Shown here piece after piece: positions 1-64,000 of a stretch of DNA of 64,000 nt. The translations under genes were made by a program, and so were the position numbers. Positions within the stretch are counted from its first letter, which is position 1; the number at the start of each line of letters is the position of its first letter. Origin of the DNA: Candidatus Bipolaricaulota bacterium (GTDB lineage: Bacteria > Bipolaricaulota > Bipolaricaulia > M55B111); the NCBI GenBank assembly GCA_018400715.1, contig JAGYME010000006.1, positions 611 through 64,610 on the forward strand, written 5' to 3'. The notes below the pieces were generated by a model that saw only the letters and a program-made list of their open reading frames with translations, did not search any database and was not told where the DNA came from.

Positions 1-473
1 TCTTCTTCGTACTTAACTGGAGGGTAACTATAACTTTCTCCTCCGTTTATACTGAATTTTGGCAACCTTCCAGGCAATTTCATTGGAACTTCCCTTGAAT
101 CTTCCGCCGTCTTGTCTTCTTTTAAAACCATAAAGACCGGGCGTTCTTCCTCTTTCCTCTCGACAAATCCCACGATCTTCCGGTACCAATTTGCATTTAA
201 TTCCGTCGATTCCGGCACCGGCCCCTTCAGAGAAAGACCTCCAATGGACTGATCCGTTTTGTTCCGGGCCACCAGCAAGTACTCCAGGGTATCACCGGGA
301 GCTACCTTCGGGGGCTCATCACCCGCTTCGAGGGGCTTTAATACCTCTTCACCATCCGACTCTTCCACCAGAAAACCTTTTAGCTTGACATCTACAGGCT
401 CTGCCCCGACAAAGTTGAATAAGAAGGTAATACCTACCATTATTATTAAGATAATACCTGTGAGTTTTCTCAT
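1..473 (-). CDS. secreted hypothetical protein, N-terminal 157 aa only (gene runs off window start); DUF11-like repeat-domain signature
   Basis: Not in the supplied ORF track because there is no stop in the window. Hand translation of the minus strand from ATG 473..471 is open to position 1: MRKLTGIILIIMVGITFLFNFVGAEPVDVKLKGF...PGDTLEYLLVARNKTDQSIGGLSLKGPVPESTE... GGAGG (plus-strand cctcc 481-485) lies 7 nt upstream. The N-terminus is signal-like. Confidence 0.55.
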   Translation of the reverse strand, partial: MRKLTGIILIIMVGITFLFNFVGAEPVDVKLKGFLVEESDGEEVLKPLEAGDEPPKVAPGDTLEYLLVARNKTDQSIGGLSLKGPVPESTELNANWYRKIVGFVERKEEERPVFMVLKEDKTAEDSREVPMKLPGRLPKFSINGGESYSYPPVKYEE

Positions 474-732
474 CCTTTTACCTCCTCTCTAGCCAAACAG
501 ACCGACTTTTACGCATACATAAAAGGCAATTTATATTATACGAATGTGACAAAGTAAAGCAAACCAGTGAGTATCTTTCATGAAAAGGTATCGGACCATT
601 CTGCACTGGTAGCTAGGTTGCTGCGTGCTAAGTGGGTGAGGGGGAATATTACCACCTTCAATCCAGCGAACTTCTGTCTTCTGATAATAAGTATACAGAC
701 ATCTAGCACCTAAAGCTTTTTCACCAAAACTT

Positions 733-772
733 GCCGAGGAAGCCCCAGGGCACCCCCTGGGGAGGAATCGGC
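733..772. other. extended GC-rich hairpin in the long kdp upstream region (5-bp stem, 5x5 all-purine internal loop, 8-bp stem, 4-nt loop), followed by a T5 run on the plus strand
   Basis: GCCGA-GGAAG-CCCCAGGG-cacc-CCCTGGGG-AGGAA-TCGGC read directly; TGGTTTTTG follows at 773-781. Function unknown. Confidence 0.3.
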
Positions 773-1138
773 TGGTTTTTGTCCAGCAGTCGATTCGGAA
801 CTGTAGTCGTATTTGCACCGAATTATTAAAGAGCAGGGCGAATTGACTTCAACCGGAAGTAAAATTTTTGGAAGAGGGGAAACGCATATTTGCAGGAGAC
901 AAGCAAACTTTGATTACCGTAAAAGAATATGGATTTACATTAGAACGTATAAGTAGAATAAAAACGGACTTTCCTTTACCATGAGATGATATGGACGGAA
1001 AATACGATGAAATAGACAGAGGGATACTTTACAGGATCGGTTATGCTCCTGGGTTGGAGTTGAAACTTTTGGACAATAAAGCGTTTTTAAAATAGAATAC
1101 TGAAAAGCCACCTTTATGAAACCTGGATGGAGGTAAGA

Positions 1139-1225
1139 ATGGCCGGAGATATTTTGTTAGCAGTAGTGGCCGGTTTCGTCTTTCTCTACCTTGTCTACGT
1201 CCTGATTTACCCGGAGAGGTTCTAG
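1139..1225 (+). CDS. kdpF: K+-transporting ATPase small subunit KdpF (28 aa)
   Basis: Below the ORF-track cutoff. ATG 1139, translation MAGDILLAVVAGFVFLYLVYVLIYPERF, stop TAG 1223-1225, one nt before the kdpA ATG. GGAGG lies upstream. Single TM helix and the usual kdpF position. Confidence 0.65.
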   Translation: MAGDILLAVVAGFVFLYLVYVLIYPERF

Positions 1226-1226
1226 C

Positions 1227-2963
1227 ATGTTTTTTGGCGTAGTAGTTCCGTTGATACTGTTCTTTCTGGCTCTCGGGGTTTTTACCTATTTACTGGGAGA
1301 GTACCTTGGCTGGTCCTTTCGGGCGGAGATAGGGGTAGAGGAGGAATTTCCTTCGGCTTTCCACTACTTGGAAAAATACATCGAGCGTCCGATACTTAAG
1401 CCAATCGAGCGGACGATATTCCGGCTGGCCGGAGTCGATCCCGATACCTCGATGAACTGGAAAACGTATCTTTTCAGCGCCCTTCTGCTAAATTTTATCC
1501 TCTTTCTCTTGCTTTACCTGATATTCCTGTTTCAGGGTGGTCTACCGCTAAACCCCGCGGATATCGGCAACCTCGACTGGGACCTGGCTTTCCATAATGC
1601 GGCAACTTTTGTATCCAATACGAACCAGCAACATTATGCCGGCGAGGCCCAGCTTTCTTATTTCTCTCAACTGGGTGCCGTTCTACTTGCCATGTTCGTC
1701 TCTGCTGCCACTGGGATGGGGCTTCTTGTTGGATTTGCTAAAGGTTTGACCAACTCCGAGGATCCCCGCCTGGGCAACTTCTACGTCGCTTTCGTCAAGT
1801 CCCTCACCAGGTTTTTACTTCCTATAAGCTTCATTTTGGCTATCTTTCTGATAAGCCAGGGGGTGCCGCAGACATTCTCCGGACCGGCAACAGTTACGAC
1901 ACTGGAGGGGGCGACGCAGACTATCGCCCGTGGACCCGTAGCCGTGGTGGAAGCGATAAAGATGTGGGGCACGAACGGCGGCGGTTTCTTCGCCGCTAAC
2001 GCAGCTCATCCATTCGAGAACCCGACACCGTTTACCAATATGGTATTAAACTTAGCCCTTTTACTGGGAACAATCTCCAATTTTTACGCCTTCGGTATCT
2101 GGGTGAAAAAGAGAAAACACGGTCTGGTCCTCGTTGGAGCCGTATCCACAATCGTTATACTGCTTTTATTGGTTGCTCTTGCGGGTGAACTAGGAGGGAA
2201 TCCCGGTCTGGACGGTCTGGGTATCGATCAAAGCCTGGGCAATATGGAGGGCAAAGAAGTTCGCTTTGGTTCTATGCTCAGTACGCTATGGGGGGTATCA
2301 ACCACCTCTACCACCTCTGGTTCAGTGAACTCCATGCACGATAGCTTCACAGCACTGGGCGGTCTGGCTCTCTTGTTAGGGATGAGCCTGAACTCACTCT
2401 TTGCGGGAGTAGGGACCGGGGTATTAAACCTCCTGACTTACGTATTTTTGGCAAGCTTTATTGGAGCCCTGATGATCGGTCGGGCACCAGGCTATCTCGG
2501 GAAAAGGCTCGAATCGGACGAGATAAAGCTGGCCGCAATCATCATACTCCTGCTTCCGACTTTGGTACTTTTTCCAACCGGGATAGCGGTCGTAACTAAA
2601 TTCGGCAAGGACGCCATATCAAACCCGGGGTTTCACGGGTTCAGCCAGGTCATCTACGAGTTCTTCTCGGCGGCCGCCAACAACGGTTCCGGGTTTGAAG
2701 GGCTTAAAGACAATACGGTTTTCTACAACGTCTCAGCCGGATCGGTTATATTACTGGCGCGATATATACCCCTGGTTCTTCAGATGATGATCGCGGACTC
2801 GCTGGCAAAAAAGAAGATAAGGCCGGAAAGCGAAGGAACTTTGAAGGTTGAAAACCTGCCCTTCCTGGTCTTATTAGTAGTCATTATGGTGGTAATTGGC
2901 GGGCTGGTATTTATCCCAGCAATATCACTCGGCCCGATTGCCGAATTTCTTTCCCTGTGGTGA
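1227..2963 (+). CDS. kdpA: K+-transporting ATPase subunit A (channel-like subunit)
   Basis: 578-aa polytopic membrane protein with KdpA-typical segments (NTNQQHY, GTNGGGF, AAANNGSGFEG). Sits first in the kdpFABC order. Confidence 0.93.
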   Translation: MFFGVVVPLILFFLALGVFTYLLGEYLGWSFRAEIGVEEEFPSAFHYLEKYIERPILKPIERTIFRLAGVDPDTSMNWKTYLFSALLLNFILFLLLYLIFLFQGGLPLNPADIGNLDWDLAFHNAATFVSNTNQQHYAGEAQLSYFSQLGAVLLAMFVSAATGMGLLVGFAKGLTNSEDPRLGNFYVAFVKSLTRFLLPISFILAIFLISQGVPQTFSGPATVTTLEGATQTIARGPVAVVEAIKMWGTNGGGFFAANAAHPFENPTPFTNMVLNLALLLGTISNFYAFGIWVKKRKHGLVLVGAVSTIVILLLLVALAGELGGNPGLDGLGIDQSLGNMEGKEVRFGSMLSTLWGVSTTSTTSGSVNSMHDSFTALGGLALLLGMSLNSLFAGVGTGVLNLLTYVFLASFIGALMIGRAPGYLGKRLESDEIKLAAIIILLLPTLVLFPTGIAVVTKFGKDAISNPGFHGFSQVIYEFFSAAANNGSGFEGLKDNTVFYNVSAGSVILLARYIPLVLQMMIADSLAKKKIRPESEGTLKVENLPFLVLLVVIMVVIGGLVFIPAISLGPIAEFLSLW

Positions 2964-2971
2964 TATAGAAA

Positions 2972-4999
2972 ATGAGTAGAGAACAAGTATATCAGGCACT
3001 GGTTGATGCGATAAAGAAGCTCAACCCGGGTTACCTGATAAAAAACCCCGTAATATTCGTAACCGAGCTCAGCACGGTACTGATTATTGCCGTAACTATC
3101 GCTCCCCAGTTCTTCGGTGGAGCACAGGGAAGATGGTACTACTCTGCGATCTCTGCCGTGCTGGTATTTACCGTCGTCTTCGCGACTTTCGCCGAGTCGC
3201 TGGCGGAGGCTCAGGGCGAAGCTCATGCGGAAAGCCTCAGGGCAATGAAGGAAGAGGTAACCGGGAATCGCCTCCGAGAGGACAAACCGCTGGAAGAAAT
3301 AACCGAAGAGGACCTGGAAGAGGTGAGTTCCGAGGAGATAGAAAAAGGAGACCTGGTCTACGTAGAAGAAGGAGACATGATACCCCGGGACGGATCCATA
3401 GTCGAGGGGTCGGCTTCGATAGACGAGTCGGCTATTACAGGGGAGTCCGAGCCGGTAATTCGCCAGAGTGGCGGTGACAAAAGTTCTGTCACAGGCGGGA
3501 CTGAAGTGCTAAGCGACAACTTGAAGATCGAGATAACCGCTGCTGCAGGAGAGTCTTTCCTGGACGAGATGATCGGACTGGTGGAGACTGCCAGCCGGGA
3601 AAAGACACCAAACGAAATCTCACTTACGTTGCTTCTCGCAAGTTTTACCTTCATTTATATGCTGGTCGTGACTACCCTTACTTTCTTCGGCAATTACGTA
3701 CACCTGAACGTAGAGGTAGCGGATCAGATCGCCCTGCTGATCGGGCTTATGCCCACAACGGTAGGGGCTTTGCTCTCCGCAATAAGGATAGCGGGAATGA
3801 CAAGAGTTACTAGAGACAACGTCATAGCGAAATCCGGCAAGGCCGTGGAATCAGCAGGAGACCTGGACGTGCTCATTCTTGACAAGACGGGAACCATTAC
3901 AACCGGGGAAAGGACGGCAACCGAGTTTATTCCCATTGGCTCTTCAGATAATTCAAGTGCGGCAAAAGCAGCTTTTCAATCCTCCTTTTACGACGAGACG
4001 ACCGAAGGTAGATCAATCGTCGCGCTGGCCGAGCACGAGGGCGAAGAAGTCAGCGAGGATAAACTGCCGGAGGAGGGATTCACCGAGTTTAGCGCCGAAA
4101 CCGGCATGAGCGGAATAGATCTGGATGATGGCACCGAGATCAGGAAGGGTTCCATCGACGCAATCGAGGAATACGCTGATTCGGTGCCGGGAGAACTGGA
4201 TGATAAAGCAGACGAGATAGCTGACTCCGGAGGTACTCCACTTGGGCTGGCTGTTGATGGTAAGGTGGTTGGCTTAATTGAGCTTCAGGATGAGTTAAAG
4301 ACGGGTATCGAGGAAAGAATTGCCGAGATCAAGAAGATGGGGATTAAGACAGTAATGTGTACCGGGGATAACGAAAGAACGGCCCGATATATTGCCGAAC
4401 AGGCCGGACTGGACGAATACTATGCCGAATTCCAGCCGGAGGAGAAGATTGGCTTAGTCGAGGAGGAAAAGGCGAAGGGACACATGGTTGGGATGACCGG
4501 AGACGGGACGAACGACGCTCCGGCCTTGGCGAAAGCGGACGTTGGTTTAGCCATGAACGCAGGTACAGCTGCCGCGAAGGAAGCTGGAAACATGGTGGAT
4601 ATGGATTCCGATCCCACTAAGTTGATAGAAGTAGTCGGTATCGGCAAACAGCTGTTGATGACCAGGGGGTCCCTGACGACTTTCAGCATAGCCAACGATA
4701 TTTCCCGGTATTTCGCCCTTGTACCGGCGTTATTTTCCGCAAGCATTCCGGCACTAGGTAAGATGAACCTGATGAACCTCCATTCATTACAGAGCGTGGT
4801 TATATCTTCACTTATATACAACAGTTTGATCATACCGTTTCTAGTTCCTTTGGCGATGCGCGGAGTTGAATATAAGCCAGTTAGCGCTTCTCAATTGTTA
4901 ACCAGAAACTTGTTTCTTTACGGAGGTAGTGGGCTGGTAGTACCCTTCCTGAGCATAAAACTGATAGACATGTTATTGGTAGCGGTGGGGGTGTTTTAA
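2972..4999 (+). CDS. kdpB: K+-transporting P-type ATPase subunit B
   Basis: P-type ATPase motifs [11 protein letters not shown] and [10 protein letters not shown]. Size (675 aa) and neighbours fit KdpB. Confidence 0.95.
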
Positions 5000-5644
5000 G
5001 TGGCTGAAGAAGAACCGAAAGAAGAAACAGAAGAAACTTCTCTTCCCGAGGCCGATTCGGTAAGTATCACCAAATCGTTTTCAACCGGCTTCAGGTTATT
5101 GATTATTGCTATTGCGTTGACCAGCGTGCTATACACCCTTGCTGCTACAGGAATCGGTAACCTGATCTGGAGTGGAGCAGCGGGAGGAAATCTAGTCAAA
5201 CAAGAAGGTAAAGTTATTGGCTCAAAGATGATCGGTCAAAAGTTTACGTCGGAGAAATATTTCCAGCCCAGACCTTCCTCGAAAGGATACGACGGGATGG
5301 ATTCGGGAAGTGCCAACCTGGCACCGACAAACGATCGGATTGCTGAGAGAGCTAAATCTATACTCAATGACCTCCACGAAGAGGGTATAGAGCCAGAAGA
5401 GGTACCTGTTAGCTTCGTGACCGAGTCCGGGTCCTCTCTCGATCCTCATATTCGACCGGCGTCCGCTTATCTTCAGGTGCCCCGAGTTTCAAGGATCACA
5501 GGGATATCGGAGGACAGGTTGATGGAGCTAATAAACATAAAGACCGAGGGTAAATTCCTCGGTCTTTATGGACAGAAGAGGGTTAATCTCCTATCGTTGA
5601 ATCTGAAAGTCGAAAAAATTTTGAGGTCAAAAAGCAATGAATGA
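5000..5644 (+). CDS. kdpC: K+-transporting ATPase subunit C
   Basis: GTG start abutting the kdpB stop. One N-terminal TM helix, then KdpC-like segments (GSKMIGQKF, YFQPRPS, SGSSLDPHI). Confidence 0.88.
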   Translation: MAEEEPKEETEETSLPEADSVSITKSFSTGFRLLIIAIALTSVLYTLAATGIGNLIWSGAAGGNLVKQEGKVIGSKMIGQKFTSEKYFQPRPSSKGYDGMDSGSANLAPTNDRIAERAKSILNDLHEEGIEPEEVPVSFVTESGSSLDPHIRPASAYLQVPRVSRITGISEDRLMELINIKTEGKFLGLYGQKRVNLLSLNLKVEKILRSKSNE

Positions 5645-6542
5645 ACAGGAACAAGAAATAGCTATAGCAGAGTATGATTATGACAACGTAATAATTAGCG
5701 TTGCTAATCCGGATAGCGCAAAACATTTGGTGAAACTTGCCCAGCTAATTACCACTCCGAATGCGACTTTCCATATTATGAACGTAACGCGGGAGAGTTC
5801 ATTTCCCGACCGCGAACGGTCCTGGCGACAGGGTACCGAGCTAGTAATGGATATGACTCACTACGCTCAACGAATCGGGCGAGCAGCCACGCCTCTTGCT
5901 GCTACCTCCAGTTCAATTCCGGGAGCCATAGTCGAAGCTGCCGAGAACGTTGACGCGGGGCTTATAATAATGGGCTGGTTTGGGACCATAACCCCGGTTG
6001 CGGTGAGAAGAAGCTCGGTGGTAAAAAAGGTTTTGCACAAAGCTCCCTGTGACGTTGGGATATTCAAAACCCGTGAAAGTCTGGAAGAGGTCGATAAGGT
6101 TGTAATACCCGTTGGGCCCAACAACCCTAGGCCCAAGCGGCTTGCAGTAATCGATAATTTGCTCAAACAAACTGGTGCAGAGGCGAATTTAATTCATGTC
6201 GTAACTCCCGAATCAGATGAGAAAGCCAATGAAAAGGCCCAAGAACTTTTGGATGAAGTAAAGAGTTTGTTGAAATCTAATGAAGTAACAACGATGATCG
6301 TAAACGCAAGTTCAGTACTTCAGGGGTTGATAAAGGGATCTGAAATAGCTGATATAATAGTTATTGGCCCCGGGAGGGAATGGGTTTTTGACAGGTTTTT
6401 GTTTGGTAGAACAGCGGATAACCTGACAAATAGAGTAAATGCATCGGTGCTGATGTTTAAAGGCAGTGAACACAAGATAATTGCCTGGCCACGGGGCCTA
6501 GTAAAAGCATTGACTGATCTGGTCAAACACCCTTTTAGATAG
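5637..6542 (+). CDS. tandem universal stress protein (two USP domains)
   Basis: 301 aa made of two about 140-aa halves, each ending in a USP-like G..G(x)9 motif (IIMGWFG..; IVIGPGREWVFDRFLFGRTADNL). Overlaps the kdpC stop by 8 nt. Confidence 0.75.
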   Translation: MNEQEQEIAIAEYDYDNVIISVANPDSAKHLVKLAQLITTPNATFHIMNVTRESSFPDRERSWRQGTELVMDMTHYAQRIGRAATPLAATSSSIPGAIVEAAENVDAGLIIMGWFGTITPVAVRRSSVVKKVLHKAPCDVGIFKTRESLEEVDKVVIPVGPNNPRPKRLAVIDNLLKQTGAEANLIHVVTPESDEKANEKAQELLDEVKSLLKSNEVTTMIVNASSVLQGLIKGSEIADIIVIGPGREWVFDRFLFGRTADNLTNRVNASVLMFKGSEHKIIAWPRGLVKALTDLVKHPFR

Positions 6543-6844
6543 AATGTTAACAAATTGGTAACGGTTAAGCAAAGATCGATTTCTCGTATAATTCTTCTGT
6601 TTTTTCTCTGAGCATTTCTGTTACATCAAGTTTTGTTAAACTAGAGCCAACCGTAAAAGTACGATTAAGGTGTAATTCGTTGCACCATGGGTAACCTTCA
6701 GTTAGAGACCATGGGGTAATAACTAATCCCACATAAAAGTGCAAATCGAAGTTTTAACCACAAATCTTTACGAAAATTACCCTTGTTTGAACCCTGAAGT
6801 TACAATAATCTTGTGCCAGACATATCGATCTGAAGGGGTAGGAA

Positions 6845-7098
6845 TGAATACCACACAACAGGATAATCAACAGAAAGATGACAAAAGTTCTGTCTCGGAG
6901 AATCCCGAAAGTTCTGGTGACAAACCTCCGGGGTCGGATTCTAATGCCGAAGTGGAATATGAGGACGAGCGACTACAGAAAAAGATAGAAGAATATATTT
7001 ACAAGAAAATAATCCTGCGGACAAACCCCCCCTACTTTGACAATTCACTAATAAGTGCTAGCCTTGAGAAAACCGAGATCAAATGCTACTCACACTAG
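6845..7098 (+). CDS. small acidic hypothetical protein (84 aa)
   Basis: Internal ATG of ORF 6739..7098, preceded by GAAGGGGTAGG. Low-complexity polar N-terminus and no recognisable family. Overlaps the PiT gene start by 16 nt. Confidence 0.3.
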
Positions 7099-8015
7099 CT
7101 TTTACGGGATCTCTGTTTATGGCGTGGACCATCGGCGCTGACAGCGCTTCACCATCTTTTGGCCCCGTGGTGTCGTCAAAATCAATGGGCGTATTACGAG
7201 CCAGCCTCCTGGCAGGAATCAGCGCATTTCTGGGAGCAATACTTCAGGGCGGGGGAGTAACGGAAACTTTAAGCAGAGGGTTCGTAAAAGGCGTTACTTT
7301 TGATCCTAAATCAGCAGCCATAATACTCTTGATCTCCTCGTCCTTGATTGCAATCGGTATATGGAAACACTACCCGATGCCAACGGCCTACACCCTGGTC
7401 GGAGCTGTTTTGGGCGGGGGGCTCGGACTGGGAGGGGAGCTGAACGTAAGGCAACTTACGTTTGTCTTTTCCTACTGGTTAATTCTGCCAATTGTGGCGG
7501 GCGTTATCGGTTATTTTACTTCTAAACTGCTACGGGCTAAGGTAGAAAAGAACTCGAAAAACAAGAAAATTCTCAAGCCGATTTTAATAGGAGTCGGGTT
7601 GTATACGGCTTATACGGCCGGAGCCGCCAGTGTCGGCCAGGCGGTTGGCCCCTTGCTGAAAACCACTCCTATAACTATGGGTGCGCTTTTAGGGATCGGG
7701 GGAGTTGGGATCCTTATCGGTTCTGTAACCGGTTCACCAAAGATAATTCATGCCGTAGCCAGGGATTATGCCGATATTGGCCCCAGAAGATCGATATCAG
7801 CACTTGTGGGTACGAGCATTTTGGCCCAGGTTGCGTCTATAATCGGAATTCCAATTTCCTTTAACGCAGCGATACTGGGTGGGGTTATCGGCAGTGGGTT
7901 TGCCACTTCGGAACAGAATGTAAGCTTTAATAAAGTGATCAGAACCGGGGTGAGCTGGGTGGTAAGCTTTCTCCTCGCTTTTGGGCTTGTATATCTGATC
8001 GAACTGGCCATCTAG
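7083..8015 (+). CDS. PiT (inorganic phosphate/sulfate transporter, PHO4) family permease, divergent signature motifs
   Basis: 310-aa polytopic protein with a two-fold internal repeat. GADSASPSFGP (N-half) and GAASVGQAVGP (C-half) occupy the positions of the PiT signature GANDVAN..G. Confidence 0.65.
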   Translation: MLLTLAFTGSLFMAWTIGADSASPSFGPVVSSKSMGVLRASLLAGISAFLGAILQGGGVTETLSRGFVKGVTFDPKSAAIILLISSSLIAIGIWKHYPMPTAYTLVGAVLGGGLGLGGELNVRQLTFVFSYWLILPIVAGVIGYFTSKLLRAKVEKNSKNKKILKPILIGVGLYTAYTAGAASVGQAVGPLLKTTPITMGALLGIGGVGILIGSVTGSPKIIHAVARDYADIGPRRSISALVGTSILAQVASIIGIPISFNAAILGGVIGSGFATSEQNVSFNKVIRTGVSWVVSFLLAFGLVYLIELAI

Positions 8016-8166
8016 ACATGGACCGAGCGAGGCAATAAATAATCCATAACCACAAGTTTTATTACAATATTACTCTGTAAGAGTTCGGAGACTTCATCCC
8101 CCCATAACTTTCCAATTACAGAAAATATTCAACTCTTTGAGGGAATTTCCATCCCGGGCAAAATCA

Positions 8167-9405
8167 CTATTGGCATTCCTCGTAGTAAAGTTGAGCCCCC
8201 GAAATGTCAAACCCGGTGTACACTTCGGACAGGTCGAGTTGCGTCTTTATCGAAGAGTTAAATCTCAACCCGCCGTCCATTTCCATGAGGTCTAACCCCA
8301 CCGAGGTATAGTTCGCGTTACTATTTCTGGCATTACACATCATGTAGGGCGTGCTGTAAACAGAGCTGTAATAATAGAACCCGGACCTGTACCAGTCTTC
8401 CCACCCGGAGGTCCTGAGGGATGGTTTTGACTCTCCGTCCACGTAGACTTCCAAGTCCGCTTCCATGAACGAATCGTTTAATTTTGCATTGACGCATGAG
8501 GAGGTCCAGATTAACCAGCCAGCCTTATCCGACAGGTCCAGTATGGGAAAAGTTGTCCAGTCTGACAGAACCTCCTTTCGGGCAAAGTAGGGGACAACTT
8601 GACCTTTTAGCCTGAAGGGGGCCGTAACACCGTCCCGGTGGGTAACCTGGGAATAAATGTAGCCCGGATGATGCGGATTTGTATTCTGAACCTCTATTCT
8701 GATCCCATCAGAACACGGCATGGGAAAGCTCATCACGACATGTGCTTGCCTTCTATTGGCCCAATTGCTGCCCACTGACATATGCCTGGTGCTGTTCAGC
8801 AGAGGTTTTCCCTTGACGGAGAGGTGAGTTGCCCACAACGTACCAATATCAACCTCGAGATCTGGTTCAGTGGAGCGGTCGGTATAGATCCTCAATAACG
8901 CGTCTCTCCCCATACGTGCCTTGCCGTAGGTAGCCATCCATATCGAGGAAACTATACTCTCGCCGCTAAGGTTAGCCAAGACTCTCGTCTCGCGGGGATT
9001 TACTTTTACGTTCTCGAGGGTTTCCATTCTGGTCTTTTCGTATGGCAACCTGAGGGAGTCGCCAAACTGGGCGATTGACATATTTAATACTTTCTGGCCC
9101 TGAGCGTTAAAAGTCTCGGTCGAAGGGTTGTAACTCAACACTAAATCTTTACTTTTCTCAGTCTTCAGCTCGAACACGCCGTCTTCGGGGATAGAGATAC
9201 CTTCCAGGTTCAACTCATCCGGTAACTCGTAGTCATCTACCCCGGTGCCGCCCTCCCCAGCTTTTCCACTAACGATCCCGAGGGCGGCGGCCCCGGCCGC
9301 TGCAAGCTTAAGTAGATTCCTTCTGGATATTCTCACCGACTCTCTTTCGTCAGGTCCGCTTTCGCTCTCAGTCGATCCCTCTTCTTTCCGATTGGAGTCG
9401 TTCAT
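8167..9405 (-). CDS. Tat-secreted DUF2961 / GH172-like glycoside hydrolase
   Basis: Twin-arginine signal SRRNLLKLAAAGAAALG. Segments LLRIYTDRSTEPDLEVDIGTLW, SFPMPCSDGIRIEVQN and VYVDGESKPSLRTSGWEDWY resemble DUF2961 consensus blocks as I remember them. Confidence 0.55.
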   Translation of the reverse strand: MNDSNRKEEGSTESESGPDERESVRISRRNLLKLAAAGAAALGIVSGKAGEGGTGVDDYELPDELNLEGISIPEDGVFELKTEKSKDLVLSYNPSTETFNAQGQKVLNMSIAQFGDSLRLPYEKTRMETLENVKVNPRETRVLANLSGESIVSSIWMATYGKARMGRDALLRIYTDRSTEPDLEVDIGTLWATHLSVKGKPLLNSTRHMSVGSNWANRRQAHVVMSFPMPCSDGIRIEVQNTNPHHPGYIYSQVTHRDGVTAPFRLKGQVVPYFARKEVLSDWTTFPILDLSDKAGWLIWTSSCVNAKLNDSFMEADLEVYVDGESKPSLRTSGWEDWYRSGFYYYSSVYSTPYMMCNARNSNANYTSVGLDLMEMDGGLRFNSSIKTQLDLSEVYTGFDISGAQLYYEECQ

Positions 9406-9468
9406 TTGATATCACCTTGGTTTGAAAGTACAGGCCCTTCAGTAAAATGTCAACTTTACACCCTGGGA

Positions 9469-11355
9469 TCAATCTGATCGTCGGAAATACACGTATATAT
9501 TGTCTTCGTACTGACCGAACTGACCGAAATTATCCATGGTGAAGTCCAACTTATAATTGTCCTCTATCAGCTGAATTAGATCTTCCCTGGTCCCCGAACT
9601 GGGGTCGTCGTAGATTCCGGTATGCGTGAAGTCCCTGTCGGTGATAACAAGGGCCTTCCCTTCCCGGGAACGAATATATTCCTTAATTATATCGAAGTTC
9701 ACCACGTGAAAGCGTCTTGCTCTTTTCGTACTCCAGTCCGGGTAAAATGAAAATATTCCCATCTCCAACCCGTCTAACAAATCCCGGCGGGCCTCCAGCG
9801 CAAGATAGGCGTGGGTCGTAAAGATTTCCTCCTCACTTGACGTGTTGTCCCGGATAATTTGAGATACTTTGGAGGCTTCTGCCAGTGGAAGCCTGCCGCC
9901 GCTAAGGTTGAAATACCGGGTCCTGGGGTCCAAGAGCCACTGCATGGGCCTCGCCCCCAAGAAGCTGAACAGGAGGAGTCCGATAACCAGGATTGTCAAC
10001 AGGGCCTTTTTATACTCCCAGCTGAGACTCGTCCGCCATTTATCGTAGAGCCAACCGGCAAATATCGCCGCGAGCGGCAAGTTCAAAACGTGATATTCGG
10101 GAAGGGCTGCACCAGGAACGAAGTGGGCCAGAAAAGTGGCCGCAAACGAGGTAAAGATGAACAGCACCCCCCAATAACTCTTGCTCGGCTTTTCGTGAGT
10201 CAGTTGATAGTGGCCGATTTTCGGCAGGATATATAGAGCGATCCCGAGGAGAATAAATGGAATTAAAAATGGGAAGTTTATCAGCAGTTCGAAGAATCCC
10301 CTCATTTTGCCAAAAATCCTCTCTAGGAGGCTCTGGGGTACATATCGGGCCAGATGATAACCGACGATATTAAAATAAGTAGCCCGCGGGTCGAGGAGTA
10401 AAAACGGCAGAAAAAGGACGGTCAACGTTAACCCCGACGCGGTGATCGTCCTGAGGATGTATTGACGGTTTACTATCGCAAGATAGACCAGAAACAAGCC
10501 GAAAACGGGGGCCACCGTCAATCTTGTGCCGACGGCAAGCGCTAAACTTATCCCCGCCAGGGGGTGGTCTATTCGTTTATCACCTTCTCGAAAGAGGAGA
10601 TAGAGGGAGAGAGCAATCAGGGTCGCGGCCATTGAATACGTCTTGGTGATAACCATGAAGTATATTGAAAAGGGATTAACGGCAATCGCAGCCCCCGCCA
10701 GCAGGGAAGCCCTCTCACCGGATATTATCTTTGCCACCGCCATTGTTAGGACCAGAGCGGAGAGACCAAACAAGGACGTCACTATCCTTCCCAGGAGAAG
10801 ACTAGCCCCAAATATCCTTTGAATTAACCCGTAAACGTAAGGCAGAAGAGGGGGCTGAGTATAGGCAAAATCAACGTATGGAATTCTGCCTTCATAGACC
10901 AACTTGCTTGCGTAGAGGTACCAGCCCTCGTCTTCGTTCAATTCCCCCGTAAGAATGTGCAGAATAGCCATAAAGATGAAGAGGGCTATGATACCTAATG
11001 CAAACACACGGTAATGCTCACGGACTGAAGGAAATCTTTTTGCCAGACCCTTACTTTCCTTCCCGATATAGGTAAGTTTATTTAAGATCCAACCGGGGTG
11101 ATGGTACAGATAGAAACTAAACCCCACCAGGAGGACCCCTACCGTACCGGATGCCAGGCGAGCCCGGAAAATGACCCTTAGGGTAACGGCGTCCAGCGAG
11201 TAACTGGCCAACAGGTACTTTTCGACGAAGCCGGCAGAAAATATCAACGAGGCGATAAATATGAGAATGCCAAATACTATCGCCCCGACGGCGGATTTTC
11301 TTACCTTAGACGCTGTCTCCAGGCCCCAGCTTTTATGCACGTTCTTTTGTCTCAT
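9469..11355 (-). CDS. GT-C fold membrane glycosyltransferase (ArnT/PMT family 39/83-like) with C-terminal soluble domain
   Basis: 628 aa with more than 10 TM helices. First-loop motif EDEGWYLYASKLVYEGRIPYVDFAYTQPPLLPY is typical of polyprenyl-phosphate-sugar-dependent GT-C enzymes. Confidence 0.75.
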   Translation of the reverse strand: MRQKNVHKSWGLETASKVRKSAVGAIVFGILIFIASLIFSAGFVEKYLLASYSLDAVTLRVIFRARLASGTVGVLLVGFSFYLYHHPGWILNKLTYIGKESKGLAKRFPSVREHYRVFALGIIALFIFMAILHILTGELNEDEGWYLYASKLVYEGRIPYVDFAYTQPPLLPYVYGLIQRIFGASLLLGRIVTSLFGLSALVLTMAVAKIISGERASLLAGAAIAVNPFSIYFMVITKTYSMAATLIALSLYLLFREGDKRIDHPLAGISLALAVGTRLTVAPVFGLFLVYLAIVNRQYILRTITASGLTLTVLFLPFLLLDPRATYFNIVGYHLARYVPQSLLERIFGKMRGFFELLINFPFLIPFILLGIALYILPKIGHYQLTHEKPSKSYWGVLFIFTSFAATFLAHFVPGAALPEYHVLNLPLAAIFAGWLYDKWRTSLSWEYKKALLTILVIGLLLFSFLGARPMQWLLDPRTRYFNLSGGRLPLAEASKVSQIIRDNTSSEEEIFTTHAYLALEARRDLLDGLEMGIFSFYPDWSTKRARRFHVVNFDIIKEYIRSREGKALVITDRDFTHTGIYDDPSSGTREDLIQLIEDNYKLDFTMDNFGQFGQYEDNIYVYFRRSD

Positions 11356-11426
11356 ATCAGAATTTCGTAGTTTGGGTTAACCTTGTCCCTAGAACTCCCT
11401 TCTTTAACCGGTCACACCAATTTGGG

Positions 11427-12470
11427 TCAAAAGAACAATTTGGCCAAGGACAAAGCCCCCTGCGCCCACGCCGTCCTGTGAGTCCGGCCTATGTCCTCTC
11501 GGTCCCTATCGTATTCCTCCGAATACCACCTATAGGAGTCGATCCACACCTCGGCCGTGGTATAATTCGGTTCCCACCCTAAAACCTCTTGGATTTTATC
11601 CACGGAAACGTAGTGGTCTTTATCGGCCGTTGCGTATACCCACTCGTATAGAGGAGATAAGTTGAGATTCTCCAACAGCTTCAGCCCGGGGATGACTAGC
11701 CAGGAGGGAACCGGCCTCACCCTCTTCCCATAACCGGCATAGTCAAGCAGTTCCTGCAGGTCTTCCTTAATCGAGCCGAACTGGGTAGCGCCGACGTTAA
11801 AGGTGTCGTTGGCTTTTTCCTCTGGTTCCGTTGCCACGAGGTTGATCGCGTCCACCAGGTCTTGCACGTGCAATAACTGGTATTTATTTTCTCCGTCCCC
11901 GATCACGGGGATGTTTTTGCCGCTCTCTACCCAGTCGTTAAGTATGCTAAACACGCCCAGTCGATAGGGCCCGGCAAAGGTCTTTGGCCTCAACACGGGT
12001 ACACAGTGACCTTTTCCCTGGTAATCAAAACAGATTTCTTCCGCCTCAACCTTACTGCTCCCGTACGGCCCGACCCCACTTACGGGGTAGTTTTCGTCCA
12101 CCGGGTGGGTCTCGGGGATGCCATAAACCGACGTTGAAGAAATAAAGATAACCCTATCCACGCCCTGATTGAACGAGGTTTCGAGGAGATGTTCCGTCCC
12201 GTCTACGTTCGTGGAAAATATCTCCTCCTCCGACCACCGGGGCAGGGCAGCTGCGCTGTGCACGACGACGTCGACACCTTCGAGAGAGCCAGTTAACGGG
12301 TCCTTGTCCCTGATATCCCCACGGTAGAAGTGGAACCCCTCGCCCAGGTCAGGGTACTGGAACTCGTGTATATCCAGTCCGTTGACCGTCTTACCTTTCT
12401 CGACTAGATCTTTACTCACGTGATAGCCCAAGAAACCGGAAGCACCGGTAACTAGAAATTTCTCTGGCAT
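11427..12470 (-). CDS. NAD-dependent epimerase/dehydratase (extended SDR)
   Basis: N-terminal VTGASGFLG Rossmann motif and catalytic YGSSK (YxxxK). Confidence 0.85.
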   Translation of the reverse strand: MPEKFLVTGASGFLGYHVSKDLVEKGKTVNGLDIHEFQYPDLGEGFHFYRGDIRDKDPLTGSLEGVDVVVHSAAALPRWSEEEIFSTNVDGTEHLLETSFNQGVDRVIFISSTSVYGIPETHPVDENYPVSGVGPYGSSKVEAEEICFDYQGKGHCVPVLRPKTFAGPYRLGVFSILNDWVESGKNIPVIGDGENKYQLLHVQDLVDAINLVATEPEEKANDTFNVGATQFGSIKEDLQELLDYAGYGKRVRPVPSWLVIPGLKLLENLNLSPLYEWVYATADKDHYVSVDKIQEVLGWEPNYTTAEVWIDSYRWYSEEYDRDREDIGRTHRTAWAQGALSLAKLFF

Positions 12471-12551
12471 ATTACCTCCTGGTTAGGTCAATTAGGCTTT
12501 CATTATCTTAACCTACAAAGGTATCTATTAAAATGGTCCGTTGCGTCTCTC

Positions 12552-13427
12552 TCACCCGGAGTTGAAGAAAATCATTATCATCACTACCGCAATCCCCCAC
12601 AGCAAAATATCTACTACGAGAGGTTTGTCCTTAATCAGGACCTCGCTTAGCTGCCCCTCGTAACCTTTAACCTCTATAAGGTACATGTATCTAAAGGCCC
12701 CGTAAAGTACAAATGGGATGGTCCACAGTATCTGGTCGGAGTGGACCGAGTTAAAGGAATAAAGGGCATAACTGACTATCGTGGCGGTGGTGACAATCAT
12801 TATCAGCTGATTAAGATAGGGCAACGTATAGAGGAAAGCTTCACCTCCTGAATCTCCACCCGCTTTATCGGCCTCGCTAACCTCGGCTTTCCTCTTATTG
12901 AGTGCCAGAAATAGTGCCAGAAACATCGTACTTATTACCAGCCATGGAGAAATATTAACGTCTATCGCGATTGCACCGGCGATTGCTCTCAGCACGAATC
13001 CAAAAGAAATTACTAGCACGTCCATAATTACTACCTCTTCCAGCCAGAAGGAGTAAGCAAGGTTCGCGAAAAGGTACATAAGTATAATTAGGCCCACGTG
13101 AAGGTGGATGAAAAAGCCAGCCACGGCGCTTCCAAGAAAAAGGACGAGGGCGCTGAGACCCGCAACCCTAATTCCCAGCTCGCCGGAGGCAATTGGGCGT
13201 TTCGATTTCACGGGGTGTTTCCGGTCCTCTTCCCGGTCCGCGATGTCATTTATGATGTAGACGCTACCCGCCGCCAGACAGAACATGAAAAAAGTTCCTA
13301 GTGCTATTAAATCTTTGGAAAGATCAAAGAAACTGGTAGAAAAAACTAGCGCCGCAAAGACTACCACGTTCTTTATCCAGTGCTTAGGCCTTAAGGTCTT
13401 AACTAACCCCAGAAAAGTTTTAACCAT
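12552..13427 (-). CDS. UbiA-family prenyltransferase, decaprenyl-phosphate phosphoribosyltransferase-like
   Basis: 291 aa, about 8 TM helices. Motif NDIADREEDRKHPVKSKRPIASGE is characteristic of the DPPR-synthase (Rv3806c-type) subgroup of the UbiA superfamily. Confidence 0.8.
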   Translation of the reverse strand: MVKTFLGLVKTLRPKHWIKNVVVFAALVFSTSFFDLSKDLIALGTFFMFCLAAGSVYIINDIADREEDRKHPVKSKRPIASGELGIRVAGLSALVLFLGSAVAGFFIHLHVGLIILMYLFANLAYSFWLEEVVIMDVLVISFGFVLRAIAGAIAIDVNISPWLVISTMFLALFLALNKRKAEVSEADKAGGDSGGEAFLYTLPYLNQLIMIVTTATIVSYALYSFNSVHSDQILWTIPFVLYGAFRYMYLIEVKGYEGQLSEVLIKDKPLVVDILLWGIAVVMIMIFFNSG

Positions 13428-13463
13428 AATTAGTTGCCAGAGCTCCAGAACAGTGAACCGGAA

Positions 13464-14066
13464 TCATAACCACTTCCCCACCTTTGTCAAGATGTGCCCC
13501 ATTAATGCTCTCATAAAACGCCCTGGTCCCGGACTAAGATTACCGATTTCAAAGCCAAAGTGGGCGTCACTACCGGCAAGTTTCCCCAACCCGTGTTCGT
13601 CAGCGAAACTCATAGCTCTCTCATCAAAAGAGGGGAGCAAACATCGTCCGTTAAATACCTCTAAATAGTCTATTTGCTCAACAATCTCGTACGTATAGGG
13701 ACCCAGGGCACTGCCGCGAAATTTATCGAAAGGGTGAGGTATGTATACCTTTGCTCCCTGTTCTTTGATTTCATCAATTACCTCATGAACCTCGGTCGCT
13801 TTGACTTCCTCAGTTAGGCCCAGGCCAATTATCTCGCCCTTATTGGTGTTTATCTCTGCACCCACGATCACTTCCAAATCGAGGCCCATGGACTCGGCTT
13901 TTTCCTTTGTCACTCTACCGCCACTTATCGTTCCATGGTCCGTTACCGCTATTGTCTTAAGACCTTTCGCTTTCGCCAAAGATATTATCCTCTCTGGTTG
14001 TAAGTGGCCATCAGAAGAATAGGTGGAATGTATATGATAGTCTGCATTATTTCTTTTCAACTCCAT
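13464..14066 (-). CDS. PHP-domain phosphoesterase
   Basis: DYHIHSTYSSDG...VTDHGT...IPHPF...GSDAH metal-ligand pattern of the PHP family. Confidence 0.8.
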   Translation of the reverse strand: MELKRNNADYHIHSTYSSDGHLQPERIISLAKAKGLKTIAVTDHGTISGGRVTKEKAESMGLDLEVIVGAEINTNKGEIIGLGLTEEVKATEVHEVIDEIKEQGAKVYIPHPFDKFRGSALGPYTYEIVEQIDYLEVFNGRCLLPSFDERAMSFADEHGLGKLAGSDAHFGFEIGNLSPGPGRFMRALMGHILTKVGKWL

Positions 14067-14079
14067 AGCTGAAAACCCC

Positions 14080-15066
14080 TCAAGAAAAAGATAGTCCCAA
14101 CTTCTCCCGATTTAACAACAGCGTCGTCAGGCCAATAACGACAGCAAACCAGATCGTGGATAACCGGATCAGTAGGGTCGCGGACACGGCAAACGACTTA
14201 CTTAGTCCTGCCAGCGCTATCATAATTCCAGTCATGCTCCCTTCGGCCACCCCAAGCCCCCCTGGAAGTAGCGATACTGCACCCATCACGGAAGAAAACG
14301 TGAAGATAAAGGTCGAGAGTAATATACTTTGACCCACGTCCAGACCGGAAAAGATCAGGTACATTGCCAGGCATTCCGACCCCCATGACAGCACGCTGAT
14401 GAAGACGCTAAACAGCAGTCGGGGGAGGCGCAGGAGCTTGTATGAACTCTCGTAGAAATTTCGTATTGAGTCCGTGTATCTTTTTATAATGGGTACGTAA
14501 CGACTCCTCTCTATCAACCAGTTCGAAATATTCCTGTTCTGAATCAGTAGTATCAAGACGAGAGCCAAAGCAAAAACTACGACCAGGGCAAATATTCCGT
14601 ACTGAAAATAGATGACTCCGATGGAGGCAAGTAAGGTCACCGCCAGGAGGTCGGTAAACCTCTCGACCATAACAACGGGCATCGTCTCACTAACATCTCT
14701 CCCGGTAAACCTTTTGATAAGGAGCGACTTAAATAATTCTCCTACCTTTCCCGGAGTTATTGCCATTGCTAGACCCCCGAAGAATATTGTAGCGGAGTTA
14801 ACTAAGGAAAGCTCTACCCCTAAAACCTTCAAGAAATAATTCCACTTCACAAAACGCAACAAATCGTCAATAAGCGTTAGGGATAGAATCAGAGGTAAAA
14901 GAATCCAGTTAAATCGCAACAGGGCCGGCCCAACTTTCGAGACGTCGCCATAAAGTACAAGACCTACAAAAACAAAGAAGGCGAGCAGGACCGGGACCAA
15001 AAACTTCTTTCTAAAATTTATTGAATTCTCGGCAACATCCCCGGTTTTGTCCATCTCAGTTACCAC
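14080..15066 (-). CDS. UPF0104 / LPG-synthase-TM (flippase-like) integral membrane protein
   Basis: 328 aa, about 8 TM helices. Overall pattern fits TIGR00374-type proteins often found next to GT and UbiA genes. Recognised by topology and context only. Confidence 0.6.
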   Translation of the reverse strand: MVTEMDKTGDVAENSINFRKKFLVPVLLAFFVFVGLVLYGDVSKVGPALLRFNWILLPLILSLTLIDDLLRFVKWNYFLKVLGVELSLVNSATIFFGGLAMAITPGKVGELFKSLLIKRFTGRDVSETMPVVMVERFTDLLAVTLLASIGVIYFQYGIFALVVVFALALVLILLIQNRNISNWLIERSRYVPIIKRYTDSIRNFYESSYKLLRLPRLLFSVFISVLSWGSECLAMYLIFSGLDVGQSILLSTFIFTFSSVMGAVSLLPGGLGVAEGSMTGIMIALAGLSKSFAVSATLLIRLSTIWFAVVIGLTTLLLNREKLGLSFS

Positions 15067-15189
15067 AACCCCCTCGTTTTTAGGAGAACGAATCCACCTT
15101 AACTATAGATTCCCTTAGAGTTAATAACAATAGGGCCTGACCTTGCATATTGAAGATGAATATTTCGTTTCCTGTCCTTCTCAACGAAA

Positions 15190-15227
15190 GCACCGAAAAA
15201 GGCTCCTAACCGAGCCTTTTTCGGTGC
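15190..15227. promoter_or_regulatory. perfect 16-bp inverted repeat with 6-nt spacer in a divergent intergenic region
   Basis: GCACCGAAAAAGGCTC-ctaacc-GAGCCTTTTTCGGTGC read directly, between the start of the UPF0104 gene (15066) and the activase gene (15568). Confidence 0.5.
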
Positions 15228-15567
15228 ACAGTTTGATTTGATTGTCCGGAACTTGTTGGTTTATGACAAGGATGAGTCCAGCCAAAGAGATAATAAGTTA
15301 ATCCCAATTCAATCGGAAATCGCAAAGGTCTTGGGGTTATTTGAAAAAATCGTATCTACTCGATACATTTGGTGAACAGAAGTAGATTTTACCTGCAATT
15401 CATTGGAACCCGTAAGGTAGGAGCAGATAACTTTTCAGACTACCATGCAATTACCTTGCTCTCGTTCAGTTTGTGTTGATGGTTATTCTCACAATAGTAG
15501 AGTCAATAAATCAAATCAGGGGTTGAGACACTAAGAAGATGAAAATTGGGATTGACAGGGTCTTATC

Positions 15568-16371
15568 GTGTTAACCGGCATAATATTCGACGTCAAGAAA
15601 TACGCCATCCACGACGGTCCCGGTATAAGGACGACGGTTTTCTTCAAGGGATGCCCGCTGAACTGTCAGTGGTGTCATAACCCGGAGTCGGTCGATCCTG
15701 ATCCCGAACCCTCCCTGGATTATAGGGATCCTTTCCGCCTCGACCCCTACGGAGAGGACCACCCCGGGGCGATAGGAGAAGAAGTTGCCGCGGAAGCGGT
15801 TATGGATGAAATCCTGAAAGACAGGATATTTTACGAAGAATCGGGTGGTGGGGTGACGTTCTCCGGAGGAGAGCCCTTGATCCAGCCCGATTTTCTCGCC
15901 TACCTGCTGAAAAAATGTAAACAGGAAGAGATCCATACCGCGGTCGACACCTCCGGATTCGCTCCAAGAGTGACCCTGGAGAAGATAGCTGATTCCGTCG
16001 ACCTATTCTTATTTGACCTGAAATTGGTAGATACGAAGCTCCACGAAGAGTATACCAGTGTCGGAAACGAAAGGATTCTGGATAACCTGAAATTTTTGGA
16101 CGATAACGACCGGGAGGTAGAACTGCGGTTTCCCTTGATTCCCAGTATCACCGACGGTGAAGAAAACGTCGAGGGGATAAAAGGAATTATCGAAGGCGGA
16201 TCCGGTTTTCGTAAAATAAGCATATTGCCCTTTCACGACGTCGAAAAGAAGTATTCCCGGTTAGGGCTGGACTTTTCTCTCGCCGGCCTGGAGCCACCTG
16301 AAGAAAACGAGATAAAGAGAATTAAGGACGAGCTAGAGAAAACTGGTATAATGGTAGAGGTAGGAGGTTAA
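15568..16371 (+). CDS. glycyl-radical enzyme activating enzyme (radical SAM)
   Basis: CPLNCQWC (Cx3Cx2C, C29/C33/C36) follows the GRE-activase N-terminal motif HDGPGIRTTVFFKGC. GGEPL is present. Sits immediately upstream of a GRE. Confidence 0.9.
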   Translation: MLTGIIFDVKKYAIHDGPGIRTTVFFKGCPLNCQWCHNPESVDPDPEPSLDYRDPFRLDPYGEDHPGAIGEEVAAEAVMDEILKDRIFYEESGGGVTFSGGEPLIQPDFLAYLLKKCKQEEIHTAVDTSGFAPRVTLEKIADSVDLFLFDLKLVDTKLHEEYTSVGNERILDNLKFLDDNDREVELRFPLIPSITDGEENVEGIKGIIEGGSGFRKISILPFHDVEKKYSRLGLDFSLAGLEPPEENEIKRIKDELEKTGIMVEVGG

Positions 16372-16372
16372 C

Positions 16373-18805
16373 GTGAACGAGAAATCCCCTAGCTGTAATG
16401 AGATAAGAGAGGAATTCGACCACCGACAGTCCAAAATTTCCCCTGTAAACTCGAGAATAGCTGAACTTCGCCGAGAAACGGTCAGCCGTGAGCCGGCAAT
16501 AACCCCGGAAAGAGCTGTTCTGGTCACCGAATTCTATCGAGGCAGCGACCTCTCGGACAAGTCCTCGCCCGTAATCCGGGCACTCGCGCTGGAGCATATC
16601 CTGACAAACAAGAAGTTATCCCTCCAGCCGGGAGAGCTAATAGTGGGCGATAAGGGACCCGAACCTAAGGTGGTGCCTACCTACCCCGAGATCTGCACTC
16701 ACAGCAGGGAAGACCTCGATATCCTGGACAGTCGGGAGAAAAACCCCTACCGGGTGGACGAGGAAACGAAGGAGGTCTACGAGCAAGAAATCATTCCGTT
16801 CTGGCGAGGAAAGACGATGCGAGAAAGGGTCTTCGAAGTTACCTCCGAGGAATGGCAGCGGGCCTACGACGCGGGAGTATTTACCGAATTCATGGAGCAG
16901 AGGTCACCGGGACATACGGTGCTTGGGGACAAGATTTACGGAAAGGGCTTTCTGAATCTCATGGAAGAAATAGAGGAAACAAAAGAGAACCTCTCCCCCG
17001 ATGACCCTGATTATCAGGCAAAAGTCGAAGAACTAAAAGGAATGAAGATCGCCGCTCGTGCGCTAATTGACTACGCCGAGCGTTACGCCGAGAGGCTGGA
17101 CGAGAAGGCGGAGGGGGAAGAAGACGAAAGCAGGAAAGCCGAACTGGAAGGGATGGCTGAGGTCTGCCGCCGGGTCCCGGCCAGACCACCCCGGACCTTC
17201 TGGGAGGCGCTTCAGTACTACTGGTTCGTCCACGTCGGCGTAATAACGGAGACCAACCCCTGGGATGCGTTCAATCCCGGCAGATTGGACCAGCACCTCT
17301 ATCCGTTCTACAGGAGAGGGCTGGAGGAGGGGACGCTGACGAAAGAAAGGGCAAAGGAACTGTTACAGGCGTTTTGGATCAAGTTTCACAATCAACCGGC
17401 TCCTCCAAAAGTCGGGGTCACCGCACAGGAGAGCAACACCTATTCCGACTTCGCCAAGATAAACGTCGGCGGCGTCACCGAGGAAGGCGAGGATGCGGTA
17501 AACGACCTTACGTATTTGATACTGGACGTAGTTGAATCCATGCGGTTAATCCAGCCAAATTTTATGGTCCAGATAAGTAAGAAAAATCCTGACAGGTACC
17601 TAAAGCGGGCGCTGGAGATAGTGAAAAGTGGCTTCGGCCAACCGGCTATCTTCAACGCGGAAAGCATAATTACCCAGTTGCTACGACAGGGGAAAAGCCT
17701 GAAGGACGCCCGCCGGGGCGGTTGCAGCGGCTGCGTGGAAACCGGAGCTTTTGGCCGGGAAAGCTATATCCTCACCGGCTACTTTAACATGCCCAAGGTA
17801 CTCGAGCTGACCCTCCACGATGGAGTGGACCCCAACACTGGGGACCGGCTAGGGATCTCTACGGGAGGCCCTTTCAGTTTCTCCACCTTCAATGATTTCT
17901 TCGAAGCCTATAGAAGACAGCTCCACTACTTTTTGGACGTTAAGATCGAGGCAAACAAACGGATCCAGCAGCTTTACGCGGATCACCTGCCTTCACCATT
18001 TTTGTCCCTCTTGATAGACGATTGTATAGAAAACGCCAAGGACTATAACGCCGGGGGAGCTCGCTACGACACGTCCTACATTCAGGGGGTGGGGCTGGGC
18101 ACGTTGACGGATGCGCTTACCGCAATCAAGTTCAACGTCTTCGACCGGGAGAACTTCTCACTACCGGAACTTGTCAAAGCGCTCGATGACGACTTCGATG
18201 ACCACGAAGATATACTTGCCCGGGTAAGCGAACGCACACCCAAGTACGGTAACGACCTGGATTACGCCGATGACTTGATGCAGCGGGTGTTTAACGCCTT
18301 CTTCGAGGCCGTGGACGGCAAACCTAACGGACGGGGCGGAACGCACCGGGTCAACATGCTTCCCACCACAGTACACATATACTTCGGAGAAAAATGCGGA
18401 GCCCTACCGGACGGGAGGCAGGCTGAACAGCCCTTATCGGAAGGAATTTCGCCCGTTCAGGGTGCTGACACCCGCGGGCCGACCGCGGTATTCAAATCAG
18501 TCGGAAAACTGGACCATGCGAGGACGGGAGGAACCCTCCTGAACCAGAAGCTGACTCCCGACCTCATCAACGGAAAAAAGGAGAAGGAGAAGCTGGCCCA
18601 GCTCATCCGGGGGTTCTTCCGTATGGGGAGCCATCACGTCCAGTTCAACGTAATCGGAGCTGACCTACTCAGGGAAGCCCAGGACAATCCAGAGGAATAT
18701 CAAAATTTGATAGTTCGAGTGGCCGGCTACAGCGACTACTTCGTCAACCTGACGGAGGGACTGCAGAACGAGATAATCGAGAGGAGCGAACAGAGAAGTT
18801 TTTGA
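16373..18805 (+). CDS. glycyl radical enzyme, PFL2/dehydratase-like clade, substrate unknown
   Basis: 810 aa. C-terminal glycyl-radical fingerprint RVAGYSDYF (Gly785, nt 18725-18727). Cys loop GGCSGCVETG (C451, C454, E456; nt 17723-17740). Confidence 0.92.
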   Translation: MNEKSPSCNEIREEFDHRQSKISPVNSRIAELRRETVSREPAITPERAVLVTEFYRGSDLSDKSSPVIRALALEHILTNKKLSLQPGELIVGDKGPEPKVVPTYPEICTHSREDLDILDSREKNPYRVDEETKEVYEQEIIPFWRGKTMRERVFEVTSEEWQRAYDAGVFTEFMEQRSPGHTVLGDKIYGKGFLNLMEEIEETKENLSPDDPDYQAKVEELKGMKIAARALIDYAERYAERLDEKAEGEEDESRKAELEGMAEVCRRVPARPPRTFWEALQYYWFVHVGVITETNPWDAFNPGRLDQHLYPFYRRGLEEGTLTKERAKELLQAFWIKFHNQPAPPKVGVTAQESNTYSDFAKINVGGVTEEGEDAVNDLTYLILDVVESMRLIQPNFMVQISKKNPDRYLKRALEIVKSGFGQPAIFNAESIITQLLRQGKSLKDARRGGCSGCVETGAFGRESYILTGYFNMPKVLELTLHDGVDPNTGDRLGISTGGPFSFSTFNDFFEAYRRQLHYFLDVKIEANKRIQQLYADHLPSPFLSLLIDDCIENAKDYNAGGARYDTSYIQGVGLGTLTDALTAIKFNVFDRENFSLPELVKALDDDFDDHEDILARVSERTPKYGNDLDYADDLMQRVFNAFFEAVDGKPNGRGGTHRVNMLPTTVHIYFGEKCGALPDGRQAEQPLSEGISPVQGADTRGPTAVFKSVGKLDHARTGGTLLNQKLTPDLINGKKEKEKLAQLIRGFFRMGSHHVQFNVIGADLLREAQDNPEEYQNLIVRVAGYSDYFVNLTEGLQNEIIERSEQRSF

Positions 18806-20017
18806 TCAATTCCTGCCAATCAACAGATAAGTCAACGGAATAACAAGCCCGAAACTTACGGTGAGGACGAGAAACGCGGCGTGAAAGCCGAAACTATCGA
18901 CAACCAACCCTACCATCAGCGGTCCGGCCGAACCGGCAACCATCATTATCACCATGTAAAACCCGTAAAGGAGGTCTCGCGAAGAGTCAGGAAGCTCCCC
19001 CAACAGATGTGCATGCATCAATGTAAACACCCCTCCCCGGGCCGGGGCAAGGATAACTATTCCCAGCAGAAGGAGCGCGTAAGTTGGCGAGAGCGTCAGT
19101 AGAGCGAGGCCTGCAACCCCGACAAGCGAGGTAATCAACAGGCTCGAACGCGCGCCCCGTTCGTCCAGCATCCATCCTGAGCCCTGCTTTCCAAAGATGC
19201 TAATTCCCATAAATAGCATGTAAAGTAGCCCGGCCAGACCGCTGGCAAGCCCCCGGCCTTGGATGAGATAGGACGGGAAAAAATGCATTAGTCCGTTTAC
19301 CGCTGCTGAAGCAGGTATTATCAAGATAATTATGTGCAGAAAGACGGAAGAATGAGTAACTTCGTACTTGACGCGCCTGGTGTACTCAATTAAGGTCCAC
19401 TCCTGTTGACCAAAGGGTTTGAGGTATTCGGGAATTTTTCTAGTTGTGTACGCAAGCAAGGAGGAGAAGGAGACTAAGACAAAAGAACCGATAATGAGGA
19501 TCATGTATCTCCAACCTCCAAGGTACATCCCAAAGCTCTTCACCCCATAGGCAGCAAGAGCGCTTAACGGAAAGACCGAGTCGTAGAGGCCTACCATTTT
19601 CCCACGGTAATCGGAAAAAATATGCGAAACGAGGGAAAAACCGAGCGGGTTGTAGAAGCCATTCGCTAATCCGAGAAAGAAGACGAAAGCACAGGCCATA
19701 GGATAACTTACCGATAAACTCAGGCCAACGCTTCCAACGACAAATAGGGTTCCGGAGGTTACGATCGACGGAACTTTGCCCTTTCGGTCTACGAGAATTC
19801 CCTCAAGAAACCTTCCCAGTGCGCTTCCCAACAGGAGTATGGTGATCATGACTCCCGCAAGGCCGTGGGAGATGGAGAAATCGGATTCGATGTTCAACAG
19901 AATTAAGGGTAGACCGGTGATGATGAGGCTTGAACTAAGGAAACCAGCTGACAATAAAATAAAGCTGACCCATCTAGTTGCACCCTTGTTGTCAGACGAT
20001 CTATCGTTATCGTTCAA
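18806..20017 (-). CDS. MFS transporter
   Basis: 403 aa, 12 predicted TM helices, and the MFS loop motif G..VDRKG between TM2 and TM3. Confidence 0.8.
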   Translation of the reverse strand: MNDNDRSSDNKGATRWVSFILLSAGFLSSSLIITGLPLILLNIESDFSISHGLAGVMITILLLGSALGRFLEGILVDRKGKVPSIVTSGTLFVVGSVGLSLSVSYPMACAFVFFLGLANGFYNPLGFSLVSHIFSDYRGKMVGLYDSVFPLSALAAYGVKSFGMYLGGWRYMILIIGSFVLVSFSSLLAYTTRKIPEYLKPFGQQEWTLIEYTRRVKYEVTHSSVFLHIIILIIPASAAVNGLMHFFPSYLIQGRGLASGLAGLLYMLFMGISIFGKQGSGWMLDERGARSSLLITSLVGVAGLALLTLSPTYALLLLGIVILAPARGGVFTLMHAHLLGELPDSSRDLLYGFYMVIMMVAGSAGPLMVGLVVDSFGFHAAFLVLTVSFGLVIPLTYLLIGRN

Positions 20018-20430
20018 GTCGCTGTTCCTCTCTTGTATTTTGCCGAATCTGAGGGATCGAATCTCTTGTGGCCTTTGGACCTATCAATACTATATCTGTT
20101 TAGTCTTCATCGGGGATCCTGAAACGGGGAGGCCTCCTTTCTACGAATCGCCTTAGCCCGTAGACGCTGTTTATTGCAGGTAACTCTCCTTACACAACAA
20201 AGTTATAGCAAAATACGATATATTGTCTGGAATCTCCTCCGGTTTATCAAAGAAGATCTCAATTGGTTCTAGCCGAGGTTATTACCTATCCTGCCAGCTT
20301 GGCCACGCATTCTTCGTGTTGTTGGGGGTAGGGATCTCGTATGAACAGGACTGACCCCTCTCATTTTTGCAAATATAGAAGATGGGGCCTATACTGATTT
20401 ATATATTTTTCCTTACAGGAGGCCATATTC

Positions 20431-21492
20431 ATGAAGACGCATAATAACCAAAGAGTTCTCACAACAATTGTAGTCCTGTTTTTGGTCGCCGTGGGCGTAA
20501 TTATATCCGCAGATACTGCGGTGGCCAACCAGACTCAAAAACCCGTGATCTACATTCAAGATGGCGCCATAGACGAATACGTTTCCTACCTGTTGCTGGC
20601 AACCATGGATGATGTTGAACTCAAAGGCGTGATAATTGTTAACGCCGATTGTATAGATATTCCCGCTATGGATGCTCAGTGGAAATTTCAGCAGTTTACC
20701 GGTCAAACCCACGTACCTCTAGCACTCAGCAGGGCCCGCGGCTGGAACCCATTCCCCTGGAGTTTTCGCGCTCAATGCATTCAACAAAAAAACGTCAAGA
20801 TCCTCGAAGAATATAACCCAAGCCCCGCTTATCCTTCCGGCGAAAAGTTGCTCAAGGAGTTACTCACGGAGGCCGTGGAAACGGACAACCCCGTGACTTT
20901 GCTCGTAAACTGTCCATTGACCCCGTTGTACCTGGTACTATCAGAGAACCCTGGACTGGAACAAGGAATCAGTGAACTGGTTTGGATGGGTGGAGCAATT
21001 AACGTCAGGGGGAACCTGGGAAGTCCACCAGTAGTCCCGAAACAGGTAGCCAACGACAAGGCCGAATGGAACGTGTTCTGGGACCCTTCTTCTACTGAAT
21101 GGATCTTCAAAAATACCTCATTTCCTATCGTCCAGTTCCCGCTTGATATTACGAACAAGGCCCAAATTACGGAGAATTTTTTATCCGGCCTTAAGGAACA
21201 GGGAAAAGATTTTGAGTACTCCAAGCTAGCGTATGAGAGCTATAGTATCATCACGAGCCTGACAAAGGCGAATCAGTCAAGTTATGAGATGTGGGACGTC
21301 CTAACGACTACGTACCTAGCCCGACCGGATATCTATACGAAGTCTTCTCAGTTAAACCTTTCCGTTGTGACCTCCGGAAAACTTCAAGGGGCATTGCAAA
21401 AAGACCCGGACGGTCGAGAGGTTAGAGTAATGTTAGAATTTGACCGGGACGAGTATTACGAATACGTACTCGAGCAATTTAGGACCTCGTAG
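20431..21492 (+). CDS. secreted nucleoside hydrolase (IUNH)-fold protein with degenerate Asp cluster
   Basis: Signal-like N-terminus. PVTLLVNCPLTPLYLVL..MGGAINVRGN..AEWNVFWDPSSTEWIF..PLDITNKAQIT is collinear with the RihA-type blocks PVTIVSTGPQTN..MGGA..AEFN..DPEAA..DVTHKA. The N-terminal DxDxxxDD is replaced by IQDGAIDE. Confidence 0.55.
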   Translation: MKTHNNQRVLTTIVVLFLVAVGVIISADTAVANQTQKPVIYIQDGAIDEYVSYLLLATMDDVELKGVIIVNADCIDIPAMDAQWKFQQFTGQTHVPLALSRARGWNPFPWSFRAQCIQQKNVKILEEYNPSPAYPSGEKLLKELLTEAVETDNPVTLLVNCPLTPLYLVLSENPGLEQGISELVWMGGAINVRGNLGSPPVVPKQVANDKAEWNVFWDPSSTEWIFKNTSFPIVQFPLDITNKAQITENFLSGLKEQGKDFEYSKLAYESYSIITSLTKANQSSYEMWDVLTTTYLARPDIYTKSSQLNLSVVTSGKLQGALQKDPDGREVRVMLEFDRDEYYEYVLEQFRTS

Positions 21493-21509
21493 TGGTAGAC
21501 CCCACAATT

Positions 21510-22499
21510 TTAAAGGCTGTAAACTTCCAGGTTGTCCATATAAATGGTGGTCGGTTTTTCAGGGATGAAGAAGACGTACCCTTCTCCTAAATCACCATCG
21601 TACTCGGCCCAGATAATCTCCTCGCCATCACGGAACACCTCTAGCCAGTCCCCACTGCGGACGAGTTCGTAGTAGTGCCACTCTCCAGGCTTCCAGGCCT
21701 CCATCTGTTCCTGAGCAACGACGTTGCTCGTATCCCCAGCGAGAAGGACAACTTGGTCCCTGTTCCCATATCCCAGGCCGACGGCATAGGTCCGGGTACC
21801 TGAGGGGTCCATCAGTCCAAATGTAAGACCCGCCGTGGTGAACCGAGCGTTGAAAGCGATCGCTATGTCCTCCATGGGCACGGGCGACTGGGTAAACATC
21901 GAGCCAGCCGGACCGTCCTCGGCCTCAAAGAACTCGATCTTCGCACTTCCTCCTTCGACCGAACCTTCTACGTCTATCATGACCCAGTTCAAGAAATCTC
22001 CGTCGAAACCTTCCTGGAGGAAGTACGGGTCGGCCTCGTCGTTATCTGGGTACTCTGAGGGCTCCGTCCCATATGAATCCGTCTCGGGCAGGCTATCGGG
22101 GGTCCCAGCTACCATTTCGCCGTCGATAAGGATTTCCGCCCCGGCCGGGTTGTCAAGCCTGACTGAAACGATCTCGCCTGTAAACCTGTAACCATCTCTT
22201 CGGTCACCCACCGATCCGTTCACGACCTTTCCCTCGATTACCTCGCCATCGTCGGTCGTTACCTCAAGACCTTCCAGCATCCCGTCCACCCTCTCAACAG
22301 TCCCGGTCACCTTGAACCGGTATCCCGTGGAGGCTTCAGGATAGACTGAACCATCGATGATGATCGTATGAGAGGACACATTTGAACTCTCTTCTGGTAG
22401 ACCATCAGCAACAAGAACAGGTGCAATCGTGAATAAGGAAAAGAACGTTAGGATAAGGATTCCAACAAAGCGAAGGGCAATTGGATTCCCGTTTTGCAA
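21510..22499 (-). CDS. secreted hypothetical protein, acidic, possible C-terminal concanavalin/LamG-like beta-sandwich
   Basis: Signal-like N-terminus. Internal duplicated GYRF(K/T)(V)TG..V motif. No confident family assignment. Confidence 0.45.
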   Translation of the reverse strand: MQNGNPIALRFVGILILTFFSLFTIAPVLVADGLPEESSNVSSHTIIIDGSVYPEASTGYRFKVTGTVERVDGMLEGLEVTTDDGEVIEGKVVNGSVGDRRDGYRFTGEIVSVRLDNPAGAEILIDGEMVAGTPDSLPETDSYGTEPSEYPDNDEADPYFLQEGFDGDFLNWVMIDVEGSVEGGSAKIEFFEAEDGPAGSMFTQSPVPMEDIAIAFNARFTTAGLTFGLMDPSGTRTYAVGLGYGNRDQVVLLAGDTSNVVAQEQMEAWKPGEWHYYELVRSGDWLEVFRDGEEIIWAEYDGDLGEGYVFFIPEKPTTIYMDNLEVYSL

Positions 22500-22672
22500 T
22501 TGTATCTACCTCCAATAAGAACTGATTTCATAATTTATATCACAAACTATCTCAATATTTCAAACCCTAAACGGGGTGGAATGTTCAGGCCTCAAATATT
22601 GAGGAAATCGGGAAGGTGGAAGAGAAAAGATTTCAAGATTCAAGGCCTGACCCGGTTTAATTAAGGTTAGAG

Positions 22673-23467
22673 CTATACCCTGGTACCGTCCTTCAATAAC
22701 CTGACAAACCTCTCTATTGCTTCCGGTCCATCACCCTCACCAATCTTCTCTACGATGGCGGACCCCACTATAGCCCCGTCAGCACCGGCTTTAATTACCC
22801 CTGCTACCTGCCCGGGAGTGGAAAGGCCAAACCCGACACAGACGGGAAGCTCCGCAGGTAGACGGGGTTTTACGAACCCAATCGCCCTCGTGGTCATATC
22901 CCTTAGGCCGTCCTTTGCCCCCGTGGTCCCGGGTCGGGCAACGAGGTAGAGGAACCCCGACGAGTTCTCGACGATTTTCGCAAGCCTACCCCTATCGGTA
23001 CCCGGCGTCGCCAGCAACGGGGTCTCAAATGAGTTTTCACTTGCTGCTTGGAGGAACGTTTGTCCCTCACCGACAGGAAGATCGGGCAGGATTGACCCGT
23101 CTATTCCAGCCCTTATCGAGCTCGAGATGAATTGGTCTTCTCCAAACTGAAGGATCGGGTTGTAGTAACTCATCAGGATTATCGGGACATCAACATCTTT
23201 CCTGACCTTTCGGACGAGCTCGAGTACGTGTTCTACCCGCCCCATCGAAGCGAGTGCCCTGGTTCCGGCAGCCTGAATGGTCGGCCCATCCGCAACGGGA
23301 TCGGAAAATGGTACCCCAAGCTCAATGACATCCGCCCCTCCTTCCGCCAGGGCTTCTATGTATTCTAGCGACCTTTCCGGTGTGGGGTCGCCCGCCATCA
23401 GGTAGGGGATAAATGCACCCTCGCCTTCTCTATTTACTTTCTGAATCCTTCCTGAAACGCCGTTCAT
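22673..23467 (-). CDS. trpA: tryptophan synthase alpha chain
   Basis: TrpA-like blocks ([24 protein letters not shown]). Last gene of the trp operon. Confidence 0.92.
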
Positions 23468-24642
23468 GTGAGTGTCTCCCGAACCGTTTCCAGATCTTTA
23501 TCTCCCCGGCCGGATAGGGTGATTACGAGTATATCTTCCGGCTCCATCTCGGCTGCAATCTCCATCCCGGTGAATATTGCGTGAGACGGTTCCAGGGCGG
23601 GAATAATTCCCTCGGTCTCAGAGAGGAGGTGAAAACCCTCAAGTGCTTCCTGGTCGGATGCCGTGGTATATTGAACTCTACCCGTCTCCCTGTAAAGAGC
23701 GTGCTCCGGGCCGACTCCGGGATAATCGAGTCCCGCAGCTATCGAGTCGGTTTCGGTTATCTGTCCGCCCTCATCCTGTAACAGAAGGGATTTTGCTCCG
23801 TGCAGGACGCCTTCGGTCCCTTCCGTCAGGCTGGCGGCATCCCCCTTGCCGCTCCCACCGGCTTCAACACCGGTAAGTCTTACCTCGTCATAGTCAACAA
23901 AGGGATAAAACGTCCCCATGGCGTTGCTTCCCCCGCCAACGCAGGCCACTATATGGTCCGGCAGGCGGCCTTCCTTCTTCATCATTTGACTCTTTAGCTC
24001 GTCTCCAATAACTCGCTGGAAGTCCCGGACAATCATCGGATAAGGGTGAGGGCCGACTACGGAACCGACAAGGTAATGGGTGTTATTCACGTTTGCCGAC
24101 CAATCCCGAAGGGCTTCGTTTATCGCATCTTTCAGTGTCTTGCTCCCCGTATCGACCTCGTGGACCTCCGCTCCCATAAGTTCCATCCTAAACAGGTTTG
24201 GCCTTTGTCTTTCCGCGTCAACACTTCCCATGTAAACCTCCGTTTTAAGGCCAAGGACTGCCCCGGCCAGGGAAGTTGCAACGCCGTGCTGGCCGGCCCC
24301 CGTTTCGCAGATAAGCCTTTCTTTTCCCATCCTCTTTGCCAGCAGGGCCTGACCCATCACGTTGTTGAACTTATGGGCTCCACCGTGGACCAGGTCCTCT
24401 CGTTTGAGGTAGATTTTCCCTCCCCCGGCCCGCTCGGTCAACCGCCTGGCATAGTAAAGTGAAGATGGGCGACCGCCATAGCCTCTGTTGTACGCGTGTA
24501 GTTCTTCGGAGAAATCGGGGTCGTCCCTGTAGCGATCGTAAGCATCTTCAAGGTCTTTCAAGGCCGGGTATAGTATTTCCGGCACGTATTGCCCTCCGAA
24601 AATCCCGTATTTGCCTGACGTTGGGTACTTGCTAAGTTTCAA
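23464..24642 (-). CDS. trpB: tryptophan synthase beta chain
   Basis: PLP-lysine block HGGAHKFNN plus GGGSNAMG. 4-nt overlap with trpA. Confidence 0.95.
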
Positions 24643-25285
24643 TGTAATTCACCTCTCTGATCAGAGATTTCACCTTTTTCGCTGATTTCACTCCGTCTTC
24701 TTCGACACCGGTTGCCACGTCTACCGCATATGGTCGGACTTCTTCAATTGCCCTTTTTACGTTTTCCGGTCTTAGCCCTCCTGCCAGAAAAACCGGAAAG
24801 GGGTGGAGCAAATCCCTCACCTGCCGGCTTATCTTCCAGTCGTGAACCTCACCCGTTCCCCCGGTTTTTCCACCGACTTTGCTATCGAGTAAAACCCCCA
24901 CCACCGGTGATCCGGCTATATCCCTCGCTTGATCTACGATCCCCTTAACATCTTTCTCTACTGACAGTAGGGCGATCAATCCCACTCGGTCGGGGAACGA
25001 GCGTGATATCTCCCCTATTTGACTGGGGCTCAAATGTGAATGCAGCTGCAGGTAGTCGGGGTTTACACGCCTGGATAGCTCCTCCAGTCTGCTCGCCCGC
25101 TTTTCGGTGGTTACCAGTACCGTACTGACAAACGGCGGTACCGCTTTCGTTAATTGGATCGCCCGGTCCACGCTGATGTTCTTCGTCGATTCCGGGGTGG
25201 CCACGATAAACCCCACCGCGTCCGCGCCCCGGACCGCACTAACGTCTCTTACTGTCCTGTTGCCGCATACCTTTACCTTGACCAT
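24632..25285 (-). CDS. trpF: phosphoribosylanthranilate isomerase
   Basis: VKVCGNR start and typical length (217 aa). Position between trpC and trpB. Confidence 0.85.
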
Positions 25286-26065
25286 CTAAACGCCCCTCAA
25301 TTCTCTTAAGAGTCTTTCCGGTCCGTCTGAACGAGTCAGAGAGGTACCGACCAGGAAGGCATCCGCTCCGGCCCCCGCAAGGTACTCGATATCTTTCCTT
25401 TTTGATATCCCGCTCATGGACCAGACAATCCGGTCCTTACCGGCCTCCCCCAGGATACGTTCGGTCCTCGAGAGGTCTACATCCAGAGTACGCAGGTCCC
25501 TGTTGTTGATCCCGATCATTTCCGCATCCGTTTTCATCGCCGATTCGTACTCACTGATATCGTTTGTTTCGAGCAGGACCTCCAGCCCGAGTCCGTGGGC
25601 ATAATCGATTCCTTCGTTCAGGCCAAAGGAGGTAGCTTCCCTTGTAAACAGCCTGTAAATAAGCAGCACCGCGTCCGCGCCGAACTTTCTTCCGGCGTTG
25701 AGCTGTGAACAATCTACGATGAAGTCCTTCATCAACGTGGGCCTGTTTAGTTCAGACACCCGGGCCAGGTTCCCCAGGGACCCGAAGAAATGATCCGGAT
25801 CGGTTAGGACCGAAAACCCGGAGATTCCGCCGGCGGAGTAAGATCTTCCCAGCTCGGCGGGGTCGAAACCCTCGGCGAGAATTCTTCCCCGGGTAGGCGA
25901 ACCGGGCTTAATTTCTCCAATTATCGGGGCGTGGTTTCCTCCCGTGATAACCTCCGTAAAAGGGATAATGGATTCCACTTCCCGCGGCCCACAATTAACC
26001 TCGTAGTAGCCTGAATTTACCCTCTCGCGGGCGGATCTGGATAGCTCGTCCAATATATCACTCAT
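25286..26065 (-). CDS. trpC: indole-3-glycerol phosphate synthase
   Basis: IGEIKPGSP, INNRDL and similar TrpC blocks. Confidence 0.9.
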   Translation of the reverse strand: MSDILDELSRSARERVNSGYYEVNCGPREVESIIPFTEVITGGNHAPIIGEIKPGSPTRGRILAEGFDPAELGRSYSAGGISGFSVLTDPDHFFGSLGNLARVSELNRPTLMKDFIVDCSQLNAGRKFGADAVLLIYRLFTREATSFGLNEGIDYAHGLGLEVLLETNDISEYESAMKTDAEMIGINNRDLRTLDVDLSRTERILGEAGKDRIVWSMSGISKRKDIEYLAGAGADAFLVGTSLTRSDGPERLLRELRGV

Positions 26066-27134
26066 AGGGGATTTCCTCCGGAGAAGATCTTTCCAGCTCC
26101 GTTAAGACGTCGATCGTACCTGTCCCTCTCACCAGATCTTTCGCTTTCCTGTAAGCTGCACCCGAATCAATTGAGTGTCGAGCTATTTCAAGACCTTCCC
26201 GAATGGAACCTGCACCGCCAGCAACGTAGATCCCGGCACCAGCGTTTAAGAGGACGACGTCACGTGCCGGCCCGGTGACCGTCCCCGCTAGAATGTTCAC
26301 CGCCAGCTTCGCGCTACCCGCCGGCGGCAAGTCCCGGATATCCCCGGGGCTTGCCTTTGACATCCCGAAATCACGGGGATGGATACTTCGATAGGTTATT
26401 TTTCCCTCTTTCAACTCTCCGACGTAGGTTTCCCCCAGGACCGATATCTCGTCCATACCCGATATACCGTGGACGACCAGAGCCCTGGTTACGCCGAGCT
26501 CCTTTAACACTGCCGGAAACTTATCGACTAGTTTCCTGTCGTAAACGCCGAGCAGCTGCCGTGAGGCGGAGGCGGGGTTGGTCAGGGGACCGAGGATGTT
26601 AAACACAGTTCTAATTCCAAGTTCTCTCCTTGGCTTTGCGGCGTGTTTCATCGCCGGGTGTAGGTTTGGGGCGTAGAGAAACCCGATCCCGATTTCTTCG
26701 ATAGTCCCCTCTACCCGTTTAGGATCCGAGTCCAAATTAACCCCCATCGCCTCCAGCAAGTCAGCGCTCCCGCTCTGACTGGAATTTGACCTGTTTCCAT
26801 GCTTGGCGACGGGAAAACCGGCGCCAGCCACTACGAAAGCACTTACCGTCGAAATGTTAAAAGTCTTAATTCTGGAGCCGCCCGTTCCACAGACGTCGAT
26901 CAGGTCCTTATCAACCTTTGGTTTAAGCCTTATGCTCTTTTCCCGCATTACTTCCGCGAACGCGGCAATTTCCGCGGTCGATTCCCCCTTCGATTTTAGC
27001 CCCGCAAGAAAGGCGCCAATGTTCGTCTCAGAGCTTTCACCGTTCATCAGTTCGTTCATGGCATCTCGAGCTAAAATCGAATCTAGGTCCTTTCTTTCAG
27101 TTACTCGTTGGATAGCCTTTTTCAGCTGGGTCAT
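26058..27134 (-). CDS. trpD: anthranilate phosphoribosyltransferase
   Basis: CGTGGS..FNIST and KHGNRS blocks. Confidence 0.92.
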   Translation of the reverse strand: MTQLKKAIQRVTERKDLDSILARDAMNELMNGESSETNIGAFLAGLKSKGESTAEIAAFAEVMREKSIRLKPKVDKDLIDVCGTGGSRIKTFNISTVSAFVVAGAGFPVAKHGNRSNSSQSGSADLLEAMGVNLDSDPKRVEGTIEEIGIGFLYAPNLHPAMKHAAKPRRELGIRTVFNILGPLTNPASASRQLLGVYDRKLVDKFPAVLKELGVTRALVVHGISGMDEISVLGETYVGELKEGKITYRSIHPRDFGMSKASPGDIRDLPPAGSAKLAVNILAGTVTGPARDVVLLNAGAGIYVAGGAGSIREGLEIARHSIDSGAAYRKAKDLVRGTGTIDVLTELERSSPEEIPYE

Positions 27135-27757
27135 GTATTACTCCCCCTGGAAACCTTCAAAAAGTTGTTCAATAGTTCTTTTCCGTGTTCGGTAAGTATT
27201 GATTCAGGATGGAACTGGACCCCGTAGATCGGGTACTTCGTGTGGCGTATTCCCATTATCTGGTCCTCCGGACCCCAGGCGGTAACTTCCAGCTCGCGTG
27301 GAAGTGAATCGGGGTCGACCAGAAGCGAATGATAGCGGGCTGCCGTAAAGCCAGCGGGGATTCCCTGAAAAACCTCGTTGCCATCGTGCCGGATTTTGCT
27401 TGTCTTCCCGTGGAGTAGTTTGCTCGCTCCTAAGACCCTTCCGCCGTAAGCAACTGCTATACCCTGGTGACCCAGACATACACCGAGGGTGGGGATGACC
27501 GGAGATAGCTGTTTTAGAACAGAAAGGGACAGGCCAAAATAACGGGTATCCTCGGGGGCCCCCGGCCCGGGAGAAATTATCAGAGAATTGGGCTTCAACT
27601 CCTCAAGTTCGGGCAACCTTATCTCGTCGTTTCTGAAGACTAACGGGTCACAGCCCAGTTCACCCAGGTATTGGACCAGGTTGTAGGTAAATGAATCGTA
27701 ATTATCTATAACTACTACCCTGTTTTCGTCCTCGTTAATCGTCTCCATCTTCTTCAC
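27131..27757 (-). CDS. trpG: anthranilate synthase component II (glutamine amidotransferase)
   Basis: GVCLGHQ catalytic Cys block and HPES. Confidence 0.92.
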   Translation of the reverse strand: MKKMETINEDENRVVVIDNYDSFTYNLVQYLGELGCDPLVFRNDEIRLPELEELKPNSLIISPGPGAPEDTRYFGLSLSVLKQLSPVIPTLGVCLGHQGIAVAYGGRVLGASKLLHGKTSKIRHDGNEVFQGIPAGFTAARYHSLLVDPDSLPRELEVTAWGPEDQIMGIRHTKYPIYGVQFHPESILTEHGKELLNNFLKVSRGSNT

Positions 27758-29204
27758 CTCTATTAGAAACCGCTTCTCTGAGAGCCGCTAACTTCTCGTT
27801 TATCTCTTCCCATTCACGTTCGGGGTCAGAATCGGCGACGATCCCCGCTCCGGCGCGAAGTGTTATCTGATCTCCGTTAGAAAAGAGACTGCGAATCGCA
27901 ATACAGGAATCAAGGACACCCGTGAAGGATAGATAACCAACAGCTCCCGCGTAGGGTCCCCTGGGACTTACCTCGAGTTCATCTATTATTTCCATGGCCC
28001 TGATCTTTGGCGCCCCGGATACGGTCCCCGCAGGAAATAGAGAACCTAACGCATCAAAGCCCTCCTTCCCCGGGACCAACCTGGCCGTTACCCTGGAGAC
28101 GATGTGCTGCACGTGGCTGAACTTCTTTACTTCCATGTACTCTGGAAAATTGACCGTACCGTATTTCGCCACCCTTCCGATGTCATTTCTCGCAAGGTCT
28201 ACGAGCATGTTGTGCTCTGCCCGCTCCTTTTCGTCCGTGAGCAGCTCCGTCCTGAGCCTCTCCCTCTCGAGTTCCGTCTCGCCCAGAGGCCGGGTACCCG
28301 CTATCGGATAAGTACTGATTAGGTCACCGGTGACGGAGACGAGTTCTTCCGGACTGGAGCCGATAACCCGCCTGTCCCCAAACCTCAGGTGGTACATATA
28401 GGGGGACGGGTTTATATCCCGGAGTTCGCTGTAGGCCTGGAGCTGGTCGCCCCTAAAACGTCCGGTAAGTTTTCTGGAGAGGACGGTCTGATAAATGTCG
28501 CCGGAATAGATGTAGTCCTTCGCTTTCTTTACGCTTGAAGTAAAGTCCTTTCTGCTAAAATCCGATTCGAGGCCATTGATTCGAAACTCCTTCTGGGTAC
28601 GTCCCTCCTCGGAGCTCAGAATCTCCTTAAGCTCCGCGGAGCGGTCCTTTGCGTAAGAAAAATAGGTAAGGCTTTCTCGGTCCCTATCGTGAACGATTCC
28701 ATCAAGGTAGAGCCCCATCTGGAGGTCGGGAAAATCCCTTTCCTCATGAGGAGGAGGGAGGTCCTCCAGGTACCTAACGAAGTCGTAACTGATATATCCT
28801 ACCAGGCCTCCAAGGAAGTTCCCAAAACCGCCGGAGGCAAAGCCCTTGAGATTTCTTTCCAGTTCTTTTAGGTGGGGGAGGGGGTCGCCGGTCTCCAGGA
28901 CGATTTGTCCGTTTTCCCTGAAGGTCCCTTCCGATAATGATAGGACGGCCACCGGGTCAAACCCGATAAACGTATATTTGGCGAGTTCATCGGGACCGGC
29001 CGAGCTTTCCAGGATAAAGCTGTTCTGGAATTGAGGATATATCAGGCTATAGATTTTGAAGGGATCGCGTATTTTCCAGTTCAGCTCTTTCGTAACGAGG
29101 GAGTGACTTTCACAGAAAGGAGAGAGATAACTTTCTAACAACGGGCAATCTTCAGTTGATTTCTTGACTCCGGGGGAGCCAAACCCGATCACCCTGTAAT
29201 TCAT
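27735..29204 (-). CDS. trpE: anthranilate synthase component I
   Basis: FILESS, YPIAGTRPLG, LFPAGTVSGAPK and RGPYAGAVGY blocks. Start codon uncertain: there is no SD before ATG 29204. Confidence 0.9.
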   Translation of the reverse strand: MNYRVIGFGSPGVKKSTEDCPLLESYLSPFCESHSLVTKELNWKIRDPFKIYSLIYPQFQNSFILESSAGPDELAKYTFIGFDPVAVLSLSEGTFRENGQIVLETGDPLPHLKELERNLKGFASGGFGNFLGGLVGYISYDFVRYLEDLPPPHEERDFPDLQMGLYLDGIVHDRDRESLTYFSYAKDRSAELKEILSSEEGRTQKEFRINGLESDFSRKDFTSSVKKAKDYIYSGDIYQTVLSRKLTGRFRGDQLQAYSELRDINPSPYMYHLRFGDRRVIGSSPEELVSVTGDLISTYPIAGTRPLGETELERERLRTELLTDEKERAEHNMLVDLARNDIGRVAKYGTVNFPEYMEVKKFSHVQHIVSRVTARLVPGKEGFDALGSLFPAGTVSGAPKIRAMEIIDELEVSPRGPYAGAVGYLSFTGVLDSCIAIRSLFSNGDQITLRAGAGIVADSDPEREWEEINEKLAALREAVSNRGEEDGDD

Positions 29205-29260
29205 CGTTCTGACGTAACATTTTACACCTCCGATTGTTTCTCTGGACTAAATCGTTGCGT

Positions 29261-29293
29261 AAAAAATAAAAAACTACGGGGATTAACCCATAG
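29261..29293 (-). terminator. terminator/attenuator-like hairpin plus T-run in the trp leader
   Basis: Minus-strand RNA CUAUGGG-uuaauc-CCCGUAG (7 bp including one G-U), followed directly by UUUUUUAUUUUUU. Lies 57 nt upstream of the trpE ATG. Confidence 0.5.
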
Positions 29294-29341
29294 TATTCCA
29301 AGTTGTTTAAGGGCGCTTCTTCACTCGCGCACCCTCAAACA

Positions 29342-29434
29342 CTAAATTGCCCAAGGCCAGGAAATACAATTATCATTGCAGCAGTTATTATTTGTCAACA
29401 CCACCCCCCACTTATGCTTTATGTTTTTCATCAT
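29342..29434 (-). CDS. candidate trp leader peptide (30 aa, 3 Trp codons)
   Basis: Below the ORF-track cutoff. Minus-strand ATGATG..TAG gives MMKNIKHKWGVVLTNNNCCNDNCISWPWAI. GAGGTG lies immediately upstream. A 13-bp bulged hairpin (29305-29340) follows, then the terminator-like hairpin. Confidence 0.4.
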   Translation of the reverse strand: MMKNIKHKWGVVLTNNNCCNDNCISWPWAI

Positions 29435-29630
29435 TCACCTCGAAAATGTTAAAATCATTATATTTACCGCGGGTTAACTTATCAACCCCCAACTTTGTTC
29501 TGACCAGCTCCCTCTGGTCAAACCGGGTTTGGAGGGGAGTCTTTGGCATCAGCTTCCGGGTTTGTCGAGAGGACATGGGAAAGGTCGGCAAGTTCGGTAA
29601 TCGGAAGGAGTTTCGAGGCCGAGAATTTTC

Positions 29631-30635
29631 TCAGGTCGTAATCCGGGATAGATCTCCCGATTCGGCCGCCCCGCGGACCTCCCTGGCAATACGCCTTCCC
29701 GTGCTCATGGGCTCGTCGTAATAATAGGGGGAATAGGGCGACCCCTCCGGATAGAGGTTGGTTCCCGCAACTATCCTTCCGGAGACCTCGAAGGTAACGA
29801 ACTCGAGCTGGTCTGTACATATCGTCTCCAGGCAGAACGGACCGAATACCCCTGGTTCGAACAGCTCTTTTGAAGCATCCACCAGGCTCTTTCCCATTTC
29901 GTATAGCTGCGGAAGTAGAGATTCCCTGGCAACCAATGGCTTATTGCCCACGACGACGAAGCTCTTTTCTCCTTTACCCGCGCGGTAGTATTCATCAACG
30001 TTGGATTCATCACGACGGTCTATACCCAGGATTTCCAGCTTCTCATCTACAGGAGAGTAGTAGTAATGGGGATAGTACCTTGTGCCCTCTATCCACTCCT
30101 GTATAGTGTAGTCGTCGCCCGTCCCGGCTATCTTGTCGTGAAAATCCTCTTCAGAATCGACGAGAAAGAAACCCTCCCCGCCTTTCGCTCCGCTGAATTT
30201 AACTATGGCCGTACCATCAATATCCGCCGGGGAGTTGTAGTTTTTCGGCACCCTTATCCCGGCAAGATCGAGCCATTCCCTCTCTCTTTCCCGGTCCGAT
30301 TCCCACTGCAGTGTATACTTATTGCCAAACACCGGGACGTCAAAGTCGGCGAGCAGCCGGTCAGCCCCCACGTATTCGACGAAGGAACCGTGGGGGATAA
30401 TTACGACGTTTTTCTCCTTCAGCTCGGACTGAAATTCCTCGGAGAGAATGTCGGTGTAATCGTCGACGATTAGAAGTTCGTCCGGCCTCGCTTTGGAGAA
30501 GGATTCGTAGAGTTCCACCCTCTCGGGGGCGCAGATTCCAACTGTGGAAAGACCTTCGGTCCGGGCCCCATGAAATATTTGTAGGGCCGAGTGCGAGCAT
30601 ATCGTTCCTATTGCAGGAAGTTCGTTTGGGCTCAT
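29631..30635 (-). CDS. purP: 5-formaminoimidazole-4-carboxamide ribonucleotide (FAICAR) synthetase PurP, paralog 2
   Basis: N-terminal GTICSHSALQIFHGARTEGL..GIC and an ATP-grasp C-half, collinear with archaeal PurP. Confidence 0.85.
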   Translation of the reverse strand: MSPNELPAIGTICSHSALQIFHGARTEGLSTVGICAPERVELYESFSKARPDELLIVDDYTDILSEEFQSELKEKNVVIIPHGSFVEYVGADRLLADFDVPVFGNKYTLQWESDREREREWLDLAGIRVPKNYNSPADIDGTAIVKFSGAKGGEGFFLVDSEEDFHDKIAGTGDDYTIQEWIEGTRYYPHYYYSPVDEKLEILGIDRRDESNVDEYYRAGKGEKSFVVVGNKPLVARESLLPQLYEMGKSLVDASKELFEPGVFGPFCLETICTDQLEFVTFEVSGRIVAGTNLYPEGSPYSPYYYDEPMSTGRRIAREVRGAAESGDLSRITT

Positions 30636-31744
30636 GTTACCAACTCCTTAAGATCGCCGTTTTCCGCCGCCCGGATTAACTCCCATGCGATTCTCTTTCC
30701 GGAGCCGACTTCTTCCCCGTATTTGTACTTCATGTAAGGAGAGGTTGAGCCGAGTGCGGGAGAGCCGGGGACGCGGAGCGACGCGTCGAAAACCTCAAAC
30801 TCCAGTTCTTTCGTTAACACGCCCTGGAGGGCGAACAGGCCGATCATTCCCGGTGGGTATTCGTCCTTACATGCTTCCACAAACTTTCTCCCGGCCGTAA
30901 ATATCTTCTCCAGCTGCGATTCCCTCATTGTGACACCGTAATGCCCTACCTCGATGTTCTGATGGTCGACGTTAGCCTGAAGCTGCTCGTCCGCCGGCAG
31001 CCGCAGGAGACCGTCCAGGTCTGATTGAATCCTGCGGTCGAAACCCATTAGGTCTATTTCGTCAGTCAATGGGGACCAGAAATAGTTCGCGTTAAAGAGT
31101 CCTCCCAGAGCGACCTCTTCAATCGTTGCCTGTTTAAGATCCTCTTCGGTAATTATTCCCTCCTCGATTCTCCTTTCGGCCCTCGACTTGTACTCTTCGT
31201 AGCTTGAGGCGTAGAAGAAGGCCCGTTCCACGGACCTCTCCTTCTCCTGCACCTTAACTATGGACAACGAGTCGATATCCCGGGGTGAATCGAGCTCTTT
31301 CGGCCTCTTGATGCCAGCTACGTCCAGTAGGTCGTACTGGTTGTTCTCTTCATATCTCTCTTCGGCACGGAGGATTTGACGGTTACCAATAATCGGCACG
31401 GAAAACTCTTCCTCGACACGGTCATAACCCACGTATGTGGCGAACGACCTGTTAGGAACGAAAAACGTCCGCAAATCGCGCATTTGTTCCTGCACCTCAG
31501 GGTCGACTATGTTCTTAAATCTGTCGACGAGAATTATTTTGTCGAACAGGTTATCGTAGTGGTCGGTATAGGTGGACTCCCGGCCTCGCTCACATACCAC
31601 AAGCGTCTTCAGGTCCTCTTCCTTCGCACCGTAACCTATCTCCAGAGCGGAATGAGACCCGAGAACTCCAACAGTCAACTGGCTTTTTTCTTCGACTTCG
31701 TAGTCTTCAACCAAGCCGCGGACCTGGTCTAAATCAATTGACAT
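30632..31744 (-). CDS. purP: FAICAR synthetase PurP, paralog 1
   Basis: GVLGSHSALEIGYGAKEEDLKTLVVC plus the ATP-grasp half. 4-nt overlap with the downstream paralog. Confidence 0.8.
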   Translation of the reverse strand: MSIDLDQVRGLVEDYEVEEKSQLTVGVLGSHSALEIGYGAKEEDLKTLVVCERGRESTYTDHYDNLFDKIILVDRFKNIVDPEVQEQMRDLRTFFVPNRSFATYVGYDRVEEEFSVPIIGNRQILRAEERYEENNQYDLLDVAGIKRPKELDSPRDIDSLSIVKVQEKERSVERAFFYASSYEEYKSRAERRIEEGIITEEDLKQATIEEVALGGLFNANYFWSPLTDEIDLMGFDRRIQSDLDGLLRLPADEQLQANVDHQNIEVGHYGVTMRESQLEKIFTAGRKFVEACKDEYPPGMIGLFALQGVLTKELEFEVFDASLRVPGSPALGSTSPYMKYKYGEEVGSGKRIAWELIRAAENGDLKELVT

Positions 31745-31938
31745 TTATTTCACCTCAGAAACTACGCCGTTCTCACCTACGCCGGACGAGATAAGGACGT
31801 AGTGTTGTGTTGATTTTCTTTTTTGACATCCATAGAGGTTTTAGCATGATATTTATTACCCAGGTTATATTACCTATTGGTGATTTCATCAAGCAATCGA
31901 TATTTCTCGTTAAGGATCAGAGATTGGGCTAACCTCGC

Positions 31939-32364
31939 TCAAAAGTCCGCGTCTCTCCCCCGCTTTATCAGGCCCAACAAGAAATCCTCATCGCCCCATT
32001 CCTCCGTGCCCTCTCCAGAGGACAGGGTCTGTTCTAGTTTGGAGGGGTCCAATAGATACTTCTTTACAAGAGAAAAGTAGTCGGCGAGGAAATCCCTAGC
32101 ATATCTGAGTTTCTCTTTGCTTTCATTCATTGGCACTTCTGTTATGACTCCCTCCGTTAGCTTAAGTCGTCCGTCATTACCTACTTCCAAATCCAAATTG
32201 TCCAGGTGAAACCATTTGGACTCGACCAGGGAATTTGCCGCTTCCGGCCTACTGGAAAACCACTCTGCTGTAATTTTCCCAAGTATCATCCCTTCTAGAG
32301 TACTTATTGCAAGACCCTCAAGAGAATCATATTTTTCAGCCAATTTTCGCAAGTCCTTATTCAT
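31939..32364 (-). CDS. hypothetical protein (141 aa)
   Basis: Clean ORF with coding-like composition. Only a weak Roadblock/LC7-like feel in the N-terminus (LEGLAISTLEGMILGK). No confident family. Confidence 0.4.
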   Translation of the reverse strand: MNKDLRKLAEKYDSLEGLAISTLEGMILGKITAEWFSSRPEAANSLVESKWFHLDNLDLEVGNDGRLKLTEGVITEVPMNESKEKLRYARDFLADYFSLVKKYLLDPSKLEQTLSSGEGTEEWGDEDFLLGLIKRGRDADF

Positions 32365-32570
32365 ACACTATCCCCTACCGGTTTCCAAATACCTCTTGTG
32401 GATCAAACCCACACACAATTATATTATCCGATCTCGTCATCGTAACAAAATATCCAAATTCGGCCGGATATCATCAACTTTGCATTTATTTTTGATACGA
32501 TGTATCTTAACGTTACGTATTCTATTATCTCATCCATTATTGGGTATTGATAAAATCGGAGGTTATACCT

Positions 32571-33098
32571 ATGACCAACCTGAAAAGTTTTTCTGTGACC
32601 AGATGTATTTTTATATTGGCAGTTTCAGTCCTTATCGTTGGTGCATCGATAGTGGCCTACGGCGGGGACGCAAATAACGGTTTGAATAGTTTAAGTTTCA
32701 ATATCGACGGGACGTACATGGAAGAACCCGCGGTATTTTCGTACTGGTTCGACAAGATCAATACCGAAAACGAGCTCTTCCGCATGACCGTGACGAGCAA
32801 GCAAGCTGACGACAAAGTCCTGCTGGAGTGGATAATCGACAAGGGCAACCAGACTTCTTATTACAAGGATAGCGAAAATACAGGTGGAACGTGGCAGACA
32901 GTTCCCTATATGTCCAGCTTGTGGTCTAGATTTAGGGATCCGGTGTTAAACGGAAAGGGAGTGGACTTCTGGCTTGGCTTAGAAGGGGAAGAGGAATACA
33001 TCGTCATGGAAGACGAACAGGGCCAGGAACAAGAGGTCAAGATCTATGACATCAAGGTCAACGAACCTGTTGACAGCGAGGTTTTCGAGCCACAATAA
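32571..33098 (+). CDS. secreted hypothetical protein, possibly LolA-like fold
   Basis: ATG 32571 preceded by GGAGGT with a 6-nt spacer (preferred over the track start 32547). Signal/TM helix, then a beta-rich sequence ending VKIYDIKVNEPVDSEVFEP. Confidence 0.5.
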   Translation: MTNLKSFSVTRCIFILAVSVLIVGASIVAYGGDANNGLNSLSFNIDGTYMEEPAVFSYWFDKINTENELFRMTVTSKQADDKVLLEWIIDKGNQTSYYKDSENTGGTWQTVPYMSSLWSRFRDPVLNGKGVDFWLGLEGEEEYIVMEDEQGQEQEVKIYDIKVNEPVDSEVFEPQ

Positions 33099-33265
33099 CT
33101 TTTACTGCTCTCTGTTTCTTTTGCCGGTAACAACGAAGGTTTGAAACGAGGTGAAGCTTTGTGAAGCGCTAATTTAATTCTAATTACGGCAACTTCATGA
33201 TGAATGCCGGGTCAAATCACTCCCTGCATTAAGGCGAAAAGATTTTGCTTGTAGAGCAGTCTTTC

Positions 33266-34969
33266 TTATACGGAAATCGCCAGGTCCCCTTCTTCTGCCT
33301 CGAAACTGCCGAGAAGTTGGGCCCGACACGCCTTATCGTATACATCTATGATGACGATTTTACCTTTTGGGTCTTCCGTTTTGGGTATGACTTCGATCAA
33401 TTCACCGGTATCCGGGTCTGAAACGGTCTTGGCAGCGTACAATGAGAAGACCTCATCCACCTTGACTCCTTCTTTCTTGCCGCAATTTCCTGCTATGCCA
33501 CCGAGAATAACGGTATTCTCACCAGCAAGGTTAATAACTTGGCACCTTAACCCTTTAGGCTTCCCTTTGCCGTTTTCACCGCCAGTACTGGGTGACTTTC
33601 CTCGCTGCTCAAGTAGAATCGAAGAAGAATCGTTTAAGACCCCTGTCAGTTCTGCGGCAACAGTGGCTAGGGTCTTTTCCACCGCTTCTCCCACTATACT
33701 GTCGGCAAATTCCTTCGTCCCAAACGTAACCTGGTTGACCCAGGCCGAAGGGCTGGTTCCGGAGCTCACAGAAAAGTTCTTGCTTGCCACGACGTTCCAC
33801 GATGAATCAAGCAGTTTTACGCTGTAACTTCCGGATGTTAATGAGGGCGAGGGGTTCCAGTTCCACGTTGCACAGTTGTTTGAAGGGGATGTCGACTGGA
33901 ACAACAAGGGCGGAGTTATGGAAAACCCCCCGGAATCGAAAAACTGGACAGTAAAGGTGGACGGCGGAGTGGGGTCCAAGTAACCTACGGTGACGATCTC
34001 TCCCGGAGCGTAGACGTTTTTATCCGCCCTGAACCCACCTGTGCATACGCTAGTGCTTACCTGAGATATAGAATTGATCATCGCTCCTACATTGAACGAC
34101 GCGCTCGTCTGTCCTTCCGCTTTTCCCGTAGCTGAACCCCCGGAGAGTATCTCCCCGGTGTAGGCACTTATCACCCGATAGGTCATATTCACTCCCACGG
34201 TGGCCCCAGTAACCGTCAAAAAACCCAGACTTATTCTGGACTTCCTTATGTCAATACCTGTAACGCTCCCAGCAATTATGGCATCCGCTCCTATCGGGGA
34301 TGAGGCCATTGCCAGATCTGAATTGTTCGATGGGTTGAGTCTTTGCTCGAACAGAACCCTTTCGATCTCTTGCCTTTCCAGAACGTGAAATCCACTATTC
34401 ACCAACTTCTCGATTATCATATCAGCCAAACCATGGCTGACGTTGGCAAAGCCCGTGTTGCTTCTGTCCTCAAAGCTCACGACGGCAACGGTTAGGTCCC
34501 TAGCCGAGGATCCGGCGGCCGGTTGAGCGTTCACAACAGTTTGCGTCAAACTATTATTATCTTCGTTCGTTTCAGCTACTTTGTCGAAGGGGTCATCCAC
34601 AACAGCCTTCAACTGGTTCTCACCTGGCTGGACAGACCAGGAAAAAGTTACCGTATCAGTTTCTCCAGCGTCCAGACCAAAAGCTATCGGCTTGTGGTCT
34701 ACCCGATCGCCATTTACGTAGAGTCGGACGTAGAAGCGATCGGTATCATCCGCACCTTGATTTAACACTTCCACACTAACTTCTACCCGATCACCTGGTG
34801 AAGGATTACGGGGAGAGATATTCAGATTCGACACCACGAGGTCAGCTCCATCTGCAGAAAGTCCAATATGACTACAAATTAGGGTTATGAGAAGTGCAAG
34901 TGAAAGCATAATCAATACCGGCAGTGGAGATATATTATCTGCATTTTTTCGCCGTAAGATCTTGCCCAT
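33266..34969 (-). CDS. secreted CARDB-domain plus CsgG-like-domain protein
   Basis: Signal/TM at the N-terminus. CARDB-like aa 42-141 (nt 34547-34846: DLVVSNLNISPRNPSPGDRVEVSVEVLNQG...NEDNN). CsgG/COG1462-like aa ~158-300 (nt 34070-34498: TVAVVSFEDRSNTGF..GLADMIIEKLVNSGFHVLERQEIERVLFEQRL..GADAIIAGSVTG). Ser/Thr-rich beta domains follow. Confidence 0.6.
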   Translation of the reverse strand: MGKILRRKNADNISPLPVLIMLSLALLITLICSHIGLSADGADLVVSNLNISPRNPSPGDRVEVSVEVLNQGADDTDRFYVRLYVNGDRVDHKPIAFGLDAGETDTVTFSWSVQPGENQLKAVVDDPFDKVAETNEDNNSLTQTVVNAQPAAGSSARDLTVAVVSFEDRSNTGFANVSHGLADMIIEKLVNSGFHVLERQEIERVLFEQRLNPSNNSDLAMASSPIGADAIIAGSVTGIDIRKSRISLGFLTVTGATVGVNMTYRVISAYTGEILSGGSATGKAEGQTSASFNVGAMINSISQVSTSVCTGGFRADKNVYAPGEIVTVGYLDPTPPSTFTVQFFDSGGFSITPPLLFQSTSPSNNCATWNWNPSPSLTSGSYSVKLLDSSWNVVASKNFSVSSGTSPSAWVNQVTFGTKEFADSIVGEAVEKTLATVAAELTGVLNDSSSILLEQRGKSPSTGGENGKGKPKGLRCQVINLAGENTVILGGIAGNCGKKEGVKVDEVFSLYAAKTVSDPDTGELIEVIPKTEDPKGKIVIIDVYDKACRAQLLGSFEAEEGDLAISV

Positions 34970-35079
34970 GAAATCACCCCTTTCGCGCCAGTCTATTCAT
35001 CAAATGCCTGGATAGAAATTGTCTTGTAAAGATCCTCTGCAAAAACTACCGGGAGGGAAAGCCTCCCGGTAGTTGATAT

Positions 35080-38000
35080 TCAGTAATTTATTTTCAGAAC
35101 CGCCCAATCGACGCTGGAATCGTCCTGGACAGCGATATCGAGTACTTGTTCTGTCTCCATCAGGGATAAGATCGACGGACTCAAGTTCAGGGTGATTACA
35201 TCCGTTTCGCCCAGACCGAGGTAGTCCGACAGTGGTTCGGTCTCCGCCCATCCACCGGCGGATATGACACCGAGCCGCAGCGTATCGTTGCCGCCACCGT
35301 TTTTGACGCGGATCTTCAACTGGGCGGACTCAATGTCACACCCTGGAGCGACGGAGACCGGCAAATGGAACGTGTGAGCCCAATATCGGTCTGGGGTCTC
35401 GTCGTCGCAACCCTTCAACTTGTTGCACCCATCAGGGTTTTCCGGGTAGAAGTAGGTGTTATCTGCAGCGTAGTGATCGTTTACCCAGTCTGTCAGGGCC
35501 TGTCTGGGGTTTGAACCCTCGACCCCGTCAAAGCAGTCTCCGCGTTGACAGACGTGGTACTCCATCGTCTCCGGGCAGGGGCATTCCGGGGGTTGCTGGA
35601 AGACCTTTAGGGCAATTACACATTGCGGACAGACCACGTCGCCACACAGGGCATTTAGATGTAAGTGGTAATGGTGTTCCCCGGGTGGAGGGGTAAAATC
35701 AGCCGGCAGGCTAAATCCGGAGTGGGGGCTAGGCAGCACGGAGCCCGGGTCAACCGGTGTCAGGTTCCAAGAATAGCTTGGTCCAATATCACCGCAACCA
35801 ATACAATCGATACTCGAGTCTACCGTGACCGTCCCCGATAATTCAGGTATTGCGACGCTGTCTTGCGTGCAGGTGCCCGTGCTGGAGTGAGAAGCCCCTG
35901 CGCTATCCTCCCAGGAAAACTCTACAACGTTCCAGTCCCCGCAGTCGCATTCGCCCTTAATTTGGAATTGGACTCTGAAGGGCTCACATTCGTGACCGTC
36001 ACATTCCGGAACGATCTCCAGCATATATGTCCCCGGTTCTTCCAGCAACGTCGCGTCAAACGAGAGTGGACTCATTTGCGAACTTCCCGTCGCGGTTGAA
36101 GCCAAGGTGTCACCATCAGGCCCGTAAAGGGTCCAGAAGTAATAGTCCATACACTCTGGCAACCAGGAAGGCTCGCATTTATAGTATGGAACTACATTCA
36201 CCGGAGGGGTTACCACGGGAGGACTGCCTGGAGTATAAGTGATGTTATTGATAATTACGTCGGGAACGTCGTTGTCGTCACCGTCCTTCCATTTTCCACA
36301 TTTACATTTGTAGTAAGGACCTTCACCAACATAAAATGCCAGGTCTAGTGACCGGTTGCAGTCGTCCGGGCGGAGAAGTTTGTCCTCGACCTCAAACTCA
36401 TCATTCGTAACCGCACCCCAGACGGCGTCACAGTACCGATGGTACTTGCTGGAGGCCCAGCCCCAGCGCAGCTCTGGCTCCTTTATCTCGGGTTTGATAA
36501 TTAACCAGTACTTTTTCCCTTCTTTCTGCTCGAACGGATCGGGGATCTTGTTAATTCTGTACCGATAAAACCTCTTGTGGTTGTAGGAGTCCGCGTCCCC
36601 GGGACATTCATATTCATGGTTGTACCAGTTGAGCCAGCAGCAATCCCCGGCAGCATGGACGTCAAAATCGGTAAATTTGTCTCTCCACAGTATCTCTCCG
36701 GGCTCACAGTCCCCATCGTGTTCGGCGATCATTATTTCAAAACTCTTTATCGTACCAGCGTCGCCCGGGTACTCTTCCTCGATATCGTCAAAGTCTTCCC
36801 ACGAACCCCAGAACTGGATAAACGAGACAGGTCCGGACTCATCACACTCCCAATCGTCGGCCAGCCAGACTTCCTCTCCATCTATTTCGCCGCACTCCAC
36901 GTCCCAGCCGTTCCAGTAGGGCCACATGGGCTGGGTCATCTTGTGTTCGTGGCCTCCATTATGTGGGTAACACTTCCCGCAATAACCGGCTGCGAAGATA
37001 TCCTCGAAGAACTCTGGGTCCATGGCAGCGGAGTATATTTCCGCCTCGTCGATTAGCCCGTCAAAACTATCAGCGGGTACTTCGTGGTCCCTGCCAAACC
37101 AGAGTGCACCTGAATTGTCAAGGTCTCCAACTCCATTAAGGGCAAGCATCTGCGTATCGCCATTAACCCGTAGATGCATCTTTCCCTCGTGTCTGTTTAC
37201 AATTACCCCAATGAAGTTCCACCTATCGGGATCGACCGTGAGGTCCGAAGTATACCAGCCGTTCAAATACACCTTGAAAAGTCCGCTATCTGGTTTAGCT
37301 CTAAGTGCGTAACCTTCTCCATCATCCCGTTTATCGACGAAGGTTCCGAAGTTCTCGGTCGGCTTGATCCAGGTGTCAATGGAAAAATCTTCTTTACCAA
37401 AGTTTAGCTCTGGATGGCTTGAAACCCAGGCGAAGTTTTCCTCGTAACCGGTCCCAGCCGATGGGTTCTCACCCACGTCTATGGCGCCGCTTTTGATCCC
37501 GTCCCCGAGTCTGGGCGCGCTCCCGTCCTTAGTCCACCAATCGTAGTGGCCGTCTTTTATTTCCTGATGACAGTGGTTAAACGGCCACCAGGCAACAAGG
37601 TCCGTCCACTCGGGACTTGGGTCGGGTGGGCTGATATCTATACATTTGCATCTGACTTTCAGGGTAAATACAAACCTATCGCACGCTTGACCGTCACAAT
37701 GGGGTACCAGCGTTACTTCATACTCCCCCGGACCATTTAGGTCCCCCGGATCCAGGGTAATTGTTCCCGTCACGTGATCATCGGAACTGCTAAAGCCCTG
37801 TTGTACCCCCATACCTTCTATTTTCCAGTTATAATAAACTGGATCCTGACAAGATCCCTCGCATACGTAACTGGGATCTATATCCACCGGTAGATCTTCC
37901 CCGTCAACCGCGATCGTACCTCCAGCGGTTACTGGATTATTGTCAATTAGGACTTCCTCCCATTCCTCACAACTACAGGGCCGAATTCCGACAACCGTAG

Positions 38001-41000
38001 CACAATTAGTAGCAGATACCTCTCCCACTTCGCTAATGGCCTGCAAGGTCGCGCAATTCCTGTTCTCTCCCTCGGAAATGACGTGAGCCTCAAATGTCAA
38101 GGTAGCGGTATCGCCAGGGGACAGAGGATCGGCAAAAAGGAAGGTAATTTCCGGTGGAGTACCTCCCACCTCAAAAGACAGGTCAGCGTCGGCGCTGTCA
38201 GGTAGGTATTCGAGACAGTCCGGCAGCTCGTCTTTGACGTTAATTCCCTTTAACACGCACGTTCCCGTATTGTGAACCTTGATCAAGAACTTTACTTCCG
38301 TACATACGCTCGCCTCAATCTGGTCAACAAATTCACCGGTCTCCGTATCCTGCACGAGCTTTTCCAGACTTACTCCGGGACTACATCCAGCCTCTATTGC
38401 CAATCGGAAGTCAAATTTCTCACACACTTGATCATCACAATTGGCCACCAGAGTTACCTCGTATTCACCCGGACCGTCAAAGTCATTCTGGTCCAGTTCA
38501 AAAGTCTGGCTGTAAAGGGGTCCGTCCGATGATGAAAATCCTCCCGTCCCGGAGACGTACCATTCGTAATTTACCCCTTGACTGCAGTCACCTTGACATC
38601 CAAATTCAGCCTCGATCTCCAGGGGCAAATCGTTCGTGGTTACGTTAACTACCTCCCCGATATTAACGGTGTTTTCCTCAACCTGGATATCCGGATTATC
38701 GTCGTCATCGCTGTCAGGCCAATCACCACACATGCAACCACTACAGCATAGATAGAGATTGGCGTAGTCGACACTGGTATCGTCCTGAATGTATACGTCC
38801 AGATAGCTATTGTCCGTCATATAACTCAATAGGCTGTTAGTGCCTGGAGAAAATGATGAAGATAAGTCCGTTCCTTGAGCTGGGAGCTGACCCAGGTCGA
38901 GGTGAATGACGTTAGTCGTTCCCGTGGATGTATAGTCGCTCCAGAGCTTGTACCCGACACCGCCAGGAGAGTTATCACTGAAAGTCCCAGTCCACAGGTG
39001 CAACCAATCGTTGTGCGTTTCGAAAGGAAGTGCCTTCACCTTGATCTCGAGCCAGGCCTGAGTTATTTCTTCACAGTTAGGCCACTTGAAGGTGTGGACA
39101 AATTTTCTGTTATTATAGGGGAAATCAAACCCCGCGTCTCCCTGGTCTCCGAAATTAATTTCTGAGAGAAGAGCGTCTCTGGGGTTAACCGAGGGAACGT
39201 CCTGGTCATCGTCGAAGTCGTCGTCCTCTCCCGCCAACTTTTCAATTGAGACTTCATCTGGTCCACAATTGGATATTTCCTCCGTTAGAGTCAGCTTAAA
39301 TTGATATTGACCACACTTATGGTCATCGCAATGGGGTAGAAGGGTTATCCCGTAACTACCGGGGCCAGTCAAATCACTGGAGGCCAAATTAAGGTTTTGG
39401 GCTGACTGGCCTGAAACCAGAAGGTCACCATCTACAAACAAATCGAAGTCGGGATCACAACCGCCTTCACACTGATAACTGGGGACTATCTCTATCGGAT
39501 AATCACCTGTAGAGACGGTAACCGTTCCTCCAGCGGATACCATACTGCCCTCGACTGTTACGTCGGGGACCCCGTCGTTATCCCCATCAATCCAGCGTCC
39601 GCAGCTGCACTGATCCTGCTGACAGCCCTCGGGTACCGCGATAGTCTCATCATTATTGCTCTCGTCAATCTCGTTTATGATATGTTGAGGGTCGACGATG
39701 ACATCGATGGGTGAACCCAATATATTGGGTTGCTGGAGCACCTTAGTAGTACAGGAACCTGCTGCTAGCCCAGAAATGGATTCCATCCAGCTGGTGCCCG
39801 ACCCAGACTGCCCAACTATCGGAGATGCCTTAAAGAAAAATTCACCGTCCACGTCCGCGGTGCCGACGTTACAGATCGTGACCTTGACGTTACACTTCTC
39901 ATCAAATTCGACGCTATCCACTACCACGTCTGGTTTTCCCTCTGTATACTCGACTAACAAGTGACAGGAGGGACATTCCTCTCTACCACAGGTTGCATGT
40001 AAGGTGGCCGTGACCTCGTCAAACGAACTGGACGAGAAACTGCACTCGTTTCCGTCCCCACTTCCCCATGTCCCTATTCCCGGAGTGGTGACCTCCCAGC
40101 TGTAGCTTAGCAGAGAAGCAGGACAGTTAATACAGTTGAGATCTGACGTTACCGAAATTTCATGGGCTGCCTGAGCGTGTGTTACCTGCAGCGTGTCTCC
40201 ACAATTTCCCGTCCACGTAGAAGGTTGGTCTCCCGGACTTGAATAATACTCTACCTCAACTCCTCCCCATTGACCACATCGACACCCCTGACCCCCTTCC
40301 TTTCCAACTACCGTCGCACAATCCGTCTCGTGGAGTACTTCTCCGCCGGATTCAGCCCGAACCTTCACGCAGTTTTCGTGTCTACCTTCTGACACCACGT
40401 GGGCGGAGAAAGTCAGTCTGATCAAACCGCCGGGCTGAAGAGTATCCGGAATATACCAGGTCGGATTTGCGGATGAGCCGCCCTGCTCGTAGTTACTACT
40501 CCCGGAGACGTATTCGAGCCCCGGAGGGAGCGAGTCGCTAACAAAGATCTCACTTATCGGGCTATTCCCGGTGTTCATAATGGCTACACGGAATTTAGCG
40601 TTCTGACAGACCTCCTTTTCGACTCGATCACCAACGGTATCCCCGCCTTCCTGGACTATCTTTTTGCTAACGACCATCCCCGGCTCCCCGCTCTGTTTTA
40701 CCCTTAGCTGAAATTGAAATCTCGAACAATCCTTCCCATTACAGTGAGCGACGACGGTGAGGGTATAGCTACCTGGCCCGGCGAGGCTGGAGGGAGATAA
40801 AGTAAACGGACTAGAGACGTGACTATCAGATGAACCAAATCCATCTGGGCCACCAACGAACCAGCTATAGTTTGGCGAACAGTCTCCCACACAGGTGTAG
40901 TCAGGGTCGACCGTTACGGGGAGTTCGTCCTCTGATAGAGTTAAGGACCCCCTATTATTCACGGAAGAGCCATTGACAGAGATATCTGGAGTCCCATTAC

Positions 41001-41883
41001 CGTCCCTGTCGCCCCACTTACCGCACTCGCACTTGGCCCCTTCTGTGACCGCAAAGCTACACCTGGCGGCTGCTATGGGTCGGTCGCCTTTTTTTGCAGC
41101 TTCTTCGCCCTGATAGACTGTTAGACGCAGAGTCCTCTGTCCATCTGGCTCCTCGATGGTACCACCCACGCTTATAGATCTAGAGGATAATTCTCCAAGG
41201 TGCTCTGTTATATAACGACAGCCGGCTTTCACGGACTTTTCTCTGGCGAAACCGAAGTGTATATGGACCGGGTCGCCGACACGATAAGTAGCATTCGAAC
41301 CCCCCTCCAGACATCCCTTATCAGGACACAAGAATAAGGCGGGATTACTTCCGGTCGTTCCACTGATACCCAATCTTTCACGAGGGAACGTCCGCCGCAA
41401 CAAGATCTTGGTCGTACCGTCGGGCATCTCTTCAGTCATCTCGACGTAAGCGGATCTAGGACTCTCCTGGCGATAATTTACTAATACTTTTAAACAAAGT
41501 TCTCTTTCCCATAGGGTGCTTCCCATCCTCAACGGGGAAAAACGTCGATCAAATCGCCGTTTGTCGGCCATGCCCTCAATTATAAGTGCCTCGGGCTTCC
41601 CGGGAACTTCCAAGTCAAAAGTTTTTGATTCACCTGGTTTTAGTTCAACTTTCCCCAGACGTTTTACCTCTTCAAAACCATCCCCTCCCAAGACGAGGGT
41701 AGATAGGTTCAACGTACGCCGGTCACAGATGTTCGTTATCTCGACGGCCGCCTGGCTATCACCACCGGTTTGGGCTTCTACGACCCCGGAAACCAACGAA
41801 AGCAACATCACTGTAATAATTAAACTGAGGATAACCCAACCACGAGAAGAGCTTTGGAAACCATAAAACTTAACAGAATACAT
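35080..41883 (-). CDS. giant secreted multidomain protein (2267 aa): seven Cys-rich modules, two DUF11-like domains, CARDB-like, LamG-like, two copies of a C-terminal-type module
   Basis: Signal peptide (..LLSLVSGVVEAQ). DUF11-like domains at about nt 40300-40680 and 37990-38385 (LPPGLEYVSGS / LPDCLEYLPDS). CARDB-like at about 39625-39935. LamG-like at about 37020-37560 (DFSIDTWIKP..LRVNG..DEAEIYS). Trp/acidic-rich module at about 36320-37010 (WLADDWECDESGPVSFIQFWGSW). Confidence 0.85.
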   Translation of the reverse strand: MYSVKFYGFQSSSRGWVILSLIITVMLLSLVSGVVEAQTGGDSQAAVEITNICDRRTLNLSTLVLGGDGFEEVKRLGKVELKPGESKTFDLEVPGKPEALIIEGMADKRRFDRRFSPLRMGSTLWERELCLKVLVNYRQESPRSAYVEMTEEMPDGTTKILLRRTFPRERLGISGTTGSNPALFLCPDKGCLEGGSNATYRVGDPVHIHFGFAREKSVKAGCRYITEHLGELSSRSISVGGTIEEPDGQRTLRLTVYQGEEAAKKGDRPIAAARCSFAVTEGAKCECGKWGDRDGNGTPDISVNGSSVNNRGSLTLSEDELPVTVDPDYTCVGDCSPNYSWFVGGPDGFGSSDSHVSSPFTLSPSSLAGPGSYTLTVVAHCNGKDCSRFQFQLRVKQSGEPGMVVSKKIVQEGGDTVGDRVEKEVCQNAKFRVAIMNTGNSPISEIFVSDSLPPGLEYVSGSSNYEQGGSSANPTWYIPDTLQPGGLIRLTFSAHVVSEGRHENCVKVRAESGGEVLHETDCATVVGKEGGQGCRCGQWGGVEVEYYSSPGDQPSTWTGNCGDTLQVTHAQAAHEISVTSDLNCINCPASLLSYSWEVTTPGIGTWGSGDGNECSFSSSSFDEVTATLHATCGREECPSCHLLVEYTEGKPDVVVDSVEFDEKCNVKVTICNVGTADVDGEFFFKASPIVGQSGSGTSWMESISGLAAGSCTTKVLQQPNILGSPIDVIVDPQHIINEIDESNNDETIAVPEGCQQDQCSCGRWIDGDNDGVPDVTVEGSMVSAGGTVTVSTGDYPIEIVPSYQCEGGCDPDFDLFVDGDLLVSGQSAQNLNLASSDLTGPGSYGITLLPHCDDHKCGQYQFKLTLTEEISNCGPDEVSIEKLAGEDDDFDDDQDVPSVNPRDALLSEINFGDQGDAGFDFPYNNRKFVHTFKWPNCEEITQAWLEIKVKALPFETHNDWLHLWTGTFSDNSPGGVGYKLWSDYTSTGTTNVIHLDLGQLPAQGTDLSSSFSPGTNSLLSYMTDNSYLDVYIQDDTSVDYANLYLCCSGCMCGDWPDSDDDDNPDIQVEENTVNIGEVVNVTTNDLPLEIEAEFGCQGDCSQGVNYEWYVSGTGGFSSSDGPLYSQTFELDQNDFDGPGEYEVTLVANCDDQVCEKFDFRLAIEAGCSPGVSLEKLVQDTETGEFVDQIEASVCTEVKFLIKVHNTGTCVLKGINVKDELPDCLEYLPDSADADLSFEVGGTPPEITFLFADPLSPGDTATLTFEAHVISEGENRNCATLQAISEVGEVSATNCATVVGIRPCSCEEWEEVLIDNNPVTAGGTIAVDGEDLPVDIDPSYVCEGSCQDPVYYNWKIEGMGVQQGFSSSDDHVTGTITLDPGDLNGPGEYEVTLVPHCDGQACDRFVFTLKVRCKCIDISPPDPSPEWTDLVAWWPFNHCHQEIKDGHYDWWTKDGSAPRLGDGIKSGAIDVGENPSAGTGYEENFAWVSSHPELNFGKEDFSIDTWIKPTENFGTFVDKRDDGEGYALRAKPDSGLFKVYLNGWYTSDLTVDPDRWNFIGVIVNRHEGKMHLRVNGDTQMLALNGVGDLDNSGALWFGRDHEVPADSFDGLIDEAEIYSAAMDPEFFEDIFAAGYCGKCYPHNGGHEHKMTQPMWPYWNGWDVECGEIDGEEVWLADDWECDESGPVSFIQFWGSWEDFDDIEEEYPGDAGTIKSFEIMIAEHDGDCEPGEILWRDKFTDFDVHAAGDCCWLNWYNHEYECPGDADSYNHKRFYRYRINKIPDPFEQKEGKKYWLIIKPEIKEPELRWGWASSKYHRYCDAVWGAVTNDEFEVEDKLLRPDDCNRSLDLAFYVGEGPYYKCKCGKWKDGDDNDVPDVIINNITYTPGSPPVVTPPVNVVPYYKCEPSWLPECMDYYFWTLYGPDGDTLASTATGSSQMSPLSFDATLLEEPGTYMLEIVPECDGHECEPFRVQFQIKGECDCGDWNVVEFSWEDSAGASHSSTGTCTQDSVAIPELSGTVTVDSSIDCIGCGDIGPSYSWNLTPVDPGSVLPSPHSGFSLPADFTPPPGEHHYHLHLNALCGDVVCPQCVIALKVFQQPPECPCPETMEYHVCQRGDCFDGVEGSNPRQALTDWVNDHYAADNTYFYPENPDGCNKLKGCDDETPDRYWAHTFHLPVSVAPGCDIESAQLKIRVKNGGGNDTLRLGVISAGGWAETEPLSDYLGLGETDVITLNLSPSILSLMETEQVLDIAVQDDSSVDWAVLKINY
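35083..35512 (-). repeat. 'NPRxAL...HTF...QDDxSVD(Y/W)A' module, C-terminal copy
   Basis: SNPRQALTDWVNDHY..WAHTFHLPVSVAPGCDIESAQLKIRVKN..LDIAVQDDSSVDWAVLKINY. Confidence 0.55.
35599..35949 (-). repeat. Cys-rich module copy 7 (divergent)
   Basis: CDCGDWNVVEFSW...IDCIGC...SYSWNL...HLHLNALCGDVVCPQCVIALKVF. Confidence 0.6.
35956..36306 (-). repeat. Cys-rich module copy 6
   Basis: CKCGKWKDGDDNDVPD...YKCEPSWLPEC...EPGTYMLEIVPECDGHECEPFRVQFQIK. Confidence 0.7.
37651..37977 (-). repeat. Cys-rich module copy 5
   Basis: CSCEEWEEVLIDNNP...YVCEGSC...GPGEYEVTLVPHCDGQACDRFVFTLKVR. Confidence 0.7.
38392..38736 (-). repeat. Cys-rich module copy 4
   Basis: CMCGDWPDSDDDDNPD...FGCQGDC...GPGEYEVTLVANCDDQVCEKFDFRLAIE. 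Confidence 0.7.
38749..39190 (-). repeat. 'NPRxAL...HTF...QDDxSVD(Y/W)A' module, internal copy
   Basis: VNPRDALLSEINFG..FVHTFKWPNCEEITQAWLEIKVKAL..LDVYIQDDTSVDYANLYL. Confidence 0.55.
39286..39609 (-). repeat. Cys-rich module copy 3
   Basis: CSCGRWIDGDNDGVPD...YQCEGGC...GPGSYGITLLPHCDDHKCGQYQFKLTL. Confidence 0.7.
39946..40284 (-). repeat. Cys-rich module copy 2 (divergent, lacks the acidic motif)
   Basis: CRCGQWGGVEVEY...LNCINC...SYSWEV...ATLHATCGREECPSCHLLVEY. Confidence 0.6.
40693..41031 (-). repeat. Cys-rich module copy 1 (protein-level repeat)
   Basis: CECGKWGDRDGNGTPD...YTCVGDC...GPGSYTLTVVAHCNGKDCSRFQFQLRVKQ. Confidence 0.7.
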
Positions 41884-42421
41884 AGAGATTACCTCCTTAG
41901 GATTTCAAAACCCCGTACACGAATTTCTGCCAGTTTTCGTGACGAACGGCCAAACTTTAACTCCCAGTTTACATAGATAAACGGCTAATAATAATGCCGT
42001 CACCGGTCCTATCGGAGCACCCAGAGACAGACACTTTTCCAACGTATCCATGCCCCGGTCTGCTTCTTTTCACCAAACTTGCCGGGGCAAATTAATTCCT
42101 TCTTCGCTAAATATGCCGTTATCAAAGGTAATTATCGTCGACAAATTTGTTTGGCGGACGGTAAGATGAGAAAAGAGTTCTTCCAAGGCTGGAAAGTCAG
42201 GAGCAAGAGTAAATGATACGAAGAAACGAACAAGGCAGCTTGCGATCTGTGGCAAATATTATTTAGATCAGCAAATATTAAATCAATACAATACTTTTAT
42301 ACAGTAAATAAAAAATCTTGTCAAATCTGGGGTACGTCGATGATCACGTACAGGTCGTAGTTGAAAAACAAGAAAGATGGCATAAAACAACATATACCCA
42401 AAATCATTGCAGATGTCAATC

Positions 42422-43753
42422 CTAACAACCTTCGACCACGAAATTGGGGAGGGTGAAACACTCGACCAGAGAGGCAATTACGTTCTCCCGCCCCACCCTT
42501 GTGTACAGGCCGTTTATCTCCTGTTTATACAAAAAGAGCCCTATCAGATAGCCGAACTTCTCGAATCTAAGCTCTCCGTCCTTGATGTAGATGAACTCCT
42601 TCTCCGGGACGTCACAGAACTCCTGAGCGATGTAGTTTTCTCCCTGGACTTCTTCGACCTTCTTTTTCCACTCGTCCGGACGGTAGTCCCTCCCCACGTA
42701 GACGCCGTGACCGGCAAACTTGTCGAAGGGTTTGAGCAGAAACATATCCTGCTCCTCTATCAGCTTATTCCGTAACGCCTCGTTCCCCCGGTGAAATATC
42801 CGGCTTAGCGGGAAGTAATTGTTGACGAAGTCGGTTTCGTCCTCAGTTAGGTGATCCGTGTAGTCCGGTTCCTGGAGGATGGCAAATAGGGACTTGTTGT
42901 GAACTATCTGAGAGGAAAACCCACCGGCTACACAAACGTTACCGTCCCTGTAGGCGTTAAGGAACGGCTCGACCTCCTCGTAGCGTTCGACGATCTTCTG
43001 GGTCGTCGCCCGACGATAGACCAGGTCGATGCGACCCTCATCCGACAGTAAGTTCTTCCCGTCGTAGTCTAGCTCCCTGGGGTCACGGATTAGCGTCCGA
43101 TACCCGCGATCCACAAACCTCTTCTTGTACTCCCTGAACTCGCTATTTATCCCTTCCCCCTGGAAATCAACGATAGCCACCGTCTCCGGGTCATCTTCCC
43201 CCCCGATGAATTCGTGATAAATTTCGACGGTCGTGTCGATCCAGTTTTCCATGGGCGTGTAGTAGTGAATATCGCAGTCCTCAGGGATAAACTCCAGCAC
43301 CTTTGACCTATAGAGGGCGTTTTGCAGCACGCGGGCCTCGTTCATTCCCGCGGACCCGTCCGTGTTGAACTCACAGAACTTCAACCCACCGTCGTAGTCG
43401 TAGAAAATGTCAAAGCGGGCCATGGGAAAAAAGTTATCGTACCCGGGGTCGGCGAGGATTAGATCCTCGGTCCTCTCCGAAAAGGGGAATGCCCGGCGGA
43501 AGCTCTCGTCCGCTCGAAACCTTTCTATGGTCTTGTTCAAAATAGCAGTCAACTGTGCGAGGACCTCTTCTATCCAGTCCAGATCTTCCGGGGTAAAGAA
43601 GACGGGCTGGTAAAGGAAATCTACAGGCTGGCCCAGGTACCTGGCGGATGAGTTCTCGACCACGTCCTTTACCTCCCGATAATCACGGATGAACTCATCG
43701 GGACGAGAACGGATAAAGTCGCGATACTTCCTTAGCAGTTCTTCGGCGTCCAT
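42422..43753 (-). CDS. ATP-grasp-type ligase, glutathionylspermidine-synthase-like
   Basis: 443 aa. ARFDIFYDYDGGLKFCEFNTDGSAGMNE resembles the pre-ATP-grasp/ATP-grasp junction of GSP-synthase-like and circularly permuted ATP-grasp families. Motif-level call only. Confidence 0.4.
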   Translation of the reverse strand: MDAEELLRKYRDFIRSRPDEFIRDYREVKDVVENSSARYLGQPVDFLYQPVFFTPEDLDWIEEVLAQLTAILNKTIERFRADESFRRAFPFSERTEDLILADPGYDNFFPMARFDIFYDYDGGLKFCEFNTDGSAGMNEARVLQNALYRSKVLEFIPEDCDIHYYTPMENWIDTTVEIYHEFIGGEDDPETVAIVDFQGEGINSEFREYKKRFVDRGYRTLIRDPRELDYDGKNLLSDEGRIDLVYRRATTQKIVERYEEVEPFLNAYRDGNVCVAGGFSSQIVHNKSLFAILQEPDYTDHLTEDETDFVNNYFPLSRIFHRGNEALRNKLIEEQDMFLLKPFDKFAGHGVYVGRDYRPDEWKKKVEEVQGENYIAQEFCDVPEKEFIYIKDGELRFEKFGYLIGLFLYKQEINGLYTRVGRENVIASLVECFTLPNFVVEGC

Positions 43754-44115
43754 CTATTCCCCCTCGTGTTCGAAAAATTCATACGAGTAACCCTTTTGAC
43801 TTTTAGTTTAATCCCTCAAGGGAGGATTCTCAACTTTGCATGTGCACGTTATCCCCTTCTATAGGGCGATATAGGGGCAATCCCCTTGTAGTTCGCCCGC
43901 CTGTCCAGCTAACCGCTCTTGTTATTCACCTCGATAAACTTTATAGTTTAATCGTTTGCAATATAGTAACTTAAGATAGTATTTAGTAATTAGTAATCTG
44001 GGAAGCTTTAGTTAACAGGCTGCACCCGGTGCTTCGTGGCTTGAAGATACCACTCTTCGCCTCCTTGAGGTTATCAGGACAGTCAAATCAAGGCAGACAA
44101 GGAGGAGTTTTTTAT

Positions 44116-44316
44116 ATGTCCACAGGCACAGTCAAATGGTTCAACGATGACAAAGGATTTGGTTTCATCGAGCAAGACGACGGAGAAGACGCTTTTGCTC
44201 ACTACTCGGAAATCATTGGCGATGGTTACAAATCCTTGACAGAAGGTCAGGAAGTAACGTTCGACCTTGAAGAAGGCGAAAAAGGACCCAAGGCACTGAA
44301 CGTAGAGGTCGTATAA
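44116..44316 (+). CDS. csp: cold-shock protein (CspA family)
   Basis: [33 protein letters not shown]... carries the RNP1 (KGFGFI) and RNP2-like (DAFAHY) motifs. ATG 44116 follows AAGGAGGAG. The track ORF start 44029 is an upstream extension. Confidence 0.93.
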
Positions 44317-44356
44317 AGGTACATTACCTGAAATTTACTCAGGAATGATAATAATG

Positions 44357-44389
44357 GGCCACAGGTAAGTAACTTACTGTGGCCTTTTT
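44357..44389 (+). terminator. intrinsic terminator after csp
   Basis: GGCCACAG(G)TAAGT-a-ACTTACTGTGGCC, a 13-bp stem with one bulged G, followed by TTTTT. Confidence 0.7.
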
Positions 44390-45044
44390 CTTTAGGAGAT
44401 ATACCATTAGTACTCCAACTGCCGGTCGCCGGGAGCTAGTCAACACGCTGACTCACGCAACCGGCGTTCTCGCCAGCATCGCCGGCCTGATCATGCTGTT
44501 GTTGAGAGCAGGACGTACCGGGAACGTATGGATGTTTCTCGGTTTCTCCCTTTACGGGGCGAGTTCCATCCTCCTATTCATCTCTTCCACTCTTTATCAC
44601 GCAATTAGGGTCGGTACAGCCAAGACGTTCTTCCGGTATATCGATCATGGCTCGATATACCTGCTTATTGCCGGTACCTATACGCCCTTTGCCCTGATCA
44701 GCCTGTCCGGCTCCTGGGGCTGGTCCCTGTTTGGAACGATCTGGGGTCTGGCGCTATCGGGGATACTATTCAGCAGTTTTCTTGGCAATCGCTTTCCAAA
44801 ATTTGCCACCGGGACCTACGTACTCATGGGCTGGCTGTCGCTGATCGCCCTCCCCGGCCTGATAAGCAATATGAGCTTGATGGGCATATCCCTTCTGATC
44901 ATCGGGGGCGCAGTGTACACGGCGGGGATAGCCTTCTACGCCTGGAAGGCACTGCCCTACAATCACGCCATATGGCACCTCTTCGTCCTAGCTGGGGGAG
45001 TCTGTCATTACTTCACCGTCTACTACTTCGTCGTGCCCCACTAA
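44379..45044 (+). CDS. hemolysin III / PAQR family membrane protein
   Basis: 7-TM protein with N..TH..G (VNTLTHATG), S..YH and H..V..G..HY motifs. The GTG start at 44379 lies inside the csp terminator stem; in-frame ATT 44406, 6 nt after AGGAGA, is an alternative. Confidence 0.8.
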   Translation: MAFFFRRYTISTPTAGRRELVNTLTHATGVLASIAGLIMLLLRAGRTGNVWMFLGFSLYGASSILLFISSTLYHAIRVGTAKTFFRYIDHGSIYLLIAGTYTPFALISLSGSWGWSLFGTIWGLALSGILFSSFLGNRFPKFATGTYVLMGWLSLIALPGLISNMSLMGISLLIIGGAVYTAGIAFYAWKALPYNHAIWHLFVLAGGVCHYFTVYYFVVPH

Positions 45045-45205
45045 CGCTAAAAATCCTGCCAGAGCAGTTTCCCTGCAAGGAACTTCATTACAAATTTACG
45101 GACGTACTTCAACCGAACTTAATCCCCGATTAAGGTCACTGAACTACGCTCCAAACGGCCAACCAAATTGGAAAGAAATATCACGAAGTTCTGAAATCCG
45201 CGGGC

Positions 45206-45616
45206 TTGAAGGAGGGTCAACGGGTCCTGGAAATTGGATGCGGCCCGGGCTTCTTTACAGTTCCCGCGGCGGAGATAGTCGGGAGCGAGGGGAGCGTTGA
45301 CGCGATCGACATCAACCCGGTCACCGTGAACTACGTAATGAAAAAGGTGGAAAATAGTTCTATAGATAACGTTACGGTCGGTCAAGCCGACGCGGCAAAA
45401 ACCGGGTTCCCCGCCGAAGAGTTTGATCTGATCTTTGTATTCGGTCTCGCCAGGTCAAAGGGCGGGGCTCTGGACCAAATATGGAAGGAGGCAAATCGAG
45501 TGCTAGAGCCGGATGGTACCCTATCCGTAGAGGGCCGGGTCAATCCGCCTGGGGATCTGTTTAAAAGGGCTGGCGGGGCGGGGAGAATTGAGAAGTTCCT
45601 CAAAGTCAACCCTTGA
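45206..45616 (+). CDS. class I SAM-dependent methyltransferase, short or possibly 5'-truncated
   Basis: Motif I VLEIGCGPG lies only 8 aa after the TTG start. The in-frame upstream stretch from 45143 (..KKYHEVLKSAGL) looks like methyltransferase N-terminus but has no ATG/GTG/TTG. Confidence 0.6.
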   Translation: MKEGQRVLEIGCGPGFFTVPAAEIVGSEGSVDAIDINPVTVNYVMKKVENSSIDNVTVGQADAAKTGFPAEEFDLIFVFGLARSKGGALDQIWKEANRVLEPDGTLSVEGRVNPPGDLFKRAGGAGRIEKFLKVNP

Positions 45617-45632
45617 CTGAAGGGTGAAAAAA

Positions 45633-45671
45633 GGTGTCCAGGCCAGCTAATCACTGCCGGCCATGGACACC
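45633..45671. terminator. hairpin between convergent genes (candidate bidirectional terminator)
   Basis: GGTGTCCA-GGCC...GGCC-a-TGGACACC (8+4 bp, one bulge), between the methyltransferase stop (45616) and the Ala-rich gene stop (45704). Confidence 0.45.
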
Positions 45672-45703
45672 CTGATTAACTTAAAGGTCAAACGTCTCCT
45701 CGT

Positions 45704-48568
45704 TTAATCTTCGTGATCGTTCGTATGAGTTTCTCCCGGGGGTACAATATGAAATTCGATTGAGCCTCCTCTTCTTGAAACGCTTAAGTTCACGTACAAA
45801 TTGGCAACAACGCACTCACGTCTGTCAAATATTTTGTAATGGACCTGGTAGGTCCCAGGGGTGTTCGGAAACGACCCCACCAGCCTGGCCGAATTCTTAT
45901 TTAAGTCCATTGAGAAACTGACACCCTGAGGCAGCTCAGAACTGACCAGATTGGCCTCTATGGCCCCATGTGAAGTAAGTTCCCTTCTGATTTCCGTCGG
46001 TATGGACATGGTCTTGTATACGCTCGAACCACCCTGTATTCCTGAAATATTCCACCTCAGAACCTGTGGGTAGGGACAAGTGGACTCGGAGGCCTGGCAG
46101 CGGGGCAGGTTGACCGTGCTGGACGAGCTGGCCCGTTTTCCGTCGTAGTCAGTTACCTGTGCGGTCAAGGTGACCTCTCCTCCCCCCGGTATATCTAGGC
46201 TTACAGAACGCGAGCCGCTGGAAGGCAAGTTTTGTAGCAGGCGAGAAAAGCCACTCGGCCCCTTTAGCGTTAGAGTCACAGTTCGCGGCAGCTGTCCTCC
46301 GTAAGAGTTCCAGGTCAGCGTGAGGTAATGGCTCGTTTCCTCTTTACATACCTGTGATACTTCCGCTTTCGTTTCGACGCTGATCCTCTCCACCGTTTCC
46401 TGCTTCCGGGTTGCCTGACCAGTCACCCTTACTTCCATGCAGGGGTGATCCAGGTCTATCGTCGTCTGATGTGATCCAGTTTCGGAAGGTGTGTATAGCA
46501 CGGATATAGTTTCGGAGTCACCGGAGTAAAGTTCGTAGGAAGACGGATAGGCGAAAAAGTGGGGTGAGGTCTCCGAAATCGATCCGGTGAGGACACCCGC
46601 CCCGGTATTTTCGACCGTGAACGATCGACTCAGACTCTCGCCAACTTGAGTTGAGCCAAAGTTAAGCGAAGTCGGTTCAACTAGGCATCCGGGTTGTGGG
46701 TGTGGTTCGATATCCACACATAACTGCTCGAGACAGTCAGGATCGATGAACTCATCCGTCGAGGTTTCAATCTTGGCAATCGTGTCGACCGAGGCGGTCG
46801 CACTGGTTGCTGCCCTCGTTACGGCGCTTGTAGAAGCGAGTGCGTGTGACCTGGCATCAGCAGCTGCTTCGGCGGCTGCGGAGGCCCTGGTTAGCGCGTC
46901 CGCACTGGCGGTTGCGTAGGCGTTCGCTTCAGTTGTCGCCCTAGCCATTGCGGTTGCCCAGGCAGCCACGTCAGCCTCCACGTCAGCTATAACGAGTGCT
47001 TTCGCAAACGCAGTTGCATATGCCTGTGCCTGTGCATCGGCGGCCGTTCTTGCTGAAGCAACTGCCTCCGCCAGGGCCGCGGCAGTTGCTTCAGCCGCAG
47101 CGTGTGTATTGGTGTAGACGCTTGCTTCAGCGCTAGCAGCAGAGTACGCCGAGGCAACAGCCTGAGCGGTAGCCGTTACAGCCGTATTGATCTCAACGTT
47201 AACCTCCGCATGTGCTTCAGCAAGAGCAGATGCCGCTGCATATGCGTTTGCCTGGGCATCGGCTTCGGCTTTCGCCGTAGCCGCGAAAGCGCTAACTACG
47301 CCTTCGAGGTCACCGTTTTTACCTGCCCGTTCAGCTCTTTGAGCTGCAGCCTGAGCGTCGGCCGCCGCGTTGGCCGCTGCCTGGGCATAGGAATTCGACT
47401 CCGCCACTGCTTCAGCCATTGCACTAGCAGCTGCTTCAGCATGGGCCATCGCATTCGCTGAGGCCTGTGAGGACGCGCTTGCCCGGGATTCTGCCCGGGA
47501 GACAGCCTCTGCTAACGCCGTTGCCAGGGCCGAGGCTTCAGATCTCGCCGTCGCCAAGGCACTGCTGGATGCACTAGCTGCTGCTTCGGCCCGTGAATAT
47601 GCGGTGGAGACCGCCTCGGCCATCGCCTCAGCCTCCGCCTCCGCTTCTGCTCTCGCCTGGGCGATACCTTCAGCTGACGCCTCCGCCTGGGCACTTGCAT
47701 CGGCGGCCGCTTCCGCCTCGGCGCGGGCCCTGGCCATAGCATTCGCGGCTGCCTCGGCACGGGCTTCCGCCGAAGACTCAGCTTGAGCAACGGCTTCTGC
47801 GATTGCTTCTGCCGACGCGCTTGCGCTTGCCGCGGCCTCGACGATGGCATTTATCGTCCCTGTGATCTCCGTCGTTACCGAACCACAAGGAACTTCTGTT
47901 TCTACAGTTTCATGATATTCTTCTGCTTTGGACCGAGCGCGCGCTATTGCTGTTGACGCAGCCTGAGCGTCCGATCTCGCCCGTGTATACGCTCTGGAAA
48001 TGGCCGAGGCCGACGCCTCCGCTGAGGCTTGAGCCAGAGAAATATCCTCGACGCTTACCTCCGCCCTGGCCCTGGCGGCAGAGGCAGCTTCCGCGCTAGC
48101 TGAAGTAGATGCATTTTCTTGTGCTGTTTGTCTGGCTTCAGCGCGGGCTATCGCGGAGGCTTCGCTGCGCGCCTCTGATATCGCCTGAACGACTGCAGAG
48201 GCATGAGCGCTTGCATCCGCCGCCACCTCGACAAGGGCCTGCATCTCTGCAAGTGAATTAGACTCAGCCAGAGCAGCAGCGGACGCAGCAGAACTTGCTT
48301 CTGCGGACGCGTTTTGAGCAATTGACTCTATCGCTTTTACCTGCCGCCCTACTGCTGATCTCGCGGAATCAGCCGCCTTCGCTGTCGCCTGGGCCTCGGA
48401 GTATGCCTGTGAGGCCGCTTGAGCTGAACTCTTAGCCTCCTGGACTAACTGATCGATAACATCGGATTGGTCTGCTGCCAAGCCGGTAATTATCGAAGTA
48501 CCAGGTAGACCAAAAATTAGTGAAAGTAACAAAACAACTAATACTGAGATACGAAATTTTCTTACCAT
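45704..48568 (-). CDS. secreted protein with about 550-aa (Ala-X)n region and C-terminal Ig-like/ASH-type beta domains
   Basis: Signal peptide MVRKFRISVLVVLLLSLIFG. Long Ala/Glu/Ser/Arg/Gln region. C-terminal PTSLNFGSTQVGESLSRSFTVENTGAGVLTGSI..ISVLYTPSETG is typical of ASH/choice-of-anchor-D-type domains. Confidence 0.8.
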   Translation of the reverse strand: MVRKFRISVLVVLLLSLIFGLPGTSIITGLAADQSDVIDQLVQEAKSSAQAASQAYSEAQATAKAADSARSAVGRQVKAIESIAQNASAEASSAASAAALAESNSLAEMQALVEVAADASAHASAVVQAISEARSEASAIARAEARQTAQENASTSASAEAASAARARAEVSVEDISLAQASAEASASAISRAYTRARSDAQAASTAIARARSKAEEYHETVETEVPCGSVTTEITGTINAIVEAAASASASAEAIAEAVAQAESSAEARAEAAANAMARARAEAEAAADASAQAEASAEGIAQARAEAEAEAEAMAEAVSTAYSRAEAAASASSSALATARSEASALATALAEAVSRAESRASASSQASANAMAHAEAAASAMAEAVAESNSYAQAAANAAADAQAAAQRAERAGKNGDLEGVVSAFAATAKAEADAQANAYAAASALAEAHAEVNVEINTAVTATAQAVASAYSAASAEASVYTNTHAAAEATAAALAEAVASARTAADAQAQAYATAFAKALVIADVEADVAAWATAMARATTEANAYATASADALTRASAAAEAAADARSHALASTSAVTRAATSATASVDTIAKIETSTDEFIDPDCLEQLCVDIEPHPQPGCLVEPTSLNFGSTQVGESLSRSFTVENTGAGVLTGSISETSPHFFAYPSSYELYSGDSETISVLYTPSETGSHQTTIDLDHPCMEVRVTGQATRKQETVERISVETKAEVSQVCKEETSHYLTLTWNSYGGQLPRTVTLTLKGPSGFSRLLQNLPSSGSRSVSLDIPGGGEVTLTAQVTDYDGKRASSSSTVNLPRCQASESTCPYPQVLRWNISGIQGGSSVYKTMSIPTEIRRELTSHGAIEANLVSSELPQGVSFSMDLNKNSARLVGSFPNTPGTYQVHYKIFDRRECVVANLYVNLSVSRRGGSIEFHIVPPGETHTNDHED
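46790..48450 (-). repeat. low-complexity (Ala-X)n coding repeat (approximate bounds)
   Basis: In one 83-residue stretch counted by hand (ASAEAIAEAVAQAE...AEAAASA), 38 of 42 odd positions are Ala, in a single register. The DNA shows GCN every 6 nt. Two short non-repeat interruptions (..EEYHETVETEVPCGS.., ..RAGKNGDLEG..). Confidence 0.8.
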
Positions 48569-48952
48569 GATTTACCTCCTGAATGGTGAAAGTTGTCCGG
48601 ATCACTTCTCGGTTACTTTGGCACTATCACCTCCGTGAAACCACGAAATTGGGAATCACCCACACCAGATCACTGGAAAGCTATGGGCCGATCGATGAAC
48701 TGATTTGAGAAATTTAATGGCACGGAAGGAAGAAGATTGTCAATAAGGGCGCGATTATTAATTTTTCGTAGTGCTCAATAAATTCCTAAATACAAAATTC
48801 CCTATATATATATTATACACGAAACCGAGTGGTTAATCTTTATTTTCCTATATTTCTTCAGTCTATCCCTGGAGATAGAAGATGAGTCTTGAAGTATGAG
48901 GGGGAGGAGTGAGGCGGACGTCATCCAGACATCCGCAAGGGCAACCTCAGCC

Positions 48953-50065
48953 TTAATCCTGGCGAGCTAGATTCCCAACTACGGCTAACGACACCAGATA
49001 GCAAGAAAACAGGGCCCAGAACAACATTGGTCTACTCGGGCGACGGTCGTAGATCTTTCCTTGGCCGGGCTCTGGCAACGGCACCGGATCCCAGGACAAG
49101 TTGTACTTAACTGCCAGCTTCTCAAGGTTTAAGATATGAATTATTGGGATATTCTGTGCTGCCAGGGCGTAAATCACACCGCGCTCTCCAGGTCGAGGAA
49201 GACGATTGATTCTATTTATGCCTGGTTTCAGTTGTAAAACCTCGGCGGAGGTGCCCATGTTCGCAACGGCACCACCGATGTTGATAAACACATCAACGCC
49301 ATCCGCCGCTCGTCGTTGGTAAATGTCAATCCGCTTCTCCACATTCTTCTGGAGAATAGGAATATCGAGAAACTCCGCTCTAGAGTTTTCGATCTTTTCT
49401 TCCAGACTGACCCGGACGTCCTCAGTCAGGCTTCTTCCAATATCGTCCCGCCCCCCGAGCGAGGCTGCCGCAACCCCGAAAGGAATTACCCCTTCTTGAT
49501 AGAGTATCTTGTGGATATCCAGGATCGTCAGATCAACTACGTTTGCGCCCCATATGGAGGCCCCCAATGAATAAATTACAATCGGGTTCGCACCGATCTC
49601 GGCAGCCGCACAGAGAGTTGCAACTGTGGCTCCGGGGAAGGAGCCCGAAGCTCCAATTGCCACGTCGTCACCATCTTCAATACCAGATTCGTGCAACAAC
49701 AGGACCATCAGTGCGGCAAAGTTTGGGCTAGTGGTGGTCCTCTTCGCCTCCAGGTCACCCAGGGTCGTCGTCAACTCCGTAAGTTCTCCCCCAATCAATC
49801 CAGTTCGGTTGGGATCTGAAGAAAGGTTAATAGGTATCCCCATTTCTCGTCTGGTCGCGCTGATTACCTGGTTAGCATAACTCATCCGCTCTGCGGCAGA
49901 CACCATACTGTTATACGGTAACTGCTCATTGTTACGGATGGGTAAGCAATTCAACAAAACGATCGCACAGATACTTACGGCGGCCAGGAGGAAAATATAT
50001 TTTCTCGAAACCTTCGCCCCCCGATAAACTGGAACCCCAGGAGCTTTTCGAGAAAAGCCAATCAC
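48953..50065 (-). CDS. membrane-anchored protein, possibly 'poly-gamma-glutamate system protein' family
   Basis: N-terminal TM helix, then ..DPNRTGLIGGELTELTTTLGDLEAKRTT..GASGSFPGA... From memory this resembles the family that co-occurs with PgsB/PgsC (TIGR04332). Unverified. Confidence 0.35.
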   Translation of the reverse strand: MIGFSRKAPGVPVYRGAKVSRKYIFLLAAVSICAIVLLNCLPIRNNEQLPYNSMVSAAERMSYANQVISATRREMGIPINLSSDPNRTGLIGGELTELTTTLGDLEAKRTTTSPNFAALMVLLLHESGIEDGDDVAIGASGSFPGATVATLCAAAEIGANPIVIYSLGASIWGANVVDLTILDIHKILYQEGVIPFGVAAASLGGRDDIGRSLTEDVRVSLEEKIENSRAEFLDIPILQKNVEKRIDIYQRRAADGVDVFINIGGAVANMGTSAEVLQLKPGINRINRLPRPGERGVIYALAAQNIPIIHILNLEKLAVKYNLSWDPVPLPEPGQGKIYDRRPSRPMLFWALFSCYLVSLAVVGNLARQD

Positions 50066-50132
50066 TTAGCTCACCACCATTTTACCCTGTCCAATGACTG
50101 AGGCGAGCGCACTTAGTATCCAAGCTTTCCCC

Positions 50133-51266
50133 TTAAGTCGACGGCTCGTTAAGATAAGAACCCAATCCCTCAGAAAGCAAGGTACTGTAACCGGGGAGAT
50201 CGTCGATCGAGATTGTTCGATCCGGGTGGGTATCGGAGTAGACACTTAGGATCTCCATGATAGTAATAAGATGACGTCCCACCCTCTCTTCTATAGATAT
50301 CCCATCTTCACCATAATGAGTGTAGAGGAGGTCGTTGTTAGCTGCTTTTAGGTAATACTTGTCCTTCCCGTCTAGTACCAGACCGGCATCCGTCTCTCCC
50401 CTCAGCCTCCCTTGACTTGGGTTGGGCGTTTCCAGCAATATCGGATTGGTGTTTGTCCGATTTCCCCACTCCCTGTGGCTTATCCCGAATAAGTTGGCGG
50501 GTGACCTCTCGAGCTTCATATCAATGTCCTCGAACGCCAGGTTCATTTTGGCGAGTGTCGCAAGTTCCATGGACCCTTCGTGAGCGACGATCGCGTTGGT
50601 CACTGGATATTCCGGTGAAGATTCGTGCAAGTCGAAGGAGACGTCCGGATTTTCCCTCTCGATCAAATTCATTATTCCCCTGGCCAGCTTTTCCGTCAGG
50701 TAACCGGAGTCGCTGCCGGGATAACAGCGGTTAAGGTTCCTAATCTCAAAGCCCGCCAGTTGCTGGCCCGATGCATTCACGTACACGTTTGGATCAGGCC
50801 ACTGGTTTATGGGGTTGGTAAGTCGGGAACCAAACCTGAACTCTCTCTCCCCAGATGAAGTCTCGACCCCAAAATACTGTGGTGCACCCTCTAAAGGCTG
50901 GGTATGGGTGAAGGCACTCAGGTTTGTCCTCGGCACCACTATCAACTTTCCGGTTTCTACCCGGGCGTTTTCAACCATGAGAGTTGCCGTGAGAAAGCCG
51001 GCGGGTTCGTTGGGATGGGTACCACCAAGTATCAGGACCGTTCCCCCTGGCTCCTTACCCTTCAATATATAGGCTTTGGGGTCCATTGCCGTACCTTCAA
51101 GGGAGGGCTCGTAGTCACTCAACTGCTTTATCTCTGTCACTCCCCCACCGGGAACGATCTGCTCCGGATTCCACATAGCAACGAACTTTCTCCCGGAGAA
51201 AAACGCAAGGGCAAGTGCCAGCATCAGAAACAGCGACGCCGTGTATTTGTTGCCTCTTATCTTCAT
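50133..51266 (-). CDS. secreted M14-like zinc peptidase (succinylglutamate desuccinylase/aspartoacylase-type)
   Basis: Signal peptide. ILGGTHPNEPAG (HxxE zinc site) and a downstream DLHESS His. Confidence 0.6.
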   Translation of the reverse strand: MKIRGNKYTASLFLMLALALAFFSGRKFVAMWNPEQIVPGGGVTEIKQLSDYEPSLEGTAMDPKAYILKGKEPGGTVLILGGTHPNEPAGFLTATLMVENARVETGKLIVVPRTNLSAFTHTQPLEGAPQYFGVETSSGEREFRFGSRLTNPINQWPDPNVYVNASGQQLAGFEIRNLNRCYPGSDSGYLTEKLARGIMNLIERENPDVSFDLHESSPEYPVTNAIVAHEGSMELATLAKMNLAFEDIDMKLERSPANLFGISHREWGNRTNTNPILLETPNPSQGRLRGETDAGLVLDGKDKYYLKAANNDLLYTHYGEDGISIEERVGRHLITIMEILSVYSDTHPDRTISIDDLPGYSTLLSEGLGSYLNEPST

Positions 51267-51273
51267 CGATCTC

Positions 51274-51417
51274 CTACTTAATCATCAAACTCCGAAGTAG
51301 CAACGGAATGATTACTAAAGCGCCTATTGCCTGTCTGAACAGATCCTCTTCCTTGATGGTATTATAAATCAATATAATCGTGAGAAGAATCGTTAGTATT
51401 CGGTAAATTATCTGCAT
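51274..51417 (-). CDS. small hydrophobic protein (47 aa)
   Basis: Below the ORF-track cutoff. MQIIYRILTILLTIILIYNTIKEEDLFRQAIGALVIIPLLLRSLMIK. GGAG upstream. Fills the gap between the permease and peptidase genes. Confidence 0.4.
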   Translation of the reverse strand: MQIIYRILTILLTIILIYNTIKEEDLFRQAIGALVIIPLLLRSLMIK

Positions 51418-51441
51418 ATTCTCATCTCCACGCACCCAACT

Positions 51442-52698
51442 CTATTGCCACGGGGATAAAATCATAAATATCCCGTACCCGACAGTCAAAAGTCCAGGAA
51501 TAATGCAATACTTCACAATCTTTACATAGTTCTTCTGTTCCACGACCCGGGCGGCGAAAAGACCGGCCAACGCCGTAGGTGGCATAAGGTCACCCAGCCC
51601 AGCAATGAGGGAAAGAGCAGCCGCGGCTAGGATTTGGTTCTGACTCAACAGCGCAAGCATGAATGGCACACCGAGAATTGACGCGGAGCCGTAAGCGGAA
51701 ACCGCGCCGAACAGCGGCATGCTAATGCCAATTGACAGATAGAGATAGCTTGCCGGAAGACCAATCAACATACCAACGACGAAACCTCTTACCCCGGTCA
51801 AAGTCATAATTTGAATAAACATTCCGACCCCTGCCAGTATACCCATGATCGGCAACGCTTCGTTGACGGCTTCACTCACAGTACCCAATACTCCAAACCG
51901 CTTTCCGCTTATCAACGTAATGGAGGCGCTGATGAGGAAGATTAGCGGCATGCCGAGCGACGGTATAGCTTTGGGAAATACCTGCTCGACCACCAGCAAA
52001 ATCAATAAAATGAAGAAAGGGAGATACAGCTTGATCCCATATTTCGGGTAGAACGACTGTGGCAGGTCCATGGCGTCGACGTCAATTTCCGACAGGTGTT
52101 GATAACCGAGGAATAACACAAAAATTATCGCCAGAGGAAAGGTAATCAAAATCAGGGGGACCGAGAAGCCGATGTAAGGCATATCCACGCCCCCACCGAT
52201 GATCATGGCGGGGATGTTCACGGGAGGAGCTATCATGCCAAGGATCCCTGCCATAGCAATAATGGCCCCCGTCTTGTTCCTTGGTATCCCGATGTTCATC
52301 AGAACTGGAGCTACGATTGCCCCGGCAGTCAAAACGGCTACGGTCGAAGATCCAGTTACCATACCGGGAAACATGGCGAAGAACATGAGGACTATCAGCA
52401 ACAGCAGCGGTTGTCGCCTGAACCCTCTGATGATCTGATTTGCCATGGTGCCCAGCAAACCCGAGCGTTGAATCCCCTTCATATAGATCATGGCGGTAGC
52501 TATCACAAGGACCGTGTCGATATATCCAAAAGTTCCCTCGACAATGTGGCGGATCGGAAACCCCGCCCCGCCAACGAAAGCTCCAATAATGGAGGCAATC
52601 ACTAACGACAGCGACACGGGCAACTTGACGACCATTGCCCCGATGATAAAACTCCCGACCATTGCTAAAAAGGTAATCAGTTCTGGCGTGTATGCCAC
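51442..52698 (-). CDS. ion-transporter-superfamily permease, TRAP DctM-like large subunit
   Basis: 418 aa, about 12 TM helices. DctM-like blocks (..TGSSTVAVLTAGAIVAPVL.., ..GILGMIAPPVNIP..). No DctP or DctQ gene seen nearby. Confidence 0.55.
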   Translation of the reverse strand: MAYTPELITFLAMVGSFIIGAMVVKLPVSLSLVIASIIGAFVGGAGFPIRHIVEGTFGYIDTVLVIATAMIYMKGIQRSGLLGTMANQIIRGFRRQPLLLLIVLMFFAMFPGMVTGSSTVAVLTAGAIVAPVLMNIGIPRNKTGAIIAMAGILGMIAPPVNIPAMIIGGGVDMPYIGFSVPLILITFPLAIIFVLFLGYQHLSEIDVDAMDLPQSFYPKYGIKLYLPFFILLILLVVEQVFPKAIPSLGMPLIFLISASITLISGKRFGVLGTVSEAVNEALPIMGILAGVGMFIQIMTLTGVRGFVVGMLIGLPASYLYLSIGISMPLFGAVSAYGSASILGVPFMLALLSQNQILAAAALSLIAGLGDLMPPTALAGLFAARVVEQKNYVKIVKYCIIPGLLTVGYGIFMILSPWQ

Positions 52699-52871
52699 CT
52701 ATAACACCTTTTGAAGTTCATTACTTTTCTGGCACGATTGCATATACATAATCTCTCTTTATATAGTCTTCTAATATTGATGCAGGTAGACCTGAATCAC
52801 AAAAATATCAAAGAAAACCCGCCATCTCCTGGCGGGGAAATGGCGGGCAAGAAATTCTAGGGTAATTGAAA

Positions 52872-53960
52872 CTATCGCAGTTTTTCGCCTAGTTTGGCCC
52901 CGTCCTCACCCACAATAGTCGACAAGTCAAAGGGAAATTCAAGTTTTACAACAGAACCACCCGACTGTGAGTTGCTATATGCGTTCAAGATTCCTTCGAT
53001 TATCGCAAGTTGATGAAACACCCTTTCCCCAAGGTCCTTCTTTGGGCTGGCATCGGTATCTCCCTGATAGGCGTTAGCAGTCTCAATTAAGAAAGCTTCC
53101 GCCGAGGTTCTATCACCAAATTCGCGGTGACTCAAGCCGTGCGAGCTCTCCTGTGACTGCTCCAGGCGAAAAGAAAACCCATATTCTGCCTCGATATTCA
53201 AAAGTGCTAAGCTGCCAATGGCCGTGCTTTTCGGGTTGCATATCAACGATCGTGACAGATACGACCAAGGCGCAGCTTCGTGCATATCGACGACCACGTC
53301 AATCTCTTCCTCCTTTACCAGCTGGAAAAGAGCGTAACTAATCTTCTGGGTTAGGTTTCCATCCGGTAAGCCGGGGTGCACACGGTTCAAGTTTCTCGAT
53401 TGAGCGGGAGGATAGAAATATTCCGACTGTGGATGAATAAACATATTTGGATCCGGTTCCTGGTCCTCCGGTTGAGTATATCGGATACCAACAGGGATCT
53501 TTCTTGTTTCGCCGGAACGATTTTCTAGGGTAAAGTATTGTACGTCTTCTTCCTCTCTGTTGTATCTCGCACCGCTGTTATTCGCGAAGGGAACTACGTA
53601 AACGGTTCCGGATGGCACTATTCCTCTTTCCACGAGGGTAACCGCCGCGGAATGAGCTGCTGGCTCGTTTGCGTGAGTTCCACCAAGTATCAGCGCTGAT
53701 CCACCCGTATCTTTCCCTTCCATGACGTACACCCTCGTATCACCCGGTGTATCCTTCAGGCTAGAGTGATAGCCACTTAGCCAGCTAACGTCAGTCACCC
53801 CGTAACCGGGGCGGACATCTGTAGAGGAAGGATAGTCGATCTTGGCCAGCGTAGTATCCCCAAAAGCCACAAAGGATAACAGGGCCAGCGAGAGAACTAA
53901 AACAGAGAATATTCTAAGTTTATTATGAGCTTCGAAATTCATTCTATCTCGTCTCCTCAT
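52872..53960 (-). CDS. secreted M14-like zinc peptidase, paralog
   Basis: ILGGTHANEPAA and DMHEAA motifs. Collinear with 50133..51266. Confidence 0.6.
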   Translation of the reverse strand: MRRRDRMNFEAHNKLRIFSVLVLSLALLSFVAFGDTTLAKIDYPSSTDVRPGYGVTDVSWLSGYHSSLKDTPGDTRVYVMEGKDTGGSALILGGTHANEPAAHSAAVTLVERGIVPSGTVYVVPFANNSGARYNREEEDVQYFTLENRSGETRKIPVGIRYTQPEDQEPDPNMFIHPQSEYFYPPAQSRNLNRVHPGLPDGNLTQKISYALFQLVKEEEIDVVVDMHEAAPWSYLSRSLICNPKSTAIGSLALLNIEAEYGFSFRLEQSQESSHGLSHREFGDRTSAEAFLIETANAYQGDTDASPKKDLGERVFHQLAIIEGILNAYSNSQSGGSVVKLEFPFDLSTIVGEDGAKLGEKLR

Positions 53961-53973
53961 GGCTTATCTTATC

Positions 53974-54558
53974 CTACTTGTTGAAAAGCTCTTTCAGTTC
54001 AGGAGCTATGTCTAATCCCTTCTCTTTGGAAACCAGGGGAATGTCGTTTTCCGAACAGAGGTTCGTAAATATGTTATCCTTGTCTGCGCTCTCTTTAATA
54101 ATTACGAAGTCAGCCTCGGGTACAAAGTGATTTATTAACTGATCGGAAATATCACCCCTTCTGGCTTCCCCTTCTACGTGCATTACCATGATGGGAATCG
54201 TGTTTTCTTTGGCGACATCAAACAATTCTTTTCCCCAGGTAATTTCCTCTTCGATCTTAATTCCAGCCGCACCCAACCCTTTATTGCTCGCTCCCAAAAC
54301 CGGAACGAAAGTGTTTGGTAAATTTTCCGTAAAGGCGGAAATTTCTCGTGCTTCCATGTATGTGAACTCAATTCCGGCCTGCTGAAAAAGTACTTTTGCT
54401 ATGACCGCACCGGGGCTCTGACCCAGAGAGACTATTGTTACTGGTTCCTGGAAACTAACCTCTTCCGGTTGAGTTGCCTCATCCTCGGCCACTGCGATAA
54501 TAAAAATTGATACTGTCAGTAAAATAGAAAGTACCACTATAGGTACCATCTTTCTCAT
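53974..54558 (-). CDS. secreted/lipoprotein-like hypothetical protein
   Basis: ATG 54558 lies 7 nt after GGAGGT (preferred over the track start 54594). Signal-like MRKMVPIVVLSILLTVSIFIIAVA. No family recognised. Confidence 0.5.
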   Translation of the reverse strand: MRKMVPIVVLSILLTVSIFIIAVAEDEATQPEEVSFQEPVTIVSLGQSPGAVIAKVLFQQAGIEFTYMEAREISAFTENLPNTFVPVLGASNKGLGAAGIKIEEEITWGKELFDVAKENTIPIMVMHVEGEARRGDISDQLINHFVPEADFVIIKESADKDNIFTNLCSENDIPLVSKEKGLDIAPELKELFNK

Positions 54559-54651
54559 AGTACATACCTCCAATCTAAAGAACTCTTCTCGCAATCAATC
54601 TATTCCCCGGCATCACGTAAAGACAATGATGCCGGGGTTTGATAACGCAGT

Positions 54652-55173
54652 TTAATAGACCACTTCCATTTCTTCGATCCAGTAATTTTTCTGTTCTTTT
54701 GGGGGATATAGTTCTTCCATTTTTTCGTATTCGTCGTTCCACGGCCACATCAATTTCAACGGTCCGCCCATTCTATGGGGTAGGTCATAGCCCCCTGTCT
54801 GGTAGGCTAACATTAGCGGGTATTGCATGGCATGCTCGACCGGTATTTCCGTAACTTCCCCGTCTTCGGCGGTGAAGACTACCTTTTCAGCGTCTTTTGG
54901 GAATCCGAGATAATCTAATAAGGTTTTTACTCTTACGCCCGTAAACTCCTGTTTCCCCGACCAGGGGTCTTCTGATTCGTAGATTTCCTGCGCCAACCCT
55001 TTGATCATGTCCAGGTCGAATTCAAAAGTTTCGTCGCTGTTAGTCAACGCTATAGAACCGGAAGCCGTAAGAATTACGTCTCCTTCTGGAGTGGGAGCAG
55101 TTTTCGCAACGCCGGAAAGAGCCACAAGACCAATTAACAGAGTCGCTACCAAGACAATTTTAAGATGTCGCAT
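54652..55173 (-). CDS. secreted small protein with oxidoreductase molybdopterin-binding-like domain
   Basis: Signal peptide. FTGVRVKTLLDYLG..VVFTAEDGEVTEIP..LMLAYQTGG..GGPLKLMWP resembles the YedY/sulfite-oxidase Moco-domain core. Confidence 0.4.
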   Translation of the reverse strand: MRHLKIVLVATLLIGLVALSGVAKTAPTPEGDVILTASGSIALTNSDETFEFDLDMIKGLAQEIYESEDPWSGKQEFTGVRVKTLLDYLGFPKDAEKVVFTAEDGEVTEIPVEHAMQYPLMLAYQTGGYDLPHRMGGPLKLMWPWNDEYEKMEELYPPKEQKNYWIEEMEVVY

Positions 55174-55458
55174 GTTTTCCTCCTTAAAAAATTATGAAAG
55201 TGGAATAATTAAATGATTCACATACACAAAAGTAACGTAATTTTTCTGGGAAAGTTTACACCCCCCGTTGTGAAAGAAACCCCGTGTCAAATCTTCCTGG
55301 GTTCTGCTCCCCGGGTTTCGTCTTGCCCATGAATCTTTTGTATATTTAATATCCGTTTTGATTATTATAGTCAAATGCCAGAATTTTGCCAGAAAAATAT
55401 CCACTGTTTGACCCTCAACAAAACAAAAGGAATCAATAGAAATTAATTACCACCGTCT

Positions 55459-57201
55459 TCATTCCAAAATTCCGGCTGCACCGTCTCTCCGATAGGACCC
55501 CACGCCGATCAACATATTATTTTCAGTTACGTGAACGGCATTAACCCCACCAAAGTAGAGGTCGAGTTCCGGGTACAATCGTATTTTGTGCCCCATATCT
55601 TTCAACGCCTCGAGCGTGCTTTCAGGATACCCCCCCTCCATCCTTAGTTTTTCATACCACATTCGGCTTGTAAACTTTGGTGATTTGATTGCTTCAGTGA
55701 GGGGCATGTTGAAATCTACTACGTTCACAATCGTTTCCACTATCGTGGTCGGTATTCTGCCGGCACCTGGCGTACCGACCACCAGATAGACGGAATTGTC
55801 CTTATGGCGCCTAACTATTGTCGGGGCGACCACTGTCCTGGGACGCTTGTAGGGCGCAATTGTGTTAAGTGTCCTGTACGCTGGAGCGGTGAAATTATGG
55901 ATTTCGTTGTTTAGCACAAACCCATATTCCTCGATAAATAGTTGTGAGCCCCAGAAGTAGCTATTGGTATTCGTCATACTAACTGCGTTTCCACCGCCAT
56001 CCACGACGCTGATCTGTGTCGTAGATGGAGAGGAATTCGCTCCAACGGGTTCACCCATCGGTTCAAATTCACCAGGCTTACCTTCAGGGACGTTAAAACT
56101 TCTCTCCTCCATCGCTTTGCCCATGTCGATCAGTTTGGCCCTTTCTATGGCAAATTCGTCAGAGGCCAGTCCTTTCAATGGGATGTCCACGAAGTCCGGA
56201 TCCCCCCGGAAAGTCGCACCGTCCCTCGATCCGAGCATTGTTGCCTGGGAAATCAAGTGAACGACCATCGGGTGGTCGTAACTCCCAAAATTGCTTAGGT
56301 TAAAATTCTCGAGAATGTTAAGTTCCTCGATCACTATGGCTCCACCTACCGGTGGTGGAGCACTGATCACCTTGAAATCTCTGTAGTCGCTCGCTACTGG
56401 CTTCCGCTCCACTGGCTCGTACCTTGCCAGATCCTCTTTAGATATCCATCCTCCGGTCGCCTCTTCTATCGCATCGGCGATTTTGCCTTCGTAGAAACCA
56501 CTAGGCCCCTCCCTGGCAAGTATTCCCAGGGCGTCTGCCAGTTCCGGGTTTTTGATCGTGGTGCCGATCTCGGGAAGAAGTCCCTCATTGAGAAATCTCT
56601 TGGAGATCGTTGTCAGGTTGTACTTTTCCGGATTATCAATCATGTTCTCGTAGAAACCGTGAGCGGAAAGGGTCTCGTAGAATACCTTATCTACAGGAAA
56701 GCCATTTCGTGCAAGATCGATTGCTGGCTGGAGCACTTCCATTAACGCCATCGTGCCGTACTTGTTGAGAGAATGGACCAGGCCAGCAACGACGCCAGGC
56801 ACCGCAGCGCCTTCTGGTCCATAGTTCACTTCGATATCTGTTTCCTCGGTAACGTGGCCAGGAGCGATTGATTTGTAATCGACCACCACGTCCGTTCCAT
56901 CAGCCAGAGCAATCGTGGCAACGCCCTCTCCACCAAGCCCTGAGGCATACGGCTCAACTACGGAGAGAACGAATGCAGTTGCTACCGCGGCATCGACTGC
57001 ATTTCCGCCCTTGGCAAGAATCTCGGCTCCAGCTCTTGAAGCCAGGCGGTGAGCTGACGCCACCATCCCCCTGTCGCTGACACCAACCTGCGAAACCGTG
57101 ACGGAATCTTCCGCCGCCAGCACGGGTGACAAGCTCAACAGGACAAGTAAAAAGGCAATGAAAAACGTTGCGCCAAAACGAATTCTTCTGTCTCCAACCA
57201 T
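55459..57201 (-). CDS. ggt: gamma-glutamyltranspeptidase (Ntn hydrolase)
   Basis: 580 aa with a signal peptide. Autoprocessing/catalytic Thr block PSTTQISVVDGGGNAVSMTNT, plus GGEG and GSPGG-type blocks. Confidence 0.9.
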   Translation of the reverse strand: MVGDRRIRFGATFFIAFLLVLLSLSPVLAAEDSVTVSQVGVSDRGMVASAHRLASRAGAEILAKGGNAVDAAVATAFVLSVVEPYASGLGGEGVATIALADGTDVVVDYKSIAPGHVTEETDIEVNYGPEGAAVPGVVAGLVHSLNKYGTMALMEVLQPAIDLARNGFPVDKVFYETLSAHGFYENMIDNPEKYNLTTISKRFLNEGLLPEIGTTIKNPELADALGILAREGPSGFYEGKIADAIEEATGGWISKEDLARYEPVERKPVASDYRDFKVISAPPPVGGAIVIEELNILENFNLSNFGSYDHPMVVHLISQATMLGSRDGATFRGDPDFVDIPLKGLASDEFAIERAKLIDMGKAMEERSFNVPEGKPGEFEPMGEPVGANSSPSTTQISVVDGGGNAVSMTNTNSYFWGSQLFIEEYGFVLNNEIHNFTAPAYRTLNTIAPYKRPRTVVAPTIVRRHKDNSVYLVVGTPGAGRIPTTIVETIVNVVDFNMPLTEAIKSPKFTSRMWYEKLRMEGGYPESTLEALKDMGHKIRLYPELDLYFGGVNAVHVTENNMLIGVGSYRRDGAAGILE

Positions 57202-57458
57202 AGGTATAACCTCCCTTTAACATTTCACCAAAAAGTAAATAACAGTTGGCAATTTTTGGGTACCACCCAGAGATATTGTATATCCAATCTGGAAAATATT
57301 GCAATAAAGTCGATTCGACCTGTAACGCTGATCGTTAGATCAATAGGTTGTGCACTTCTCCTTATAGACTCTTGGTCGCCAGAAATCGTGGAGCTTGAAA
57401 ATGGTTGCGCAGGTCTTACTTCCCCTTGCCTTTTAATTCCCCACAAATATAGATAATA

Positions 57459-58676
57459 TTGGTTAAATTCACGGTGATCATTGTGGGAACGATCGTTAAA
57501 ATCTCCATATTTGCAGCAATCATACTGTATCTCGCCGTCGAAAAATACCTGCTCGATTACTGGCGGGATAGGACCTCCGTGAGAATTTGCGTTACAGGAA
57601 CGAGGGGAAAGAGCAGCGTGGTACGGTTAGTACATGCCGGGTTAAATCAGGCGGACACGGGCTTTATCGGCAAGGTGACTGGATCCCGTGCGACCTATAT
57701 TAACCCAGATGGAAACGAGGATAAGATCAAAAGGCGCGGACCGCCCTCTATTCTAGAGCAGCGTAAATTGCTTCTCAGGGCCTTTCGGCAGGAAACTGGA
57801 GGGTTCGTGGCCGAGATTATGAGCATCAGTCCGGAGAATCACCTGATCGAAGCAAACAGGTTACTCAAGCCGAATTACCTCGTGGTAACCCGGATCCAAA
57901 AGGACCATACATTTAGAATGGGCAAAACGAAACAGGAAATTGCCCAGACAATTGGGCTTACTGTTTCCGACCAGGCGAAGGTGCTTCTGTCTAACCGCGA
58001 CCTGCTCCGGCTTGCACCTGAGGCCTTTGCGGGAAAAGACTTAGAAGTAGTCTTCCCCTCCGATGATCTACTCCCGATCGCGGGAAGGATCATGGGAAAG
58101 TTACCTTATTTCGAGTTTACGGAGAACGTAATTCTCGCACTTGAGGTCTGCCGAAGTGTCGGGGTAGAGGTTGACAAAGCAGCAGACGCTATGGCAAAAA
58201 CGGAACCCGATCTTGGCAGTCTCAGGGCTTGGACGTTAAGAGGGAGGAAGAGTACCAGGCCAGATATCGCTGTCAGTGCGTTTGCCACAAACAACCCGGC
58301 ATCTGCCCGGCACGCGTTCGAGCGCATCTCTCGTGAAATCTCTGTCGATTCTTTACAGATCACGGGCATATTGAACGTTCGGGAGGACAGAGGTGCTCGG
58401 TCAAACCAGTGGATATCACAGTTGAATTCAGAATTTCCTATAAAATTTGACCGGCTGATAGTTACGGGCACGGGAGCTAATGCGGTAGGGAGGAAACTGA
58501 CGAATGCTAGATTTGAAGCACGAGTCACCACTGAAGCGTCACCCGAAGAGATTACGAAAAGGGCTACGGAGGGAAACAGCAAGGGGACGCTTATTTTTGG
58601 CTTCGGCAACATCAAGGGCGGGGGGGAAGAAATGATAGGTTACTGGTCAAGGGTAGGAGAGGCCTATGGTACTTGA
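57459..58676 (+). CDS. pgsB: poly-gamma-glutamate synthase PgsB/CapB (Mur-ligase-like)
   Basis: N-terminal TM helix, P-loop VTGTRGKSSVVRL, and collinear blocks with B. subtilis PgsB (..E.MS/AV.P......; GFGNIKGGGEE near the C-terminus). Start uncertain: TTG 57459 or GTG 57474. Confidence 0.8.
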   Translation: MVKFTVIIVGTIVKISIFAAIILYLAVEKYLLDYWRDRTSVRICVTGTRGKSSVVRLVHAGLNQADTGFIGKVTGSRATYINPDGNEDKIKRRGPPSILEQRKLLLRAFRQETGGFVAEIMSISPENHLIEANRLLKPNYLVVTRIQKDHTFRMGKTKQEIAQTIGLTVSDQAKVLLSNRDLLRLAPEAFAGKDLEVVFPSDDLLPIAGRIMGKLPYFEFTENVILALEVCRSVGVEVDKAADAMAKTEPDLGSLRAWTLRGRKSTRPDIAVSAFATNNPASARHAFERISREISVDSLQITGILNVREDRGARSNQWISQLNSEFPIKFDRLIVTGTGANAVGRKLTNARFEARVTTEASPEEITKRATEGNSKGTLIFGFGNIKGGGEEMIGYWSRVGEAYGT

Positions 58677-59100
58677 GACCATGTTCATCGGATTGGCATG
58701 TAGCATGTTGTTCGTTGAGCTTACGGGATTTTACGCCGGCGGTATCATAGTTCCTGGTTACATCGCCCTGTACGTGGATAGTCCCCTACGGATAGCTGGA
58801 ACGGTAATCATTGCCATTTTGACCCTGATCTCCTATAACTTCTTCTCCCGATATTTAATCATGTACGGCCGGAGGCGGTTCGTGATCATGATCCTTATTG
58901 GCTCACTATGGACCGTCCTCGGTTACCAGGTGTTGCCGAACTACTTTCCCGAAATGATAGAGTTACGAGCAATCGGCTGGGTAATACCCGGCTTGATCGC
59001 AAATACTTTCCAAAAACAGGGTATCCTGGTGACAATGGCCAGCCTGGCCGTAGTGTCAGCACTAACCTATTTCATCATCACGGTAACCCTCATAATCTAA
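58666..59100 (+). CDS. pgsC: poly-gamma-glutamate synthase membrane subunit PgsC/CapC
   Basis: 144 aa, 4 TM helices. GGIIVPGYIALY, YGRRRF and IGWVIPGLIANT match the PgsC blocks (GLVVPGYLAL, YGRRKF, IVPGLIAN). Overlaps the pgsB stop. Confidence 0.85.
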   Translation: MVLETMFIGLACSMLFVELTGFYAGGIIVPGYIALYVDSPLRIAGTVIIAILTLISYNFFSRYLIMYGRRRFVIMILIGSLWTVLGYQVLPNYFPEMIELRAIGWVIPGLIANTFQKQGILVTMASLAVVSALTYFIITVTLII

Positions 59101-59210
59101 CAACAAGATTCATCGGTAGTGCGGAGTTACCTGAAGCAAGCGTAACTCTTTTTCTTATGGGACAAGTGAGGGCAATGCCAAGTTATTATTCGCTTACTTC
59201 TAGACTACCC

Positions 59211-59224
59211 ACCCCATATGGGGT
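59211..59224. promoter_or_regulatory. CsoR-type operator candidate 1
   Basis: Perfect palindrome ACCCCAT-ATGGGGT, upstream of a TATA-like AACGTATATACC. Confidence 0.45.
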
Positions 59225-59340
59225 CGCATATCTCCTCGATAATAAACGTATATACCTTGACGTAATAATTCCTAGAACTTACATATTACCGAAGATTCAA
59301 GTATTAGCTTGAGTGTGAGAAAATATCAATTATACTTCTA

Positions 59341-59364
59341 TTACCCCACGAGGGGGTGGGGTAA
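59341..59364. promoter_or_regulatory. CsoR-type operator candidate 2
   Basis: TTACCCCAC-gagggg-GTGGGGTAA (9-bp arms), ending 13 nt before the copA ATG 59377. Confidence 0.55.
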
Positions 59365-59376
59365 GAGGTGAAATCT

Positions 59377-61914
59377 ATGACGAAAGACAAAGACGTAAAT
59401 AACGATAGATCGCGGGATAAAACTACTCAAAAAGAGAGAACTGATCTTGAGATAGAGGGTATGACCTGCGCCTCATGTGCCCAGGCAGTCGAGAAGGGAC
59501 TTGCCAATCTGGAGGGCACGGAGGGCGTAAACGTAAATATCGCCACCGACAAGGCCTCTCTTGCTTACGATCCGGACAAGGTAAGCAAAAAAGATATGGC
59601 AGAAGCAGTCGAGAGGGCAGGATACCGAGTGGCGAGAGACGAAGCAGGAAAGGCGGAGCTGGACATCGAAGGCATGACCTGCGCCACCTGCTCGCAGGCC
59701 GTAGAAGTCGCGCTAGGGGACTTAGAGGGCGTGGACGAGGCCAACGTCAATCTAGCAACCGAAAAGGCAGCCCTTAGCTTTAATCCCGCCGAGGTCGGCT
59801 ACGACGAGTTCAAGAAAGCGGTGGAAGAGGCGGGATACGGAGTAAAGAAAGAAAGGGAAGGTGAAAGAGAAAGAAGCAAGCTCGAGGAGAGCCAGCGGGA
59901 GGTGGAGAAGGCGAAAAAGGAGATGGCGTGGACCTGGGCTTTCGTTGCCCCGATCATCGCCTGGATGGTCCCCGAGATGATCACCGGGGTCAAGTGGCCC
60001 TCTCCGCTCGTATTCGACGCCGGGATGATAATTCTTGCCACGCCAGCGCTCCTGTGGACTGGCAGAGAGACACTAAGGAGCGGATTTACGTCGGCACGAC
60101 ACCTTTCGCCAAACATGGATACGCTGATAATGATGGGGTCCGCCACGGCGTACTTTACCGGATACGTAACGGTCCTGAGCGAATTTGGACTTGCGCCCCG
60201 GCTGTTGAACTATTCTGGAGTCGGTGCAATGATCATGGGATTCCACCTAACCGGGCGATACATTGAAACTAAGGCCAAGGGTAGAGCTTCGGAAGCGATC
60301 CAGAAGCTTATGACGCTGGAGGCAAAGACAGCCCGCGTCGAGCGGGACGGCCGCGAGGTAGAGATACCCGTAGACGAGGTAGAAGTCGGCAACCTGATGG
60401 TCGTCCGCCCCGGCGAGAAGATACCCACCGATGGAGTCGTTAGAGACGGGGTATCTTCCGTGGACGAATCCATTGCTACCGGCGAGTCAATGCCCGTGGA
60501 GAAGTCCGAGGGAGACGAAGTCATCGGAGCAACCGTCAACAAGCAGGGAGTCCTCAAGGTAGAGGCGACCGGCGTGGGAGAGGATACGTTCCTGTCGCAG
60601 GTCGTAAGGCTGGTCGAGGAAGCCCAGGGGACGAAAGTTCCCATTCAGAACTTTGCCGATAGGGTGACTACCTTCTTCGTGCCCACGGTTATCAGCATTG
60701 CGCTTATCACAATTGCCATATGGCTTGGTTTCTCAGGGACCTTCCAGGACCTGGCAACCTGGGCGTCTTCGTTTATTCCCTGGGTTGACCCGGGCCTAGG
60801 AGTGATTTCGCTTTCGCTTTTCGCCGGGATATCCGTGCTGGTAATCGCGTGTCCCTGTGCCCTGGGTCTGGCAACACCAACCGCCCTGATGGTCGGCTCC
60901 GGTAAGGGTGCGGAAAATGGGGTACTGATCAGGAAAGGCGAGGCTATCCAGACGATGAAGGACGTCGGAACCGTGATTTTGGACAAGACCGGCACTATTA
61001 CTGAAGGGAAGCCCGGAGTTACGGACGTAATTTCCCAAAACGATTCTCAGGAAGAACTAATCAAGCTCGCGGCCTCAGCAGAACAGGGGTCCGAACACCC
61101 CCTCGGAGAAGCGATAGTCGAAGCGGCAGAGGAAAAAGACCTGAAGTTACAGGACGTCACCGACTTCTCTGCTCTAGTTGGTCAGGGAATAGAGGCAAAG
61201 TTAAACGGGGACAGACTGCTGGTCGGAAACCGTGACCTTATGGAGGAAAACGACGTCAACTACGGAGCCGTAGAAGGAACAGTGAAGGGGTTAGAGGAAG
61301 AGGCCAAGACCGCGGTGATCGTGGCAAGAAACCAGGACGTCCTCGGAGTTATCGGCGTGGCAGATCAGCTAAAGGAAGACTCGGTCGACGCCATAGCGGA
61401 ACTGAAAAAGCTCGGATTGGAGCCGGTGATGATAACCGGCGACAACGAACGCACCGGAAGGGCGATCGCGGACAAGGTAGGAATCGACAGGGTAATAGCG
61501 GAGGTCATGCCCAACGAGAAACGTGACGAGGTCATGAGGCTCCAGGACCGGAGAGAGAACGTGGCCATGGTCGGGGATGGGATAAACGACGCACCGGCGC
61601 TGAAGCAGGCGAACGTGGGAATTGCTATTGGATCGGGAACGGATATCGCCATCGAGGCGGCAGACATCACGCTGGTTAAGGGAGACCTCTCCGCCGTGGT
61701 GAAGGCTGTCAAGCTGTCAGAGGCCACCTTTGCCAAGATCAAGGGGAACCTCTTTTGGGCCTTCTTCTACAACACGGTCGCCATACCTATAGCGGTCATG
61801 GGCCTACTCCATCCGGCGATAGCCGAGATGGCGATGGCGTTTTCCTCGATAAACGTTGTTACCAACTCGAACAGGTTGAAGGGAGTCGATATTAGTCCGA
61901 GTTATCAGTCGTGA
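59377..61914 (+). CDS. copA: copper-translocating P1B-type ATPase with two N-terminal HMA domains
   Basis: [12 protein letters not shown] and [15 protein letters not shown] ([12 protein letters not shown]); [20 protein letters not shown] 59377 follows GAGGTG (the track start GTG 59368 lies within the SD). Confidence 0.95.
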
Positions 61915-61943
61915 TTGTTTCTAGAAAAGGAGAGTGATACCAA

Positions 61944-62282
61944 ATGCCCTGTAACGACTACAGCGAACTCCCCGTGGACGAGGAAGGAGACGAAACGAAG
62001 GGGAGTCTCGAGCACCTTCCAGAGGAAAAACGAGAAGCCTTAAACCGGATAAGGACCGTTATCGGTCACTCGCGCGGGATAGAGAAGATGATCGAGGAGG
62101 AGAGGTACTGCATAGATATCCTCAAGCAGATCGCGGCCGTCCAGTCGTCACTGTCCAAACTCGCCAACCTGCTGACCAAGGACCACATGCGGGTCTGCGT
62201 AACAGAGGCAATACGTGAAGGAGAGGGCGAGGAAAAGATAGAGGAACTGGCGGAGGTATTGAAGTACCTGCGGAGCGCGTGA
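61944..62282 (+). CDS. csoR: CsoR/RcnR-family metal-sensing repressor
   Basis: 112 aa. C-H-C ligand pattern (RYCIDIL ... DHMRVC) within the DUF156 helical-bundle pattern. Confidence 0.85.
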   Translation: MPCNDYSELPVDEEGDETKGSLEHLPEEKREALNRIRTVIGHSRGIEKMIEEERYCIDILKQIAAVQSSLSKLANLLTKDHMRVCVTEAIREGEGEEKIEELAEVLKYLRSA

Positions 62283-62432
62283 CCTAACCATTCAGGTCTA
62301 GGTAAGAATAGGTCTCGGATTTGACCCAACTGACCTCCGAAACATCCAGCTTGTAGCCTTCCAACTTATTAACAATCCACAATTGGTGTACAATAACACA
62401 TATTTTGGTTATTATAATTCTGAGGGAAAAAT

Positions 62433-62825
62433 ATGGAAAGAAGCGAAGACTGGATGGCCGAGGCGCGCGGAGACCTAAAGCACGGCGAGGATGACTTAAA
62501 AGGTGGATATTACAATTGGGCTTGCTTTTCCGCCCAGCAATCGGCCGAAAAGGCACTTAAGGGGGTCTTTCAACGAATCGGCGCCGAGACGTGGGGTCAT
62601 TCTGTTGGCGACCTGCTTGAAGAACTGGCAAAACGGTTCGACGTGTCGGAGGAGTTGAGGGGTGCGGCCCTGGAACTTGACAAAGCTTATATCCCGACTC
62701 GGTATCCAGACGCCCATCCATCGGGTTCCCCTAAGGATAGGTACACGAAAGACGAAGCCAGGAGGTTACTCGATCATGCCGAACGAATCTTCGAGTTCAG
62801 TGCGGATATCTTATCCGAAATATGA
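62433..62825 (+). CDS. HEPN domain protein (toxin-like partner of MNT)
   Basis: 130 aa. HEPN-like A..SAEKALKG and the R..D.H region (YIPTRYPDAHP). Confidence 0.8.
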   Translation: MERSEDWMAEARGDLKHGEDDLKGGYYNWACFSAQQSAEKALKGVFQRIGAETWGHSVGDLLEELAKRFDVSEELRGAALELDKAYIPTRYPDAHPSGSPKDRYTKDEARRLLDHAERIFEFSADILSEI

Positions 62826-63138
62826 CCGGAAAGAAGTAATCGAGCTGATAAAGGAAAAGCTCCCCGAGCTGAACGAGAAGATGCCCTTGAAGAAAGTAGT
62901 CTTGTTTGGTTCCTACGCCAGGGGAAACTTTACAGCTGCGAGCGACATCGACCTCTTGGTCATTTACCGTGGCAAACCAGCAAAAGACACTTTCCGAGTT
63001 GTAAAAGAAACCCTGGAAATTTCCAGGCTAGAACCACACATCTACTCAGAAGAAGAGTATGAAGAGTCAAAGCAAGTCGTGAAGAGGATGGAGAAAGGAG
63101 GTGTAGTTTTGTGGAACAATCAGGACAACCCAAGGTAA
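62776..63138 (+). CDS. minimal nucleotidyltransferase (MNT) domain protein
   Basis: LFGSYARGNFTAASDIDLLV (GS..(x)n..DxD) motif. ATG 62776 lies 10 nt after AGGAGGT (preferred over the track start 62662). Overlaps the HEPN gene by 50 nt. Confidence 0.8.
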   Translation: MPNESSSSVRISYPKYDRKEVIELIKEKLPELNEKMPLKKVVLFGSYARGNFTAASDIDLLVIYRGKPAKDTFRVVKETLEISRLEPHIYSEEEYEESKQVVKRMEKGGVVLWNNQDNPR

Positions 63139-63596
63139 GTATCAATGAACTGGCCCAACAGATGAATGCTCAGCCCGACGAGATGCCGATATTCTACGAC
63201 AAGGCCGAAGGAGAGTTTATTCCCATAGAGGACCGTTTCTTCCGTGCGGTGGAGGACGGGGAAACGGAAGAATATTACTCTACGGATTGGGAGAAGGAAA
63301 CATTTCGGAAAGCTCAAGATATTTGGGAGTCTGATAAATACGTAAGAATCCCTTCGAACTTCGAGATCCACGAGTGGGAGATAATGAAGGACTTCTGTTA
63401 CACGGTCGACGATGAAAACATCAGGGATGACCTGCTAAACGCAATTCACGGCCGAGGCGCATTTAGGATGTTTAAGGACAAAATAATCCACTATGGGATC
63501 AGACAGGACTGGTTTGACTTCCGCGACGAACAGTTCGCAGAAATCGCCAGGCGATGGTGCGATTCGAATGATTTAGATTATACGGAAGATCAGTAA
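63111..63596 (+). CDS. UPF0158-family protein
   Basis: C-terminal NAIHGRGAFRMFKDKI...DWFDF matches the UPF0158 hallmark (G.GAFRRFKD). GTG 63111 lies 8 nt after AAGGAGGTG. Overlaps the MNT gene by 28 nt. Confidence 0.6.
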   Translation: MEQSGQPKVSINELAQQMNAQPDEMPIFYDKAEGEFIPIEDRFFRAVEDGETEEYYSTDWEKETFRKAQDIWESDKYVRIPSNFEIHEWEIMKDFCYTVDDENIRDDLLNAIHGRGAFRMFKDKIIHYGIRQDWFDFRDEQFAEIARRWCDSNDLDYTEDQ

Positions 63597-63876
63597 TTCT
63601 AGGGTCTGGCCTTGAATCTTGAAAAACCAGACTCATATGACTCATAGTTTCATCATAACCAGATATAGGCCTTATGGGCGTCACTGAAATACTCCAGAAA
63701 ATGGTAAACTGGCCATGGAAACCCCGTATCGTTTCTGCAAATAAAATAGATGAACCATATACTGACGGAGATATTTTCCATTCCAGGAGACCATATTCGT
63801 GAAGAGACTCCATAATTTCGATAGCACAACTTCGATATTTCCATATAAAGAAAAATCCGTGGAGTGAGGTAAACCC

Positions 63877-64000
63877 ATGAGCATAATTGATGATCTCGTT
63901 ACTCAAAACAGGGTTCCGGTAGGGACTTTTCTATTCTCAAAATCACAAGCGGCCCTGGAGGTAATTGCTGGTGCTGGATTCGATTTCGTGGTAATCGGGA
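63877..64000 (+). CDS. HpcH/HpaI-family aldolase, N-terminal 41 aa only (runs off window end)
   Basis: ATG 63877 after GGAGTGAGG. MSIIDDLVTQNRVPVGTFLFSKSQAALEVIAGAGFDFVVIG matches the family's N-terminal pattern (G.W......P...E.....GFD...ID). Confidence 0.5.
   Translation, partial: MSIIDDLVTQNRVPVGTFLFSKSQAALEVIAGAGFDFVVIG

Follow-up and report, generated by a model that had tools for sequence, protein, structure and literature searches.

A six-gene cluster proposed to make and use a polyprenyl-phosphate-linked pentofuranose in an uncultivated bacterium near Bipolaricaulota

Described pentofuranose pathways and the six-gene cluster

A three-component scheme for the use of pentofuranoses in Gram-negative O antigens was described by Kelly et al. 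2024 (PMC11127046). The scheme comprises a UbiA-type, PRPP-dependent polyprenyl-phosphate phosphoribosyltransferase with an NDxxDxxxD motif, a dedicated 5'-phosphatase step, a flippase, an optional single GalE-like SDR deciding which pentose is made and a GT-C enzyme that uses the lipid donor extracytoplasmically. The Citrobacter youngae O1/O2 loci encode ORF15 (PPPRS-PRP), ORF14 (MATE), ORF13 (SDR epimerase) and ORF12 (GT136), and MATE and SMR are the only flippase types given (PMC11127046). The mycobacterial decaprenyl-phospho-arabinose pathway (Rv3806c, Rv3807c, DprE1/DprE2 and the Emb/Aft GT-C enzymes) likewise proceeds from phosphoribosyl transfer through dephosphorylation and epimerisation to use by a GT-C enzyme, and the lipid A aminoarabinose system (ArnT, ArnC and ArnE/F) also uses a polyprenyl-phosphate-linked pentose outside the cytoplasm. 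The pathway logic, including the single SDR epimerase, is already published outside Corynebacterineae.

The window, which denotes the whole stretch of 64,000 nucleotides that was analysed, contains six co-directional open reading frames at positions 8167-15066 of the minus strand, all located where a preliminary description of this DNA had placed them:

14080..15066, minus strand: LPG_synthase_TM / TIGR00374 flippase-like membrane protein, 328 aa
13464..14066, minus strand: PHP-domain phosphoesterase, 200 aa
12552..13427, minus strand: UbiA-family polyprenyl-phosphate 5-phosphoribosyltransferase (PPPRS / DPPR-synthase type), 291 aa
11427..12470, minus strand: extended SDR, GalE-like, 347 aa
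9469..11355, minus strand: GT-C glycosyltransferase, ArnT/PMT_2-like, 628 aa
8167..9405, minus strand: Tat-signal GH172 (DUF2961) protein, 412 aa

From the flippase to the GH172 end, the genes are separated by 13, 36, 81, 71 and 63 nt, and each is present as a single copy in the genome. Promoter and terminator scans gave signals no better than chance. The six genes are interpreted as an operon-like unit whose products synthesise a polyprenyl-phosphate-linked pentofuranose and then draw on it as a sugar donor, and as a variant of the systems of Kelly et al. 2024, a reading to which a probability of roughly 0.72 is assigned. According to homology and the conserved PRPP-binding residues, the UbiA protein would convert PRPP to polyprenyl-P-ribose-5-P, from which the PHP phosphoesterase may remove the 5'-phosphate. 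The lipid-linked ribofuranose would then be epimerised by the GalE-like SDR via a transient keto intermediate and flipped to the outer leaflet by the LPG_synthase_TM protein. Outside the cytoplasm, the ArnT-fold GT-C would place the sugar on a surface polysaccharide or another envelope acceptor, and the Tat-exported GH172 protein may trim or remodel the alpha-linked furanose.

All components of the 2024 scheme have a counterpart in this proposal, and relatives of the core and of the GT-C were found within polysaccharide loci. The departures from it most likely consist of a different phosphatase, a different flippase and a conserved secreted hydrolase: the window phosphatase is a separate PHP protein where the published systems have a HAD PRP domain, an LPG_synthase_TM (MprF-type) protein is the candidate for the flippase, and the cluster includes a GH172 gene. 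Moreover, the GT-C is ArnT/PMT_2-like whereas that of the published systems belongs to GT136, and a BLASTP comparison of the window protein with the GT-C encoded in an ORF15-type locus of enterobacterial origin found no similarity. With the mycobacterial pathway the cluster shares a homologous first enzyme (E 3e-38), but it lacks a PAP2 phosphatase, and the sugar, arabinose in mycobacteria, is here a candidate Araf, Xylf or other pentose. Unlike the aminoarabinose system, the cluster encodes neither an ArnC-type GT2 synthase nor an aminotransferase or formyltransferase, and its donor would derive from PRPP via the UbiA enzyme.

The host is an uncultivated bacterium of a deep lineage near Bipolaricaulota, as indicated by its bacterial 23S rRNA, bacterial-type RpoB and Bipolaricaulota-like relatives. 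The family assignments in the preliminary description were borne out for the six proteins by the profile scores given below, and the suggested logic of phosphoribosyl transfer, phosphatase, GT-C and GH172 is supported. By contrast, its archaeal-looking host had to be abandoned, and the data do not support a restriction of this logic to Corynebacterineae, arabinofuranose as default sugar or a fixed six-gene unit.

The SDR and the identity of the sugar

The 347-aa protein was recognized by the Epimerase profile (PF01370) with 142 bits, contains the motifs TGxxGxxG (T8-G15) and YxxxK (Y136-K140), and has GalE-type epimerases and dehydratases as top solved relatives. Orthologues with 81-93% identity come after the UbiA gene in the loci L001, L166 and L176. 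A search across the host genome found no DprE1-type oxidase, which agrees with the earlier proposal that one extended SDR takes the place of DprE1/E2, the FAD oxidase and classical SDR reductase of mycobacteria. The protein is probably an NAD-dependent epimerase acting on lipid-linked ribofuranose at C2 or C3.

The clues to the sugar are in conflict, with the single-SDR precedent pointing to Xylf and the GH172 association to Araf. The only characterised single-SDR epimerase of the three-component systems, C. youngae O2 ORF13, makes Xylf, and the known Araf systems have DprE1/E2 homologues (PMC11127046); Araf is therefore not the default sugar. Epimerisation at C2 to D-Araf is given slightly less than even odds, epimerisation at C3 to D-Xylf a little under one chance in three, and the absence of epimerisation, or another change, is given about one chance in four.

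If the SDR were a C3 epimerase like ORF13 in an otherwise unchanged pathway, the donor would be polyprenyl-P-D-xylofuranose and the GH172 protein would either have a new specificity, as an alpha-D-xylofuranosidase, or be unmatched to the sugar. This is a tentative possibility, to which the matching GalE-type motifs of the window SDR and the divergence of the GH172 protein lend weight in addition to the ORF13 precedent; the Trp equivalent to W267 of alphaFFase1 is replaced by Ser/Phe. It is opposed by the substrates of the characterised GH172 enzymes, which are alpha-D-Araf or alpha-D-Fruf in all cases (PMC10509167, PMC8605356), and by the linkage of a window-type GH172 gene to the cluster in five loci.

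The GT-C glycosyltransferase and the GH172 hydrolase

The 628-aa GT-C was matched by PMT_2 (PF13231) with 37 bits, and its AlphaFold model (pLDDT 85.6, pTM 0.85) shows a predicted ArnT-type fold. A Foldseek search with this model returned ArnT 5f15 as top hit (E 2.6e-8), followed in order by ALG9/ALG12, STT3/AglB/PglB and the mycobacterial enzymes AftB, AftA and AftD. D142 and E143 of the first outer loop (NEDEGWY) are unchanged throughout 24 homologues, and a C-terminal soluble domain comprises residues ~480-628. Orthologues are present within PPPRS clusters (L164, L187 and L192), a homologue with 38% identity is located in a Wzz/Wzy polysaccharide locus (L189), and the GT-C gene of one relative genome stands apart from the core (L185). 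The enzyme probably moves the pentofuranose from the lipid donor onto a surface glycan, an acceptor proposed because relatives sit in Wzx/Wzy and ABC-type polysaccharide loci.

The 412-aa protein scored 68 bits with DUF2961/GH172 (PF11175; cut-off 27) and 21.5 bits with TIGR01409, a model for Tat signals (cut-off 16.7); the twin-arginine motif is S27-R28-R29-N-L-L-K. Its top solved relatives are the GH172 enzymes 8ah3, 8ic8 (an exo-alpha-D-arabinofuranosidase) and 4kq7, and by family it is a retaining furanosidase. The predicted acid/base E315 and nucleophile E336 together with D337 correspond to E270/E291/D292 of alphaFFase1 (PMC8605356), and the Glu pair aligns with E242/E264 of Dg67 (bioRxiv 10.64898/2026.08.13.744632). 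This Glu-Glu pair and the neighbouring Asp, which are equally spaced in ExoMA1 8ic8, the DgGH172 enzymes and alphaFFase1, are unchanged in the three orthologues. The window protein is distant from these enzymes (E 1e-8 to 3e-10 by profile) and differs from them in its Tat signal, in ~80 extra N-terminal residues, in Tyr344, which replaces Asn253 of ExoMA1 and Gly299 of alphaFFase1, and in the location of its gene within a putatively biosynthetic rather than a catabolic cluster.

Within this lineage the GH172 gene is always the final gene of the cluster, in clusters of the SDR type as well as the DUF362 type: it follows the SDR gene in L166 and L176 and the GT-C gene in L187, L192 and the window. 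This GH172 subfamily is very rare, and intact copies were found only in these clusters save two distant relatives of 36% identity; its constant position at the end of such clusters was newly recognized in this analysis. A secreted nutrient-scavenging furanosidase outside the pathway, kept as a neighbour by inherited synteny in one lineage, would fit with the limitation of the association to Bipolaricaulota-type genomes, the distant PPPRS clusters devoid of GH172 (L165, L169, L170, L002, L044 and L061) and the mostly catabolic loci of known GH172 genes. This explanation is unlikely in view of the retention of the 3'-end position through rearrangements, the rarity of the subfamily, the absence of neighbouring sugar-uptake or catabolic genes and the presence of the gene in a split locus whose UbiA and SDR genes were deleted.

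The conserved core and the UbiA-type enzyme

The flippase-PHP-UbiA core is present in several lineages and was detected again in L164, L165, L166/L167, L176 and L192. L169 (UbiA-PHP-flippase-DUF362-GT-C) and L170 have a rearranged order; in L170, an N-terminal fragment of a PRPP synthetase adjoins UbiA. L192 displays the six-gene order of the window, with five genes at 59-75% identity and a DUF362 gene in the SDR slot, an arrangement first reported here. The fourth slot is occupied by either a window-type SDR or a LarA-fold DUF362 protein, and the position of the GT-C varies between the clusters of relatives. In one MAG, the locus L187 has kept flippase, PHP, GT-C and GH172 genes along with 40 codons of UbiA and has lost the SDR, whereas L001 has kept UbiA and SDR and lost the other genes; these complementary losses leave every function intact exactly once, although all genomes compared are MAGs and the split could stem from a chimeric bin. 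The cluster is modular, consisting of a conserved core and exchangeable parts; the preliminary description was correct in that UbiA is accompanied in several genomes by linked PHP, flippase-like, GT-C and GH172 genes, but not as a fixed six-gene unit.

The composition of the fourth slot also bears on whether the SDR and DUF362 proteins act elsewhere, the SDR making a nucleotide sugar that goes into the acceptor glycan, or reducing another substrate, so that the donor remains polyprenyl-P-ribofuranose. Extended SDRs are frequent in polysaccharide loci, extended SDR genes lie away from the core in L170 and L189, and Ribf-only systems are known, as in C. youngae O1 (PMC11127046). Nevertheless, all close relatives have the SDR or DUF362 gene directly after UbiA, SDR-type clusters nest within DUF362-type ones in the UbiA tree, and the window cluster contains no nucleotide-sugar glycosyltransferase, which renders this explanation quite improbable.

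In the proposed pathway, the core proteins adjoining UbiA would supply the phosphatase and flippase steps. The 328-aa protein was matched by LPG_synthase_TM (PF03706, 156 bits) and TIGR00374 (101 bits) and has about 8 hydrophobic segments; its orthologues are located directly 5' of PHP-UbiA in L164, L165, L166, L176, L187 and L192, and in another order in L169 and L170. Its family, which includes the MprF flippase domain, and its context suggest a flippase for the polyprenyl-phosphate-pentofuranose donor. The 200-aa protein was matched by PHP (PF02811, 52 bits), PHP_C (28 bits) and NCBIfam models including 3',5'-nucleoside bisphosphate phosphatase and RNase RNM, and its closest solved relatives, 3e0f, 7ug9 (5'-3' exoribonuclease) and 2yb1, are PHP phosphoesterases with ribose-phosphate substrates. 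Its gene adjoins UbiA in all close relatives as well as in L169 and L170, and the protein is probably the 5'-phosphatase converting polyprenyl-P-ribose-5-P to polyprenyl-P-ribofuranose. To our knowledge, neither PHP nor LPG_synthase_TM proteins have ever been demonstrated to act on polyprenyl-linked sugars.

The UbiA protein contains NDIADREEDRKHPVKSKRPIASGE with the motif N60-D61-x2-D64-x3-D68, and its top solved relative is Rv3806c (8j8j, E 3e-38). Eight of the 12 PRPP/Mg residues of Rv3806c are identical (R13, K19, Y57, N60, D64, K74, R77 and Y125), two are conservatively exchanged (Q135 to N122 and Y157 to F144) and two, of the pyrophosphate site, are altered (K143 to E130 and K208 to G195). 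The phosphoribose-site residues, reported in the Rv3806c paper to be non-conserved across other UbiA enzymes, are retained as K19, Y57, N122 and F144. Of the DPPR-synthase models, NF008978, which carries the NCBI curated cut-off for decaprenyl-phosphate phosphoribosyltransferase, was passed (213.8 bits, cut-off 207), whereas the score for NF008977 was below the cut-off (230.1 bits, cut-off 234). Among 14 control genomes, NF008978 exceeded its cut-off in Corynebacterium glutamicum only. These comparisons support a PRPP-type phosphoribosyltransferase, and an ordinary quinone, heme O or archaeal-lipid prenyltransferase in a cluster unrelated to PRPP is highly improbable: the Pfam match reaches the general UbiA family only (82 bits) and homologues in Anaerolineae adjoin isoprenoid genes, but heme O, UbiA and GGGP-type models scored <=35 bits, and both the specificity of the DPPR-synthase model and the retained phosphoribose site oppose such a role. 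The Anaerolineae homologues, with 40-46% identity, are located beside mevalonate-pathway kinases and apart from any partner gene of the cluster, so that the UbiA subfamily may differ in function internally.

Gene content of the cluster and affiliation of its host

The cluster consists of six genes on the minus strand of the window, found at exactly the coordinates assigned to them in the preliminary description, and searches against Pfam and NCBIfam bore out all of the family assignments made there. Each of the six genes is present as a single copy in the assembly, and neighbouring genes are separated by gaps of 13, 36, 81, 71 and 63 nt.

Genes of the cluster with profile matches
14080-15066, minus strand: flippase-like protein; LPG_synthase_TM 156 bits, TIGR00374 101 bits
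13464-14066, minus strand: phosphoesterase; PHP 52 bits, PHP_C 28 bits
12552-13427, minus strand: UbiA enzyme; UbiA 82 bits, NF008978 213.8 bits by hmmscan (cut-off 207), NF008977 230.1 bits (cut-off 234)
11427-12470, minus strand: extended SDR; Epimerase (PF01370) 142 bits
9469-11355, minus strand: GT-C glycosyltransferase; PMT_2 37 bits
8167-9405, minus strand: GH172 protein; DUF2961/GH172 PF11175 68.4 bits (cut-off 27), Tat signal TIGR01409 21.5 bits (cut-off 16.7)

The region from 7900 to 15700 gave no match to Rfam, and a scan for promoters and terminators yielded counts that were not higher than those of shuffled controls. The terminator scan caught, on the minus strand, a perfect 16-bp inverted repeat (window 15190-15227), which lies in the divergent region of 500 nt preceding the cluster and likewise had no match in Rfam.

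With respect to the host, the genome had been called archaeal-looking, but the organism is a bacterium. Its bin (2.19 Mb, 88% complete; all loci compared here derive from metagenome bins) contains a bacterial 23S rRNA gene with spacer genes for tRNA-Ile and tRNA-Ala ahead of it and a bacterial-type RpoB in two pieces on two contigs (646 and 412 bits), and a search of the bin for ribosomal protein S8e, which is present in archaea, found no match. The closest RpoB relatives belong to metagenome-assembled genomes (MAGs) labelled Bipolaricaulota or 'Thermotogae' and are only 53-55% identical, all others being about 40% identical. An independent bin with a syntenic contig is likewise labelled 'Thermotogae', and the sources name the relatives of the cluster proteins Bipolaricaulota or Acetothermia. 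The host lineage branches deeply, close to Bipolaricaulota. The archaeal-looking remark may have been prompted by PurP, a FAICAR synthase that depends on formate and is typical of archaea, encoded at window 29631-30635 on the minus strand (388 bits to NF009781, under its cut-off). Since the bacterial rRNA and RpoB, the Bipolaricaulota-type relatives and the result for S8e outweigh this archaeal-type gene, an archaeal origin is ruled out.

Predicted activities of the encoded proteins

The UbiA protein belongs to the DPPR-synthase type, as had been proposed, and does not cluster with quinone, heme or lipid prenyltransferases: it exceeds the cut-off of NF008978 also in the genome search (212.6 bits), and models of heme O synthase, 4-hydroxybenzoate prenyltransferase and GGGP-type enzymes reach at most 35 bits. 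Besides the window's genome, this cut-off was passed in one of 14 control genomes, namely that of Corynebacterium glutamicum. The motif NDxxDxxxD is present (N60-D61-D64-D68), and the best solved relative is the mycobacterial homologue Rv3806c (8j8j, E 3e-38). The ligand residues of PRPP-bound Rv3806c (PMC10994848) were mapped through an alignment of both proteins, which revealed that ten of the twelve are identical or conservatively replaced. Identical residues (Rv3806c to window) are R22 to R13, K28 to K19, Y70 to Y57, N73 to N60, D77 to D64, K87 to K74, R90 to R77 and Y138 to Y125; Q135 to N122 and Y157 to F144 are conservative, the latter being Phe in some mycobacteria too, and K143 to E130 and K208 to G195 differ. 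Other UbiA enzymes lack conservation at the phosphoribose-site residues K28, Y70, Q135 and Y157 (PMC10994848), and retention of this site in the aligned sequence argues for PRPP as the substrate of the putative polyprenyl-phosphate 5-phosphoribosyltransferase (PPPRS).

Homologues from Anaerolineae are 40-46% identical to the UbiA protein, and tblastn seeds for the known cluster partners found none of them near most of these genes. At one such locus (L006:9935-12655, an Anaerolineae MAG), genes for a GHMP kinase and a member of the amino-acid-kinase family come after a UbiA homologue with 45% identity; Pfam examination placed these mevalonate-pathway kinases next to the UbiA homologue and found no glycosylation partners nearby. 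The Anaerolineae branch may therefore do something else, and its partnerless loci call for caution in assigning a function to the whole UbiA subfamily.

The closest solved relatives of the PHP protein are 3e0f, 7ug9 (5'-3' exoribonuclease) and 2yb1, that is, metal-dependent, ribose-phosphate phosphoesterases. The six cluster proteins contain no HAD domain according to Pfam and NCBIfam and no PAP2 match of the Rv3807c type, in agreement with the earlier suggestion that a PHP phosphatase stands in place of PAP2. We infer that the PHP phosphoesterase, encoded next to the UbiA gene, would catalyze the step of the HAD-type phosphoribose phosphatase. The LPG_synthase_TM/TIGR00374 gene is the sole transporter-like gene of the cluster, which encodes no MATE or SMR flippase.

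The SDR shows the motifs VTGASGFLG (residues 7-15; TGxxGxxG), S111-S112 and Y136-G-S-S-K140 (YxxxK), and among proteins of solved structure it is closest to GalE-like epimerases and dehydratases. A membrane-anchoring amphipathic tail was unsupported (hydrophobic moment 0.44). In line with the view that a single SDR replaces DprE1/DprE2, no DprE1-type oxidase was found in the 88% complete genome, in which neither a tblastn search with a DprE1-like seed nor a search for the ALO domain gave a hit; the only DprE2-like tblastn hit was a generic SDR with 25% identity on a different contig.

The AlphaFold model of the GT-C protein (pLDDT 85.6, pTM 0.85) was matched by Foldseek to ArnT (E 2.6e-8), followed by ALG9/ALG12, oligosaccharyltransferases, AftB, AftA and AftD, all of which use polyprenyl-phosphate-linked donors. 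The first outer loop contains D142-E143, which do not vary among 24 homologues. The model shows a GT-C fold, and the protein is a putative user of a lipid donor.

The 412-aa protein had been assigned to DUF2961/GH172, and this assignment was secured by PF11175 as well as by the precomputed annotation (PF28588 and PF11175) and the best solved relatives 8ah3, 8ic8 (ExoMA1) and 4kq7, all of them GH172 enzymes. In alignments, residues E315 (acid/base), E336 (nucleophile) and D337 occupy the catalytic positions of ExoMA1, DgGH172c and alphaFFase1; in the latter, the corresponding residues are E270, E291 and the essential D292 (PMC8605356), and the catalytic Glu pair of Dg67 is E242 and E264 (bioRxiv 10.64898/2026.08.13.744632). 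The two Glu residues of the family, about 21-22 positions apart and with an adjacent Asp, are accordingly found here, and E315, E336 and D337 are invariant in the GH172 orthologues together with an SRRxLLK motif. On this basis the enzyme looks active. Fructofuranosides are an unlikely substrate, because the equivalent of W267 in alphaFFase1 is Ser/Phe and Tyr344 occupies the position of Gly299 in alphaFFase1 and of Asn253 in ExoMA1, which blocks fructofuranose in the latter enzyme.

The GH172 subfamily is rare, a word-limited search of 5.8 billion proteins having returned seven members, and scans of the species-level genome collection for more distant relatives detected only two GH172 loci and ten SDR loci. 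Each intact GH172 member of the Bipolaricaulota type forms the end of a PPPRS cluster. Polyprenyl-phosphate-beta-D-pentofuranose donors and an inverting GT-C give alpha linkages, which represent the anomer cleaved by GH172. The closest GH172 relative outside Bipolaricaulota (L191:1-13995, JGI 3300017482) is 36% identical and lies on a contig with many small unannotated ORFs and a gene block with a Lectin_C_term protein that is duplicated in inverted orientation; this contig may be a viral or mobile element.

Conservation of the cluster and exchange of its fourth gene

Conservation of the cluster as a unit holds for the flippase-PHP-UbiA core, the other parts being exchangeable.

Arrangement of the cluster genes in the window and at related loci of other genomes
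Complete order in the window: flippase-PHP-UbiA-SDR-GT-C-GH172
Core flippase-PHP-UbiA, UbiA 62-67% identical to that of the window: L164, L165, L166/L167, L176, L192
Window-type SDR next after UbiA: L001, L166, L176
DUF362 next after UbiA: L002, L164, L165, L192, L044 (Nitrospirae), L061 (Chlorobiaceae)
UbiA-PHP-flippase-DUF362-GT-C: L169 (more distant, also DUF362-type)
Core within an ABC-transporter polysaccharide locus, PRPP-synthetase N-terminal fragment adjoining UbiA: L170
GT-C elsewhere in that one genome: L185
GT-C homologue (38%) within a Wzz/Wzy locus: L189 (Zixibacteria)
GH172 after GT-C: window, L187/L188, L192
GH172 after SDR: L166/L167, L176
GH172 as truncated remnant near the cluster: L164

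The fragment at L170 (5870-6151) is a 93-aa ORF directly after UbiA that matches the N-terminal domain of PRPP synthetase only; it is a remnant or else a small partner connected with PRPP.

The six-gene order of the window recurs in Bipolaricaulota GCA_048621815 (L192:1617-8228; flippase 75%, PHP 66%, UbiA 62%, GT-C 59% and GH172 61% identical), with a DUF362 gene of the LarA clan instead of the SDR gene in fourth position. In the UbiA tree, the SDR-type clusters group as a single clade (support 84/94), itself nested within a well-supported clade (100/99) that also holds DUF362-type clusters, and further DUF362-type clusters lie outside. This nesting suggests that DUF362 was most likely replaced in place by the SDR.

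DUF362 belongs to the same Pfam clan as LarA, the nickel-pincer lactate racemase (PMC11770544). The six best matches of a model of the DUF362 protein of L164 (pLDDT 81.7) were LarA-family structures, although the TM-scores were modest (0.31-0.41). The nickel-pincer cofactor is made by LarC, which was found in each of the three DUF362-type genomes examined and in six of 14 controls and is absent from the window's genome; these counts are small. Hydride shuttling is the means by which both LarA enzymes and SDRs of the GalE type invert a secondary alcohol, and by virtue of this common chemistry the exchange supports an assignment of the fourth gene as a putative epimerase of the lipid-linked sugar. 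The large DUF362 family would thereby gain a concrete and testable function.

Moreover, the MAG GCA_964614065 carries two damaged cluster loci. In L001 (445-3501), the DNA of which is 86% identical to the window, a deletion fuses flippase and PHP genes, UbiA and SDR are intact, and GT-C and GH172 are absent. In L187 (3322-8383), which is 68% identical and was seen again in an independent assembly (L188), flippase, PHP, GT-C and GH172 are intact, UbiA is reduced to its first 40 codons, and the SDR gene is missing. Both loci together provide one intact copy of each of the six functions, the pattern expected if all six genes work together. It could have arisen by reciprocal loss after duplication or from a chimeric bin mixing two strains.

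A minimal set of a PMT-type GT-C, UbiA and a small EamA protein was noted at L168 (GCA_964579945), named 'Methanocorpusculum sp.' by its source. The contig also carries SspH, an SLT lytic transglycosylase and BipA and is thus Firmicute-like, and an error in binning or naming probably accounts for the archaeal label.

Relation to known pentofuranose systems and the candidate sugars

Lipid-linked pentofuranose donors have long been held to be special to mycobacteria and their relatives, in which the pathway is a drug target. The preliminary interpretation of the cluster in these terms is partly supported: its lipid-linked pentofuranose logic was right but not new, as a precedent exists outside Corynebacterineae. 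In the O antigens of the Gram-negative Citrobacter youngae, alpha-pentofuranose side chains are added outside the cytoplasm by a set of proteins comprising a MATE flippase, a GT-C (GT136) and a polyprenyl phosphoribose synthase of the UbiA type to which a HAD phosphatase is fused, and an optional single GalE-like SDR (ORF13) converts the ribofuranose donor to xylofuranose (Kelly et al. 2024, PMC11127046). Both systems share a UbiA-type PPPRS with PRPP-site residues and an enzyme with GT-C fold, whereas the PHP phosphatase, the LPG_synthase_TM flippase and the associated hydrolase are unreported in that study, whose survey found HAD phosphatases throughout and DprE1/DprE2 homologues in arabinofuranose-making systems and whose supplement lists MATE and SMR transporters only (PMC11127046). 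The cluster differs from the mycobacterial decaprenyl-phospho-arabinose pathway in the lack of PAP2 and in the lack of a DprE1-type match in the genome. A literature search retrieved no later description of a variant with PHP, LPG_synthase_TM and hydrolase, and the cluster appears to be a further variant of the pentofuranose glycosylation system.

An ORF15-type gene, that is, a HAD-UbiA fusion, was present in one of 351 enterobacterial genomes, and no match to ORF13 turned up in E. coli genomes searched at the DNA level. The single locus (L175:2263-10367, Enterobacteriaceae genome G034) is of the DprE1/E2 type: DprE1-like and DprE2-like genes come after the HAD-UbiA gene, along with a gene for a 792-aa membrane protein with no match in Pfam, an additional extended SDR gene and an amine oxidase gene, and the system thus has candidate epimerases of two kinds. 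This additional SDR shares only 23% identity with the SDR of the window, and BLASTP detected no similarity between the window's GT-C and the 792-aa GT-C, a candidate GT136 enzyme.

The clues to the sugar conflict, the single-SDR precedent pointing to xylofuranose and the GH172 association to arabinofuranose. The latter clue follows from the fact that all characterised GH172 enzymes act on alpha-D-arabinofuranosides or the related alpha-D-fructofuranosides (PMC10509167, PMC8605356); since no DprE1-type oxidase was found in the genome, arabinofuranose would require a one-enzyme 2-epimerase. Weighing both, we consider arabinofuranose the foremost candidate, with somewhat less than even prospects; xylofuranose ranks second as a less likely alternative, and unmodified ribofuranose or another derivative comes only a little behind it.

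The joint reading, to which we assign a probability of roughly one in four, is that the Bipolaricaulota lineage makes a surface glycan carrying alpha-D-arabinofuranose independently of DprE1/DprE2. A single enzyme would epimerize lipid-linked ribose at C2, namely the GalE-like SDR here and DUF362, a protein of LarA fold possibly using the nickel-pincer cofactor, in sister genomes, and the Tat-exported GH172 from the same operon would serve as a dedicated alpha-D-arabinofuranosidase that trims or remodels the glycan. If true, this would constitute a self-contained system for making and trimming a D-arabinofuranosyl glycan outside Actinobacteria, with two single proteins, not homologous to each other, that can each replace the drug-target pair DprE1/E2, and D-arabinan-type chemistry and the enzymes degrading it would be commoner in nature than assumed. 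The cluster would carry the pentofuranose scheme into a deep, uncultivated bacterial lineage and suggests a third, non-homologous phosphatase solution (PHP) as well as a third, MprF-like type of flippase. Its parts are tied together by the in-place exchange of SDR and DUF362 and by the two damaged loci with one intact copy per gene, and the conserved GH172 offers a direct handle on the identity of the sugar.

Additionally, a second envelope-polymer locus was observed on the contig of the window (48953-58676), encoding PgsB (233 bits), a poly-gamma-glutamate system protein (312 bits) and a gamma-glutamyltransferase.

Follow-up and report, generated by a model that had tools for sequence, protein, structure and literature searches.

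An unnamed cysteine-rich module, predicted to be an Ig-like beta-sandwich, repeated seven times in a 2267-residue protein of Candidatus Bipolaricaulota

Introduction

Several of the domains that build extracellular stalks are described well enough to serve as reference points for a newly noticed repeat. DUF11, now called CLIPPER, is an isopeptide-stabilised stalk domain of adhesins (PMC12617251), in which a Lys-Asn bond reinforces a CnaA-like fold. The PKD-like domains of clostridial collagenases are stabilised by Ca2+ at their N-terminal linker (PMC4356367), where the ion brings the linker into line with the axis of the domain. The Y_Y_Y domain (PF07495), which is found in the hybrid two-component sensors of Bacteroides, is a single periplasmic domain placed after the sensor beta-propellers. 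Here we analyze a module of about 110 residues that occurs seven times in one large protein, that an initial annotation could assign to no named domain, and that resembles each of these systems in part.

Results

The gene lies on the minus strand of the window (the whole stretch of 64,000 nucleotides that was analyzed), and its product is organized as follows:

35080..41883, minus strand: whole gene, an open reading frame with an ATG start, encoding a secreted multidomain protein of 2267 aa, 248 kDa and pI 4.26, with 90 Cys
41773..41883, minus strand: signal-peptide-like N-terminus, aa 1-37 (Kyte-Doolittle scan; sequence)
41035..41772, minus strand: N-terminal domain, aa 38-283, no Pfam or PDB match, conserved in the relative P0027 (E 2e-89)
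40693..41034, minus strand: module 1, aa 284-397, six-Cys subtype, DRDGNGTPD loop
40348..40620, minus strand: DUF11/CLIPPER domain 1, aa 422-512 (Pfam; PMC12617251)
39940..40287, minus strand: module 2, aa 533-648, canonical form with C27 and C108, 9 Cys
39646..39918, minus strand: CARDB domain, aa 656-746 (Pfam)
39280..39612, minus strand: module 3, aa 758-868, six-Cys subtype, DGDNDGVPD loop
38743..39228, minus strand: domain X copy 1, unnamed, aa 886-1047
38389..38739, minus strand: module 4, aa 1049-1165, six-Cys subtype, DSDDDDNPD loop
37999..38328, minus strand: DUF11/CLIPPER domain 2, aa 1186-1295 (Pfam)
37648..37980, minus strand: module 5, aa 1302-1412, six-Cys subtype, acidic loop deleted
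37015..37422, minus strand: Laminin_G_3 (LamG / concanavalin-like lectin), aa 1488-1623 (Pfam)
36331..36933, minus strand: DUF7901 (PF25470), aa 1651-1851 (Pfam, E 2.8e-26), the Trp/acidic-rich region
35953..36309, minus strand: module 6, aa 1859-1977, six-Cys subtype, DGDDNDVPD loop, middle pair Cx7C
35596..35952, minus strand: module 7, aa 1978-2096, canonical eight-Cys form
35083..35553, minus strand: domain X copy 2, aa 2111-2267, C-terminal end of the protein

The reading frame is as first annotated, and the proposal that its product is secreted agrees with a Kyte-Doolittle scan, in which the signal-like N-terminus, with a putative cleavage site between VEA and Q, is the sole hydrophobic segment of the protein. 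Neither the hydrophobicity scan nor the sequence revealed a C-terminal transmembrane segment or sorting signal that would anchor the protein to the cell surface, and a Pfam/NCBIfam scan of the whole protein returned none of the anchor or sorting domains sought (sortase, archaeosortase, T9SS, S-layer homology). Pfam confirmed the DUF11 (two copies), CARDB and LamG (Laminin_G_3) domains that had been read between the modules, all of kinds typical of surface proteins. The Trp- and acidic-rich region that had been pointed out is likewise present, but it is not nameless: it corresponds to DUF7901, for which we found no paper in the literature. No relatives of DUF7901 or of the N-terminal domain occur among PDB sequences, and domain X is possibly a jelly-roll-like binding module. 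A scan of GTDB representative genomes detected no relatives of the protein as a whole, and a whole-protein homology search gave only matches driven by DUF11 and LamG. The same domain vocabulary recurs in several proteins that share the module (P0003, P0011, P0018, P0027 and P0069).

When the window was translated in all six frames and searched with a family HMM made entirely from other proteins, exactly seven copies matched (domain E 1.8e-31 to 3.1e-20) and no further match arose. Each of the seven spans the profile from position 1-2 to position 111-115 of 116, and the seven modules of about 110 residues are thus independently supported. Their C-x-C-x-x-W starts fall at aa 285, 534, 759, 1050, 1303, 1860 and 1979. 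The conserved cysteine pattern holds in a MAFFT alignment of the seven copies (A1), where C2, C4, W7, C48, C98 and C103 are invariant (C98 and C103 are columns of A1; all other Cys numbers in this text refer to columns of the family profile). The more detailed description of the copies required revision: six cysteines are the rule in copies 1 and 3-6, but copies 2 and 7 have 9 and 8; the middle pair is Cx3C in copies 1, 3, 4 and 5, but Cx2C in copies 2 and 7 and Cx7C in copy 6; and the GPGxY and FxFxL motifs are confined to the six-Cys copies. Nor do copies 2 and 7 replace the acidic motif by an insert, since what they carry is the common family form of this loop, with C27. Identity between copies is 14-43%, that of their codon-aligned DNA is 33-52%, the longest exact word they have in common is 11 nt, and Tandem Repeats Finder found no array, which speaks against a recent duplication or an assembly artefact and is in keeping with the view that the array is old.

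None of the seven modules, searched singly, matches any Pfam-A or NCBIfam model even at E<=10. The family to which the module belongs is large but unnamed, and neither collection contains a model dedicated to it. An exhaustive search found 719 cluster representatives (clusters at 50% identity) when the threshold was E<=1e-3, and 224 when it was E<=1e-10; word-indexed homology searches with alignments A1 and A2, which are limited in sensitivity, returned no match. Full-length instances number 355, in 112 of the 150 top proteins, and share the signature CxCGxW ... CG ... YxCxPxC ... YxW ... GxYxxT ... CGGxxCxxC. The family consensus has eight cysteines, the six-Cys form being a rarer, minority subtype, and C2, C4, W7, C48, C100 and C105 each reach column frequencies of 95-99%. 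Scanning genomes with a degenerate DNA pattern yielded 119 loci, 43 of them HMM-verified and 76 not passing; all but two of the verified loci (41/43) are in Bacteroidota or Ignavibacteriota. When a handful of the 76 unverified loci were searched at relaxed thresholds, the two 'Methanoperedenaceae' loci produced nothing. T9SS sorting tails are present in P0010 and at least 13 further family representatives. Partner genes that might have been recognized through family members did not emerge: no neighbour gene is common to the window and the neighbourhoods of P0002, P0003, P0027, P0024, P0011, P0018 and P0029, and conserved operon partners were rejected.

The absence of a Pfam-A or NCBIfam model justifies calling the module unrecognized at the level of domain databases, but not at the level of fold. 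An AF2 model, for which the seven paralogues were the only input, predicts an all-beta sandwich of eleven strands with high confidence (pLDDT 94.1, pTM 0.85). Foldseek matched this model to Y_Y_Y, the PKD domains of AAVR and ColG, and Fn3 as the best PDB entries, with TM scores of 0.5-0.64 and probabilities of ~1.0, Fn3 and other Ig-like folds scoring similarly to PKD; on this modelling the module is an Ig-like beta-sandwich and not a new fold. Profile searches against PDB sequences placed a PKD domain of KIAA0319L/AAVR first, at E 0.01 when the profile comprised 7 sequences and at 2.3e-4 when it comprised 44, and hhalign against one AAVR PKD fragment gave E 1.1e-4 over 68 columns, at a probability of 57%, with YxW and GxY in register. 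Of the PKD signature, (Y/F)xWDFGDG in strand C and GxYxVxLxV in strand F, the family retains YxW (Y at 67%, W at 74%) and, with T/V/L after it, GxY (G at 84%, Y at 85%), and it lacks DFGDG. In some homologues the whole-protein score exceeds the Pfam cut-off for PKD, PKD_3, K319L-like_PKD and Y_Y_Y because sub-threshold matches add up; no stretch does so alone, and no single domain in the window modules or their homologues reaches a PKD-type gathering score. The module thus appears distantly related to PKD domains, to which its sequence similarity is marginal.

How the cysteines pair can be approached through their joint presence and loss. Across the 355 family instances, C27 and C108 are present together in 298, absent together in 40 and discordant in only 17 (phi 0.81); C48 and C100 are absent together in ten modules of P0004, a single lineage; and C52 and C105 are absent together in two independent modules. 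Because of this co-presence and co-loss, the eight family cysteines most likely form four disulfides, C27-C108, C48-C100, C52-C105 and one within the N-terminal CxC, consistent with the earlier suggestion of disulfide bonding. A local C48-C52 disulfide is disfavoured by the same data. The N-terminal pair, which is always CxC or CC, would be joined by elimination only, and a CxC disulfide is unusual. In the six-Cys subtype (copies 1 and 3-6) the C27-C108 pair is gone, and Phe occupies the position of C108.

The acidic motifs noted in four copies are present, at aa 292 (DRDGNGTPD), 766 (DGDNDGVPD), 1057 (DSDDDDNPD) and 1867 (DGDDNDVPD). Four of the five six-Cys copies therefore carry the loop, as D-x-[DN]-x-[DN]-[GD]-x-P-D, and copy 5 has lost it through a deletion of ~10 residues. 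The canonical Gly stands at loop position 6 in modules 1 and 3, which are strict matches, and is replaced by D in modules 4 and 6. In the AF2 model the loop sits between the strands at positions 3-7 and 17-20. The motif D-x-[DN]-x-[DN]-G-x-x-[DE] occurs at the equivalent position in P0003, P0011, P0015, P0024, P0027, P0029, P0061 and P0091, but in only 11 of the 355 instances, and it is absent from most of the family. Judged by its sequence, the loop probably binds Ca2+. The likeness to thrombospondin type 3 repeats that had been proposed extends to a nine-residue DxDxDG-type loop, once per module, but to no TSP_3 match or wider homology, and we classify the motif as a generic calcium loop of the EF-hand/dockerin-like type.

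Discussion

We consider it likely that a joint explanation covers these features, in which the modules are disulfide-stapled, Ca2+-stiffened PKD/Ig-like spacers of a fibrillar adhesin-like secreted protein. Each would form an extracellular Ig-like beta-sandwich of ~110 residues, distantly related to PKD, with copies 2 and 7 keeping the canonical eight-Cys form and copies 1 and 3-6 representing a derived subtype. By analogy with the PKD-like domains of clostridial collagenase, Ca2+ bound at the N-terminal pole of the four acidic-loop copies would probably stiffen the junction to the preceding domain. The modules may then serve as covalently stabilized stalk elements, with a different domain after each (CLIPPER/DUF11, CARDB, domain X, LamG with DUF7901), and the whole would be a Sec-secreted, very acidic protein that resembles a fibrillar adhesin. 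Features of such adhesins that we observed are the length, the signal-like N-terminus, repeated domains of stalk type (the seven modules, two CLIPPER domains and CARDB), and candidate binding domains (LamG and domain X).

It is rather unlikely that the modules are not passive spacers but themselves bind a ligand, such as a carbohydrate, a protein or the surface of a mineral. In chitinases and collagenases, PKD domains contact the substrate, those of AAVR bind virus capsids (as seen in PDB entries), and the low identity among the copies leaves room for different specificities. However, conservation falls on residues of the core and the staples (Cys, W, Y, G) and not on a surface patch; the modules alternate one-to-one with better binding candidates, namely LamG, the jelly-roll-like domain X and CARDB; and family members often consist of 10-20 near-identical tandem copies (P0002, P0004), as is typical of stalks.

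An unlikely alternative concerns the cysteines, which might ligate a thiophilic metal (Zn, Fe or another) or stay reactive thiols instead of forming structural disulfides, making the modules extracellular metal-binding or redox-active units or parts of a matrix cross-linked covalently through CxC. Because the host has genes for a glycyl-radical enzyme of the HypD type and for its activase, it is probably a strict anaerobe of reducing habitats, so that extracellular disulfide formation is less certain there; moreover, the CxC, Cx3C and Cx4CxxC spacings resemble those of metal sites, no distant partner is apparent for the N-terminal CxC/CC pair, and 28% of family modules have an odd number of cysteines. 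Yet the loss of cysteines in pairs (C27 with C108, C48 with C100, C52 with C105) while the others are kept fits disulfides and not a tetrahedral four-Cys site, and neither a His or other auxiliary ligand nor a CxxCH motif is conserved. Most verified matches, moreover, come from Bacteroidota and Ignavibacteriota, whose periplasm forms disulfides, and at least 14 of the family's proteins have T9SS tails and so are exported across the outer membrane. That the N-terminal CxC/CC, and perhaps other cysteines, are redox-active, metal-binding or intermolecular cross-linking sites is quite improbable; if they were, the widespread module would assemble into an extracellular matrix, linked covalently or loaded with metal, both in an anaerobic host and in T9SS-secreting Bacteroidota, and would make up a class of its own in function, separate from PKD-like domains that serve as passive spacers.

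True homology of the acidic motif to thrombospondin type 3 repeats, suggested by the D-x-D-x-D-G-x-x-D string common to the modules and the known TSP3 consensus, is very improbable and was rejected, given that TSP_3 (PF02412) has no match at E<=10, that the motif is a single nine-residue loop between two beta-sandwich strands in four of seven modules (and in few of the family's instances) whereas TSP3 repeats are tandem and contain Cys, and that DxDxDG loops are also found in EF-hands, dockerins and many unrelated folds.

Returning to the stapled, Ca2+-stiffened spacer, the locus reveals no new fold, system or mechanism, and the function of the module is read by analogy. What one protein does appear to display is the trading of the C27-C108 disulfide for Phe and a Ca2+-type loop, beside CLIPPER domains of the isopeptide type. 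The module often occurs in 5-20 copies per protein across at least 719 clusters, and an HMM dedicated to it would bring annotation to long regions of the giant surface proteins of Bacteroidota and Ignavibacteriota that are now without a per-domain Pfam or NCBIfam match.

Among known systems, the PKD domains of the Pfam clan E-set (PKD, PKD_3, PKD_4, K319L-like_PKD), exemplified by those of AAVR/KIAA0319L (PDB 6jcs, 6nz0), provide the best sequence-profile matches in the PDB: they are, as predicted for the module, Ig-like beta-sandwiches of similar core size, their YxW middle strand and GxYxxTLxV penultimate strand align with it in register, and both occur as tandem extracellular repeats. The module exceeds them by ~25 residues, has a CxCGxW strand added at its N-terminus, lacks the WDFGDG motif, and has six to eight conserved cysteines, whereas classical PKD domains have none. 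The Y_Y_Y domain (PDB 3v9f, 3va6, 4a2l) is the best match by Foldseek (E ~1e-3, TM 0.52-0.56) and reaches a summed Pfam score of 109 bits in the homologue P0002, but it is not a Cys-rich tandem repeat, and it has only 11-15% identity to the module. The collagenase PKD-like domains have a similar sandwich, and their Ca2+ site offers a functional analogy for the acidic loop, raising stability from a position near the N-terminal linker; its ligands differ, coming from Asn/Asp of the linker and from a DxDG that immediately precedes the YxWDFGDG strand, in domains without disulfides, whereas the loop of the module is an EF-hand-type DxDxDG directly after strand A. Thrombospondin type 3 repeats, EF-hands and dockerins share with four modules the nine-residue D-x-[DN]-x-[DN]-[GD]-x-x-D loop; compared with the first of these, the loop of the module is not tandem and has no homology beyond itself. 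CLIPPER, two copies of which stand in the same chain as the seven modules, is an Ig-like domain found in the stalks of long bacterial and archaeal surface proteins and reinforced by a covalent bond, as is proposed for the modules, but where CLIPPER relies on an isopeptide bond, the module would be stabilized by its predicted disulfides and Ca2+.

Seven divergent modules in a giant protein

The open reading frame at 35080-41883 on the minus strand is intact from its ATG start and encodes a protein of 2267 aa (248 kDa, pI 4.26, 4% Cys) with only one hydrophobic segment (aa ~12-39, ending VEA|Q), and no C-terminal anchor was found in it. A search of this protein for the pattern C-x-C-x-x-W gave seven starts (aa 285, 534, 759, 1050, 1303, 1860 and 1979), and the cysteine pattern survives multiple alignment: in A1, where MAFFT aligned the seven segments of ~111-119 aa (identity to copy 1, 24-41%), residues C2, C4, W7, C48, C98 and C103 are invariant. 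An independent HMM, built from 355 module instances in other proteins with the window protein left out, was run against the window translated in all six frames and matched exactly the seven copies that the initial annotation had proposed, over almost the entire profile (from position 1-2 to position 111-115 of 116; domain E 1.8e-31 to 3.1e-20), with no further copy. Because codon-aligned DNA identity among the copies is 33-52%, the longest exact word they have in common is 11 nt, and Tandem Repeats Finder reported no array, the copies are old, as had been argued from their divergence.

Pfam recovered the DUF11, CARDB and LamG domains said to be interleaved with the modules and identified the Trp/acidic-rich region as PF25470.

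Domains of the 2267-aa protein other than the modules
aa 38-283 (window 41035-41772): N-terminal domain
aa 422-512 and 1186-1295: DUF11 (Pfam)
aa 656-746: CARDB (Pfam)
aa 886-1047 (window 38743-39228): domain X, copy 1
aa 1488-1623: Laminin_G_3 (Pfam)
aa 1651-1851: PF25470 (DUF7901), the Trp/acidic-rich region (Pfam)
aa 2111-2267 (window 35083-35553): domain X, copy 2

DUF11, the only NCBIfam match in the whole protein, was recently renamed CLIPPER and shown to serve bacterial and archaeal fibrillar adhesins as a stalk domain with an isopeptide bond (PMC12617251). The order is signal, N-terminal domain, M1, CLIPPER, M2, CARDB, M3 and domain X, followed by M4, CLIPPER, M5, LamG, DUF7901, M6, M7 and domain X, so that each module stands ahead of a different domain. 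The two copies of domain X (32% identity, E 8e-11) end in the motif QDD(S/T)SVD(Y/W)AxL, and the domain is also present in the homologous proteins P0069 (twice), P0003 and P0045; it matched nothing in Pfam or among PDB sequences, and its AlphaFold2 model (pLDDT 80) has a weak Foldseek likeness to collagen-binding/PPC domains and CBM6/35/36 jelly rolls (TM 0.25-0.4). The N-terminal domain likewise had no match in Pfam or PDB; together with M1 and CLIPPER it forms a cassette that occurs again in P0027 (E 2e-89), and P0003 (2505 aa) has LamG, DUF7901, domain X and modules in common with the window protein.

A family of mostly eight-cysteine modules

When 1.84 billion cluster representatives were searched exhaustively with HMMER, 719 proteins matched at E<=1e-3, of which 224 reached <=1e-10 and 33 reached <=1e-30. 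Of the best 150, 112 contain full-length modules, 355 instances in all and as many as ~16 in a single protein. A word-indexed protein search with module alignments gave no match and is uninformative for repeats of such low identity. The module family is thus common in public data and not peculiar to the window gene.

Conserved columns of the family profile (355 instances)
Column 2: C, 98%
Column 4: C, 95%
Column 5: G, 72%
Column 7: W, 95%
Column 27: C, 65% (84% with positional tolerance)
Column 46: Y/F, 85%
Column 48: C, 95%
Column 52: C, 73% (97% with tolerance)
Column 58: Y, 67%
Column 60: W, 74%
Column 90: G, 84%
Column 92: Y, 85%
Column 100: C, 97%
Column 105: C, 99%
Column 108: C, 88%

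Family modules most often contain eight cysteines, which makes the eight-Cys domain the canonical form. The six cysteines first ascribed to every copy hold for copies 1 and 3-6, a minority subtype without C27 and C108 in which Phe replaces C108, but copies 2 and 7, with nine and eight cysteines, have the canonical eight-Cys form. Similarly, the proposed Cx3C spacing of the middle pair applies to copies 1, 3, 4 and 5 only (Cx2C in copies 2 and 7, Cx7C in copy 6), and the GPGxY and FxFxL motifs are valid in the six-Cys copies only. P0011 and P0018, like the window protein, combine relatives of both forms in one protein.

Distribution was sampled, as opposed to censused, by scanning GTDB representative genomes with a degenerate DNA pattern biased to TGT codons, which gave at least 119 loci, at least 43 of them HMM-verified. 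Among the matches listed, 41 of 43 verified loci belong to Bacteroidota or Ignavibacteriota, the former including Chitinophagales, Saprospiraceae, Flavobacteriales, Pedobacter, Prolixibacteraceae and others. A T9SS sorting tail is present on P0010, and a similar T9SS-type tail occurs on at least 13 further proteins among the best 150 representatives. Among the matches listed, the genomic locus most closely related to module 1 is L070 (138 bits to the A1 profile), in a 'Thermotogae' bin. This locus is on CAZTJJ010000074.1, from an 'uncultured Thermotogae bacterium' MAG whose bin label may be unreliable, and its gene runs off the locus end.

Paired loss of cysteines

Across the 355 instances, C27 and C108 tend to be present or absent together (phi 0.81; 298 both, 40 neither, 17 discordant), as are C48 and C100 (phi 0.78) and, less tightly, C52 and C105 (phi 0.44). 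All ten double losses of C48/C100 are in one protein, P0004, and thus represent one event kept across ten copies; P0079_543 and P0022_1935, two unrelated modules, have jointly lost C52 and C105. The cysteines of the N-terminal pair always occur together, as CxC, as CxC shifted by one residue, or as vicinal CC. The most economical reading of this covariation is four predicted disulfides, C27-C108, C48-C100, C52-C105 and, by elimination, C2-C4; the six-Cys copies would retain three of these, and the predicted C2-C4 pairing is the weakest link. A CxC pair also follows module 5 (CKC, aa 1412/1414, window about 37642-37650) at the start of LamG, and module 7 (CPC, aa 2101/2103, window about 35575-35583) at the start of domain X. 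Because it also opens these non-module domains, the CxC element may act in its own right as a linker or junction.

A divergent branch of a known fold

Pfam-A matched no family to any single module, even at E<=10, so the absence of a named domain stands, but the fold is not new. With the seven paralogues alone as alignment, AlphaFold2 gave an all-beta model of eleven strands (pLDDT 94.1, pTM 0.85), for which Foldseek returned from the PDB a consistent set of Ig-like sandwiches (TM 0.5-0.64, probability ~1.0) and no single strong match: Y_Y_Y domains of Bacteroides hybrid two-component sensors (3v9f, 3va6, 4a2l), AAVR PKD domains (6jcs_R, 7wqp_R, 6ihb_R), the ColG PKD domain (2y72) and Fn3 modules. 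The top PDB sequence match of the module profile was the KIAA0319L/AAVR PKD array, at E 0.01 with 7 sequences and E 2.3e-4 with a 44-sequence family profile; hhalign of the latter against one AAVR PKD fragment (E 1.1e-4, probability only 57%, 68 columns) places the module's YxW and GxY opposite PKD hallmarks. The whole-protein scores of the homologues P0002, P0004, P0008, P0010 and P0030 lie above Pfam cut-offs for Y_Y_Y, K319L-like_PKD, PKD_3 and PKD; these scores are sums of many sub-threshold partial matches, with no single stretch above cut-off alone. The module is best filed within the PKD/E-set Ig-like class, as a divergent branch rich in cysteine for which no dedicated model exists.

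Genes surrounding the giant protein

The gene neighbourhoods of seven relatives have nothing in common with the window, and hence no operon-level system is seen.

Other genes in the window
15568-18805, plus strand: glycyl-radical enzyme with adjacent radical-SAM activase
29631-31744, minus strand: two tandem PurP paralogues (DUF1246/DUF1297)
33266-34969, minus strand: 567-aa protein, CARDB joined to part of a CsgG (curli secretion channel) domain
42422-43753: ATP-grasp gene
45704-48568, minus strand: 954-aa protein with HYDIN/ASH-type Ig-like domain
48953-50065: poly-gamma-glutamate system protein
50133-51266 and 52872-53960: two AstE/AspA-like genes
55459-57201: gamma-glutamyltransferase
57459-58676: PgsB

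The CARDB-CsgG gene lies on the same strand as the giant-protein gene, 110 nt downstream, and was absent beside those relatives examined; for a probably archaeal setting such a fusion is unusual. Together, the poly-gamma-glutamate, AstE/AspA-like and ATP-grasp genes may mark a capsule or exopolymer locus in the surroundings of the giant-protein gene. No modules were found in the HYDIN/ASH-type protein, whose gene lies in the window's most GC-rich stretch (0.588 at 46001-48000). The glycyl-radical enzyme reaches 1184.7 bits against the NCBIfam equivalog model for trans-4-hydroxy-L-proline dehydratase, whose cut-off is 1100, and is encoded on the same contig as the archaeal-type PurP genes; PurP is an archaeal purine-pathway marker, and both paralogues fall well below NCBIfam equivalog cut-offs. 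All window proteins looked up are singletons at 90% identity. With the low-scoring PurP pair, this points to a source that is probably archaeal, from a divergent lineage with little sampling.

Acidic loops and the role of the modules

Acidic nonapeptides are present in four copies, as initially annotated (aa 292, 766, 1057 and 1867), between the first (residues 3-7) and second (17-20) strands of the model, near its N-terminal pole. Modules 1 and 3 fit the strict EF-hand/dockerin-type consensus DxDx[DN]GxxD, modules 4 and 6 have Asp at loop position 6, and copy 5 has lost the loop through deletion. A D-x-[DN]-x-[DN]-G-x-x-[DE] loop is found in only 11 of the 355 family instances, each of them closely related to the six-Cys copies of the window (in P0003, P0011, P0015, P0024, P0027, P0029, P0061, P0062, P0091 and P0147).

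We consider it likely that the modules are disulfide-stapled, partly Ca2+-stiffened PKD-like stalk modules of a secreted adhesin-like protein: disulfides would stabilise a stalk of PKD-like sandwiches, Ca2+ bound by the acidic loops would stiffen part of the modules, and the six-Cys copies would have swapped a disulfide for Phe plus a Ca2+ loop. That the modules are themselves ligand-binding units seems improbable. Slightly less probable still, the cysteines might bind metal, remain free thiols or cross-link separate molecules; the odd CxC pair and a probably anaerobic host, suggested by the HypD-type glycyl-radical enzyme, speak for this reading, and the pairwise loss of cysteines speaks against it. 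True homology to thrombospondin type 3 repeats, to which the loop had been likened, is very improbable: no module matched TSP_3 in Pfam, and we therefore reject this candidate and regard the resemblance as a shared generic loop.

The practical value lies in defining a new family and in what would be a tidy example of one stabilising element exchanged for another, a disulfide for Phe plus a Ca2+ loop. Specialists in surface proteins would find little surprise in it. With the PKD domains of AAVR the module has the Ig-like sandwich in common, and its YxW and GxY may correspond to PKD positions. The best functional analogy for the acidic loop, which by this comparison would bind Ca2+, is offered by the PKD-like domains of ColG and ColH, in which a Ca2+ site beside the N-terminal linker brings that linker into line with the axis of the domain and increases its stability, both thermal and chemical (PMC4356367).

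Follow-up and report, generated by a model that had tools for sequence, protein, structure and literature searches.

Gene organization and secretion signal

The window, i.e. the whole stretch of 64,000 nucleotides analysed from a Bipolaricaulota genome, carries on its reverse strand an open reading frame of 954 aa (45704..48568 (-)) encoding a signal peptide, a rod domain made of three (Ala-X)n segments, a Cys-rich junction and three beta-rich (Ig-like) domains. The gene is present in one copy in its own genome, a metagenome-assembled genome (MAG) of 176 contigs. A Shine-Dalgarno sequence, AGGAGG, is read 6 nt upstream of the ATG (48575..48580 (-)) and is preceded by a 384-nt AT-rich spacer, on account of which the gene probably has its own promoter; a consensus promoter scan gave no match.

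The signal peptide (aa 1-32, 48473..48568 (-); MVRKFRISVLVVLLLSLIFGLPGTSIITGLA, followed by AD) has visible n-, h- and c-regions, in line with the initial view that the protein is secreted. It is of the Sec type, without twin arginine and without a lipobox Cys, and judging from its sequence is probably cut by signal peptidase I; analogous cleavage sites, between LA and Q, occur in relatives.

Alanine periodicity and reliability of the assembly

The repeat domain consists of three segments of 172, 175 and 172 aa, in which Ala occupies 53 of the 86 odd positions (aa 45-216), 74 of the 88 odd positions (aa 241-415) and 64 of the 86 even positions (aa 427-598), respectively. Ala makes up 43% of the rod domain and is found just 11 times in the remaining 356 residues of the protein. 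Fourier analysis, proposed as a check in the first-pass annotation of this DNA, gives a period-2 peak of 10.8-15.7, more than ten times every other peak, and the excess of Ala at one parity over aa 241-415 amounts to 65, against a mean of 5.3 and a maximum of 27 in 10,000 shuffles. The same annotation had described about 550 residues of in-register (Ala-X)n. The extent of the tract and its period are real, but it does not form one block: a 24-residue non-repeat turn with Cys228 (aa 217-240) breaks it up and the Ala register changes parity, from odd to even, at aa 416-426. The annotation had noted neither this change nor the two turns and the conserved cysteines described below. The hand count of 38 Ala at 42 odd positions in 83 aa is matched exactly by the stretch starting at aa 251, and the strings quoted at that stage are found in the protein. 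The X positions, said to hold almost only E, S, R, Q, T and N, do so roughly, although Ala and Leu are also frequent there (E 45, S 41, A 31, R 25, Q 20, T 15, N 12, L 12, I 11, D 11, Y 9, V 8). Non-Ala residues at positions of the Ala register are mainly S, V or T, and the 519 repeat residues include 2 Gly and 0 Pro.

Repetitive proteins are often mis-assembled in metagenome bins, and the origin of the gene from a MAG of many contigs raises the question of a mis-assembled low-complexity tract, or of a non-coding region open by chance. Such an artefact is hardly credible here. Tandem Repeats Finder detected only three trivial arrays in the DNA of the gene, each of at most 34 nt, and the four Ala codons are used almost equally (GCG 59, GCC 55, GCA 55, GCT 53). 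An orthologue from a second genome of the same family (L002, 65% identity) has nearly the same length (951 vs 954 aa) and aligns with the window protein gap-free over aa 1-724; identity is highest in the Ala register (83%), lower at the X positions (60%) and lowest in the C-terminal domains (53%), the substitutions in the Ala register being to S, T or V. The architecture is moreover common to dozens of relatives, with turns, cysteines and domains all conserved. Since the DNA is not repeated and Ala codon usage is even, the 6-nt periodicity of the gene is a consequence of selection on the protein. The spurious Arg/Pro-rich ORF expected in another frame is present (47512..47850 (-), 112 aa).

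Helical periods beneath the alanine pattern

The strict period of 2 had initially been considered unlike that of coiled coils. A second pattern lying beneath that of Ala removes this difficulty. The period of the hydrophobic residues (I/L/V/M/F/Y/W) peaks at 3.52-3.58 in 21 of 21 segments from seven members of the protein family (band 3.4-3.75), 19 of them falling within 3.52-3.56, and it beats parity-preserving shuffles at p < 0.05 in 16 of the 21. Pairs of hydrophobic residues are over-represented at separations of 4 (1.49x), 28 (1.46x), 32 (1.87x) and 36 (1.70x). In the autocorrelation of residue identity, from which Ala-Ala matches were excluded, the top lag is 32 or 64 in all five members analysed, followed by 14, 46, 78 and 96. 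Thirty-two residues are 7+7+7+11, that is nine helical turns, and the second pattern is thus a coiled-coil periodicity laid out in even steps. The hydrophobic seam of about 3.5 residues expected of a coiled coil is therefore present. A core of large aliphatic residues at a and d, as in Leu zippers, is absent: each segment of about 172 residues contains 17-28 large hydrophobics, and about half of the seam positions coincide with the Ala register.

These periods bear directly on the silk-like or EAK16-like beta-sheet fibril that had been put forward in the first-pass annotation, in which extended strands with one Ala face and one polar face would stack into fibrils or a sheath. A strict period of 2 is the natural period of a beta-strand, and both AEAEAKAK-type peptides and the Ala-Ser tracts of hornet silk are able to form beta-sheets. 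A beta-strand leaves the hydrophobic period of 3.52-3.56 and the 32-residue unit of nine helical turns unexplained, however. Stretches of 172-290 residues run without Gly/Pro turns or any regular turn motif for a beta-solenoid or meander, and helix formers (E, A, R, Q, L) dominate the X positions, where the residues are mixed (E, S, A, R, Q, T and others) and show no charge-block pattern of the EAK16 type. AlphaFold2 gives helix only for the repeat, and the coordinated indels in three equal segments described below also speak against strands. We consider the beta-sheet very unlikely and no longer retain the fibril.

The AlphaFold2 model of the domain, built on a 20-sequence alignment, comprises three unbroken helices of 188, 182 and 187 residues (mean pLDDT 70), in agreement, like the helical hydrophobic period and the lack of helix breakers (Gly and Pro) in the repeat, with the very long alpha-helical rod or stalk that had been suggested as the other option; a first full-length model, from 10 sequences, was poor (mean pLDDT 51). 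Values of pLDDT between 80 and 91 are attained at the N-terminus of helix 1 and on either flank of turn 2, against only 50-68 in the middle and at the top of the rod. The up-down-up bundle is the sole topology where these high-confidence parts meet. From the pLDDT patterns and the sequence we infer that the three helices pack as a bundle, and that the (Ala-X)n region is likely to be a single-chain, antiparallel (up-down-up) three-helix coiled-coil rod.

Architecture of the putative rod

Once the signal peptide is removed, helix 1 (aa 34-221, 47906..48469 (-); helix 2-189 of the AlphaFold2 domain model), with Ala in odd register from aa 45, would run up to turn 1 (aa 222-235, 47864..47905 (-); VETEVPCGSVTTEI) at the top of the rod. 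This turn is modelled as a small Cys-bearing beta-hairpin (AlphaFold2 strands 191-194 and 197-200 of the domain model) and contains Cys228 and Val231, both invariant, as is Gly237 just past it, in a 20-sequence alignment (A2). Helix 2 (aa 236-417, 47318..47863 (-)), likewise predicted by AlphaFold2 and with Ala in odd register, would lead back down to turn 2 (aa 418-420, 47309..47317 (-)), located inside the Gly-rich AGKNGDLEG (aa 416-424) at the bottom of the rod; along this helix, the hydrophobic groups M316/V320/Y324, L348/L352/V356 and M384/V388 follow one another at 32-residue spacing. The Ala register goes from odd to even at turn 2, after which helix 3 (aa 421-607, 46748..47308 (-); AlphaFold2, even register) would run upward again and end next to turn 1, its end bearing the conserved motif S593-V594...IETS...FIDP.

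The junction that follows (aa 608-630, 46679..46747 (-); DPDCLEQLCVDIEPHPQPGC) contains Cys612, Cys617 and Cys628. Cys228, Cys612 and Cys617 are invariant in 20 of 20 aligned sequences, and Cys628 corresponds to a recurrent CP of the family consensus, located about 12 residues past the second invariant Cys. Because the up-down-up topology puts turn 1 beside the junction, disulfides probably link Cys228 to Cys612 and Cys617, and possibly Cys628, at the top of the rod.

With about 185 residues per helix, the rod would be about 27 nm long. Ala at each second residue makes the helices slim all round, which would permit a very close, Alacoil-like packing. The seam between helices would follow the 32-residue nine-turn unit (3.556 residues per turn; three heptads and one hendecad), within which pairs of seam positions would fall in turn on X, frequently occupied by I, L, V, M, Y or F, and on the Ala register.

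Family distribution and coordinated changes in length

The family to which this protein belongs was defined by a signal peptide, three near-equal Ala-X segments, the turn-1 motif (V/I/L)-(P/Q/A/L/V)-C-x-x-V with an invariant Cys, the junction motif S-V-x(~16)-D/E-x-x-C-x4-C and C-terminal Ig-like domains, all of which are found in the window protein, and its features are invariant in alignment A2. Of the 184 Bipolaricaulota genomes, 64 encode a member, most often a single one, and 33 of the 54 genera are represented; the related loci carry the names Bipolaricaulota or Acetothermia. Protein searches returned matches only to bacterial family members. The repeat domain has no model in Pfam or NCBIfam, no solved structure exists among the relatives and no paper was found on these proteins; the (Ala-X)n rod family of Bipolaricaulota is undescribed. 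A short relative, P0009, has about 125 repeat residues and no Cys turn, so that the three-segment fold is not obligatory in every relative.

The length of the rod varies in the family in a strongly constrained manner. Over 19 members, the distance from the mature N-terminus to the turn Cys and half the distance from this Cys to the junction are correlated with r = 0.988, and the values fall into six length classes (182.5, 214.5, 228.5, 246.5, ~260 and ~291). Exactly three 32-aa gaps, one per segment, separate P0005 from P0006 and L004, L023 from L020, L022 and L006, and L024 and L018 from L027 and L029. The three indels of P0005 (after aa 67; 325-335; 446-452) mirror one another about the Cys197 and Gly388 turns, within about 5 residues; in the L023 and L024/L018 comparisons the gaps can slide by one repeat unit, and an equal height is thus not fixed there. 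A mirror scan of hydrophobic density placed its centres exactly at the turns only in P0005, and near a turn in L007; the peaks of the other members lie 13-16 residues off the turns, which is compatible with a half-period alias and is no proof.

This constraint helps to evaluate an inter-chain assembly, in which each segment would associate, in parallel, with its counterparts from other chains into a dimer or trimer, the turns acting as hinges of an articulated fibre that could reach about 80 nm. Parallel homotrimers are common among bacterial surface stalks, the helical periodicity fits this arrangement equally well, and the single segment of P0009 is unable to form an intramolecular bundle. 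A parallel homo-oligomer imposes no equality of length on the segments, whereas the near-perfect correlation and the one 32-aa indel per segment in three independent comparisons indicate that such a constraint exists, and the mirrored sites of P0005 point in the same direction. The Cys of turn 1 and those past helix 3 adjoin only in a folded-back chain, and the AlphaFold2 confidence pattern ties the N-terminus to turn 2. An inter-chain assembly is therefore unlikely. For the single-chain three-helix rod, keeping helix length equal together with Ala parity and seam phase would mean that its length changes by one 32-residue slab per helix, each step, added to or removed from all three helices, corresponding to about 4.8 nm.

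C-terminal Ig-like domains and possible lateral packing

The first domain past the junction (aa 631-706, 46451..46678 (-)) is Ig-like, of the HYDIN/VesB/ASH or choice-of-anchor-D type. Over aa 631-705 it matches the Pfam models PF22544 (33.9 bits, cut-off 25.5) and PF15780 (ASH; 30.7 bits, cut-off 27), while NF012200 (choice-of-anchor D), at 43.2 bits, is slightly under its cut-off of 45. This bears out the early reading of ASH/choice-of-anchor-D-like and other Ig-like domains after the repeat. The beta-rich domain 2 (aa 730-825, 46094..46381 (-)) was delineated from AlphaFold2 strands of low to moderate confidence and from alignment A1, and displays in relatives a conserved ...VCxxExSHxLTxxW...GG... 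The beta-rich domain 3 (aa 830-935, 45764..46081 (-)) is confidently modelled (AlphaFold2, pLDDT ~90) and occurs in 1-5 copies in relatives, with the consensus CP...W.FGE...SS.LP.G..F.LD...G.L.G..P...G.Y.V...L.D...C. Foldseek grouped the C-terminal part with tandem Ig-like arrays. According to the proposed fold, the three Ig-like domains would be held at one end of the rod.

A period-2 pattern on a helix spreads Ala evenly, so that the outer faces of the bundle would be Ala-rich too. This all-round Ala surface might allow the three-helix rod to pack sideways as well, or to switch conformation, into a sheath, a matrix or an S-layer-like lattice; neighbouring rods would pack against each other as coiled-coil silks do in bees and hornets. 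In honeybees, an Ala-rich antiparallel coiled coil of 24.3 nm makes fibres (PMC12284834). The single gene per genome with its strong Shine-Dalgarno sequence would also suit such an assembly. At the exposed X positions charged or polar residues predominate and the net charge is negative, and the C-terminal Ig-like domains vary between relatives in an adhesin-like manner, both of which argue against it and make a lateral lattice rather improbable.

Comparison with known proteins

The proposed three-helix rod shares with the silks of bees, ants and hornets a long, thin, antiparallel Ala-rich shape with small residues at core positions: the AmelF1-4 proteins form a 24.3 nm rod from Ala-rich antiparallel helices of about 200 residues, with an unusually small superhelical radius (PMC12284834). 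The silk is an insect product, made of four separate chains with ordinary heptads and devoid of strict Ala-X and of a 32-residue unit, and no sequence homology to the AmelF1-4 fibroins was detected (protein searches; the PDB sequence search gave low-complexity matches only).

Antiparallel helices, recurring seam Ala and very close spacing are features that the proposed rod would share with the Alacoil, whose packing, in ROP and ferritin types, was reportedly described by Gernert et al. in 1995 (cited in PMC12284834). In an Alacoil, one position in seven has to be Ala along four or five turns; the rod protein has Ala at one position in two along about 50 turns, in a putative three-helix bundle. 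The spectrin repeat is likewise an up-down-up antiparallel three-helix bundle, a left-handed coiled coil serving as a rod element, but it has about 106 residues (~5 nm) and occurs in tandem, whereas the rod family would form one giant bundle with 180-290 residues per helix; the rod protein has no Pfam spectrin match.

Secreted helical stalks of about 30 nm with a functional end domain are known from UmbC, the slender stalk (~300 A) of Streptomyces umbrella toxin particles (PMC11062931), and from Enterococcus PrgA. These stalks have two helices, and the rod protein lacks ALF repeats, a toxin domain or a CAP domain. UmbC1 (8w20_A) is the best Foldseek match of the domain model (E = 6.5e-4), with a TM-score of only 0.14, which indicates a general shape and not membership. 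Membership of the UmbC group was rejected on this score and because Pfam and NCBIfam identified no ALF repeats or toxin domain and the protein has no TAT signal.

A regular alternation of Ala with polar or charged residues is found in EAK16, in the AEAEAKAK tract of zuotin and in the (QA)n of TCERG1, the latter being the best PDB sequence match (E = 3e-8, purely low-complexity). These tracts span 16-76 residues with one or two kinds of X and have no 3.55/32 pattern, turns or conserved Cys; moreover EAK16 forms beta-sheets, which the evidence for the rod protein does not back.

Possible role in the cell envelope

Rods of defined length made of coiled coils are known in the envelope of diderm bacteria, such as Omp-alpha of Thermotoga and Braun's lipoprotein Lpp (an alanine zipper), which assemble as parallel homo-oligomers and have an SLH domain, a lipid or a TM segment as their anchor. 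The genome of the rod protein resembles Thermotoga in encoding Omp85 and an SLH domain, the two of which make a periplasmic location as possible as the surface fibre, sheath or matrix protein suggested in the first-pass annotation. In the rod protein itself, Pfam and the sequence revealed no SLH domain, lipobox or TM anchor, and Ig-like domains stand at its end; an assignment to SLH-anchored S-layer or Omp-alpha-type proteins was rejected, the SLH domain being encoded elsewhere in the genome. In the Bipolaricaulota cell envelope, the rod could serve as a stiff stalk or as a spacer whose length is fixed.

If the three-helix rod is correct, a coiled coil can be built with Ala at every second position and extended in exact nine-turn slabs, a rule by which nature would make rods that are thin, rigid and tunable in length, of interest to protein design and silk-like biomaterials. 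The protein also offers a first handle on the envelope of the Bipolaricaulota (Acetothermia/OP1), an uncultured phylum of wide distribution in whose first closed genome no surface adhesins were found (PMC6092417). Present in about 60% of the genera of the phylum, the protein represents a good target for cryo-ET, proteomics and antibody labelling.

More speculatively, a new coiled-coil 'grammar' might be at work, in which strict (Ala-X)n written over a 32-residue 7-7-7-11 unit gives a single-chain three-helix 'molecular ruler', whose length would evolve only by fixed increments of about 4.8 nm, each made of matching 32-residue indels in all three helices, and which would define how wide the periplasm is or how high a surface layer stands in a Thermotoga-like envelope, with the Ig-like domains docking at one end. 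We advance this ruler as a tentative idea, more doubtful than the fold itself. Rod lengths in the family range from about 27 to 44 nm.

Alanine register and composition of the predicted rod protein

The rod protein (954 aa; 45704..48568, reverse strand in the ORF list) has a typical Sec signal peptide at its N-terminus, read from the sequence as MVRKFRISVLVVLLLSLIFGLPGTSIITGLA followed by AD, and continues with three segments in which alternate positions, the Ala register, are mostly occupied by Ala. Ala is found at 53 of 86 odd positions in segment 1 (aa 45-216), at 74 of 88 odd positions in segment 2 (aa 241-415) and at 64 of 86 even positions in segment 3 (aa 427-598), and the C-terminal 356 residues contain 11 Ala in total. 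The first-pass annotation had reported Ala at every second position, and this is confirmed by a period-2 Fourier peak of 10.8-15.7 (all other peaks ≤1.2) and by an Ala parity excess of 65 over aa 241-415, against a maximum of 27 among 10,000 shuffles. Its hand count of 38 Ala in 42 odd positions was reproduced exactly over the 83 residues starting at aa 251. It had also described about 550 residues in one register; the alternation does hold, but it is distributed over three segments of 172, 175 and 172 residues, with a 24-residue non-repeat stretch interrupting the tract (aa 217-240) and, at aa 416-426, a switch of the register from odd to even. Together the segments are composed of 43% Ala, 13% Ser and 9% Glu, with two Gly and no Pro among 519 repeat residues, and the non-Ala residues of the Ala register are nearly always S, V or T.

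The rod domain does not result from an artefact. With Tandem Repeats Finder, no array longer than 34 nt was detected within the gene, which uses the four Ala codons evenly (59, 55, 55 and 53 occurrences) and is present in a single copy in its own genome (2.19 Mb, 176 contigs). Moreover, another genome of the same family encodes a 951-aa orthologue with 65% identity, aligned without any gap over aa 1-724. Identity between the two proteins reaches 83% at the Ala register, 60% at the X positions in between and 53% in the C-terminal domains, and the differences at the Ala register consist of exchanges between Ala and S, T or V. The Ala-X pattern is therefore maintained by selection at the protein level, and its by-products are the 6-nt periodicity of the DNA and the spurious Arg/Pro-rich ORF in another frame (47512..47850), both pointed out in the first-pass annotation.

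Helical periodicity and predicted structure

A second periodicity lies beneath the alternation. Among seven members of the family, the spectrum of the large hydrophobic residues peaked at 3.52-3.58 residues in all 21 segments, within 3.52-3.56 in 19 of them, and 16 of the 21 exceeded shuffles preserving the Ala/X parity. Hydrophobic pairs are enriched at distances of 4 (1.49x), 28 (1.46x), 32 (1.87x) and 36 (1.70x) residues, and the autocorrelation of residue identity, with Ala-Ala matches excluded, has its top lag at 32 or 64 in the five members tested, followed by 14, 46, 78 and 96. At 3.556 residues per turn, 32 residues correspond to exactly nine turns (7+7+7+11). In helix 2 of the rod protein, the hydrophobic residues occupy positions 0, 4, 14, 18, 22 and 28 of this unit (e.g. 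M316/V320/Y324, L348/L352/V356 and M384/V388), the other seam positions (7, 11, 21 and 25) coinciding with the Ala register. From the strict two-residue alternation, the first-pass annotation had also considered a beta-sheet assembly with an all-Ala face; this alternative is disfavoured by the hidden helical pattern, the scarcity of Gly, the absence of Pro and the helix-favouring nature of the X residues. A beta-solenoid was rejected, as its turn motifs are absent, and so was a single alpha-helix (SAH) domain, considering the too few charged residues, the clear hydrophobic seam and the three equal segments.

A helical fold is also predicted by AlphaFold2. The full-length model, based on 10 sequences and poor overall (mean pLDDT 51), displays helix throughout aa 34-607 and a confident last Ig-like domain. 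The model restricted to aa 33-640 (20 sequences, mean pLDDT 70, pTM 0.41) predicts three unbroken helices (aa 34-221, 236-417 and 421-607) and a small beta-hairpin (aa 223-232) around Cys228, in the first turn. The highest pLDDT values (80-91) of this model are found where helix 1 begins and on either side of the second, Gly-rich turn, regions that would come together only in an up-down-up bundle. We infer a three-helix packing of the rod domain and a disulfide joining Cys228 to Cys612, Cys617 or Cys628. At 1.5 Å per residue, the modelled rod would be about 27-28 nm long, and about 44 nm in the longest class of the family.

Length evolution of the three segments

Among 19 full-length, phylogenetically related members, the length from the mature N-terminus to the Cys of turn 1 tracks half of the length from this Cys to the junction, the Cys-containing stretch following helix 3 (r = 0.988). 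This relation extends over six length classes (182.5, 214.5, 228.5, 246.5, about 260 and about 291 residues), with steps of 32, 46, 64, about 78 and about 109 which are those permitted by 32a + 14b, i.e. the even numbers preserving the phase of the seam. The relative P0005 differs from P0006 and from the relative of locus L004 by exactly three 32-residue indels, one in each segment, located in P0005 after aa 67, at 325-335 and at 446-452. These sites are mirror-symmetric about Cys197 and Gly388 within around five residues, as would be expected if an up-down-up bundle gained a slab at a single height. Three gaps of 32, one per segment, were again observed in the comparisons of L023 with L020, L022 and L006 and of L024 and L018 with L027 and L029, all loci of other relatives, with a gap placement ambiguous by one repeat unit in both cases; with L033 as the shorter partner, the gap of segment 1 was split into 6 + 26. 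A parallel homo-oligomer would not require one 32-residue indel per segment. A scan for mirror symmetry in hydrophobic density gave mixed results across members and was decisive for P0005 only.

Comparison with known proteins

In principle, the closest analogue of the rod protein is honeybee silk, an Ala-rich antiparallel coiled coil forming a 24.3-nm rod with small core residues (PMC12284834), with Alacoil packing as another close concept. In topology, the rod protein comes nearest to a hugely elongated three-helix bundle of spectrin type, and in use to long helical stalks, e.g. those of PrgA and UmbC, the latter of about 300 Å (PMC11062931). The rod protein belongs to none of these; it appears as a coiled-coil rod combining an unusually strict sequence rule with an unusual quantised evolution of its length. 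Foldseek retrieved only generic long helical stalks with the model of the rod domain (best, UmbC1, E = 6.5e-4, TM 0.14), and tandem Ig-like arrays of the HYDIN, SbsB, SraP and complement MG types with the C-terminal part, at very low TM-scores. Sequence searches of the PDB returned low-complexity look-alikes only, such as the (QA)n tract of TCERG1; neither Pfam nor NCBIfam has a model covering the repeat domain, and a literature search combining Bipolaricaulota and alanine-rich gave no match.

Family and distribution

Among 5.8 billion protein clusters, 14 matched the rod protein, and the best nine of these have its whole architecture. Within Bipolaricaulota, the repeat domain was matched (E ≤ 1e-10) in 64 of 184 genomes, spanning 33 of 54 genera and including 30 of the 71 high-quality genomes, usually as one gene per genome encoding about 1,040-1,640 aa. 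In the taxonomic family of the window genome, the gene was detected in only two of 19 genomes, against around half of those belonging to the class's remaining families; this scarcity could be due either to a true loss or to a poor assembly of the region in fragmented MAGs. Across an alignment of 20 sequences, the residues other than Ala that never vary are Cys228, Val231, Gly237, Ser593, Val594, Cys612 and Cys617, all located in turn 1 and in the junction after segment 3. Other searches were less informative: the junction alone (aa 540-630) gave one match, word-indexed searching being poorly suited to sizing this family; an exhaustive search of representatives was dominated by proteins sharing the choice-of-anchor-D Ig domain alone and provided little information on the repeat domain; and a contig search for related loci with the window protein as query gave no match.

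Several other proteins with Ala-X tracts depart from this architecture. P0009 (623 aa; NCBI, Logan, ENA) has around 125 repeat residues and lacks the Cys turn, its signal peptide, N-terminal motif, junction and C-terminal domains being those of the 1,280-aa proteins of loci L007 and L010, as though recombination between its repeats had removed most of the rod. In P0010, P0011, P0013 and P0014, a similar Ala-X domain with a Cys-containing turn and a terminal Cys cluster follows an N-terminal GEVED-like domain (motif GE(I/V)EDY; PF20009 recorded for two of them), and the rod module therefore joins other domains outside the core family. P0012 (1,360 aa), an unrelated transglutaminase-like protein, contains around 276 residues of register-locked Ala-X with AQAEALAK-type octads; long Ala-X tracts therefore arose more than once.

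Genomic environment and possible function

The rod protein is exported and probably cleaved; the relatives have cleavage sites between LA and Q. Neither lipobox, transmembrane anchor, SLH domain nor sorting tail was found in its sequence or by Pfam. Three beta-rich domains, the first of ASH/choice-of-anchor-D type, stand at the end of helix 3, adjoining turn 1. The host is a bacterium of the phylum Bipolaricaulota, whose envelope is possibly a simple Thermotoga-like diderm (PMC6092417). Both an Omp85 protein (76 bits) and an SLH domain were detected in the window genome; an outer membrane is therefore probable, and the rod protein may be either periplasmic or on the surface. An archaeal affiliation of the genome was rejected, as Omp85 is present and its class-mates are assigned to Bipolaricaulota or Acetothermia. 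The most likely role of the rod protein is that of a stalk or spacer, rigid and of a length specific to each lineage, which would hold the Ig-like domains or be held by them.

Upstream of the gene lies a strong ribosome-binding site (AGGAGG), preceded by a 384-nt AT-rich spacer (48569-48952). This spacer, strikingly AT-rich, contains TTGACA, TGTATAAT-like elements and a TATATATA run; a consensus promoter scan detected no site in it, and Rfam gave no match within the window. No small Cys-rich ORF was found upstream of the gene, and no conserved partner gene emerged from the comparison of the window with the loci of the relatives. The rod gene is surrounded by other very large exported proteins in which Pfam recognises few domains or none (32571-48568), including a 2,267-aa protein and a CARDB protein, and similar ones are present at the P0005 locus (L016, 12248-19636), with proteins of 1,173 and 784 aa and an FG-GAP protein. 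At this latter locus, a membrane-anchored TlpA/ResA-like thioredoxin (11639-12232, motif WASTCPYC) begins 3 nt past the P0005 stop codon. This would be consistent with disulfides being formed in the rod protein; a TlpA-like counterpart is absent from the window, and the P0001 locus has only a faint thioredoxin-like match. The window also encodes a PurP-type protein (DUF1246 + DUF1297; 30632-31744, reverse strand). PurP is typically archaeal, and its presence here may be due to lateral transfer or may be characteristic of the phylum.
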